A DNA stretch of 32,000 nucleotides from contig PXDW01000025.1 in the NCBI GenBank assembly GCA_003564925.1, positions 1 through 32,000 on the forward strand, given 5' to 3'. Under the pieces are notes generated by a model. That model was given only the letters and a program-made list of their open reading frames with translations, ran no database searches and had not been told where the DNA came from. The position numbers and the translations under genes are program-made. The stretch is from Candidatus Woesearchaeota archaeon (GTDB lineage Archaea; Nanobdellota; Nanobdellia; Woesearchaeales; PXDW01). Shown piece after piece: positions 1 through 32,000 of this stretch; within the stretch, counting starts at the first letter, position 1, and every line of letters starts with the position of its first letter.

Positions 1-1
1 G

Positions 2-145
2 ACAGAAGAATGGAACAATATGCTTGACAATGATAAAAATGTAATGATAAAATATATTCCAGGAATCTCCTATAAAAAATATATAGACGGTAAAAATCTT
101 CCAAAGATAAATAAGATAACTGGGATTTTTGACCAGGATACTTGA
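2..145 (+). CDS. 3' end of an unidentified CDS entering from the left edge (…TEEWNNMLDNDKNVMIKYIPGISYKKYIDGKNLPKINKITGIFDQDT*)
   Basis: Frame 2 is open from the window edge to TGA at 143-145. It is convergent with the HerA-like gene. No recognisable motif. Confidence 0.3.
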   Translation, partial: TEEWNNMLDNDKNVMIKYIPGISYKKYIDGKNLPKINKITGIFDQDT

Positions 146-158
146 TAATTTAAAATGA

Positions 159-1670
159 TTATTCTATATTTATACCTGAGAAATCTTTCTTGATTTTCGA
201 AACTTGATTTTCTTTAACAATATTTCTGAATAGAGGGATCTTTACTGGTATTGCAAATGATGTGAAGTTAGAAGTCACTATGGCCTCTCCTTTATCCAAT
301 GCTGCAATGTTTCTACTATCAGAACTTAAGTCTTGAGAAGCAGATTCTATTATTGCTTGCCTTTCTGGAGCCATCTCCATACCTAATATAATTTTTGTGT
401 TCATATTTGCAAGAACTTCTCGAGGTATTAAACTCGGAAGCTGTGTTATTGCAATCAATCCAATTTTAAATTTTCTCCCTTCACGAGCTATTGTTGAAAA
501 TATATTGCTTCCTTTTTCTAAAACATCTTTTCCAATAACTCTTGGAGCCTCTTCAATAACAATTGATATCACAGGCTTATCTTTTAATTCACCTTTGTTT
601 TTATAATGCTTATACATTCTAAATGTTTCTGATGTTATTAAGCTTCCAATCAGTATTTCGAGGTTTGAAGGAAAGCTGCTTGTATCGATTATTACTATTT
701 TGCTTTGCTCTAATTCTTTTACAATATCTTTTATCGTTGTTTCTCCAGAATTCAAGTCAAAAACACCTTTACAATATAATTTTTGCCCATCAAATTCTAG
801 ATCTAACAAGTTCATTAATCTTCTTTTTATAACAGATAATGTACTTTCCTGAATATTTTCAATAGGCTTTTCTAATATTATAGATTCGATCCATTTTTCT
901 CCAAATTTTTTATAGAATAGAGAAATAGCATCTTTTTGTGGAATGCTCCATTCCATAAAACCAAAATGACTTGGATTTAATGTTTTCAGGTTTATTTTTA
1001 GGGTTCTACATCCAACAGGAACATTTTCAGCAGTATAATAACTAACTTTTTCTTTTTTTTGATGATCTTTTAAACCCAATCCGTTTCTCCCATAATATTC
1101 ATCATGAGGATCTAACACTAAAAGACCGCAGTAATCCTCTTCTATAAGATTCCAAAGCATAACACTTGTCAAGTTTGATTTTCCTTTTCCAGTTGAAGCA
1201 GGCAAAAGAATATGATGTGACAAAACATCTTTTCCCCTAAGAAATATGGGCAGATTCATTACTTTTGAGCCTGTTCTCAAATTGCCAATAAAAAGCGGGT
1301 TAGAAGGCTTTTTCAAAAAAATCAAGTCATTATCTTTTATTTCTCTCACTTCCGAGAAAAATTCAGGAAGAACTTTTGATGTTTTTACGTTTTCTCCTAT
1401 AGTAATCAAGCTTTTTGCAAAAGCAATCTTATAATTTCTTAATTTTTCATCAAAAAAATCAATATTAAGGTTCTCTTCTAATCTCATTCCAGAAATAAGT
1501 TCAAGGTTCTGCTGTGATATTTGGCTACCATAAGCAAGTTCGTAAATTTGCAATAATATTTTTGTTTTTTCCTTTTCTGCTATGAGCAATTCCCCAAGTT
1601 CAAATTCTTCATTAGATTTTTGCCTTATTATTATCTCTCCAAATTTTCCTGAAATAACCTGTCCTTTCAT
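159..1670 (-). CDS. herA: HerA-like (FtsK/HerA superfamily, DUF87-type) hexameric ATPase
   Basis: N-terminal HAS-barrel-like segment ([15 protein letters not shown]…GELLIAEK). Walker A is ASTGKGKSN. HerA-type Walker B is [10 protein letters not shown]. Also IVIEEAPRV and [17 protein letters not shown]. The ORF track starts at TTG 1679; ATG at 1670 (MKGQV) is the more likely start. Confidence 0.8.
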
Positions 1671-1759
1671 AATAAACAAGAATAAAGCCTAGTTTAAAAA
1701 TATTATTGAATTAGAGAATAAAGAATCAAAAAATATAAAGAAAAAGGAAATTATAATAT

Positions 1760-1993
1760 TTATTTCCTTCCTCTAGCCATCTTGGCTCTTGAAATATCTC
1801 CGTTTTTATCAACAAAATATAAATATCCTGGTTGTTTTTGGCATCCAATTTTGCATACTTTTTCAATCTTTCCTGTCTTGCCTTTTTTCCTTCCTCTAGC
1901 CATCACAGCTCTTGAAATGTCACCTTGCTTGTCAACAAAGTACAGATATCCTTTTTCTTTTTTTACATTAGCTTTTTCTACCTTTTCAGCCAT
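1760..1993 (-). CDS. Small, very basic protein made of two copies of a GYLYFVDKxGDISRAxMARGRK motif; possible nucleic-acid binder
   Basis: 77 aa. The motif occurs at aa 15-37 and aa 55-77, an offset of 40 aa or 120 nt. The duplication is also visible at DNA level (1763-1831 versus 1883-1951). A strong SD (GGAGGT, complement of 2002-2007) lies 8 nt upstream of the ATG. Confidence 0.6.
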   Translation of the reverse strand: MAEKVEKANVKKEKGYLYFVDKQGDISRAVMARGRKKGKTGKIEKVCKIGCQKQPGYLYFVDKNGDISRAKMARGRK

Positions 1994-2001
1994 TTTTTTC
2001 T

Positions 2002-2007
2002 ACCTCC
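2002..2007 (-). promoter_or_regulatory. Shine-Dalgarno-like site (AAGGAGGT on the minus strand) for the 77-aa gene
   Basis: Plus strand reads tacctccttt. The reverse complement AAGGAGGTA lies 8 nt upstream of the ATG at 1993. Confidence 0.45.
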
Positions 2008-2113
2008 TTTGAATAATAATTTAGCGTTAAAATATCCGCCCCACGTCTATAAAATAAGAACGCTACTATTTAAATCTTTTCCTTTTTTAGGAGATTTTCA
2101 GACGAAAAATTTT

Positions 2114-2803
2114 TTAGCATTCCTCAATAGAAATGATTTTTGATATTTCATCACCACTAATAGAACATCCATTAAGTTTAAGTCCCCAAAGAAGGCCATC
2201 AACCAACGTTTTTCTAGAACTACTTATATCCAAGATATATTTATTAAGCAGCCCTTTCTCATATGCAATAAGAATCAGCTCTGTTGAGCGTATTACTTTT
2301 ATGTTTTTTGTGAAATTCTTTAGTTTTATTAAATTACTTGTATTTACGCTTATTGGCGTATGAAGCTTTTTTTGAAGTATATTTCTGAGCTTTTCAGGAT
2401 TTTCTACTAGGAGTCTTGTTGTTCTTTCATCTATAACAACAGCATCTGCTCTTGAAATGAAGGCGGCAGCAAGAACTTCCATTTCGGCATACTGCACAAT
2501 ATTTATATTTTTTCCATACCCAGAAAATAAGTTATTGGATATATCCAGTATTTGTTCTGTTCTTTGCTTTAAATCTGGCTTTTCAAACATCTCAAGAATA
2601 TTTTCTTTATACTCTTTAAAAACTTGCAAAGCCTCAAACTTAAACCTTTTTGAGTTTATTGGGTTGTCAATTGTTTCTTTCTTAACGCTTTGTGTTATGT
2701 AAAATTTGCCTTTGAATATTTTCTTTAATTCAGGCAATACCCATAATAAACTATTCATAGAAAGACTTATTATGGGCCCAGAATCAAACACCAATGATTT
2801 CAT
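2114..2803 (-). CDS. PIN-like (DUF3368/COG2405-like) predicted nuclease, enlarged form
   Basis: N-terminal LVFDSGPIISL (acidic residue 1). YAEMEVLAAAF (Glu). AVVIDERTTRLL (Asp). IRSTELILIAYEKGLL and a C-terminal LLWGLKLNGCSISGDE resemble the DUF3368 PIN pattern. Its start overlaps the stop of the upstream HTH gene by 4 nt (ATGA). Confidence 0.55.
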   Translation of the reverse strand: MKSLVFDSGPIISLSMNSLLWVLPELKKIFKGKFYITQSVKKETIDNPINSKRFKFEALQVFKEYKENILEMFEKPDLKQRTEQILDISNNLFSGYGKNINIVQYAEMEVLAAAFISRADAVVIDERTTRLLVENPEKLRNILQKKLHTPISVNTSNLIKLKNFTKNIKVIRSTELILIAYEKGLLNKYILDISSSRKTLVDGLLWGLKLNGCSISGDEISKIISIEEC

Positions 2804-3339
2804 TCAAAAATCCCTCTTGCAAATTTAAGTCTCTTTTCAATCGTAATGTTTTCTTTAAAAGTATCAGGTATCTTGGTTTTTCCGACATAACTCATTAACT
2901 CCCATTGGGATATGCCTAATAAATAAGAGGCCTGAGACATGGATATTCCATGATCATAAAGTTTGCTTCCTTTTTTTATTTGGGCCTGTTCAATAACTTC
3001 TTGGATATAGAGTTTTAACTTGGAGTCTTCTTTTGATATATTTTTTATAATGCTTTTTACAGATTTTCTGTATAAATTAAATTTATTTTCTGACAAAGCA
3101 TCCTTTGATTTTATAAGTGTTTTTACTATATTTTTATTTACAAAACCTTTTCTTTCAAATATTTTTGATAATGAATACATTATTACTGCAATGCTTAAAG
3201 AGTCTTCATCCTGAAAAATCGAGGCATTATGTATTGTATGGTTGCTTAGATCTTTAATCTTTGATATATCTCTGCAATAAATATGATTTAAAGATTCATC
3301 AAGTATCGATAAAATATCTTTTTTTATTCTTTCATTCAT
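2800..3339 (-). CDS. Helical protein with a C-terminal UPF0175-like helix-turn-helix; putative antitoxin or regulator partner of the PIN-like gene
   Basis: C-terminal ISMSQASYLLGISQWELMSYVGKTKIP resembles the UPF0175/COG2886 HTH that normally pairs with DUF3368 PIN proteins. It has a 4-nt overlap with the downstream PIN-like gene. Confidence 0.5.
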   Translation of the reverse strand: MNERIKKDILSILDESLNHIYCRDISKIKDLSNHTIHNASIFQDEDSLSIAVIMYSLSKIFERKGFVNKNIVKTLIKSKDALSENKFNLYRKSVKSIIKNISKEDSKLKLYIQEVIEQAQIKKGSKLYDHGISMSQASYLLGISQWELMSYVGKTKIPDTFKENITIEKRLKFARGIFE

Positions 3340-3432
3340 AATCTTTATAAAATATAGTTGCTATATAAATATGTCGGTGCATATTAATAAGTTTAAATTA
3401 AATATCCTACAAAAGCAATATAAAACAAAAAG

Positions 3433-3440
3433 TTTATAAT
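3433..3440 (+). promoter_or_regulatory. TATA-like box (TTTATAAT) upstream of the MCM-like gene
   Basis: Its 3' end lies 24 nt upstream of GTG 3464. That spacing fits an archaeal promoter producing a leaderless or near-leaderless mRNA. Confidence 0.3.
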
Positions 3441-3463
3441 TTTTAATCAATTACTATTTAAAT

Positions 3464-4651
3464 GTGAAAAGAAATTTTTTAGATATATTCAAGCTTGTTA
3501 TGCCTATTTCTAGTTATAAGAAGAGCTATCTAAAGAGACTTGGCAAATATCTTGACGAGAATGAGATAAAACAGGTAAGATACCTTTCTAAATTGGGCAG
3601 AATCGGTTTTTCAAATGCTAGCCTTGGTCTTAGTGAAAAGCTTATGCTAGATGTGGATTATCCCCAGCTTAATTTAGCTTCTACAGAAAAAGACATTAAA
3701 AAATTTGTTGAAAATATAAACTCCAACATACATTATAAAATAATGAAGTCAGCATTTAAGCAGTTTTCAGAAAATGCCGAAAAAAAAATAAAAAAATATG
3801 TAGCAGATAACATTGTTGGCTTAGATGTTGTTAAAGAAGCATGCATATTACAGCTTTTCGCATCAGACAGAATCCACATACTTTTACTTGGCGATCCTCA
3901 AACTGGAAAAACAGATATTGTAAGATCTATATCTAACCTGCATCCAATAACCAGCTTTGGTCTGGGATCTGGAATATCGGGAGTTGGGTTAGCATTGACA
4001 GCAAAAGGAGATAATATAATAAAAGGTCTTTTGCCAAAAGCAGACCAGGGAATATGCTGTATAGACGAATTAAATCTAATGAATCAAAAAGACCGGGCTT
4101 CATTATATTCAGCTATGGAAAAGGGATTCGTTGCTTATGACAAAGGGTCAAAACATGTACGACTTGATGCAAATGTTAGGGTTTTAGCAACAGCAAATCC
4201 CAAGCTTGATAAATTTGTAGGAAAAACAGTAGAGGTATTAAAAGAACAGCTTCCGTTTGACGAAGCATTAATCTCGAGATTCAACTTAGTTTTTTTAATA
4301 AGATATCCTGATATTAAGGGATTTCTAGAAATTACTAAAAAGATTGTGCATCAGGATCCGACTGTTTTAGTTAATGAGGACATAAGTTTTATTAAAGAAT
4401 ATGTTAGTTTTGCAGAGAACATAAAAGTCGATTTTCCTAAAGGCCTCGAAAAAGAGGTTGTAAATTTTGTTGAGTATTTAAAAAGAAATGAAGAAGATTT
4501 TTTAGTAAGCGTTGGACCAAGAACCATTATTGGGTTTATTAGGATGTGCAAGGCCAACGCACGCTTAAATCTAAGAACAGAAGTTACGAGAAAAGATATT
4601 GATAAGATAAAAAAAATATTTGAAGAAGTTCTTTTTATAAGAAGAAAATAA
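3464..4651 (+). CDS. MCM-family AAA+ ATPase lacking the canonical N-terminal OB/Zn domain (mini-MCM)
   Basis: Walker A is LLLGDPQTGKTD. Walker B is CCIDELNLM. Sensor 1 is VRVLATANP. The MCM-type arginine finger is ALISRFNLVF. Sensor-2 region is VGPRTIIGFIRMCKANARL. The protein is only 395 aa, with about 140 aa before Walker A and no Cys4 motif. GTG start. Confidence 0.7.
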   Translation: MKRNFLDIFKLVMPISSYKKSYLKRLGKYLDENEIKQVRYLSKLGRIGFSNASLGLSEKLMLDVDYPQLNLASTEKDIKKFVENINSNIHYKIMKSAFKQFSENAEKKIKKYVADNIVGLDVVKEACILQLFASDRIHILLLGDPQTGKTDIVRSISNLHPITSFGLGSGISGVGLALTAKGDNIIKGLLPKADQGICCIDELNLMNQKDRASLYSAMEKGFVAYDKGSKHVRLDANVRVLATANPKLDKFVGKTVEVLKEQLPFDEALISRFNLVFLIRYPDIKGFLEITKKIVHQDPTVLVNEDISFIKEYVSFAENIKVDFPKGLEKEVVNFVEYLKRNEEDFLVSVGPRTIIGFIRMCKANARLNLRTEVTRKDIDKIKKIFEEVLFIRRK

Positions 4652-4665
4652 TAATTATACAAAAG

Positions 4666-4673
4666 TATATAAA
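4666..4673 (+). promoter_or_regulatory. TATA-like box (TATATAAA) upstream of the hypA-like gene
   Basis: Lies 23 nt upstream of ATG 4696, which supports that ATG as the start and a leaderless transcript. Confidence 0.3.
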
Positions 4674-4695
4674 CTAACTCTTTTTGCTCTTGGGA

Positions 4696-5016
4696 ATGCT
4701 TGATACAATTGCTGCAAAAGAGGTTATTTCTCGTGCCAAAAAACATGGCGATGTTAAAAGGATAGTTGTCGAAGTTGGAGATTTTTCATCAACAAAAGCA
4801 GAAGATTTAGAGAAACTATTGAAAAAATTTGTGAATTGGGCTATTGAAGTAATAAAAAAGCCAGCATTTGTTAAATGTTTTTGTGGTTATGAAGGTGAAC
4901 CAAAAGTACTTGAAAGAACGAAGGACTTTGTTATGTTTTGCTGCCCTAAATGCATGCTTGTTCCTGAAGATATAAGTGGAACAAAAATTATATTGAAAAA
5001 AATAATTCTTCAATAA
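4696..5016 (+). CDS. hypA: HypA-like hydrogenase nickel-insertion/Zn-ribbon protein (divergent)
   Basis: Length and layout fit HypA. An N-terminal helix is followed by VKRIVVEVGDFSSTKAEDLEKL, compared with the xVxVxxGxLxxVxPExL pattern. The C-terminal Cys pairs are KCFCGYEG…FCCPKCML. The ORF track starts at TTG 4684. The protein begins MLDT, not the canonical MHE. Confidence 0.55.
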   Translation: MLDTIAAKEVISRAKKHGDVKRIVVEVGDFSSTKAEDLEKLLKKFVNWAIEVIKKPAFVKCFCGYEGEPKVLERTKDFVMFCCPKCMLVPEDISGTKIILKKIILQ

Positions 5017-5048
5017 ATTATTTAAATTCCAAACTCAATTGATTTTAC

Positions 5049-5429
5049 ATGGAAGTTGTATTGGTCTTCGGAAATCCTTATGCAGACGATGATAATCTGG
5101 CTATAGAGATAGCGCAGGACCTGAAGATTGACGGTGTTGATTTCAAAATACTTCAAAACCCCGATGATATTCTAAACTATAAAAAAAATGAAAGGCTGTT
5201 CATACTTGATGTTTTAAGGAATGTCGATGATTTTATACTTGTTAAAGACTACAAAAAATTGGAAGAAAGAAAGATATTCTCTGTTAAAGATTTTGATTTA
5301 GGTTTTTTCTTAGATTTAATCAAAAAAACAGGAAAATTGAAGGAGACAATTATAATTGGGATACCTGAGGACGGAGATAAATTCTTGCTAAAACAAAAAA
5401 TTAAAGATGTGATGGAAAGTTTTAAATAG
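5049..5429 (+). CDS. Hydrogenase maturation endopeptidase-like protein (HycI/HybD/FrhD family, divergent)
   Basis: VLVFGNPYADDDNLAIEIAQDL matches GNxxxGDDGxG. RLFILDV matches the second Asp site. The position equivalent to the conserved His (FSVKDFDLGFFLDL) reads Asp. ETIIIGIPED matches the C-terminal xxGIxP pattern. Confidence 0.55.
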   Translation: MEVVLVFGNPYADDDNLAIEIAQDLKIDGVDFKILQNPDDILNYKKNERLFILDVLRNVDDFILVKDYKKLEERKIFSVKDFDLGFFLDLIKKTGKLKETIIIGIPEDGDKFLLKQKIKDVMESFK

Positions 5430-5450
5430 TTTATTTTTACCTAAAAACTC

Positions 5451-6422
5451 ATGGGCAAGTTGCTTAAAAAAGAAGATTTGAATAGATTTCTTAGTAATCT
5501 AAAGGGAATATATGAAATAATTGCTCCAGTAAAAAAAGATATTGTTAGATATGATGTTATAAAAAATATAAATGAGATATATTTAGATGAAAAGCCTTTT
5601 TTTTCTGCAAAAAAATTCTTTTTTCCTAAAAAAGAAACTTTGTTTGATTTTCCTCAAAGAAGACATTTTAAAAAAAGAATGAAACCAAGGATAATATTCG
5701 GAATGAGAAACTGCGATGCGAATTCTTTGCTTGTTTTAGATAAACTTTATTTGGAAGGTTTCGTAGATGAAAAATACAAGCAAAAAAGGGAAAAAACCAT
5801 AATTATAACGATACCTTGCGATGAACCAGAAGAGAATTGTTTTTGTGGTTCTCTTAACCTGAAAGATTATTATGATTTAAAATTTATAGATATAGGTCCT
5901 TCTTATTATATTGAGGTCGGATCAGAGAAAGGAAAAAGGCTTGTGCACAGGTTTAAAGATCATAAGATGATTGGTGAAAAGCAGGATTTGGACTTTATAA
6001 AAATACTAAATAAAAGGAATGATTTGAAAAAATATTTTAATGACTCTTTATGGGAAAAAGAGGCAGAAAAGTGTTTAAGCTGTTCAATGTGCGTAAATAT
6101 ATGCCCAACATGCACCTGCTTCGATATAGTTGATGAAGTTGATCTTAGCCTTAAAGAGGGAAAAAGGTCAAGAATAAGCGACTCATGCCACCTTAAGTCA
6201 TTCACAGAAATTTCAGGAGGTAAAATTTTCAGAGAGAGCAGATATGAAAGATTAAGACATTTTGTTTTGCATAAGCTTCAATATTTTAAGGATAAGCATA
6301 ATATTAATTTGTGTATTGGATGCGGAAGATGTATAACTATATGCCCTTCTAAAATAGATTTGGTGGAGATCTCGAATAATTTGGGCAAAAATAAAAATCC
6401 TAAAAAACAAAATGATAAATAA
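5451..6422 (+). CDS. Sulfhydrogenase beta (HydB/AsrA-like) Fe-S subunit
   Basis: Two ferredoxin-type motifs, CLSCSMCVNICPTCTC and CIGCGRCITICP, plus an upstream PCDEPEENCFCG cluster. Its position upstream of a PyrK/AsrB-like gene matches the beta-gamma-delta-alpha order of Pyrococcus-type group 3b hydrogenases. Confidence 0.7.
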   Translation: MGKLLKKEDLNRFLSNLKGIYEIIAPVKKDIVRYDVIKNINEIYLDEKPFFSAKKFFFPKKETLFDFPQRRHFKKRMKPRIIFGMRNCDANSLLVLDKLYLEGFVDEKYKQKREKTIIITIPCDEPEENCFCGSLNLKDYYDLKFIDIGPSYYIEVGSEKGKRLVHRFKDHKMIGEKQDLDFIKILNKRNDLKKYFNDSLWEKEAEKCLSCSMCVNICPTCTCFDIVDEVDLSLKEGKRSRISDSCHLKSFTEISGGKIFRESRYERLRHFVLHKLQYFKDKHNINLCIGCGRCITICPSKIDLVEISNNLGKNKNPKKQNDK

Positions 6423-6454
6423 TATTTTGATAAATACACATTGGAATAATCAAA

Positions 6455-7231
6455 ATGGACTATAAGCCTATTCAAGTTGAAATTTTGAAGAAAGAGAAAT
6501 TTACAAAAGACACATTCTTGTTGAGATTGAAGCATAAAGTAAAAGACAATCCAGGAAAATTTTTGATGGTTGGTTTGCTTGGGATAGGCGAATGCCCCAT
6601 ATCTATATGCTCAAGCCAAAAATCATATACGGAGTTATTAATAAAGAAAAAAGGAAAAGTTACTCAAAAATTGTCGGAACTTAAAAAAAAAGATAAAGTT
6701 TATGTAAGGGGGCCTTTGGGTTCTGGTTATCCAATGGAAAATTTAGAGGGAAACAGTCTTGTTTTGATTGGTGTAGAATCAGGAATTGCTTCTTTAAGAT
6801 CTGTGGTTAAATATGTCGAAAAAAAAAGGACAAAGTATAAGGAAATTGAAATATTCCTGGGATTTAAAAATCCAGAGCGTATTATTTTTGATGAAGATAT
6901 AGAAAAATGGAAAAAACAATATAAAACCCACATGATTTTTGACAATAAAGATGAGTCCAATTTCTATGATATCTTTGCAACAGATTTATTTAAAAAACAA
7001 AGTATAAATTTAAACAAGGCTTTTGTTTTAATATGTGTGCCGCCGGATATGATAATTCCAACAATAAAAAAAACAAAGATCTTAGGATTTAAAGATAATA
7101 GGATATATCTAAGTCTTGAGAGGCATATGAAATGTGGTCTTGGAAAATGCGGACATTGCATGATAAAAGGTCATCATATTTGCGTAGATGGGCCTGTTTT
7201 TAGATATGATAATATATCGGATGATTTATAA
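6455..7231 (+). CDS. Sulfhydrogenase gamma (HydG/AsrB/PyrK-like) FAD/NAD(P)-binding subunit with a C-terminal [2Fe-2S]
   Basis: Ferredoxin-reductase-like fold signatures (VRGPLGSGY, LIGVESGIASL). C-terminal MKCGLGKCGHCMI…ICVDGPVF cluster motif. The stop overlaps the next start by 1 nt (TAATG). Confidence 0.75.
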   Translation: MDYKPIQVEILKKEKFTKDTFLLRLKHKVKDNPGKFLMVGLLGIGECPISICSSQKSYTELLIKKKGKVTQKLSELKKKDKVYVRGPLGSGYPMENLEGNSLVLIGVESGIASLRSVVKYVEKKRTKYKEIEIFLGFKNPERIIFDEDIEKWKKQYKTHMIFDNKDESNFYDIFATDLFKKQSINLNKAFVLICVPPDMIIPTIKKTKILGFKDNRIYLSLERHMKCGLGKCGHCMIKGHHICVDGPVFRYDNISDDL

Positions 7232-9321
7232 TGAAGCCAAAAATAGCATTAATTAGCTTGACGGGATGTGGAGGATGTGAATTATCATTGTTATTTACAG
7301 GTGAAGTTTTATTAGACTTAGTCAAGAATTTTGATTTTCGTATCCTTAACATTTTTAATAAGAACAATGTTCAAAATCAATATTCTGAATACGAAGCTGT
7401 TTTTGTTTCTGGTTTGGTTGCAGATAAGCGAGATATTGAATTGTTGCAAAAATATAGAAAAAAATCAAAAATTCTTATTGCATTAGGCGCTTGCTCTGTT
7501 CATGGAAATGTTTATTCTTTGAAACAAACAATAGATTCAACCCATAAAAATCAAGAATTTAACTCTGAAAAATCTAAGAATAGCTCATTGATTGAAGCTG
7601 TCGCATTAAGGCCTATATCAGAATATGTGAAGGTTGATTTTTCAATACCTGGCTGTCCGCCAGATAGCTCTGAAACTATAAGTCATATCAAGGATATAAT
7701 GATTGGAAAAAAGTTAGTTGAAAATGAAAAGCCAGTTTGTTTCCATTGTAGCTTAAATGAAAATTTCTGTTTGCTTAAAAATGGAAAAGAATGCATCGGG
7801 CCTTTAATAAAATCGGGTTGCGACTCTTTATGCCCATCATTCAATAAAGAATGCACTGGCTGCAGAGGCCCAATAAATGATGGAAATATTGACGAAATAA
7901 AAAAAATATTTAGTGATAAAGGAATTAGTTTTGATATATTAAAAGAAAAAATAAGCAAATATGCAAAAATAGAATTTGATAAACTCATGAATAAAGAAAA
8001 TAGAAAAAAGATTGATTATGACATCAAGGAACGAAAGATAATAAAAGAAATAAAGAATAATTCTGAAAATATATCTGGACAATATTCTGTATATTTGGAT
8101 TTGCGTAATGGAAAATTAAACGATTGCAGACTTGAATATTCAGAAAATTCAATATTATTTGAAGAGATATTAAAAGGAAAACATTTTTCCGATATTCCTG
8201 AAATAGTATCCAGGATGTGCGGAATAACTAGTTGTTTTCATGTTATAACTTCTATCAAGGCCATAGAGAATGCATTTAATATACAAATTACAGAGCAAAC
8301 AAAATTATTAAGAGAGCTTTTAGCTATAGGGGAGTTAATAAGAAGCCATTCAATACATATCTATTTAGTCGTACTTCCTAATTATTTTGGATTTGATTCA
8401 GGAATTGAAATGATGTTAAAAAATAAAAAAGAAACTAAAAGAGCACTAGAGCTGATTAATGTGGGAAATAGCCTTATAGAATTGATTGGAGGAAGAGTTA
8501 TTCATCCTGTCACTTTTGAGGTTGGATACAATACTTATGTTCCTGAAAAATCCAAACTTGAAGAGATTTTAAAAATACTGAAAATTTCAAAAAAAGAAGC
8601 TATAAAAACATCAGAGATTTTATTATCATTAGATCTTACTTTTTTTGAAAGGAAAACAGAATATATCTCTCTTAGACAGCTAGATAATTTTCCATCACTA
8701 AGCGGAGATATTATTTCTACGAAGGGATTGAATATAAATCCCCAAACTTATAGAAAATATTTTAATGAGGTTAAATTGCCTAATTCGAAAGGAAAATTAG
8801 TTTTTAAAAATAATAAGACTTACTTTACAGGTGCTTTAGCAAGGGTAAACAATAACTCAAGGCTTTTATGTAAAGAGGCTGAAACATTAGTCAGGAAATC
8901 GAGAAGGAAATTTCCGAATTATAATCCTTTATTGAATAATTTTGCTCAATCTCTTGAGATTATAAACTGGATTGATAGAGCTATAGAAATAATAACTAAT
9001 TGGGATTTCAAGGAAGAGATTAAGCATGATATAAAACCAAAATCTGAAAGAGGTATTGGTGTAACAGAGTCTCCCCAAGGACTACTAATCCATGATTATG
9101 AATTTAATTCAAAAGGCTGTATAAACAAGTGTAGCATTATCACGCCAACAGCTCAGATAATAAAAAACCTTGAAGAAGATATAAAAGCCTATGCTTCACA
9201 AAATTTAACTGACAAACAAGATAATGAAATAAGGTCAGAAATTGAAATGTTGGTTAAATCTTATGGTCTCCAATTGTTTGGCGGGGGAAATACTGTAGAT
9301 TTCATCATAAAAAGGAATTAA
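7231..9321 (+). CDS. Fused [NiFe]-hydrogenase small (delta) plus large (alpha) subunit-like protein, group 3b-like, with a non-canonical active-site motif set
   Basis: N-terminal half has small-subunit motifs: LISLTGCGGCELS, ALGACSVHGN, IPGCPP and CFHCSLNENFC…CIGPLIKSGCDSLCP…CTGCRGP. A K/E/I-rich linker spans about 7970-8060. C-terminal half has large-subunit motifs: SRMCGITSCFHV (L1-like, 8212-8241), GGRVIHP and GVTESPQGLLIHDY…IITPTAQ. The C-terminus reads VKSYGLQLFGGGN (9253-9291) where DPCxxCxxH is expected. Confidence 0.8.
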   Translation: MKPKIALISLTGCGGCELSLLFTGEVLLDLVKNFDFRILNIFNKNNVQNQYSEYEAVFVSGLVADKRDIELLQKYRKKSKILIALGACSVHGNVYSLKQTIDSTHKNQEFNSEKSKNSSLIEAVALRPISEYVKVDFSIPGCPPDSSETISHIKDIMIGKKLVENEKPVCFHCSLNENFCLLKNGKECIGPLIKSGCDSLCPSFNKECTGCRGPINDGNIDEIKKIFSDKGISFDILKEKISKYAKIEFDKLMNKENRKKIDYDIKERKIIKEIKNNSENISGQYSVYLDLRNGKLNDCRLEYSENSILFEEILKGKHFSDIPEIVSRMCGITSCFHVITSIKAIENAFNIQITEQTKLLRELLAIGELIRSHSIHIYLVVLPNYFGFDSGIEMMLKNKKETKRALELINVGNSLIELIGGRVIHPVTFEVGYNTYVPEKSKLEEILKILKISKKEAIKTSEILLSLDLTFFERKTEYISLRQLDNFPSLSGDIISTKGLNINPQTYRKYFNEVKLPNSKGKLVFKNNKTYFTGALARVNNNSRLLCKEAETLVRKSRRKFPNYNPLLNNFAQSLEIINWIDRAIEIITNWDFKEEIKHDIKPKSERGIGVTESPQGLLIHDYEFNSKGCINKCSIITPTAQIIKNLEEDIKAYASQNLTDKQDNEIRSEIEMLVKSYGLQLFGGGNTVDFIIKRN

Positions 9322-9417
9322 ATAACAAAAACTTAATAAAAGGAATCAAACATTAAAATAATTATTAAGCATATAAAATATACAAAAAGCCAGATAATAT
9401 GTTAAAAGAGGTGTTTA

Positions 9418-9975
9418 ATGTCATTTGTTGATTTTTTAGTAATTTTAGGGACCGGCCTTTGGAGCTTATTTTTAATCTGGATTTCAATTTTTATAGCACC
9501 TTTTAGAAATCCAGAGGTTCTTTGGATATTGATACCCATATATTTATTCTGGATATTTACTGAGATATACCAGGAAAAAAGAAAAACCAGCTTTGGGAAT
9601 GCAATATCTAATGGGGCTGTTGTTCTTTGGGTAGGAATTGACTGGACAAGATATTTGATAAGGCAATTAGGGACCGATATGTCTTTGGGCTTTGATTTTT
9701 ATTCAAAAATAGCGCTTTCTATATTTGTATTTGTTTATGGGGTTGTAATAATATTGTATGGCATAAAAGTAAAAAGATTTATTCCAAGAATTGGAAGAAT
9801 AAGAGAAATAACTTACGTTCTTATAATGTTCACTCCAATAATATATGGTGTAGTGAAATTAAATTTTCAAACTATATCTGCAATTGTTTTATTTTTCCTG
9901 CCTTTTTATTTCATAATAGAGTTTATAAACCGTAAAGTTCCAGATCCTTCAACTTATGAAGGTTCTTCATTATAA
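9418..9975 (+). CDS. Integral membrane protein of unknown function (about 5 TM segments)
   Basis: Hydrophobic segments throughout (LVILGTGLWSLFLIWISIFIAPF, VLWILIPIYLFWIF, and others). GAGGTG SD at 9408-9413. Confidence 0.55.
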   Translation: MSFVDFLVILGTGLWSLFLIWISIFIAPFRNPEVLWILIPIYLFWIFTEIYQEKRKTSFGNAISNGAVVLWVGIDWTRYLIRQLGTDMSLGFDFYSKIALSIFVFVYGVVIILYGIKVKRFIPRIGRIREITYVLIMFTPIIYGVVKLNFQTISAIVLFFLPFYFIIEFINRKVPDPSTYEGSSL

Positions 9976-10023
9976 AATATTTTTAGAAAACTATATAAAT
10001 GTTCTCGTCTTTTCTTTTCTGAT

Positions 10024-10674
10024 ATGCCGGGGTGGATTAGCCAGGAAAAGGCTCTTGGTTTAATGAAAAAAAAGAGATTTCCTGTGATAAAAACAGTACT
10101 TGTGAAATCTGAGAAGAATCTTATAAAAAATGCTAAAAAACTTAAATTTCCTATTGCTTTAAAATTGGTTTCTTCAGATATAATCCATAAATCGGAAGCA
10201 AATATTATATTTCTTGATATAAAAAATGATGAGCAGTTGGAAAAGGCTTACAAAGATGCAATAAAAAATGCCAAAAAATACAAAAAAAAAGTGAAAATAG
10301 AAGGAATTCTTATTCAGGAGATGGTTTCTGGACAGGAAGTTATTATAGGAATGAAAAGGGATGAACAATTCGGTCCAGTTGTAATGTTTGGCTTCGGAGG
10401 AATATTTGTTGAAGTATTAAAAGATGTGAGCTTTAGAATAGCTCCTGTTGAAAGAGATATGGCTTTAGAAATGATAAAAGAATTGAAAGCATATAAAATA
10501 TTGGAAGGTATCAGAGGACAAAAAAAATCCAAGGTAGAAGATCTCGTTGATATCATAAGAAAAACTTCATTGTTGGCTGAAAATGATAAGAAAATAAAGG
10601 AAATTGACTTTAATCCTGTTATTGTAAATGATAAAGAGGCAAAAATAGTAGATTTTAGAATATTAAAAGACTAA
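10024..10674 (+). CDS. acdB: Acetyl-CoA synthetase (ADP-forming) beta subunit (ATP-grasp)
   Basis: ATP-grasp_5-like sequence: FPIALKLVSSDIIHKSEA, GILIQEMVSGQEVIIGMKRDEQFGPVVMFGFGGIFVEVLKDVSFRIAP, EIDFNPVIV. It is followed directly by the alpha subunit. Confidence 0.8.
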   Translation: MPGWISQEKALGLMKKKRFPVIKTVLVKSEKNLIKNAKKLKFPIALKLVSSDIIHKSEANIIFLDIKNDEQLEKAYKDAIKNAKKYKKKVKIEGILIQEMVSGQEVIIGMKRDEQFGPVVMFGFGGIFVEVLKDVSFRIAPVERDMALEMIKELKAYKILEGIRGQKKSKVEDLVDIIRKTSLLAENDKKIKEIDFNPVIVNDKEAKIVDFRILKD

Positions 10675-10705
10675 TTGAAATTTAAGAATAAAAAAACTAT
10701 ACAAA

Positions 10706-12130
10706 ATGCCAAACAAAAAAATTAAAATTAGAAATTTAGAAGGTTTATTCAACCCAAAAAGTGTTGCAGTCATAGGAGCTTCAAGAGACCACAATAGTGT
10801 TGGATATGGCATTCTGAGAAATTTAAATAGTGGCTGTGTTTTCCAATGCAAGTATTGTAAGCCTTTTTTAGGACCTATATATCCTGTAAATCCCTATGCT
10901 GAAAAAGTCCAAGGAATAAAATCATATGCTTCAATTTTGGGTGTTGAAGATGATGTCGACTTGGCAATTATATCTGTTCCGGCGAAAATTGTTCCTTTAG
11001 TGATGGAAGAGTGCGTCGAAAAAAAAGTAAAGGCAATGATTATAATTTCAGCAGGATTTGCTGAACTAGGCGAAGAAGGAATAAAACTTCAGGATAAGGT
11101 TTCTGATATAGCGAAAAAATCAAAAATACCTGTTTTGGGCCCGAATTGTCTTGGTATAATAAGGCCTTATTCTAACTTAAATGCCAGTTTTGCTCCAGCT
11201 ATGCCTCCTCAAGGAAACATAGCTTTTATCTCGCAATCTGGAGCTTTGGCAGATAGTATCATAGATTGGGCAATAGAAGCAAGGTATGGCTTTAGCTCAG
11301 TAGTAAGCTACGGAAACAGGGCAGATTTAGATGTTGTTGATTTTCTTGAGTATTTTGGCGAGGACGAAGAAACTAGAGTCATAACTATATATATTGAAGG
11401 AATAAAAAATGGAAAAAGATTCATGCAAGTTGCTGAGAAGGTTTCAAAGAAAAAGCCCATAATAGCTTTGAAAGCAGGAAGAACAAAACACGGCAGAGAA
11501 GCTATATCCACCCATACAGGAAGTTTGGCAGGCTCTTATAAAATATATAAGGCAGCTTTTAAGCAGACGGGAATTATATTGGCAGATAATGTTGAAGAAA
11601 TGTTTGACATAGCAAAAACTTTGGCCTACCAGCCTTTGTGTAAGGGAAATAATATAGCTATAGTGAGCAATGCCGGCGGACCAGCTGTATTAGCAGCTGA
11701 TTATTGCGAACAGTCTGGAATTAATCTTCCCGAACTAAAAAAAAGCACACTTAATAAGATTGAGAAGAGCGGTGTTATGCATAAAGCATATTCAAGAAGA
11801 AATCCTTTGGATTTGGTTGGAGATGCATTGCCTGAAAGGTATAAAGTTGCAGTCGATACACTGCTCTCTGAAAAATATGTTGATGGATTAATAGTTATAC
11901 AAACTCTCCAGACTATGACAGATCCGGAAGAAGATGCCAATGTCATTATTGAGGCACAGAAAAAATATCCAGATAAACCTATAATATGCACTTATATGGG
12001 TGGACATTTTACAAAATCAGGAATTAGATTGTTAGAAAAAAATTATATACCTGATTATAATGATCCTAAAAAGGCAGTTATGGCAATGAAATCTCTGATT
12101 GAACGTTTTCAATATCTAAAGAAAAAATAA
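10706..12130 (+). CDS. acdA: Acetyl-CoA synthetase (ADP-forming) alpha subunit (CoA-binding/succinyl-CoA-synthetase-like)
   Basis: LFNPKSVAVIGASRD, VYPVNP, GPNCLGII, FISQSGAL, and the phosphohistidine loop AISTHTGSLAGS. Confidence 0.85.
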   Translation: MPNKKIKIRNLEGLFNPKSVAVIGASRDHNSVGYGILRNLNSGCVFQCKYCKPFLGPIYPVNPYAEKVQGIKSYASILGVEDDVDLAIISVPAKIVPLVMEECVEKKVKAMIIISAGFAELGEEGIKLQDKVSDIAKKSKIPVLGPNCLGIIRPYSNLNASFAPAMPPQGNIAFISQSGALADSIIDWAIEARYGFSSVVSYGNRADLDVVDFLEYFGEDEETRVITIYIEGIKNGKRFMQVAEKVSKKKPIIALKAGRTKHGREAISTHTGSLAGSYKIYKAAFKQTGIILADNVEEMFDIAKTLAYQPLCKGNNIAIVSNAGGPAVLAADYCEQSGINLPELKKSTLNKIEKSGVMHKAYSRRNPLDLVGDALPERYKVAVDTLLSEKYVDGLIVIQTLQTMTDPEEDANVIIEAQKKYPDKPIICTYMGGHFTKSGIRLLEKNYIPDYNDPKKAVMAMKSLIERFQYLKKK

Positions 12131-12355
12131 AAATTTTTTAACTATAGAGTTTTTCTTTCAACAATACATTTAGGTCTTTCATTACTATCTACTTTTTTGA
12201 AAATTATGGTGTCTTCTTCTTTTATAAGATTACCAGAATTTTTTTTAAAATAGTTTTATTTGCTCTAATCTCAAAATTTTTCACCATTTTTTAAAGCATT
12301 AAATGGCTTTTCATACAAATTTTTTTAAAAAATTTACCCATCATTCTCAGAGAAT

Positions 12356-13279
12356 TTAGAAATCGCACTTCTCGAGCTTTTTTAAGTCTTGCCAGTTTTT
12401 GTCAATATTTTCCTGTATTTTTTTTATTGCCTTTTTGTCATTAATTATGTGAGAAAATCTTTTTTGCACTTTTAAGAATTCTTTAACTGGCTTTTTTTTG
12501 TCTCCGGGATCATAGCTTATCTTATATTTTCCATTCTCAACTTCGTATAAAGGCCAAAAGCATGTCTCAACAGCCAACCTTGCAACCTTGAGACTATCAT
12601 TTTCTTTTATTCCCCAACCAGCCGTACACGGACTCAATGAATTAATAAACTTTGGCCCTTTTATTTCAAATGCCTTTGTTGCTTTCTCAATCAAATCATT
12701 ATAGTGGCTTATAGAAGTCTGAGCAACATAAGGAATATTATGCGCGACCATTATTTTTGTTAAATCCTTGCTGAATTCCTGTTTTCCCTGCCTTTTATTC
12801 CCCAAAGGGTCTGTTTTTGTAGAAGCGCCGTAAGGTGTGGCAGAGCTTCTTTGCATTCCTGTATTCATATAAGCCTCATTGTTATAACAGACATATAAAA
12901 AATTATGACCCCTTTCTGCAGCTCCTGATAAAGATTGAAGGCCAATATCATATGTTCCTCCATCTCCTCCAAATGCTATGAATTTTATTTCCTTTTTTAT
13001 TTTTCCTTTTCTCTTTAAAACATCATAAGCTGAAACAACTCCTGAAATTGTTGCGGCAGCATTTTCAAAGGCATTATGTATCCAAGGGACTTTCCAGGAA
13101 GTATAAGGGTATACTGTTGTTGAGACCTCTATACATCCAGTTGCGTTGGCAACAACAACAGGATGTTTTGTTCCCATCATAAACATTCTTGCATTTATTG
13201 CAGCTCCGCATCCAGGGCACATTCTATGACCTGAGCTTATCTTGCTTTCCTGTTTTGCTAATTCTTTTAGATTAACCAT
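12356..13279 (-). CDS. porB: Pyruvate/2-oxoacid:ferredoxin oxidoreductase beta subunit (TPP-binding)
   Basis: MCPGCG, ATGCIEV, and the FGGDGGTYDIGLQSL TPP motif. Last gene of a G-D-A-B cluster. Confidence 0.9.
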   Translation of the reverse strand: MVNLKELAKQESKISSGHRMCPGCGAAINARMFMMGTKHPVVVANATGCIEVSTTVYPYTSWKVPWIHNAFENAAATISGVVSAYDVLKRKGKIKKEIKFIAFGGDGGTYDIGLQSLSGAAERGHNFLYVCYNNEAYMNTGMQRSSATPYGASTKTDPLGNKRQGKQEFSKDLTKIMVAHNIPYVAQTSISHYNDLIEKATKAFEIKGPKFINSLSPCTAGWGIKENDSLKVARLAVETCFWPLYEVENGKYKISYDPGDKKKPVKEFLKVQKRFSHIINDKKAIKKIQENIDKNWQDLKKLEKCDF

Positions 13280-14449
13280 TTATTCTCTTACTCCCAAATA
13301 ATTTTCTTTTTTTGCTTTTCCTGAGATTAATTCTGAATAAACTCTTTCTATCATACCTGGATTTATCTCTCTTCCGCCCAAACCAAAAACATAGCTGAAT
13401 ATTTCTGGCTTGTTTTTTTCTTCATAAAAAGATGATCTAATTTCTGAATATAGTGGAGCTTCTGCTCCGAATGAAGCAGCTCTGTCTAAAACAGCAATTG
13501 TTTTTTTATTCTTTAGTTCTTTAACAATTTCTTTATTTGGAAAAGGCCTGAACATCCTTATCTTTAATAATCCAACTTTTTTTCCTTTTTTTCTTAAGAC
13601 ATCGATAACTTCTTTAGTTGTCCCGGCTGTGCTTGACATAGTAATAATAACATGGTCAGCATCTTTTGTTTTATAGGGCTCGATATACCTATAATTTTTT
13701 CCACAAACTTTTGAAAATTCTTTGGCCATCTTTGGGTATATAGACTTTGCTTTTTGCATTGCATCAACTTGCTGCCTTTTATGCTCAAAATAGAAATCAT
13801 AAAAGTCTATAGGTCCAACTGTTATCGGCTTTTTTATATTAAGTAAAGAGTGTTTGGGTTTATAATTTGCAACATATTTCTTTACCTTTTTTTCATTTAT
13901 TAGTTTAACAGGCTCAACACCATGGCTTGTTATAAATCCATCCTGGCAAACCATTACAGGAAGCAAGATGTCTTTGTGCTCAGAAAGCTTTACAGCTAAA
14001 ATCGTTAAATCATATACTTCTTGTGCTGTTTCGCAATACATTTGAATCCATCCAGAGTCCCTTTCTGCCATTGTATCTGAATGATCGCAATGTATATTTA
14101 TTGGGCCTGAAAGAGCCCTGTTCACAACATTCATGACTATAGGAAGCCTTGTGGATGAAGCTATATAGATTATCTCGTGCATTAAAGCAATTCCTTGCGA
14201 TGATGAAGCAGTCATTACTCTTGCCCCTGCCGCGCTAGCTCCGACACAAGCTGACATTGCGGAATGCTCTGATTCCACTCTTATCAAATCAGTGTCAACT
14301 TTTCCATCCGCAACATACTGCGAGAATCCGTGCATTATGTCAGACTGAGGTGTTATCGGATATGCAGCAACAACATCAGGGTTGATTTGCTTCATTGCAT
14401 AGGAAGCAGCTTCTGTTCCTGTTAAAGGCTTCATGTTTTTCATTTTCAC
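13280..14449 (-). CDS. porA: Pyruvate/2-oxoacid:ferredoxin oxidoreductase alpha subunit
   Basis: LTGTEAASYAMKQINPDVVAAYPITPQS, ESEHSAMSACVGASAAGARV, ALMHE. Abuts porB with no gap. Confidence 0.9.
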   Translation of the reverse strand: MKMKNMKPLTGTEAASYAMKQINPDVVAAYPITPQSDIMHGFSQYVADGKVDTDLIRVESEHSAMSACVGASAAGARVMTASSSQGIALMHEIIYIASSTRLPIVMNVVNRALSGPINIHCDHSDTMAERDSGWIQMYCETAQEVYDLTILAVKLSEHKDILLPVMVCQDGFITSHGVEPVKLINEKKVKKYVANYKPKHSLLNIKKPITVGPIDFYDFYFEHKRQQVDAMQKAKSIYPKMAKEFSKVCGKNYRYIEPYKTKDADHVIITMSSTAGTTKEVIDVLRKKGKKVGLLKIRMFRPFPNKEIVKELKNKKTIAVLDRAASFGAEAPLYSEIRSSFYEEKNKPEIFSYVFGLGGREINPGMIERVYSELISGKAKKENYLGVRE

Positions 14450-14784
14450 ATTTTTTTATTTTTTATTTTTTTATTGCAATTAAATTCAGACTCTTTTTTC
14501 ATTTCAATGCATTTTACAGGGCATATTTCTGCGCAAAGCCCACATCCTTTGCAAAAATCCAAATCTGTCTCTATTCTTTTATTGTTCTTTACTGCTATTG
14601 CATCATCAGGACATATTACCCAACACTGCATACAATGAATACATCTTTTTAAATCAGTTATTGGCCTGAATGTTCTCCAGCTTCCTGTTTTATAATTTTT
14701 TGAATTGCCAGGCTCTATGATAATGCCGCCTATAGGCATTTCTTTCCAAGTCTTTTCCTTTTTAATGCACTTCTTCATAGCCAC
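14446..14784 (-). CDS. porD: Pyruvate/2-oxoacid:ferredoxin oxidoreductase delta subunit (2x[4Fe-4S] ferredoxin)
   Basis: CIHCMQCWVICP and CKGCGLCAEICP. 4-nt overlap with porA. Confidence 0.85.
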   Translation of the reverse strand: MAMKKCIKKEKTWKEMPIGGIIIEPGNSKNYKTGSWRTFRPITDLKRCIHCMQCWVICPDDAIAVKNNKRIETDLDFCKGCGLCAEICPVKCIEMKKESEFNCNKKIKNKKM

Positions 14785-15325
14785 GATTGATCGCCCTCAT
14801 ATTAGCTTTCATCAAATCATTATTAAACTTTCTTTCAAATTTTTGCTTGAATTCTTTTTTTAATATATCTAAAGGTATTTTTCCGTATATTTTTATCATA
14901 GCCCCCATCATGGGAGTATTTGTAATATTTTTTTCAAATTCTTCAAGGGCTATTTTGGTTGCGTCTAAAACATAAACCTTTCCTTTAAAATTAAGCTCTT
15001 TTTTTATTTCTTTAGGACTCATATTCGTATTAACTAAAATTTCTTTGCTCCCACATATTTCATGCCTTACTTCAGGCTCATATATGAGTCCTGTATCAAT
15101 AACAACACTAAGGTTGGGATTATGAACACCAGAATGGATTCTTATTTCTCTTTTTGAAATCCTTAAATAAGAACGCATCGGAGCGCCTTCTCTCTCTGCT
15201 CCGTATTCTGGAAATGCCTGCATATACATCCCATTTGCCAAAGCAGCATGAGCCATTAATGCAGCGGCAGTTTTAGCTCCTTGTCCCGCCCTTCCATGCA
15301 AAACCACTTCATAAATGTCTTTCAT
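14762..15325 (-). CDS. porG: Pyruvate/2-oxoacid:ferredoxin oxidoreductase gamma subunit
   Basis: LHGRAGQGAKTAAALMAHAA… is the typical POR gamma N-terminus. First gene of the porGDAB order. Confidence 0.85.
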   Translation of the reverse strand: MKDIYEVVLHGRAGQGAKTAAALMAHAALANGMYMQAFPEYGAEREGAPMRSYLRISKREIRIHSGVHNPNLSVVIDTGLIYEPEVRHEICGSKEILVNTNMSPKEIKKELNFKGKVYVLDATKIALEEFEKNITNTPMMGAMIKIYGKIPLDILKKEFKQKFERKFNNDLMKANMRAINRGYEEVH

Positions 15326-15371
15326 ATTTTATTTAAAATTAAAGAGGGTATTTAAATCTTTTCATAATCGT

Positions 15372-15626
15372 TTACCCATGTTTTAATTTAAATATAAGGA
15401 TGAAAGAAGCCATGAAAAATATAGTTGTGTTTGTTATTACCATGGGCAATGATTTTATCATAAGGCCATAAATTGACCATAACATAACAGCAACCACAAA
15501 TATTGAATACATCATTAATGACAAATCCTTTGTGTTCCTTGTTTTCCAAGTTTGAATAACTTGGGGCAAAAAGGATATTGTTGATGCTAATGAAGCTGTC
15601 CACCCGATAATTACGATAGTTTCCAT
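15372..15626 (-). CDS. SemiSWEET (PQ-loop/MtN3 half-transporter) sugar transporter
   Basis: 84 aa with three TM helices and a PQ motif in TM1 (ISFLPQVIQTWKTRNTKDLS). The overall pattern closely resembles bacterial SemiSWEETs. Confidence 0.8.
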   Translation of the reverse strand: METIVIIGWTASLASTISFLPQVIQTWKTRNTKDLSLMMYSIFVVAVMLWSIYGLMIKSLPMVITNTTIFFMASFILIFKLKHG

Positions 15627-15735
15627 TTTTTCAAATTAGGAACTGAGGGTGGTTTATAAACTTTTACATAGTTTAAATTTTATGAGATTATAATATAATC
15701 TATTTTTTAGTATTAGAAAATATCAAGCAATTAAT

Positions 15736-16326
15736 TTATTTTTCATTCATAAGGTATTTCTTTGCATTATGAATTCCTGTAGCGAAAATCCCTCCTGCCA
15801 CTGCTGTATAAAATTGAAATAAACCCATAGTCATTAGAAAAATTGAAGGAACAAGGTTGAATTTATAAAGTGCAAATGCCGCGCTGAAAATAAAAATAGA
15901 TTTTATCGTAGCTCCAAACACAATAACAAACATCATGTTTTTTTTATTTTCTAATCTTAATTTCTTAAAACAATACACTAATATTGCATTTCCGATCCAT
16001 ATAAATGGAATCATAAAAATCAAGAAATAAGTGAAATGTCCAAATATGATTCCTCTGGATAAAACCGCTAAGCTTGGAAGCATTATTGATGGAAACAACA
16101 TCTTGGATTTTAGATTTAATGCGCTCAGGACTAAAGATGCATTAACAATTATGCCTACAACTAATTGAGGATTCCCTATAAAGAAAGGGACAAAAAAACA
16201 AATTAAAGAGTATAAGGTGAGCTCAAAATATTCTGCCCTCAAGCTTAATTTATAATCTTGAATATTTAGTTTTTCAAATATTTTGTATCTGTTGTAATCC
16301 AATATTTTTCCTATTCTTACATACAT
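15736..16326 (-). CDS. Polytopic membrane protein of unknown function, translationally coupled to hydA
   Basis: About 5-6 hydrophobic helices. ATG at 16326-16324 overlaps the hydA TAA stop by 1 nt (TAATG). The ORF track start is GTG 16338. Confidence 0.5.
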   Translation of the reverse strand: MYVRIGKILDYNRYKIFEKLNIQDYKLSLRAEYFELTLYSLICFFVPFFIGNPQLVVGIIVNASLVLSALNLKSKMLFPSIMLPSLAVLSRGIIFGHFTYFLIFMIPFIWIGNAILVYCFKKLRLENKKNMMFVIVFGATIKSIFIFSAAFALYKFNLVPSIFLMTMGLFQFYTAVAGGIFATGIHNAKKYLMNEK

Positions 16327-18059
16327 TAAAGATAGCACCTTTTTTTGTATTTTGTATGTAGCAGCCTATGCGCTCTTTTTTGCCCTGGTTTTCCAATATA
16401 TTCTTTATATATCTTTATTACCGAAGGATTCAAATGAGACTTTCTTATCTTTGTTTTTTTATCATTGTCTATAATGGCTTTTTGGCGCTGTTTTAAGTTT
16501 TCAATATCATCATATCTGGGCTGTCCGCCTCCCCCTATACATCCTCCATAACAGGCCATAATCTCAACAAAATGATAAGCACAATTTCCTTCCCTAATAT
16601 CTTCCATAATCTTTCTTGCTTCCCCTAATGTATGAACTGCACAGACTTTTATTTCTTTGCCCGCAAGTTTTATACTGCCTTCTTTTATTGTACCAAATCC
16701 CCTTATTTGCTTATAATCAATTTTCCTTAAATCCTTTTTGGTTAAATAATCTGCAGCAGTCCTTAGAGCTGCTTCCATTACTCCTCCTGTTTTTCCAAAT
16801 ATTGTTCCAGCGCCAGTACTTTCTCCTAATGGATTGTCAAACTCTTCTTTTTCAAGATTGACAAAATCAATATTATATTGTTTTATAAGTTTTGCAAGCT
16901 CCACAGTAGTTAAAACATAATCAGCTTCGCCTTTAAATTCGTCTCTTTGAATCTCGAATTTTTTTGCAGTACATGGCATTATATCAACAACAATGATATC
17001 TTTTGGTTTCTTATTTATTTTCTTAGCATAATATGTTTTTACTAATGAGGCAAGCATAGCCTGTGGACTTCTGCAGCTTGACATATGATTAAGCTGCTCA
17101 AAATAAAATTGCTCTGCAAATTTTATCCAGGCCGGACAACATGTAGTAATCATTGGCAAATCCCTATTTTCCTTAAATCGCTTGACAAATTCTGTTGCTT
17201 CTTCAACAATTGTTATATCCGCAGCAAAGTCTGTGCTAAATACCTTATCAAAGCCAATTGCTTTAAGAGCGGCGACCATTTTTCCTGTAACGACAGTTCC
17301 GGGCTTCATATTGAAGCATTCGCCAAGAGTTGCCCTTATTGAGGGGGCGGTTTGCGCCACTAGGAATTTTCCAGAGTTTAAGGCATTTGTCACTTCTTCA
17401 ATATCACTATTTTCTGATAATGCTCCAGTAGGACACACTATTACACATTGGCCGCAGTTTACACAGTTGCTTTTTTCCATGTTCAAACCCAAAGGTGGCG
17501 CAACTTTCATATCAAATCCCCTATTTTGCTTTCCAATTGCATAAACGGTCTGTATACCATTGCAAACTCTTGTGCACTGTTCGCATAGGATACATTTCTC
17601 ATTGTCTCTCCAAATAGAGATGCTTGATTTATCCTTCTTTTCTTTTCTTTTTTCTCCTTCATACCTTATTTTATGAATAAGAAGATCCTCTGAATATCTC
17701 TGCAGTTTGCAGTTCAGGTTTTGGTTGCAAGTAAGACAGTCTCTGTCATGATTTGCTAAAAGAAGCTCAATATTTATTCTTCTTGCCTTCAAGACCCTTG
17801 GGCTTCTTGTATTAACAACCATTCCTTCACGAATATAGGTAGAGCATGAGGGAGCAAGCCTTTTCATTCCTTGAATCTCGACTACACAAAGCCTGCAAGA
17901 GCCAATTCGCTCCAGCCTTTCATTTGTACAAATATGAGGAATTTCAATATTATGTCTTTTTGCAACATCCAGAAGATATTCTCCTCTTTTTCCTTCAACC
18001 TCTTTATTGTCTAAAATGAATTTTATTTTTTCTGAATTTTGCTTTTTTGCTTTTTTCAT
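16326..18059 (-). CDS. hydA: [FeFe] hydrogenase catalytic subunit HydA (CpI-like M3 architecture)
   Basis: All three H-cluster motifs are intact: ITTCCPAWIKF, MPCTAKKFE and EIMACYGGCIGGGGQP. The N-terminal region has a [2Fe-2S] site (SCRLCVVEI), a His-ligated cluster (HDRDCLTCNQNLNC) and two ferredoxin motifs (CILCEQCTRVC, CVNCGQCVIVCP). Confidence 0.92.
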   Translation of the reverse strand: MKKAKKQNSEKIKFILDNKEVEGKRGEYLLDVAKRHNIEIPHICTNERLERIGSCRLCVVEIQGMKRLAPSCSTYIREGMVVNTRSPRVLKARRINIELLLANHDRDCLTCNQNLNCKLQRYSEDLLIHKIRYEGEKRKEKKDKSSISIWRDNEKCILCEQCTRVCNGIQTVYAIGKQNRGFDMKVAPPLGLNMEKSNCVNCGQCVIVCPTGALSENSDIEEVTNALNSGKFLVAQTAPSIRATLGECFNMKPGTVVTGKMVAALKAIGFDKVFSTDFAADITIVEEATEFVKRFKENRDLPMITTCCPAWIKFAEQFYFEQLNHMSSCRSPQAMLASLVKTYYAKKINKKPKDIIVVDIMPCTAKKFEIQRDEFKGEADYVLTTVELAKLIKQYNIDFVNLEKEEFDNPLGESTGAGTIFGKTGGVMEAALRTAADYLTKKDLRKIDYKQIRGFGTIKEGSIKLAGKEIKVCAVHTLGEARKIMEDIREGNCAYHFVEIMACYGGCIGGGGQPRYDDIENLKQRQKAIIDNDKKTKIRKSHLNPSVIKIYKEYIGKPGQKRAHRLLHTKYKKRCYL

Positions 18060-18110
18060 TTTGTATTTTTTAATTAATTGTGATTTTATTGATTTTGTTT
18101 TCTCGAGTTA

Positions 18111-19844
18111 TTATTTTTTTTCTATAGCCTTGAACGCACAAACTATATAACATTGCCCGCACTTTATACATTTTTCTTGGTCTATTATATGCATTTTTTT
18201 CTGCTTTCCTTCTATTGCATTTACAGGGCATACTTTGGAACACGCTCCACATCCTACACAATTTTCATTTATTGTGTATGAAAGCAATGCCTCGCACACG
18301 CCTGCAGAACATTTCTTTTCCTTTATATGCATTATATACTCTTTTTTAAAGTGTTTTAATGTTGAAATAATAGGGTTAGGGGCATTTTGGCCAAGTCCAC
18401 AAAGCGAGGTATCTTGAACAAATTCTGCAAGCTCTTGTATTCTTTTTAAAGTTTCTTCTGTGCCATTTCCTCTTGATATCTGAGTTAACATCTCAAGCAG
18501 CCTTTTTGTCCCTTCTCTGCAAGGAGTGCATTTCCCGCAGCTTTCCTCTTGTGTAAAACTTGTAAAGTATTTTGCAACACTTACCATACACGATGTGTTG
18601 TTTGTTATAATAAACCCTCCCGAGCCCATAATTGTTCCCAGACTTGCCATAACCTCAAAATCCAGAGGATTTTCCAAATCTTTTTTTGTAAGACATCCTC
18701 CTGCAGGCCCTCCCGAGAGGAGCGCTTTAAATTTTGTATTATCGGGACAACCTCCCCCAATAGAGAAAACAATTTCTTTAATTTTTATTCCGAATGGAAC
18801 CTCTATAACTCCTGTTCTTTTAACTTTTCCAGTTAGGCATAATATTTTTGTTCCTTTAGTATTCTTTGTTCCTATTTTTTTATATTCCTTTAAGCCTATT
18901 TTGAATATAGTTGTTACGTGCCCCCATGTTCCAACATTATTTACATTAGTAGGTTTTCTGTACAGCCCTTTTTCTCCAGGATATGGCGGCCTAGACATAG
19001 GATGGCCTCTTTTGCCTTCTATGCTTCTAATCATTGCTGTTTCCTCTCCACATACAAAAGCGCCAGCCCCTTTAATAATTTTTAATTCAAAATCAAATCC
19101 TTTTTTTCCAAGGATATTTTTGCCTAGAAGATTATTTTTGTAAGCCAAATCGATTGCATTTTGTAAAGTTTTTATTGCAAGGGGGTACTCCGCTCTTGTA
19201 TATATTATTCCTTCTTTTGCATTGGTTGCATAGGATCCTATAGTCATGCCCTCTATTATTCTAAAAGGATCAGATTCCATAAGAGCCCTGTTCATAAAAG
19301 CTCCTGGATCACCTTCATCTCCGTTGCATATTAAGTATTTTTCTCCTTTCTTTTTTGCTATAATCTGCCATTTTTTTCCAGTAGAAAATCCAGCCCCACC
19401 TCTTCCCCTAAGCTCGGCATCAAGAATTTCCTTAATAACTTCGGCAGGGGTGAGTGAAAGGGCTTTTTTTAATGAGCTGTACCCTCCTTTCTCTAAATAA
19501 TCTTCAATTTTATCTGGGTTTATAATTCCGCAATTTTCCATTACTATCCTTTTTTGTTTTTTATAGAAATTTAAGGAATCAATATTTTTTGCTATAAAAA
19601 GCTCTCTGCACATTTTATTTTTCTTTATGCAGTCAATCAAATCCTTGACATTTCTCTCTGTTACATTTCCATAAATCTCTTTGCTTTTTTCTTTAATTAC
19701 AGTAACAATAGGCTCATTATAGCACATACCTATACATCCTACTTTTTCAACAGGAAGATTGGCTTTTTTTAACTCATTGTATACTGGCATAGCTCCTGAT
19801 GATATCCCACAGGTTGCAAGCCCGACTGTAATTTTTTTTATCAT
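18111..19844 (-). CDS. hydB: HydB / NuoF-like flavoprotein subunit of a bifurcating-type [FeFe] hydrogenase
   Basis: N-terminal thioredoxin-like [2Fe-2S] region (GLATCGISSGA…CIGMCYNEP). NADH/FMN motifs GRGGAGFSTGKKW and GAGAFVCGEETA. CGKCTPCREG. C-terminal 2x[4Fe-4S] (CVGCGACSKVCP, CIKCGQCYIVC). Confidence 0.9.
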   Translation of the reverse strand: MIKKITVGLATCGISSGAMPVYNELKKANLPVEKVGCIGMCYNEPIVTVIKEKSKEIYGNVTERNVKDLIDCIKKNKMCRELFIAKNIDSLNFYKKQKRIVMENCGIINPDKIEDYLEKGGYSSLKKALSLTPAEVIKEILDAELRGRGGAGFSTGKKWQIIAKKKGEKYLICNGDEGDPGAFMNRALMESDPFRIIEGMTIGSYATNAKEGIIYTRAEYPLAIKTLQNAIDLAYKNNLLGKNILGKKGFDFELKIIKGAGAFVCGEETAMIRSIEGKRGHPMSRPPYPGEKGLYRKPTNVNNVGTWGHVTTIFKIGLKEYKKIGTKNTKGTKILCLTGKVKRTGVIEVPFGIKIKEIVFSIGGGCPDNTKFKALLSGGPAGGCLTKKDLENPLDFEVMASLGTIMGSGGFIITNNTSCMVSVAKYFTSFTQEESCGKCTPCREGTKRLLEMLTQISRGNGTEETLKRIQELAEFVQDTSLCGLGQNAPNPIISTLKHFKKEYIMHIKEKKCSAGVCEALLSYTINENCVGCGACSKVCPVNAIEGKQKKMHIIDQEKCIKCGQCYIVCAFKAIEKK

Positions 19845-19906
19845 TTTTCTATTGGATTATTTTTTTTTATTGTTTTAAGCCATTATTTTTTATAAGCTAC
19901 TAAAAA

Positions 19907-20506
19907 TTATTCCAAACCATCCAAAATTTTTTTAATCTTTTCTTCGTCAAGATCACCATATACAGTATTGTTAATCATCATAGCCGGGGCTTTTGCGCAA
20001 GCCCCTATACAATTGACAGATCCTAAGCTAAATTTTTTGTCCTTGGTTGTTTCATTTACTTTTATATCAAGGATATTCTCTATATATCTTATTAAAGACA
20101 CGGAGTTTTTTACGTGGCATGCTGTCCCGTTGCAAACAGCAATATTATATTTTCCCGGAGGATTAAACCTAAAATATGTATAGAATGTCAGAACACCATA
20201 AATATGGGTGGCAGGTATATTAATCTCTTTTGACAGTCTTATTATATTTTCTTCTGATATGTATCCTTCATTTTCCTGTATTTCCTGGAGCATTATTATT
20301 ACATTTTTTTTCTGTTTTTTTTCAAATAATTCTGGATTGGATTTGACATCTTTAAGAAATTTCTTTTTTAGGGAATTAAGATATTCTGTATTCGGCTTTT
20401 TTTTCCCTATATATCTAATATAAGGCTTGAATTTTTCATTTTGTATTGAATAGAAAAGAAAGAAATAGCTATTATTTCCTAATTGCACCTCTTTTAAAAA
20501 AACCAT
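19907..20506 (-). CDS. hydC: HydC / NuoE-like [2Fe-2S] subunit
   Basis: GVLTFYTYFRFNPPGKYNIAVCNGTACHV…CIGACAKAP. The N-terminal 55 aa or so are unconserved-looking, so the start codon is uncertain. Confidence 0.8.
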   Translation of the reverse strand: MVFLKEVQLGNNSYFFLFYSIQNEKFKPYIRYIGKKKPNTEYLNSLKKKFLKDVKSNPELFEKKQKKNVIIMLQEIQENEGYISEENIIRLSKEINIPATHIYGVLTFYTYFRFNPPGKYNIAVCNGTACHVKNSVSLIRYIENILDIKVNETTKDKKFSLGSVNCIGACAKAPAMMINNTVYGDLDEEKIKKILDGLE

Positions 20507-20609
20507 GTATTTTCATATTAAATACTACTATAAATAAGTTTTGATTAGAATTTCTAAAGAAAGGCCAAAACCAAAAACTATATATATGCCCATATAATGA
20601 ATAAGACCT

Positions 20610-21755
20610 ATGGGGTGGATAGAGCAAAAAGAGGTGGTATTGAACTGGATTTCCAGCCTTAGGTATGGAGAATTTATACTCAACAAATATTCTTATGCAG
20701 CTTTAATATTCTTTAGTTTTATAGTTCTGTCTTTTTTGGTTAGGTATCTATACAAAACAGTTTTCTTTAATATTGCAAAAAGAACAAGAACAGACATAGA
20801 CAATAATATCCTTAAAGCTACAAAGTGGCCCATATCAATAATTATAATAATTTTTGGATTAAGAGTTGGTGTAATACCTCTAAGCCTTTCAGAAAGGTTA
20901 ACAGAAATTATCTATAATCTTGTTGATTCGATTGTAATATTTATAATTGCAGCTTTGCTTACTTCAATAATAAATATATTGGTTGAAGCTTGGGGAAGAA
21001 GATTCGGAGAAAAAACAGAATCTGAAACAGATATTCATCTTTTGAGCATATTCCATAGATTTGTAAAGGTTCTTTTTTTTATATTGGCCTTTTTATTTGT
21101 TTTGGAAAGATGGGGTGTAGAAATAGGCCCTCTTTTAGCAAGCTTGGGTATAGCTGGTATTGCTGTGGGCTTTGCTGTTAAAGATAGCTTAGCAAATATT
21201 TTCGGTGGAATACAGCTTATAATGGACAAGACATTTAAGGCTGGAGACAAAATAGAGCTGGCTGATGGAACAGTAGGAGTAGTTCAGGATATAAGCTTAA
21301 GAAGTACAAGAATAAGAACTTATGATAATGAGCTGATTATAGTTCCCAATGGGAAATTTTCAAATGAAAATATAAAAAATCATGTCCAGCCTGACTTGAA
21401 AGTAAGGGTTAGAGTTCCTTTTGGGGTTGTTTACGGCTCAGATATAAAAAAGGTTAAAAAAGTTGTTTTGAAAGCCATAAAAACAATTGATGGCATAATG
21501 GATGAACCGGCCCCAGATGTCTTATTTTTGGAGATGGCTGATTTTTCATTAAACTTCAGAGCACAGTTCTGGGTTCCGAGTTATACGCAAAAATTTATGT
21601 CAAATATAAAAGCAAATGAGCTTATTTATGATGCATTAAATAAGGCAGGAATCGGAATACCCTTCCCTACAAGAACTTTGTATGTCCATAACTTAAATGA
21701 TAATAAGAATAATAAGAAAGATAATAAAAATAAGAAAAAAACAGATAAAAAATAA
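20610..21755 (+). CDS. mscS: MscS-family mechanosensitive channel
   Basis: TM3 and beta-domain signature GIAGIAVGFAVKDSLANIFGGIQLIMDKTFKAGDKIEL…GVVQDISLRSTRIRTYDNELIIVPNG. Lys/Asn-rich C-terminal tail. Confidence 0.85.
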   Translation: MGWIEQKEVVLNWISSLRYGEFILNKYSYAALIFFSFIVLSFLVRYLYKTVFFNIAKRTRTDIDNNILKATKWPISIIIIIFGLRVGVIPLSLSERLTEIIYNLVDSIVIFIIAALLTSIINILVEAWGRRFGEKTESETDIHLLSIFHRFVKVLFFILAFLFVLERWGVEIGPLLASLGIAGIAVGFAVKDSLANIFGGIQLIMDKTFKAGDKIELADGTVGVVQDISLRSTRIRTYDNELIIVPNGKFSNENIKNHVQPDLKVRVRVPFGVVYGSDIKKVKKVVLKAIKTIDGIMDEPAPDVLFLEMADFSLNFRAQFWVPSYTQKFMSNIKANELIYDALNKAGIGIPFPTRTLYVHNLNDNKNNKKDNKNKKKTDKK

Positions 21756-21817
21756 TATAGCAAACTGAAATAGTTAAATAGCAGAGAAAAAATAAATAAC
21801 ATATTCAACATAAAAAA

Positions 21818-21823
21818 GAGGTG
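21818..21823 (+). promoter_or_regulatory. Shine-Dalgarno-like GAGGTG for ppsA
   Basis: AAAAGAGGTGTTT lies 5 nt upstream of ATG 21829. A near-identical AAAAGAGGTGTTT precedes the 9418 gene. Confidence 0.4.
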
Positions 21824-21828
21824 TTTTT

Positions 21829-24255
21829 ATGAACAAAGCAATTCAAAATATACTATGGTTTAATGAGACTTCTATTGATGATGTTCCTATTGTTGGAGGA
21901 AAAAATGCTTCTCTTGGAGAGATGTATTGTGAATTAACAAGTAAAGGAATAAATGTCCCTAATGGGTTTGCCCTAACAGCGCATGCATATGATTATTTTA
22001 TTGCCCATTCAAAATTGCATATAAAGATTCAGAATATCTTGAGAAAAATAAAAAAAGGGAATGTTGGAAGCCTTCATAAGCACGGATCAGAGATAAGACA
22101 TCTTATTCTTGATTCTGATTTTCCTGAAGACTTGGTTAAGGAAATAAAAGAGGCTTATGAAAAATTATCAAAACAATATAAAACAAATAATGTAGATGTT
22201 GCAGTAAGGAGTTCTGCAACTGCTGAGGACCTTCCGGATGCAAGTTTCGCGGGCCAGCAGGAAACATACCTAAATATAAAAGGATATAAACAGGTTATAG
22301 AAGCTTGTAAAAAATGCATAGCTTCCCTTTATACTGACAGAGCCATAAGCTATAGGGTTGATAAAAAATTCAGCCACTATAAAATTAAGCTTAGTGTTGG
22401 AATACAAAAGATGGTTAGGTCAGACAAGGCAAATTCAGGGGTTATGTTTACAATCGATACTGAATCAGGCTTTAAAGATGTTGTTTATATAACCGCTGCC
22501 TATGGCTTGGGTGAAAATGTTGTGCAGGGAAAGGTAATACCTGATGAGTACTATGTTTTTAAGCCAACACTCAAGGAAGGATTTAAGCCCATAATCTCAA
22601 AGAAGATAGGGTCTAAATCACACAAGATGATTTATGATGATTCAGGGAGCAAGACAACAAAAAATGTTACTGTACCCAAAGAAGACCAAAAAAATATTGT
22701 TTTAAAGAACAATGAAATTCTAAAGCTTGCCGAATGGGGATGTATAATCGAGGATCACTACTCAAAAAAAGCCCATTATTACAAACCCATGGATATTGAA
22801 TGGGCAAAAGATGGGGATACTGGGAAGCTATTTATTGTTCAGGCAAGACCAGAAACGGTCCATAGCCAGAGGGATATCAGCAAATATTATGAATATAGGC
22901 TCAAAAGAAAAGGCAGAATTATCATATCCGGAGCTAGCGTAGGTTCAAAAATAGGCTCAGGAAATGTAAATATAATTAAAGATGTCCGAGAGATGTCTAG
23001 ATTTAAGAAAGGCCAGGTTCTTGTAACTGATATGACAGATCCAGACTGGGAACCTATAATGAAAATAGCTTCCGGCATAATAACAAATAGGGGAGGAAGA
23101 ACCTGTCACGCTGCTATTGTTTCAAGAGAATTAGGAATTCCATGCATTGTGGGGACAATTAACGGAACAAAGGTTCTTAAGAATAATCAGATAGTTACAC
23201 TGGACTGCTCACAGGGCGAACTTGGTTATGTTTACCAGGGAAGTTTGCCTTATGAAAAGAAGGAATACAGCTTGAAGAATTTCAGAAAGACAAGAACAAA
23301 AATAATGCTTAATCTTGGGAATCCTGAAGAGGCTTTTAACTTAAGCTTCATACCGAATGAGGGTGTGGGTCTTGCAAGGGAAGAGTTCATAATCAACTCA
23401 TATATCAAAGTCCATCCTTTGGTTTTGATAGATTACAAAAAATTAGATAATTCAAGATTAAAGGATGAAATAGATGAGCTTACTTATGGTTATAAAGATA
23501 AAACGCAATTCTACATTGATAAGCTTGCAGAAGGGGTGGCTATGCTTGCAGCAGCATTTTATCCAAAAGATGTAATAGTAAGGTTTTCAGATTTTAAAAG
23601 CAATGAGTACGCAAATCTTTTAGGTGGAAAGCTATACGAGCCGAACGAGGACAATCCTATGATAGGTTGGAGAGGCGCATCCCGTTATTATGATAATAAG
23701 TTCAAGAAGGCTTTTGCCCTCGAGTGTAAGGCAATGAAAAAAGTTAGGGAAGAATTTGGGCTAAAAAACCTTAAGCTTATGGTTCCTTTCTGTAGGACAA
23801 TGGATGAAGGTAAAAAGGTTCTTAATGAGATGAAGCTTTCCGGTCTTGAAAGGGGCAAAGACGGATTGGAAGTTTATGTTATGTGCGAAATACCCAGCAA
23901 TGTAATACTTGCAGATGAGTTCGCAAAGGTATTTGACGGTTTTTCCATAGGGACTAATGACTTAACACAGCTTACTCTTGGACTGGACAGGGATTCTGAA
24001 CTTGTTGCAGGAATATATGATGAGAGAAACCCTGCTGTAAAAAGGCTTGTAAGTGATGTTATCTCAGTTGCAAAGCACAACAATAAAAAGATAGGGATAT
24101 GTGGAGATGCACCATCAACTTTTGATGATTTTGCAAAGTTTTTGGTTAAGGAAGGCATTGATTCAATAAGCTTAAGTCCTGATGCTGTAATCAAGACAAC
24201 ACTAAAAATAATAGAGAAAGAAAAAGAATTAGGCATACTGCCCAAATTAAATTAA
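21829..24255 (+). CDS. ppsA: Phosphoenolpyruvate synthase (pyruvate, water dikinase)
   Basis: VPIVGGKNASLGEM, VAVRSSATAEDLPDASFAGQQETYLN, the phosphohistidine loop GGRTCHAAIVSRELGIPCIVG, and GFSIGTNDLTQLTLGLDRD. Confidence 0.92.
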   Translation: MNKAIQNILWFNETSIDDVPIVGGKNASLGEMYCELTSKGINVPNGFALTAHAYDYFIAHSKLHIKIQNILRKIKKGNVGSLHKHGSEIRHLILDSDFPEDLVKEIKEAYEKLSKQYKTNNVDVAVRSSATAEDLPDASFAGQQETYLNIKGYKQVIEACKKCIASLYTDRAISYRVDKKFSHYKIKLSVGIQKMVRSDKANSGVMFTIDTESGFKDVVYITAAYGLGENVVQGKVIPDEYYVFKPTLKEGFKPIISKKIGSKSHKMIYDDSGSKTTKNVTVPKEDQKNIVLKNNEILKLAEWGCIIEDHYSKKAHYYKPMDIEWAKDGDTGKLFIVQARPETVHSQRDISKYYEYRLKRKGRIIISGASVGSKIGSGNVNIIKDVREMSRFKKGQVLVTDMTDPDWEPIMKIASGIITNRGGRTCHAAIVSRELGIPCIVGTINGTKVLKNNQIVTLDCSQGELGYVYQGSLPYEKKEYSLKNFRKTRTKIMLNLGNPEEAFNLSFIPNEGVGLAREEFIINSYIKVHPLVLIDYKKLDNSRLKDEIDELTYGYKDKTQFYIDKLAEGVAMLAAAFYPKDVIVRFSDFKSNEYANLLGGKLYEPNEDNPMIGWRGASRYYDNKFKKAFALECKAMKKVREEFGLKNLKLMVPFCRTMDEGKKVLNEMKLSGLERGKDGLEVYVMCEIPSNVILADEFAKVFDGFSIGTNDLTQLTLGLDRDSELVAGIYDERNPAVKRLVSDVISVAKHNNKKIGICGDAPSTFDDFAKFLVKEGIDSISLSPDAVIKTTLKIIEKEKELGILPKLN

Positions 24256-24303
24256 TTTTTTTATTAGTTTTTATTTACCAGTTTTTAGTATATTCTTTTC
24301 TTA

Positions 24304-24522
24304 TTACCAATCAAAATCTTCGAGATCTCTATGGAAGTCTTCGATATCTTCGCTGTCTAGGTTGTTTTCTAGGTTTCCAAGGCTGTTTATGTTGTCTGTT
24401 ATTTCTTCCAGATCAGTTGACTCTTCTTTTGACTCTGGCTCTTCAGTCTCATATTGGACACATCCTGTGAACAAAACTGATAGAGCAATAATAATCCCTA
24501 ATATCCCAATCACTTTAATCAT
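24304..24522 (-). CDS. Small acidic secreted or lipid-anchored protein
   Basis: 72 aa. Hydrophobic signal segment ending in the lipobox-like LFTGC, then a D/E-rich tail. 4-nt overlap with the upstream gene. Confidence 0.45.
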   Translation of the reverse strand: MIKVIGILGIIIALSVLFTGCVQYETEEPESKEESTDLEEITDNINSLGNLENNLDSEDIEDFHRDLEDFDW

Positions 24523-25550
24523 TTTTCATCAACCTCTATCAATTCATATAATTCATATTTATTAAGTTTTGTTTCATCTGTTATGTCTCCCCCGGACTCT
24601 TTTATTTCATTAATAATCTCTATAAGCAACCTATGGGCATCTTTTAAGTCCTCATGAGCTTGCCTAAGCAATTCTCTTGCTTCATCTATCATTTCTAAGT
24701 CGGGATAAGTGTCAGAGCTTTTAAGCAATGATGAAGCTTCATTATATTTAATCTTTGCATCAAGTACGTATTCACTAAATTCATCAACTTTTTCGCTTAT
24801 TACTTCAATATCTATTCCTTGTTTTTCCATATCATCAAGAATATTGTCAAGTCTCTGCTCTAAAAGCTCGCTTCTTCTTAATATATTCCAGACTTCTCCA
24901 CTTACTAAGTTTGCTACATATAATCTTTCTCTGTTTTTAAATCTGTTCCATACACTATTTATATCTCTTGCAGCTTCTCTGATTTCCTCTTTTGTCTCCG
25001 CGGCTTTTGCTACTAATATTGATTCATGCATCTCTTCTATGGCTTTTTTGATATCAATCACCATATGTTGAGCTTTTTCGTCATCAATTTCTTCAGAAGC
25101 TAAAACAAGATTTTTTATCTTATTTAGATGTTCTATTGTCATATAAGCTCCATTTATTATAAAGTTTCTTGCATTTTCAAGAGCCTTTTCTTCAATATTT
25201 TCACATTCTTCATTGTCTGAACCAATACATTCTCTTAATTGCTCTCTTATTTGATGAAAATCTTCTCTCTTATCCCTAAAAACTGAATTGTACTGGGCAT
25301 ACTTACTTACTGCCTGGCCGTAATTCATTAATGCTTCTTTCTTAACTTCTTCTCCAACTTCTCTTTTCCTATAAACAAAATCTACATCTATGGGCCTTAA
25401 TTCGTATTTGTCTATAGCTTGTATAGCATTCTCCTTTCCCATTTCTAAAATTCTTTTCTGCTCTGCCCTTAACATATTTGAGAATACTTTTTTTTGCTCC
25501 ACACTTAAATTTTCAATAAGCTCTGAAGAATCAATCTTTGATTTAACCAA
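24519..25550 (-). CDS. Acidic, predicted all-helical/coiled-coil protein of unknown function. The open frame continues upstream to 25736 without a start codon.
   Basis: 343-aa ORF from TTG 25550, rich in E/K/D heptad-like sequence. See the finding on the in-frame TAA at 25737-25739. Confidence 0.55.
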   Translation of the reverse strand: MVKSKIDSSELIENLSVEQKKVFSNMLRAEQKRILEMGKENAIQAIDKYELRPIDVDFVYRKREVGEEVKKEALMNYGQAVSKYAQYNSVFRDKREDFHQIREQLRECIGSDNEECENIEEKALENARNFIINGAYMTIEHLNKIKNLVLASEEIDDEKAQHMVIDIKKAIEEMHESILVAKAAETKEEIREAARDINSVWNRFKNRERLYVANLVSGEVWNILRRSELLEQRLDNILDDMEKQGIDIEVISEKVDEFSEYVLDAKIKYNEASSLLKSSDTYPDLEMIDEARELLRQAHEDLKDAHRLLIEIINEIKESGGDITDETKLNKYELYELIEVDEK

Positions 25551-25736
25551 TCTTTTTATATCCTCACCAATATCAGAGCTTTCAGCAGAGTCATCCTGTT
25601 CTAATATTTTTTTTGATGATTCAGCGGCTATTTCTGAAATGCTTTGTCTTGGAGATGACGCGCTTTCTACAGGTTCTCTAAGATCTTTGGGTGGGGAACC
25701 AGCATTATCGCTGCCAACTGAAGTATCTTCAGACTC

Positions 25737-25910
25737 TTATTTTATTCCAAAAATAATTGGCATTCCTGCTCTAACCTGTCTTTGATCTTTTTCTTCATTA
25801 TCGTCTATGGCAGATGCTGCTATTATAAAGCTAGATAAAAAGACACCTAACATACATATAACAGTAATTGCCTTTATAATACTTTTTGCCTTTATAATAC
25901 TTTTTTTCAT
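25737..25910 (-). CDS. 57-aa signal-anchor ORF, in frame with the downstream coiled-coil ORF; probable N-terminus of an interrupted gene
   Basis: MKKSIIKAKSIIKAITVICMLGVFLSSFIIAASA… is a basic N-region followed by a hydrophobic helix. It ends at TAA 25739-25737, in the same frame as 24519-25550. Confidence 0.4.
   Translation of the reverse strand: MKKSIIKAKSIIKAITVICMLGVFLSSFIIAASAIDDNEEKDQRQVRAGMPIIFGIK
25870..25905. repeat. Perfect 18-bp tandem duplication (GCCTTTATAATACTTTTT x2)
   Basis: 25870-25887 equals 25888-25905 exactly. It encodes the duplicated KSIIKA hexapeptide at the N-terminus of the signal-anchor ORF. Confidence 0.9.
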
Positions 25911-26149
25911 TTTACCACCTTTGTTATTTTAAATTTAATCTATTAGTTTGCTCATAATATTTTAATTTCATTTACTCCAATATATTTTTATTTTCCTATT
26001 TCTATTCTCATGCTAAAAAATAAAAAAATAAAATAAAACCTCTTTTTTTACTGTGGGTGGGCTGTTACAGAATGAGAAATCTGTCAGCTTTCTTTAAGTT
26101 GTAAAGTATATCTTATTTATAAATAAACTTTTTTTTATATCTAAAAAAA

Positions 26150-26179
26150 GCTTTACGATACTTTACAAAGCTTTAGAAT
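26150..26179. promoter_or_regulatory. Three 10-bp-phased direct repeats containing CTTTA (gCTTTAcgat / aCTTTAcaaa / gCTTTAgaat); candidate operator
   Basis: The repeats start at 26150, 26160 and 26170. The middle one is part of an 11-bp inverted repeat with 26099-26109. They lie 77-106 nt upstream of the wHTH regulator gene. Confidence 0.35.
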
Positions 26180-26255
26180 AATAAATATCTATAATTAAAA
26201 TCTTTATGGCATTTATAAGGAAAGATTTTTATATTCTTTAATAAGAAATTATATC

Positions 26256-26933
26256 ATGAAAGTATCAAGAATACTATTTTTTGCATTCTTTTTGCTATTT
26301 ATAATTCCAAATGCATTCTCAGCTGTTATTCATGGAACTGTATATAATTATGATTTAAGCGTATTAAAGGATGTTGTTGTTGAGGTTGATTCTGTTCCAA
26401 AGCAGATATATGTTGCAAAAGATGGTACATACTCTTTTACTTTAGGTATTGGAGAATATATCATAAAAGCAAAATACCAAGATAATTATAAAAGATATTC
26501 CTTTGAGCAGAGCATAATAATAAAAGATGAAGGAGATTATGTTTTTGATATAATTCTTTTCCCAGATGTAACCGATGAGATTATTATTAATGATGGAGAA
26601 GAAACTGAAGAGCTTAGTAAAAAAAATCTTATTATTGTATTGGCAGTAATGGCAATAATCCTTTTTTTATTGTTTATTTTTATGTTTTGGTTTTTCTTTA
26701 TTTTCTCAAAGTCAAAGAAAAAACCAGATATATTGGAAGAGGATATCTCAGATGATGTTTTAAAATTTATAAAAAAAGAAGGTGGAAGGACCACTCAAAA
26801 AGATATAAGAAAGAACTTTCCTTTTTCTGAAGCAAAGATAAGCTTGGTTATAACAGAACTGGAACATAAACAATTGATTAAGAAGATAAAGAAAGGCAGA
26901 AGCAATATAATTGTTTTGAACAGCAGTGTTTGA
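26256..26933 (+). CDS. Membrane-anchored transcriptional regulator: signal peptide, CarboxypepD_reg-like beta-sandwich, TM helix, and a cytoplasmic winged HTH (COG2512-like architecture)
   Basis: Signal sequence FFAFFLLFIIPNAFSA. IHGTVYNYDLSVLKDVVVEVDS…AKDGTYSFTLGIGEYIIKA matches the CarboxypepD_reg pattern. TM helix LIIVLAVMAIILFLLFIFMFWFFFIF. wHTH is VLKFIKKEGGRTTQKDIRKNFPFSEAKISLVITELEHKQLIKKIKKGRSNII. Confidence 0.7.
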   Translation: MKVSRILFFAFFLLFIIPNAFSAVIHGTVYNYDLSVLKDVVVEVDSVPKQIYVAKDGTYSFTLGIGEYIIKAKYQDNYKRYSFEQSIIIKDEGDYVFDIILFPDVTDEIIINDGEETEELSKKNLIIVLAVMAIILFLLFIFMFWFFFIFSKSKKKPDILEEDISDDVLKFIKKEGGRTTQKDIRKNFPFSEAKISLVITELEHKQLIKKIKKGRSNIIVLNSSV

Positions 26934-27008
26934 CACAACTTATTTCTTAAAAAACCATGTTAAACAAACCAAAAATATTATAAACCATTTATCTCTTTAA
27001 ATTATAAA

Positions 27009-27923
27009 ATGCCACTAGTAACATTATCTTATTTGTTAAAAAGAGCACAGAAAGGAAAGTATGCTGTTCCTGCATTTAACATAAATAATATGGAAATTCT
27101 GCAGGGAATAGTCTATGCCGCGGAAAAAGAAAAATCTCCTATTATTATAGGTGTTTCAGAGGGCGCTATAAAATATGCAGGCCTTGATTACCTAAAAGCT
27201 ATGGTTGATGTTGCTGCAAAATCCAAAGTAAAAATGGCTTTGCATCTCGACCATGGAAAAGACATTGAACTTATAAAAAAGTGCATAGATGCTGGATTTA
27301 CTTCCATAATGATTGACGCGTCATTTCATGATTTTAAAAAAAATACAGAAATAACCAAAAAAGTTGCTGCTATTTGCCATAAGAAAGGCATCTCTGTAGA
27401 AGCTGAGCTGGGCAAGCTACAAGGCGTAGAAGATAATGTTCATGTTGAAAAAGGAATATTTACAGATCCTGATGAAGCATCTTTATTTGTCAAAAAAACA
27501 GGAATAGACGCTTTGGCTGTGGCAATCGGAACATCTCACGGGGCTTACAAGTTTAAAGGTGAGTCTAATCTAAGATTTGATATATTGAGAAAAATAAGGG
27601 AAAAGGTAAATGTACCTTTAGTTTTGCATGGCTCTTCCCAAATTCCTATTGAATTGGTAAGGCAGGCAAATACATGCGGAGCTAAGATAAAGGGGGCAAA
27701 AGGAGTTCCCAATAATGATGTAAAAAAAGCAATCAAATTAGGAATTTGCAAAATAAATATTGATTCTGATCTTAGATTGGCATTTATAGCCGGAATGAGG
27801 CAGGCATTATGCAATGATCCAGATTGCATTGACCCTAGAAAAATACTTGGTTCGGGAAGGTCAGCAATAGAAAAAATAGCATCAGAAAAAATGAGATTCT
27901 TCGGCTGTAAAAATAAGAACTGA
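27009..27923 (+). CDS. fba: Class II (metal-dependent) fructose-1,6-bisphosphate aldolase
   Basis: YAVPAFNINNME, LHLDHG, MIDAS, AELG, GTSHGAYKF, LVLHGSS. Confidence 0.9.
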   Translation: MPLVTLSYLLKRAQKGKYAVPAFNINNMEILQGIVYAAEKEKSPIIIGVSEGAIKYAGLDYLKAMVDVAAKSKVKMALHLDHGKDIELIKKCIDAGFTSIMIDASFHDFKKNTEITKKVAAICHKKGISVEAELGKLQGVEDNVHVEKGIFTDPDEASLFVKKTGIDALAVAIGTSHGAYKFKGESNLRFDILRKIREKVNVPLVLHGSSQIPIELVRQANTCGAKIKGAKGVPNNDVKKAIKLGICKINIDSDLRLAFIAGMRQALCNDPDCIDPRKILGSGRSAIEKIASEKMRFFGCKNKN

Positions 27924-27964
27924 TTGCATAAATCATTATAAAATTCTAACAATAAATTTTATAA

Positions 27965-29034
<1,070 letters not shown>

Positions 29035-29035
<1 letters not shown>

Positions 29036-30150
29036 TGAAAGTCTCTATTGCCAAGTGCGACTCTTATGAAAAAGAAGAAGTCTATAAAGCTGTAAAAAAA
29101 TCAATTGACTTGATTGGTGGGATAGAAAAATTTGTTAAAAAAGGGCAAAAAGTTCTAATAAAGCCAAATCTTTTAAGGGCTTCTAAATCAGATAAGAGGA
29201 TCACTACAGATCCGGCTGTTCTTGATGCTGTAATAAGGCTTGTAAAGCCAATAACTAATAAAATTTGTGTTGGGGATAGCCCAGCTATACAATCAACTTC
29301 TTTTACCATGAATGTTGCCGGATTAAAAGAAATATGCGATAAGCATAAAGTCCATATTGTTGAATTTTGCAGCTGCAAAGATTATAAATTTAAATCAGGA
29401 AAAAAATTAAAAGGTTTTCAATTAGAAAAAGAAGTTATGGAATCTGATGTTATAATAAACCTTCCAAAATTTAAGACCCATGTATTTATGACTTATACAG
29501 GTGCTGTAAAAAACCTATATGGATGTATAACTGGAGTAACAAAAGCAGCCCTTCATTTCACATTTCCAAAAAGGGAAGACTTTGCCATGATGCTTCTTGA
29601 CTTGTATGAATTCACAAAGCCTAAAGTAAAGCTTAACATAATTGATGCTGTAATTGGTATGGAAGGTAACGGACCATCAAATGGAATTCCCAGAAAACTT
29701 GGGTTTATATCTGCTTCAGAGGACGCCTTAGTTCTAGATAAAATTATGTGCGACATAGCAAAAATACGAAGCAATGATGTTCCCATTCTGAAGCTCAATA
29801 GGAACAAGCTTAACAAAACAAAAATGCATGTTTTAGGGGATAAAATAAACATTGAAAAAATTATTTATCCGAAAACAAAAAGTTTTTTTGACTCAGCCCC
29901 TTTGTTTTTTTCAAGGTTCATAAGGAACAATATAAGATCAAAGCCAAAAGTAAATGTTCAAAGGTGCATAGCATGCAGAGATTGTGTTAAGATATGCCCT
30001 GCCAAAACCATAAAAATAATAAATAGGAAAGCATTTATCTATATAAGGAAATGCATAAGGTGTTATTGCTGCCATGAGGTCTGTCCTCATAATGCGATAA
30101 TATTAAAAAAGCCAATGCTGGCAAAAGCCTATAGCGTATTTAAAAAATGA
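29035..30150 (+). CDS. DUF362-family protein with a C-terminal 2x[4Fe-4S] ferredoxin domain
   Basis: DUF362-like N-terminus (VSIAKCDSYEKEEVYKAVKKSIDLIGG…GQKVLIKPNLL, KTH, GMEGNGP). C-terminal CIACRDCVKICP and CIRCYCCHEVCP. It overlaps gap by 1 nt (TAATG) and pgk by 4 nt (ATGA). Confidence 0.7.
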
Positions 30151-31277
30151 AATCTATAAGAGATTTTAATTTAGAAGGCAAAAGAGTACTTATAAGGGTA
30201 GATTTCAATGTTCCTTTAGATAATCATGGCCATGTAAAAGATGACACAAAAATAAGGAAGTGCGTCCCTACAATAGAATATGTTATTGAAAATGGTGGAA
30301 AGGCTATTTTAATGTCACATCTCGGAAGGCCTAAAGGAAAGGTTGTTCCTGAAATGAATATGGATCCTGTTGCCCATAATTTATCAAGAATACTTGGGGA
30401 GAATATTTTAAAGCTAAATGAAAGCGTAGATGTTTTTGTACCATCCGGAAAAGTTGTTTTACTCGAGAATTTAAGGTTCCATAAGGAAGAAGAGCAAAAC
30501 AATAAGGAATTTGCCAGAAAATTGTCTTTGTTGGGCGATATCTATGTAAATGACGCTTTTGGTGTCAGTCATAGGGCACATGCTTCTGTTCATGCAATTA
30601 CAGAATTTTTGCCTTCATGCAGCGGTTTATTATTAGAGAAGGAAATACAGATGCTTTCCCTTAAAAAAATAGAAAAGCCTTTTGTAGCCATTTTAGGCGG
30701 CGCAAAGATTTCAACAAAAATAGGGGTTATAGAAAATCTGCTTAAAAAGGTTGATTATTTATTATTGGGCGGCGCAATGGTTTTCACTTTCTTTAAAGCT
30801 AAGGGATTGGAGATAGGAAATTCATTATATGAAAAATCTGAACTGGCAGTTGCAAAGAGATTGTTGAAAAATAAGAAGATTATTTTGCCAAAAGATATTG
30901 TTGTAGCAACTGAAATTAAAGAAAATTCTAAAACAAAAATTGTTCCATATAATAAAATACCGAAAAGTTGGATCGGTCTGGATTTAGGACCAAAATCAAT
31001 AGACCAATTCAATGAAAAAATAAACAAAGCAAAAACCATATTTTGGAACGGCTCCTTAGGTTATATAGAAATTGAGGAATTTGCAAAAGCTTCTGATGAG
31101 ATAGGAAACATAATTGCAAATGCCAAAGCAGTAAAAATTGCAGGAGGAGGAGATACTTTCATTACTATTAATAAATTAAACCTTGAAAAAAAATTTACTT
31201 TTGTTTCTACCGGTGGAGGAGCCTCTTTAGAATTTATAGAAGGAAAAAAATTGCCTGGAATAGAAGTTCTTAAATGA
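30147..31277 (+). CDS. pgk: Phosphoglycerate kinase
   Basis: RVDFNVP, ILMSHLGRPKG, NDAFGVSHRAHAS, LGGAKISTKIGV, GGGDT, STGGGASLEF. Confidence 0.92.
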   Translation: MKSIRDFNLEGKRVLIRVDFNVPLDNHGHVKDDTKIRKCVPTIEYVIENGGKAILMSHLGRPKGKVVPEMNMDPVAHNLSRILGENILKLNESVDVFVPSGKVVLLENLRFHKEEEQNNKEFARKLSLLGDIYVNDAFGVSHRAHASVHAITEFLPSCSGLLLEKEIQMLSLKKIEKPFVAILGGAKISTKIGVIENLLKKVDYLLLGGAMVFTFFKAKGLEIGNSLYEKSELAVAKRLLKNKKIILPKDIVVATEIKENSKTKIVPYNKIPKSWIGLDLGPKSIDQFNEKINKAKTIFWNGSLGYIEIEEFAKASDEIGNIIANAKAVKIAGGGDTFITINKLNLEKKFTFVSTGGGASLEFIEGKKLPGIEVLK

Positions 31278-31281
31278 CTAT

Positions 31282-31305
31282 AAATGCAATATCAAATGCA
31301 ATATC
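31282..31305. repeat. 12-bp perfect tandem repeat (AAATGCAATATC x2) just downstream of pgk
   Basis: 31282-31293 equals 31294-31305. Confidence 0.85.
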
Positions 31306-31428
31306 TATACAATTAATTGTTCTTATTATAGTTCCCACAATCTCTTGCCCATATTTTTATTTATCAGAGGGTTTCAGCAGAGCCAACCAAGAGAAATATT
31401 TTTATATTATCACTACTTTCGAATAGAA

Positions 31429-32000
31429 ATGATTGCGGACAACTATCATAAAATAGACAAAGCTCTTCATAGATCATTCTCTGCAGTAAAAAAGGACATC
31501 GAAATGCTAAGACAACAAAATACTACTATCATTAAAGAAAATAACAGACAACAGAAAAAGATAACTTTTCTTTCAAAAGAGAATAGGAGATTATCTAAAA
31601 AAATTAATGCTTTGTCAAAAAAAGCTGTGCTTGCAGAAGAGAATGAAATTCTTGAAAGAAAAATATATGAATTGGAAGAGGATTTATTTCATGTTTATAA
31701 CAGCAAACTGGATAAAAATAAATTTGAATCTTCAATCAGGGCAATAAAAAAAAATTTAAAAACAAGTGAGAAATCAAACAAAAGCCTGAATGAAAAATTT
31801 AAAGACTTGGAAAAAGATCTGGAAATGTTTTTTGAAGATTTAGAATATCTAAGCGAAAAGATTGAATCACTTGAAAAATCTTTTTCTCAATTAAAAAAAA
31901 TAAAAAAAGACACCAAAGAATTGGAAGTTTCTTTATCTATGTTGAAAAAAGACACTAACTCTTTTATCAAAAAAGAAAGCCTTTCTAGGCAATTCAAAGA
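31429..32000 (+). CDS. 5' part of a coiled-coil protein gene running off the right edge
   Basis: ATG at 31429, then 190 stop-free codons to the window end. I verified this by manual translation, since the ORF is absent from the track (no stop in the window). K/E/L-rich heptad-like sequence (…LRQQNTTIIKENNRQQKKITFLSKENRRLSKKINALSKK…). Confidence 0.5.
   Translation, partial: MIADNYHKIDKALHRSFSAVKKDIEMLRQQNTTIIKENNRQQKKITFLSKENRRLSKKINALSKKAVLAEENEILERKIYELEEDLFHVYNSKLDKNKFESSIRAIKKNLKTSEKSNKSLNEKFKDLEKDLEMFFEDLEYLSEKIESLEKSFSQLKKIKKDTKELEVSLSMLKKDTNSFIKKESLSRQFK

Follow-up and report, generated by a model that had tools for sequence, protein, structure and literature searches.

HypA is the nickel-delivery factor of [NiFe] hydrogenase maturation, and the maturation protease uses nickel as its cleavage signal; both proteins are understood almost entirely through this metal. 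In complex I (NuoD/NuoB) and in Mbx/Ehr-type complexes, the Ni-Fe site has been lost with its ligand cysteines, and the large-subunit fold has been kept in a scaffolding role next to a small subunit with intact Fe-S function; to our knowledge, these systems retain no HypA-type or protease-type helper genes. In the open-access literature, we found no report of HypA or protease homologues devoid of their histidines beside a large subunit devoid of its cysteines.

The window analyzed here is a 32,000-nucleotide stretch (contig PXDW01000025.1) of a woesearchaeal metagenome-assembled genome (MAG) which is 77% complete, and the state described below is known from this one MAG lineage. It carries a HypA-like and a protease-like open reading frame (ORF) in a gene order shared with the relatives L006, L007 and L144 (HerA-PIN-HTH-MCM-hypA-...-protease-hydB-hydG-SSU-LSU-ACS-POR, SSU and LSU being the small and large subunits), and by descent and synteny the two ORFs are orthologues of the corresponding genes of these syntenic relatives. 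The two helper genes comprise the following elements:

4666-4673, plus strand: TATA-like box, 22 nt 5' of the hypA-like ATG; a similar sequence is found at the same position in L006 and L048
4696-5016, plus strand: HypA-derived protein of 106 aa with the N-terminus MLDT; HypA fold as modelled and Zn site intact, without His2 and His76
4699-4701, plus strand: codon 2, CTT (Leu) versus CAT (His2 of the MH[ED] nickel motif) in the relatives sampled as DNA
4876-4953, plus strand: Zn-ribbon segment, C-x-C...C-P-x-C, with all four cysteines kept
4921-4923, plus strand: codon 76, AAG (Lys) versus CAT (family-invariant His between the two Cys pairs)
5017-5048, plus strand: hypA-protease spacer of 32 nt, from which hypC, a second hypC-family gene of 157 aa and, on the opposite strand, an EamA gene have been deleted
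5049-5429, plus strand: derivative of a HycI/HybD-type maturation endopeptidase, 126 aa, with D15 and D54 kept and Lys80 for the canonical His
5091-5093, plus strand: Asp15, counterpart of the first acidic metal ligand in HybD/HycI, kept
5208-5210, plus strand: Asp54, counterpart of the second acidic ligand in HybD/HycI, kept
5286-5288, plus strand: codon 80, AAA (Lys) versus CAT at the canonical His column; KDFDLG versus HDFDLG in the family

Judged from its sequence and its modelled fold, the HypA-like ORF is a true HypA homologue. Its AF2 model (pLDDT 87.6) displays the two-domain HypA fold, the top 12 Foldseek matches in the PDB were all HypA, and a profile built from its family matches PDB 3A43 at E 3e-6. 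Among the curated models, NCBIfam PRK00762 recognized the ORF at E 1e-7, Pfam PF01155 gave 24.3 bits (E 3.3e-5; cut-off 28.9) in a match beginning only at profile position 13, and TIGR00100 gave 18.5 bits, below its cut-off of 88.1; unlike the window protein, its HypA relatives do pass the curated family cut-off. The HypA layout and Zn cysteines recognized by the first-pass annotation were thus borne out by the model and by the presence of C61, C63, C83 and C86, at four columns which are invariant in the HypA alignment and all occupied by cysteine in 30 of 31 further loci.

The hypA-like ORF starts with the ATG at 4696, matching the start ATG of the relatives, and the position of the TATA-like box relative to this codon implies that the transcript would be leaderless or near-leaderless. 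A TTG further upstream (4684) was considered as a start and rejected, as it adds only MLLG and no His, and as the relatives use the ATG. Since no in-frame His precedes the ORF, the MH cannot be restored by any alternative start, and the MLDT N-terminus initially reported in place of MHE was confirmed.

The Met-His-Glu/Asp nickel site, present at the N-terminus of the 20 aligned HypA relatives (in one as MSHE) and of 31 of 31 further loci, is replaced by MLD in the window protein; His2 of this site was reported to be critical for nickel binding and hydrogenase activity (PMC7055735). The first-pass annotation had correctly counted this loss and missed a second one, at the invariant His76, which is found in 20 of 20 aligned relatives and 31 of 31 further loci and is Lys in the window. 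Of the 12-13 columns without variation among the 20 relatives, exactly 2 are changed in the window HypA, both of them His, the remaining 10-11 being unchanged. Its private substitutions, counted at sites on which the nearest relatives agree, are H2L, I10V, Q13R, K22R, D47N, V62F, H76K and V104I; the chance of hitting both His sites with 8 random sites is 0.005. In a profile alignment, a 14-residue insertion of the T. kodakarensis protein which carries His98 sits directly after the His76 column, and any equivalence between His76 and His98 would be positional only.

The AF2 model of the protease-like ORF (pLDDT 86.7) adopts the HybD/HycI fold (TM 0.72 to 5IJA and 0.71 to 2I8L), and its top 8 PDB matches were all hydrogenase maturation proteases. 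A Pfam search of this ORF returned zero matches at E<=1, and TIGR00072 yielded 18.3 bits (E 1.8e-3), under the cut-off of 47.45; sequence alignments of the protease family to PDB entries are partial and weak, so that the three ligand columns can be mapped and the family cannot be placed in this way. Within the metal-ligand triad (Asp/Glu, Asp, His), D15 and D54 are retained, in line with the acidic sites noted initially, and the column aligned to the His of PDB 5TTX holds Lys80. This His is present in 160 of 161 aligned relatives and in 80 of 80 further loci, the latter retrieved with a search pattern which left out the His itself. Its loss had been recognized at first sight, and the replacement had been given as Asp from an alignment that was one residue off: Asp81, directly after Lys80, is itself family-invariant, and both D81 and D83 are intact. 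Private substitutions of the protease, where the nearest relatives agree, amount to E24D, F56L, V64L, H80K, M91I and L121V.

Across the sequences compared, which comprise more than 250 members of the families, the three histidine losses occur in this genome alone, the window set being 65-77% identical to its canonical relatives. They stand directly upstream of a hydrogenase operon with the following elements, to which a second hydrogenase cluster of the window is added:

5451-6422, plus strand: group 3b beta subunit (HydB/AsrA-like, 4Fe-4S), without acceleration
6455-7231, plus strand: group 3b gamma subunit (FAD/NAD(P)-binding, 2Fe-2S), accelerated in the window lineage
7231-9321, plus strand: fused small (delta) and large (alpha) subunit, 696 aa, the large part without Ni-Fe ligands
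8212-8235, plus strand: degenerate N-terminal ligand motif, RMCGITSC versus RICGICSC in relatives, the second ligand Cys being Thr
9265-9291, plus strand: former DPCFSCSTH, now GLQLFGGGN, the five motif residues all replaced by in-frame substitutions
9292-9318, plus strand: 9-residue tail after the former His position, retained at its usual length
15736-20506, minus strand: [FeFe]-hydrogenase HydABC cluster and membrane protein, inserted at a site flanked by the POR genes and mscS that is occupied by other genes in L006 and L007

The electron-transfer modules of the operon are present, as Fer4_22, the DHODB Fe-S and NAD-binding domains and Oxidored_q6 were all detected, and the small-subunit part of the fusion retains 12 of 12 Fe-S cysteines. 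In the alpha subunit, 20 of 58 invariant columns are changed, including the EGH motif, the PRG arginine and three of the four ligand cysteines, so that a single ligand Cys is left, the first in the N-terminal motif; both Cys pairs are kept in 20 of 20 relatives and in 119 of the 120 nearest clusters. The first-pass annotation had described the large subunit as lacking both the substrate motif of the maturation protease, DPCxxCxx(H/R), and a C-terminal extension; the former is indeed absent, and the latter is still there as the 9-residue tail. A frameshift at the C-terminus was considered and discarded, since the DPC motif occurs in no frame. The codons of the former motif differ from those of the relatives at roughly half of their nucleotides, which suggests that the nickel site was lost early on the window branch; the replacement is GC-rich, and could represent one patch event rather than slow accumulation, which would weaken this timing argument.

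Between hypA and the protease gene, every close relative carries hypC, a second hypC-family gene and EamA. Using the three corresponding proteins of a relative, tblastn over the whole genome gave no match, and searching it with the Pfam HypC model likewise yielded none. The reported absence of hypB, C, D, E and F from the window was confirmed and extends to the 77%-complete genome, where none was found. As an argument, this absence holds for hypC, the loss of which is alone specific to this genome, and not for hypDEF, the absence of which is widespread within the order: about 17 of 24 relatives whose large subunit is canonical lack HypD and HypE, and one of them is a closed genome with a completeness rating of 100%. 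Where a Woesearchaeota-like genome encodes a canonical group 3b large subunit, it mostly possesses hypA, hypC and the protease gene only, and these group 3b genomes without hypDEF constitute a wider puzzle arising from the survey.

These observations are best explained by an ancestral state in which a DPANN-type HypA nickel chaperone and a HycI/HybD-type endopeptidase served a group 3b [NiFe] hydrogenase operon. From there, in this one lineage, the Ni-Fe site was lost, the small and large subunits were fused, the hypC genes were deleted and an [FeFe] hydrogenase was gained nearby; alongside, the histidines by which the helpers bind, or are expected to bind, nickel were all replaced (H2L and H76K in HypA, H80K in the protease). 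Nickel binding or sensing would then be gone from both helpers, while fold, Zn site and acidic residues would have stayed under purifying selection. The helpers would accordingly persist as nickel-independent accessory proteins rather than as dead genes awaiting deletion, most plausibly by docking on, or helping to assemble, the Ni-free fused delta-alpha scaffold with its three Fe-S clusters. In our estimate, there is about an even chance that nickel handling was lost and that both helpers were selectively retained for such a nickel-independent role.

For HypA, this role is made plausible by the T. kodakarensis protein, which was crystallized in complex with the apo large subunit (review PMC12134894). 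For the protease, the finding that protease-large subunit complexes are undetectable in Salmonella without the metallocofactor (PMC5299533) counts against docking in a Ni-free state. The joining of the large-subunit end to the small subunit in the window fusion was also counted against the explanation. Complex predictions combining each helper with the large-subunit part returned ipSAE values of 0.00-0.03 and hence lent no support, although scores of this kind are no evidence against binding either.

A possible, though clearly less probable, alternative is that the two genes are relics in slow decay, useless since the death of the Ni-Fe site and still open for lack of time or because their removal would disrupt the promoter and first cistron of the operon. 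Such a fate would fit the hypC genes already deleted at the same spot, the dependence of the normal protease-substrate interaction on the cofactor, and the singleton status of this state among all sampled genomes, as expected for a transient condition. It would also fit the evolutionary rates of part of the operon, as the gamma subunit HydG and both parts of the fusion are strongly accelerated in the window lineage, the large and small subunits evolving about 4-5 times faster than their sisters (window-branch dN of 0.23 for the large subunit, sisters 0.05, and 0.26 for the small subunit, derived by hand from pairwise values, as are those below). HypA and the protease, in contrast, are not markedly faster (window-branch dN of 0.13 for HypA, sisters 0.12 and 0.09; 0.12 for the protease, sisters 0.08 and 0.18), though a mild acceleration of HypA, seen in a mean distance that exceeds the sister value by a factor of 1.05-1.27, would again fit decay. 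Where computable, pairwise dN/dS of HypA is about 0.1-0.23, resembling sister-sister pairs, and the single computable pair of the window protease gives 0.095 versus L144, the others being saturated at synonymous sites; because this saturation applies even to the closest relatives (pS 0.55-0.8), dN/dS cannot separate selection before the loss from selection after it, and only relative amino-acid and dN rates are usable for comparison.

The substitutions themselves speak against decay. Every private change of HypA and the protease outside the His ligands is conservative, only the His changes being radical, and the unchanged invariant columns of HypA are matched by D15, D54, D81 and D83 of the protease. 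In two of the three His codons, two nucleotides each have changed (CAT to AAA and CAT to AAG), and the residues beside the lost histidines are unchanged while their codons vary synonymously, a combination which points to long ligand-specific freedom with constraint elsewhere. In addition, both ORFs have remained open in a 32%-GC genome, in which about 4.5% of random single-base changes in them would create a stop. Taken together, the conservative substitutions elsewhere and the near-sister rates favor a functional shift over plain decay, and general relaxation of HypA and the protease is, by this comparison of sequences, not the pattern. The initial proposal that the losses reflect coordinated functional change or relaxed selection, and not random sequencing error, is supported, as the private His changes, two of them by two nucleotides, coincide with the 20 altered alpha columns and the hypC deletion; of its two options, functional change is the favored one. 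The histidine losses could be recent, which counts against selective retention.

Within the preferred reading of selective retention, we further considered that K76 of HypA and K80 of the protease might be adaptive, the Lys ammonium group replacing Ni2+ and neutralizing the retained acidic ligands, an idea which we regard as a long shot. If true, the helpers would be locked in a 'nickel-loaded' state, dock on the Ni-free fused scaffold and perhaps trim its tail, and built-in metal mimics would have created a metal-independent maturation pathway.

It is improbable that the helpers have instead been repurposed for another client or metal, be it the neighboring [FeFe] hydrogenase, which comes without HydEFG, the Fe-S clusters of the fused protein, or another cation. 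The HydABC cluster was gained 7 kb away, the maturases HydF and HydG were not found in the 77%-complete genome, known maturases are generally missing for archaeal [FeFe] hydrogenases (PMC11216029), and the helpers are conserved although the site of their original client is gone. However, no new ligand set is apparent in the sequence, the Leu and Lys that replace His are not metal ligands, the helper genes still head the 3b-type operon instead of lying beside hydABC, and such changes occur in no other [FeFe]-bearing relative sampled.

Even less likely, to the point of being very doubtful, is that the helpers remain nickel-competent by way of other residues and act on a canonical large subunit whose gene lies in the unassembled portion of the genome. 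Its incompleteness leaves room for such a subunit, and D3 of HypA is still present, as are D15 and D54 in the protease. Against this stand the critical role reported for His2 (see above), the fact that the helper genes serve the adjacent operon in all syntenic relatives, and the genome inventory: no second large subunit, HypA or protease was found in the 77%-complete genome, which gave one large-subunit match, one HypA match and, with the protease of a relative, one tblastn locus. This search thus gave no sign of the other canonical [NiFe] large subunit which, as raised at the outset, might account for the retained genes. The sole genome match to the Pfam HycI model is weak, at chance level and located elsewhere, the protease gene itself falling below the model; a NiCoT transporter was not found in the genome, and neither were hypB, C, D, E and F. 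That the changes arose from misassembly, sequencing error or chimerism of the contig is hardly credible, even for a MAG contig represented by one public run that is probably the source sample, as the in-frame multi-nucleotide substitutions extend over four genes, the 32-kb contig is colinear with those of the relatives, and an independent Logan contig from a salt-lake metagenome run agrees with it at every position of 4630-4809, including the Leu2 codon. That run contained this identical 180-nt contig and an unrelated fragment only, so that no population variation was readable.

No sampled relative shares the loss of nickel ligands with the helpers kept, which makes this locus a natural test of what the helpers do without nickel. 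If their retention is selected, both proteins would possess a nickel-independent activity, for instance in holding or assembling the large-subunit fold, of a kind that is hard to isolate in model organisms. The locus also captures an early stage in the conversion of a hydrogenase module into a non-hydrogenase redox scaffold, as on the path toward complex I.

Compared with described HypA proteins (PF01155; T. kodakarensis 3A43, 5AUN and 5YXY; H. pylori 6G81), the window protein shares the N-terminal alpha/beta domain and Zn ribbon with its four cysteines, the position at the head of a group 3b operon and orthology to the MH[ED]-type HypA of its relatives; it differs by MLD for MHE/MHD, by Lys for the second invariant His and by its sub-cut-off Pfam score, whereas the short length (106 aa) and a first Cys pair of the C-x-C rather than the CxxC type are features of the whole DPANN subfamily. 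With HybD/HycI/HoxW-type endopeptidases (PF01750; 1CFZ, 2E85/2I8L, 5IJA and 5TTX), the window protease shares the fold, both acidic positions and a gene position immediately upstream of the hydrogenase structural genes; it differs by the Lys in place of the ligand His and by an adjacent large subunit without nickel ligands or cleavage motif, and its DPANN subfamily as a whole (about 125 aa, HDFDLG, 755 cluster representatives) has diverged beyond the reach of the Pfam model. The group 3b sulfhydrogenases of Pyrococcus and Thermococcus (HydBGDA/HyhBGSL) have the same beta-gamma-delta-alpha order and the same Fe-S and FAD/NAD(P) modules, from which the window operon departs by its delta-alpha fusion, by the extent of alpha-subunit change and by an accessory set reduced to two proteins that would be nickel-blind. 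Relative to NuoD/NuoB and the Mbx/Ehr-type complexes, finally, the window stands apart in keeping both helper genes, with their ligand residues specifically removed.

The two helper genes stand at the head of a compact operon in an archaeal MAG of 0.88 Mb (119 contigs, the window being contig C29; 77% complete, 32% GC), the five ORFs of which all lie on the + strand:

4696-5016, +, HypA-like ORF
5049-5429, +, protease-like ORF
5451-6422, +, group 3b hydrogenase beta subunit (HydB)
6455-7231, +, group 3b hydrogenase gamma subunit (HydG)
7231-9321, +, fusion of small and large subunits (SSU and LSU), 696 aa

Both helper genes are embedded in a long block colinear with the loci L006, L007 and L144 of relatives, in the order HerA-like ATPase gene, MCM, hypA, protease gene, hydB, hydG, small and large subunits, ATP-grasp gene, ACS and POR. 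Downstream of the fused gene, positions 9418-9975 of the window encode a 185-aa multi-pass membrane protein without Pfam match, for which no counterpart was found at the same position or elsewhere in the fetched loci of relatives.

By descent and fold the HypA-like ORF is a HypA, although it falls below the curated family cut-offs (Pfam E 3.3e-5, 24.3 bits against a cut-off of 28.9); the match starts only at profile position 13, since the nickel motif at the N-terminus is mismatched. Its AlphaFold2 model (21 family sequences) reached a pLDDT of 87.6, and the best 12 PDB matches were all HypA, including the T. kodakarensis HyhL-HypA and HypAB-Ni complexes. The zinc cysteines C61, C63, C83 and C86 are retained, as the first-pass annotation had stated. 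Among 20 same-order relatives 12-13 alignment columns are invariant, and the window departs from exactly two of these, with Leu for His2 and Lys for His76; in none of the other aligned sequences is an invariant column radically altered. The neighbouring HypA genes of a second, independent sample (80 species-representative loci) start with MH[ED] in 31/31 cases and carry the second histidine in 31/31. The proposed lack of His2 likewise withstood the check for alternative starts: ATG 4696 aligns with the ATG of the relatives, 22 nt past a positionally conserved TATA-like box, and no histidine lies in frame upstream. Both the binding of nickel and the activity of the hydrogenase reportedly depend critically on His2, and in the T. 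kodakarensis HypA-HypB complex the nickel ligands are the N-terminal amine together with His2 and the zinc-domain His98 (PMC7055735). In profile alignment the family His76 lies between the two cysteine pairs, adjoining the site of the T. kodakarensis insertion that bears His98, and by its position is likely the counterpart of that residue. The DPANN HypA subfamily (alignment A4) is short (105-110 aa), and its first zinc pair is always C-x-C-G as opposed to the textbook CxxC.

The protease-like ORF is a hydrogenase maturation endopeptidase by the same measures, though again under the curated cut-offs (no Pfam match; TIGR00072 at only E 1.8e-3). Its model has a pLDDT of 86.7, and the best eight PDB matches are all hydrogenase maturation endopeptidases, led by 5IJA (TM 0.72) and followed by 1CFZ, 3PU6, 2KML, 5TTX, 2I8L and 2E85. 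Searching 1.84 billion cluster representatives with a profile yielded 755 relatives; the motif of the family reads S-[LM]-H-D-F-D-L-G. In partial profile alignments to solved proteases, D15 and D54 fall on the aspartates of GNELMKDD and IID in 5IJA, in agreement with the acidic sites noted from the sequence, and the family histidine falls on that of TLHEVGL in 5TTX. This histidine is present in 160 of 161 aligned members, the sole exception being the window with Lys80, and in 80/80 loci fetched with a pattern that did not include it. The first-pass annotation was thus right about the loss and wrong about an Asp replacement: Asp81 is a separate residue beside the histidine column (conserved in 158/161 members), so the by-eye alignment was off by one.

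This ~125-aa DPANN-type family (alignments A1 and A5; proteins P0018-P0166; motif HDFDLG) comprises at least 755 cluster representatives, is mostly missed by PF01750 and is probably under-annotated in MAGs. Its members carry labels such as Woesearchaeota, Nanoarchaeota, Pacearchaeota and other DPANN; many records, 'binchicken' ones among them (L058, L061, L064 and others), from a clade that is clearly DPANN/Woesearchaeota-like bear the title 'uncultured Methanosarcinales archaeon', probably a submitter mislabel. In one relative (L019 of genome G004, minus strand) the protease-like gene is split over two reading frames, an apparent frameshift, and this genome nonetheless carries hypCDE together with a canonical large subunit.

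The three histidine changes are not sequencing slips, as had been argued before. Relative to the relatives' codons they read CAT to CTT (H2L), CAT to AAG (H76K) and CAT to AAA (H80K), in frame and in more than one gene, and the flanking residues are unchanged with synonymously different codons. Moreover, an independent Logan contig, assembled from a metagenome run of a salt lake that may be the source sample, is identical to the window across 4630-4809, including the Leu2 codon.

The client is altered as well. RICGxCS and DPCxSCxxH, the latter followed by a 5-13-residue tail, occur in the large subunits of 20/20 order-level relatives, and the C-terminal motif is kept in 64/64 large subunits of the 80-locus sample; of the 120 clusters nearest to it in a collection of 5.8 billion proteins, the window's protein alone misses both. 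It carries RMCGITSC at the N-terminal motif and GLQLFGGGN replacing DPCFSCSTH, the latter through in-frame substitutions of about half of the nucleotides. The claimed absence of the C-terminal motif therefore stands, whereas that of the extension does not strictly hold, a tail still being present. Nineteen relatives share 58 invariant columns, 20 of which are changed in the window's large-subunit part; the changes cluster in the N-terminal EGH motif, the two ligand motifs and the arginine of PRG. All 12 Fe-S cysteines of the small-subunit part are retained. Within the replaced motif, a GC-rich run at 9277-9288 (GGCGGGGGA, encoding GGG; genome 32% GC) may mark a single patch replacement as opposed to stepwise substitution. 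In another relative (L016:676-2343, genome G002), a canonical large subunit (DPCISCSAH) extends beyond the tail into an extra C-terminal domain of ~130 residues with FHGHLGPYVVVG, which looks FmdE-like; if genuine rather than the product of a missed stop, this domain would have to be released whole by the protease.

No HypB, C, D, E or F, NiCoT transporter, second large subunit or second protease gene was found in the genome (77% complete), extending to the whole assembly the absence of hypBCDEF noted within the window. As an argument this absence holds only in part. HypD occurs in only 8/61 relatives of the order-wide survey, HypE exceeds the family cut-off in only 6 of the 24 relatives whose large subunit is canonical (in a seventh genome it is split in two), and both are missing from a closed genome rated 100% complete; missing hypDEF therefore says nothing specific about the window's genome. 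HypC is present in 23 of these 24 relatives. In every close relative (L006, L139, L140, L144 and, on another contig, G001) hypC comes after hypA, and with it a second gene of the hypC family (157 aa); L006 and L144 then have an EamA gene on the opposite strand ahead of the protease gene; the window's hypA-protease spacer is just 32 nt, so ~1.6 kb have been deleted. The second hypC-family gene lies at:

L006:8590-9063
L139:1167-1640
L144:6064-6537

Its C-terminal part is HypC-like and its N-terminal part of no known type; it overlaps the hypC end in all close relatives, and several further members of the order show similar second hypC-type matches. Of the 24 Woesearchaeota-like genomes that encode a canonical group 3b large subunit (among G001-G060, e.g. 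G017:C1:327119-330485), about 17 have hypA, hypC and the protease gene without hypD/hypE, and how they would make the Fe(CN)2CO group is a puzzle.

A clean dN/dS for the window branch was not obtainable, since saturation of synonymous sites extends to comparisons with the closest relatives. Relative rates do carry information; pairwise dN was divided into three branches by hand.

Percent identity (window vs L006 / window vs L007 of G001 / L006 vs L007) and branch dN
ACS: 85/78/78
POR beta: 87/82/86
ACS and POR: window dN ~0.05
HydB: 81/77/81
HydG: 60/62/77; window dN 0.20
SSU: 55/59/80; window dN 0.26
LSU: 59/59/83; window dN 0.23, sister 0.05
HypA: 65/67/74; window dN 0.13, sisters 0.12 and 0.09
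Protease: 71/60/62; window dN 0.12, sisters 0.08 and 0.18

When closer relatives are included, the distance of the helpers exceeds that of their sisters by a factor of at most 1.1-1.4 (unaffected HydB, 1.2). Where the nearest relatives agree, the private helper substitutions are conservative, bar the three histidine changes; the probability that 8 random sites include both HypA histidines is 0.005, and the protease histidine adds a further factor of ~0.05. Conservative private changes and two double-nucleotide His to Lys replacements beside fixed neighbours point to ligand positions that have long been freed from constraint or selected to change, the remainder of each helper staying constrained.

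Such ligand-only change would be expected of helpers that lost nickel handling but are still required for some other property, and we give an even chance to their having been retained for a role independent of nickel. In T. kodakarensis, HypA is able to bind the large subunit in its apo form (review PMC12134894), so a holding or assembly role is conceivable; in Salmonella the protease-large subunit complex is cofactor-dependent (PMC5299533), which counts against nickel-free docking of the protease. Complex predictions for both helpers were uninformative. Slow decay is less likely. Repurposing, for instance to serve the neighbouring [FeFe] hydrogenase, is improbable; that enzyme comes without HydF and HydG in this genome (77% complete), as is general for archaeal [FeFe] hydrogenases (PMC11216029). 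Residual nickel competence, or an artefact, deserves little weight.

A search of open-access papers found no description of HypA or protease homologues that lack the histidines and persist next to a Cys-less large subunit, and the combination is so far known from one lineage. Compared with known systems, the window's proteins descend from HypA and HybD/HycI and work, or worked, like them; the former lacks the His2 motif, the latter the ligand histidine and a substrate carrying the expected motif, and both score below the curated cut-offs. Failing these defining features, the two helpers are not filed as functional members of either family.

Follow-up and report, generated by a model that had tools for sequence, protein, structure and literature searches.

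The soluble group 3b [NiFe]-hydrogenase operon encoded in the 32,000-nucleotide stretch of a Candidatus Woesearchaeota genome analysed here (the window) appears to have lost its hydrogen chemistry while sparing its iron-sulfur chain. The best explanation of the data as a whole, in which we have moderate confidence, is that the fused delta-alpha protein of this operon is an H2-inactive hydrogenase relic, selected as an Fe-S scaffold after its replacement by an [FeFe]-hydrogenase (HydABC). The features of the region are the following:

4696..5016, forward: HypA-like nickel chaperone, His2 of the N-terminal MHE motif lost (Pfam HypA E 3e-5; NCBIfam HypA E 1e-7, below cut-off)
5049..5429, forward: 126-aa protein with weak likeness to hydrogenase maturation endopeptidase (TIGR00072 E 0.0018, below cut-off)
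5451..6422, forward: beta subunit, HydB/AsrA-like, two 4Fe-4S ferredoxin motifs (Fer4_22 E 4e-30; AsrA and HydB models match)
6455..7231, forward: gamma subunit, FAD / 2Fe-2S / NAD-binding fold (Pfam, alignments, sliding identity, P. furiosus gamma 9nez_C)
7231..9321, forward: fused delta-alpha ORF, 696 aa (ORF list, Pfam, structural homologues)
7231..7998, forward: small-subunit (delta) domain, aa 1-256 (alignments, cysteine positions)
7996..8016, forward: fusion junction GAAAATAGAAAAAAGATTGAT (DNA alignment to L001 and L002)
8017..8052, forward: 36-nt in-frame insertion YDIKERKIIKEI, lengthening the linker (alignments)
8035..9321, forward: large-subunit (alpha) domain, fold kept and Ni-Fe site lost (AF2, Foldseek, alignment)
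8071..8088, forward: ISGQYS replacing IEGHAS, proton-gate Glu and His of the EGH motif lost (alignment)
8212..8241, forward: L1 motif RMCGITSCFH, first ligand Cys (C330) kept, second replaced by Thr (alignment)
9067..9081, forward: ESPQG replacing EAPRG, conserved active-site Arg lost (alignment)
9259..9321, forward: C-terminus SYGLQLFGGGNTVDFIIKRN plus stop codon, replacing AYDPCFSCSTHFLELKLKKD (alignment, 3' frames)
9418..9975, forward: 185-aa membrane ORF, no family match (ORF list, family profile searches)

The 696-aa ORF, whose start shares 1 base with the stop codon of gamma, was confirmed at the sequence level as a fusion of the delta (small) and alpha (large) subunits in a beta-gamma-delta-alpha operon, as the initial annotation had proposed. 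Pfam places Oxidored_q6 at aa 13-153 and matches NiFeSe_Hases over the first 70 model positions only (aa 310-379), and the best solved homologues of the N- and C-terminal parts are the delta and alpha subunits of Pyrococcus furiosus sulfhydrogenase I (SHI; aa 2-242, E 2e-40, and aa 281-678, E 5e-53, respectively). Structure prediction, which had been suggested as a check, returned a retained alpha fold (AF2 pLDDT 91.9 and pTM 0.91; Foldseek TM 0.88 to SHI alpha 9nf0_H), with residues 1-13 of the large domain below pLDDT 50 and the pocket-forming N- and C-terminal segments modelled at low confidence. The operon thus resembles SHI (HydBGDA; HyhBGSL) in gene order, in its four homologous subunits, in the alpha fold and in a 12-Cys delta, and in the tree it sits within the canonical 3b-type enzymes that DPANN archaea carry. 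It departs from SHI and group 3b by carrying delta and alpha in one polypeptide, by lacking three of the four Ni-Fe cysteines together with the Arg, Glu, Asp and C-terminal His of the site, and by its degraded gamma NAD(P)H motifs and a HypA without His2.

All 12 Fe-S cysteines of the delta domain are in place (C13, C16, C88, C142, C170, C173, C180, C188, C197, C201, C208 and C211). The motifs CGGC (aa 13-16), GAC (aa 86-88) and GCPP (aa 141-144) and the eight-Cys distal region (aa 170-211), each already recognised in the initial annotation, align Cys-for-Cys with P. furiosus delta. In the alpha domain, Cys330 is the only Ni-Fe cysteine ligand left of four, within the earlier estimate of at most one or two. 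The L1 reading R-M-C-G-I-T-S-C-F-H at 8212-8241, with Thr for the second ligand Cys, proved exact, and the proposed alignment of the L1 and L2 positions found three ligand cysteines substituted and none restored. The Cys two residues after this Thr is no displaced ligand but an ordinary family residue, relatives reading RICGICSCAH. Besides the cysteines, alpha has lost the Arg of PRG, both Glu and His of EGH and the Asp of PDY. Its C-terminus no longer carries DPCxxCxxH, which bears out the reported absence of DPCxxC, while ESPQG, previously listed as an intact signature, is really EAPRG with its conserved Ala changed to Ser and its Arg to Gln. The C-terminus has lost the two L2 cysteines and the His of the cleavage site, and its length equals that of the relatives' sequence, which indicates point substitution and no frameshift. 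Neither alternative 3' frame encodes DPCxxC, as stated before, but one of them is open for about 30 codons (LWSPIVWRGKYCRFHH...) instead of stopping immediately. Thirteen catalytic positions kept in 9/9 compared homologues are changed in the window only (large-domain numbering: E14S, H16Q, R40I, C65T, D116N, A346S, R348Q, D411G, P412L, C413Q, S415F, C416G and H419N).

The alignments show that every element binding or serving the NiFe(CN)2CO cofactor has been lost from alpha, with the predicted hydrogenase fold kept. Since it cannot hold the Ni-Fe centre in canonical fashion, the fused protein almost certainly no longer makes or uses H2. It is scarcely credible that it still works as a hydrogenase through non-canonical ligands (C330 with C335, C630 or C634) or another metal site. 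These four cysteines do remain in segments near the active site of canonical enzymes, but C335 and C634 are ordinary residues in the close canonical clade, the catalytic Arg, proton-gate Glu, Asp partner and C-terminal His have all disappeared, HypA lacks His2, no HypC is found at the locus, and a complete [FeFe]-hydrogenase is also encoded. The same losses make the earlier suggestion of the CINKC pair as ligands unlikely, its second Cys being one of those ordinary residues.

The fusion hinges on a single base, seen in the assembly sequence only, in which alignment to two relatives (L001 and L002) shows it to have arisen by a 1-nt deletion. At the junction these relatives read ...AAAATGAGAAAAAAGATTGA, where the ATG of alpha and the TGA of delta overlap in different frames, and one G is missing in the window between nt 8001 and 8002; consequently, the alpha start codon is destroyed and the delta frame is shifted into the alpha frame. 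The deletion falls inside the 17-nt overlap of the delta and alpha genes. An assembly or sequencing error falsely merging two truly separate genes could produce the same picture, and we regard it as decidedly improbable. Adding back one G gives a canonical delta end (...NEKKD*) and alpha start (MRKKID...), A-runs flank the site, and no other fused sequence of the long-delta type occurs among the 1.84 billion representatives searched. Nevertheless, the missing base itself lies outside any homopolymer, all remaining window genes are intact relative to their orthologues, and the 36-nt in-frame insertion, which none of the relatives has, follows immediately 3' of the junction. Natural delta-alpha fusions are also known (P0015, P0020, P0025, P0114 and P0127; 566-592 aa), which likewise carry the small subunit N-terminally and the large one C-terminally in one ORF, but their small subunit is short (~170 aa), their L1 and L2 motifs remain fully canonical, and they group in a separate clade at a great distance from the window; judged by its deletion, the window fusion is independent of them. 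A false fusion would leave the loss of the Ni-Fe site, made up of 13 point substitutions, unaffected.

Among the partner subunits, beta evolves at a normal rate in the window lineage, without acceleration, and its 81% identity to L001 equals that between canonical L004 and L001. Gamma retains its FAD domain and 4/4 2Fe-2S cysteines, and sliding identity limits its erosion to the NAD-binding domain, where ESGIAS stands for GxGxxP and CVPP for CGPP and where identity to relatives is 0.40-0.55, compared with 0.62-0.88 among the relatives themselves. The initial annotation had taken both partners as intact, which holds for beta but not for gamma, and its NAD(P)H-linked redox module is not supported given this specific erosion. 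As the H2 and NAD(P)H sites are both lost, neither a donor nor an acceptor can be assigned to the ends of the Fe-S chain, which counts against a scaffold for electron transfer. HypA begins M-L-D in the window and M-H-D in its L001 orthologue (65% identity), its Zn-binding cysteines being retained; His2 is critical for Ni binding (PMC7055735). HypC and a HypC-like gene, both carried by L001, are absent from the window, HypC being missing where synteny would place it. The 126-aa protein directly upstream of beta shows 71% identity to its L001 orthologue, and L004 also has a copy. The 185-aa membrane ORF, which separates the fused gene from the ACD genes in the window, is absent at the same position in L001, L002 and L004 and gave zero tblastn hits in any related locus.

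Six close relatives (53-60% identity), whose genes follow the same order, have unfused delta and alpha and a fully canonical Ni-Fe site, so that fusion and substitutions, whose conservation in orthologues had been proposed as a check, are not shared and the loss is specific to the window's lineage. In the tree the window falls within the canonical clade P0002-P0007 on a branch ~6x longer than its neighbours, and its gene order is that of L001, L002 and L004. A similarly dead alpha, a recurrence absent from the initial annotation, appears in other lineages (P0012, P0022, P0016 and P0044). Fe-S ligands are kept wherever delta lies on the contig, with the exception of P0085 (L089), which has lost its proximal-cluster cysteines too and has no beta or gamma nearby. 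The P0012 and P0022 operons (L084 and L085) combine a dead alpha with degraded gamma NAD motifs and 16/16 Fe-S cysteines, and beta of L085 shows higher conservation than that of canonical operons at comparable distance. Ala346 has become Ser in 6/7 degenerate lineages (the window and five others), and the second L1 Cys has become Ser or Thr in 5/6 lineages that changed it, P0016 still having Cys. Every degenerate homologue found is a singleton cluster with canonical nearest relatives, a distribution that fits short-lived evolutionary dead ends.

Saturated dS allows no reliable branch dN/dS. Branch dN, given as three-taxon estimates from pairwise values, is 0.23 for the window and 0.04-0.06 for its relatives in alpha, 0.27 and 0.04-0.07 in delta and 0.20 and 0.06-0.10 in gamma; the corresponding values in the ACD/POR flanks are ~0.05 and ~0.02-0.08. 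Such a 4-6 fold increase would be expected of a plain pseudogene in slow decay, in which HydABC had made the [NiFe] enzyme redundant, gamma, delta and alpha were drifting, and frame and cysteines were residual. The sites invariant in nine homologues point the same way, as 25/75 (33%) are changed in the window, the same rate as at less conserved sites, and hence constraint on alpha is weak outside a few blocks. Replacements in alpha average a BLOSUM62 score of -0.03, only slightly more conservative than the -0.29 expected of neutral single steps (p = 0.07), and the degraded HypA, the lost HypC and the singleton distribution would also agree with decay. However, neutral simulation to the observed divergence predicts 12.3 stop codons in alpha, 7.2 in delta and 5.4 in gamma (~25 over 2091 + 777 nt), none of which is observed, and of 400 simulated runs 0, 0 and 1, respectively, stayed free of stops. 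Indels relative to the relatives are in frame, all but the one that fuses delta and alpha. Fe-S cysteines are kept in 16/16 cases (12 in delta and 4 in gamma) compared with 1/4 for Ni-Fe (Fisher p = 0.0035). Substitutions are unevenly spread along alpha (chi-square 61.8, df 20, p = 4e-6): conservation is worst in the active-site segments at the N- and C-terminus and reaches 95% in three blocks. The far more diverged L085 operon shows the same selective retention. The open frame, the 16 Fe-S cysteines, the unaccelerated beta and these regional rates argue that the polypeptide is still under selection, and we consider the pseudogene unlikely. Purifying selection persists on the reading frame, the 12 delta and 4 gamma Fe-S cysteines, the FAD domain of gamma, several blocks of alpha and all of beta. 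Of the decaying gene entertained in the initial annotation, the decay of the catalytic segments stands, but not that of the gene as a whole.

As an H2-inactive relic, the fused protein would persist as a scaffold for electron transfer through Fe-S (and flavin), built on a beta subunit that has not changed, its alpha domain serving as a cofactor-less structural partner that would stabilise the delta Fe-S domain. Alternatively, the vacated Ni-Fe pocket by the proximal [4Fe-4S] might have taken on a new substrate, such as sulfane sulfur or another small oxidant, as a soluble group 3b counterpart to the transitions that turned membrane-bound hydrogenase into MBS and complex I. The Fe-S chain kept as far as the proximal cluster, the convergent changes at Ala346 and the second L1 Cys, the recurrence of the pattern in at least three or four lineages and the extra C630 near the IITPT strand would suit such a neofunctionalised enzyme. 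We find it quite unlikely, since positive evidence for a substrate is lacking, the convergent changes are small, isosteric and equally expected from stabilisation of an empty pocket, and the pocket-forming segments are the least conserved and modelled at low confidence, the opposite of a new active site. NuoD/NuoB of complex I, FpoD, Ehr and Mbx/MBS descend from group 4 hydrogenases, have lost the Ni-Fe cysteines and keep an Fe-S cluster in the small subunit, an arrangement to which the window protein is alike in its large-subunit fold without Ni-Fe cysteines and its Fe-S-bearing partner. Those modules are membrane-bound, ancient and widely conserved, and each family acts on a defined new substrate (quinone, sulfane sulfur), whereas the window protein is a soluble derivative of group 3b, of recent origin and confined to one lineage, which keeps three clusters and to which no substrate is assigned; the similarity of the fused ORF to the FpoD model is trivial (E 0.004).

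The event proposed to have released the [NiFe] enzyme from its function lies downstream in the window:

15736..20506, reverse: inserted [FeFe]-hydrogenase cluster HydABC (Pfam, H-cluster motifs, synteny)
15736-16338, reverse: 200-aa multi-pass membrane protein of the [FeFe] cluster
16326-18059, reverse: HydA (Fe_hyd_lg_C 6e-95, Fe_hyd_SSU)
18111-19844, reverse: HydB/NuoF-like (Complex1_51K)
19907-20506, reverse: HydC/NuoE-like (2Fe-2S_thioredx)

The H-cluster motifs of HydA are intact (TTCCPAW, MPCTAKKFE and EIMACYGGCIGGGGQP). HydABC is inserted between MtN3-like and MscS genes that are orthologous in L001, and it is not found at this locus in L001, L002 or L004. It adjoins the pyruvate:ferredoxin oxidoreductase (POR) genes, and GAPDH, POR and ACD are all encoded in the window. 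Both this cluster and the degenerate HypA had been missed by the initial annotation. HydABC, a trimeric [FeFe]-hydrogenase, could get rid of NADH and reduced ferredoxin by forming H2, and with such an outlet [NiFe] chemistry would be redundant. In a comparison of one genome with the cluster and three relatives without it, at this locus only, HydABC was probably the functional replacement of the [NiFe] enzyme and the cause of the Ni-Fe site loss. Passages of PMC11216029 describe group A3 HydABC beside POR in DPANN archaea, a kind that the cluster matches in its H-cluster motifs, NuoF-like HydB, NuoE-like HydC, adjacent multi-pass membrane protein and POR adjacency; the passages searched in that source hold no description of HydABC co-occurring with a degenerate 3b operon. 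They also present hybrid archaeal complexes of group F/G [FeFe] with group 3f/3g [NiFe] hydrogenases (PMC11216029), which likewise bring together a group 3 [NiFe] module and [FeFe] with HydB and HydC in one archaeal region and place a group 3 small-subunit domain in a gene fusion. In the hybrids, as far as those passages report, HydA is the fusion partner of the small subunit and the ligands of the H-cluster and three Fe-S clusters are conserved, whereas in the window that partner is a dead large subunit and HydABC stands by itself, 6 kb away and in the opposite orientation.

The open reading frame at 7231-9321 on the forward strand encodes a protein of 696 aa in which homologues of the small and the large subunit of a [NiFe]-hydrogenase are joined in a single chain, as the initial annotation had proposed. 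Homology to P. furiosus sulfhydrogenase I covers both subunits, residues 2-242 corresponding to delta (small; E 2e-40) and residues 281-678 to alpha (large; E 5e-53). Pfam analysis of the fused protein returned Oxidored_q6 and, at profile positions 3-72 only, NiFeSe_Hases; NCBIfam equivalog scores were all far under the cut-offs. The cluster motifs of the small-subunit part proved complete, as had been read from the sequence, each of the 12 cysteines aligning with a single counterpart in P. furiosus delta and in the relatives.

The loss of the Ni-Fe site in the large-subunit part was equally borne out. The L1 motif reads RMCGITSCFH (nt 8212-8241), with threonine in place of the second ligand cysteine of RxCGxCxxxH, and CGxC is present in all six close relatives (large-subunit representatives P0002-P0007) as well as in three more distant homologues. 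The cysteine two residues past the lost ligand was considered as a shifted ligand and discarded, since it is an ordinary residue of the family, the relatives reading RICGICSCAH. The DPCxxCxx(H/R) motif of L2 is gone as previously described: the C-terminus reads SYGLQLFGGGNTVDFIIKRN versus AYDPCFSCSTHFLELKLKKD in the relatives, with GLQLFGGGN standing at equal length for DPCFSCSTH, and both alternative 3' frames, once translated, lack a DPCxxC motif. A 3' frameshift was also rejected as the origin of this loss, the C-termini being equally long and the tail homologous; equal tail length together with the remaining similarity of the last ten residues indicates that L2 was lost by point substitutions. 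Overall, 25 of the 75 positions invariant across nine homologues differ in the large domain of the window protein, 13 of them within the Ni-Fe site shell.

Changes in the motifs of the alpha domain (large-domain numbering)
EGH motif: E14S, H16Q
ExxRxFE motif: R40I
L1: C65T
PDY: D116N
EAPRG: A346S, R348Q
DPCxSCxxH: D411G, P412L, C413Q, S415F, C416G, H419N

The positions of the EGH glutamate (E14), the PRG arginine (R348) and the PDY aspartate (D116) do not vary among the nine homologues, and conservation over 147 aligned sequences is at least 90% at each of them. The fused protein lacks the catalytic features of group 3b, namely the L1 cysteine pair, the L2 motif and the catalytic-shell Glu, Arg and Asp. 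Canonical Ni-Fe binding has demonstrably been lost, and because of this loss we strongly infer that the protein carries out no H2 chemistry. Other features of group 3b are retained, including the large-subunit fold, the placement in the tree and a small subunit bearing the Fe-S ligands. An AF2 model covering the large domain reached a pLDDT of 91.9 with the fold kept, low confidence being confined to the linker and residues 415-419, and its best structural match was P. furiosus SHI alpha (TM 0.88). A module of the complex I, Ehr or Mbx type was discarded, since the operon contains no genes for membrane antiporter-like subunits and the best matches of the fused protein are all soluble group 3 enzymes, not group 4.

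Conservation of the fusion and the substitutions among orthologues, which the initial annotation had raised, was not observed: P0002-P0007 are unfused large subunits, 427-428 aa long, whose motifs are canonical and whose identity in the alignment is 53-60%. Their contigs have in common with the window the gene order HerA, MCM, HypA, a 126-aa protease-like gene, beta, gamma, delta, alpha, ACD and pyruvate:ferredoxin oxidoreductase (POR). When 138 full-length homologues were placed in a neighbour-joining tree, the window protein fell inside the canonical clade of P0002-P0007, with P0002/P0003 as its sister, and its branch is about six times as long as theirs. A search for an exact copy of the window protein matched no record. 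A contig scan with peptides taken from the window protein itself gave no match, and a second, alignment-based scan recovered canonical relatives only. The loss of the Ni-Fe site is specific to the window lineage. The closest species-representative genome (locus L004, CAZENX010000003.1) carries the same operon with a large subunit of 62% identity; its record is entitled 'uncultured Methanosarcinales archaeon', a label that is probably wrong because all the next-nearest relatives are Nanoarchaeia or Woesearchaeota.

The fusion itself appears to hinge on one base. In the relatives, the end of delta and the start of alpha both lie within ATGAGAAAAAAGATTGA, in overlapping frames. The window junction reads ATAGAAAAAAGATTGAT, with one G absent between nt 8001 and 8002, which abolishes the start codon of alpha and lets translation of delta continue in the alpha frame. 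The junction is followed by an in-frame insertion of 36 nt (YDIKERKIIKEI, nt 8017-8052), the whole linker amounting to 25-30 residues, and no separate in-frame alpha start codon occurs before the first beta-strand of the alpha domain. Five other small-large fusions (P0015, P0020, P0025, P0114 and P0127) constitute natural single-chain [NiFe] hydrogenases of 566-592 aa forming a single clade in the tree; they differ from the window protein in their short small subunit, their canonical sites and their distant position. Other extended subunits were also encountered. The small subunits encoded at 1-741 of locus L088 and by P0153 (542 aa) bear Lys/Ala/Glu-rich C-terminal tails of 200-280 residues, while P0013 (549 aa) and P0179 (563 aa) are canonical large subunits extended by about 130 aa past DPCxSCxxH, the latter bearing PF02663 in the precomputed Pfam annotation.

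Substitution rates along the operon were compared as three-taxon branch estimates of dN from pairwise values, dS being saturated in every pair (1.0 to above 2.3).

Branch dN (three-taxon estimates)
alpha: window branch 0.23; relatives' branches 0.04-0.06
delta: window branch 0.27; relatives' branches 0.04-0.07
gamma: window branch 0.20; relatives' branches 0.06-0.10
ACD and POR flanks: window branch about 0.05; relatives' branches about 0.02-0.08

The acceleration is limited to the catalytic modules. The earlier reading of the beta and gamma partners as intact stood for beta, which is 81% identical to that of the canonical relative L001, the same value as in canonical L004, but not for the NAD-binding domain of gamma, which is eroded. 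The FAD and 2Fe-2S domains of gamma are conserved as much as among relatives, whereas in the NAD-binding domain (aa 101-200) the match falls to 0.40-0.55, and the candidate motifs there read ESGIAS where GxGxxP is expected and CVPP where CGPP is expected. In alpha, degradation is strongest over the first 40 and the last 28 residues (match 0.30-0.40, versus 0.85-0.98 among relatives), and three blocks are still 95% matched (regional heterogeneity chi-square 61.8, df 20, p = 4e-6). A swap of gamma-delta-alpha by recombination from a distant donor was rejected, since divergence in gamma and alpha is domain-specific, not block-like, and the window protein nests in a close clade.

Neutral evolution was simulated in 400 runs by evolving the genes of the relatives, with the AT bias of this genome, to the observed extra divergence. 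Mean stop-codon counts in the simulated genes were 12.3 for alpha, 7.2 for delta and 5.4 for gamma (about 25 in total), versus none observed; stop-free runs numbered 0/400 for alpha, 0/400 for delta and 1/400 for gamma. All indels are in frame save the one that created the fusion, and the Fe-S cysteines have been kept in 16 of 16 cases versus one of four for the Ni-Fe cysteines (Fisher p = 0.0035). These data demonstrate that selection still acts on the reading frame, on beta and on the parts that bind Fe-S clusters. In alpha, the spectrum of replacements was only a little more conservative than expected under neutrality (p = 0.07), and universally invariant sites had changed as often as other sites; hence, constraint on alpha is weak.

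Loss of the Ni-Fe ligands was found in seven of the 138 full-length representatives nearest to the query (about 5%), all of them singleton clusters. Besides the window protein these are P0012, P0016, P0022, P0031, P0044 and P0085, scattered over several positions in the tree. Several of these lineages retain every Fe-S ligand of the partner subunits. A single ancient degenerate family was rejected, since the nearest relatives of P0012 are canonical. The operons of P0012 (locus L084) and P0022 (L085) have intact beta-gamma-delta-alpha sets in which the 12 delta and 4 gamma cysteines are all kept and the NAD motifs of gamma are degraded or gone. In L085, beta is 45% identical to that of L001, at least as much as in canonical operons of similar distance (40-43%), and gamma, delta and alpha are well under the canonical values. 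P0085 is the exception, its small subunit having lost cluster ligands and beta and gamma not being adjacent. Ala346 of EAPRG has become serine in six of the seven degenerate lineages, and of the six lineages in which the second L1 cysteine was replaced, five have Ser or Thr there. These convergent pocket changes, as seen in the alignments, point to selection for a stable cofactor-free fold.

The nickel maturation pathway appears degraded as well. The HypA-like protein at 4696-5016 on the forward strand starts with MLD instead of the MHD of L001, with consequent loss of the Ni-binding His2, and the histidine after its second CxxC (EHAKG in L001) is aspartate in the window; the ORF list also gives an upstream TTG start at 4684, which adds four residues. 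In L001, HypA and the protease-like gene are separated by HypC and a HypC-like gene. At the syntenic place in the window HypC is absent, only 32 nt lying between HypA and the protease-like gene. Another hydrogenase is encoded in the window, which also includes a fermentative gene island (21829-31277, forward strand).

15736-20506, reverse strand: complete four-gene [FeFe]-hydrogenase cluster of group A3 type
21829-24255, forward strand: PPDK/PEP synthase-like
27009-27923, forward strand: class II fructose-bisphosphate aldolase
28043-29035, forward strand: GAPDH
29035-30150, forward strand: DUF362 protein with a 4Fe-4S ferredoxin domain
30147-31277, forward strand: PGK

The [FeFe] cluster encodes a 200-aa multi-pass membrane protein and, according to Pfam domains, HydA, a NuoF-like HydB and a NuoE-like HydC; the H-cluster motifs of HydA are intact (TTCCPAW, MPCTAKKFE and EIMACYGGCIGGGGQP) and, together with HydB and HydC, fit group A3. 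The HydABC block lies between MtN3-like and MscS genes whose orthologues stand close together in L001 without it, and the sequenced parts of L002 and L004 lack it too; hydE, hydF and hydG were not found in the window. Group A3 clusters adjoining POR, with a membrane protein of 4 to 6 helices, are described in DPANN archaea in PMC11216029. The window encodes class II aldolase, GAPDH, PGK, PPDK, POR and ACD, and the glycolytic genes and POR suggest that HydABC could vent glycolytic NADH and POR-derived reduced ferredoxin as H2. HydABC probably made [NiFe] chemistry redundant, on a comparison of one genome with three over the region around the locus. Before and after states of an exchange between two hydrogenase types seem to be on view here, with [FeFe] HydABC inserted, the [NiFe] active site, HypA His2 and HypC lost, and orthologous canonical operons for comparison.

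In outline, the fused protein would form part of an Fe-S/flavin electron-transfer scaffold centred on beta, in which the alpha domain would serve as a structural partner. The main rival is slow decay without function. The possibility of a decaying gene, contemplated by the initial annotation, stands in part: the near-neutral replacement spectrum of alpha is in its favour, and retention of the frame, the Fe-S cysteines and beta speaks against it, so that the fused gene does not qualify as a free-running pseudogene. In a more exciting alternative, the vacated Ni-Fe pocket would host a new reaction, by analogy with MBS and complex I.

Judging from the sequences, both catalytic ends appear to have been selectively erased in several independent lineages while every electron-transfer cofactor site and beta were kept, a pattern that makes testable both roles of 'sulfhydrogenase' beta and gamma beyond hydrogenase and the recruitment of hydrogenase scaffolds to new redox roles. 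Such a recruitment took place on the way to complex I. To our knowledge, all nickel-free modules of hydrogenase origin described so far come from the membrane-bound group 4 lineage, and no description of Ni-ligand-free soluble group 3b enzymes or complexes was found in the searchable literature. A bolder proposal, which we consider rather unlikely, is that soluble group 3b hydrogenases of DPANN archaea repeatedly yield a distinct class of nickel-free Fe-S flavoprotein complexes that drop the H2 and NAD(P)H sites and keep beta, the FAD domain and every one of the four or five Fe-S clusters. The vacated pocket by the proximal cluster, or beta, would then have taken on a new redox reaction or partner, perhaps coupled to the [FeFe] hydrogenase encoded alongside, and the single-chain delta-alpha of the window would be the most derived member. 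If true, this would amount to a soluble equivalent, still under way, of the transitions from hydrogenase to complex I or to MBS. Automated annotation labels both the window gene and the degenerate relatives as 'sulfhydrogenase subunit alpha' or 'Ni/Fe hydrogenase', so that in metabolic reconstructions of DPANN archaea H2 metabolism could be attributed to an enzyme incapable of it.

Two further genes of the locus deserve mention. A multi-pass membrane ORF of 185 aa (9418-9975, forward strand) lies between the fused gene and the ACD genes in this genome only; it matches no Pfam or NCBIfam family, and none of the related loci compared contains a homologue. Directly upstream of HypA, an MCM-like AAA+ protein (3464-4651, forward strand) is short, with 395 aa comprising P-loop and lid domains only, and keeps 74% identity in L001.
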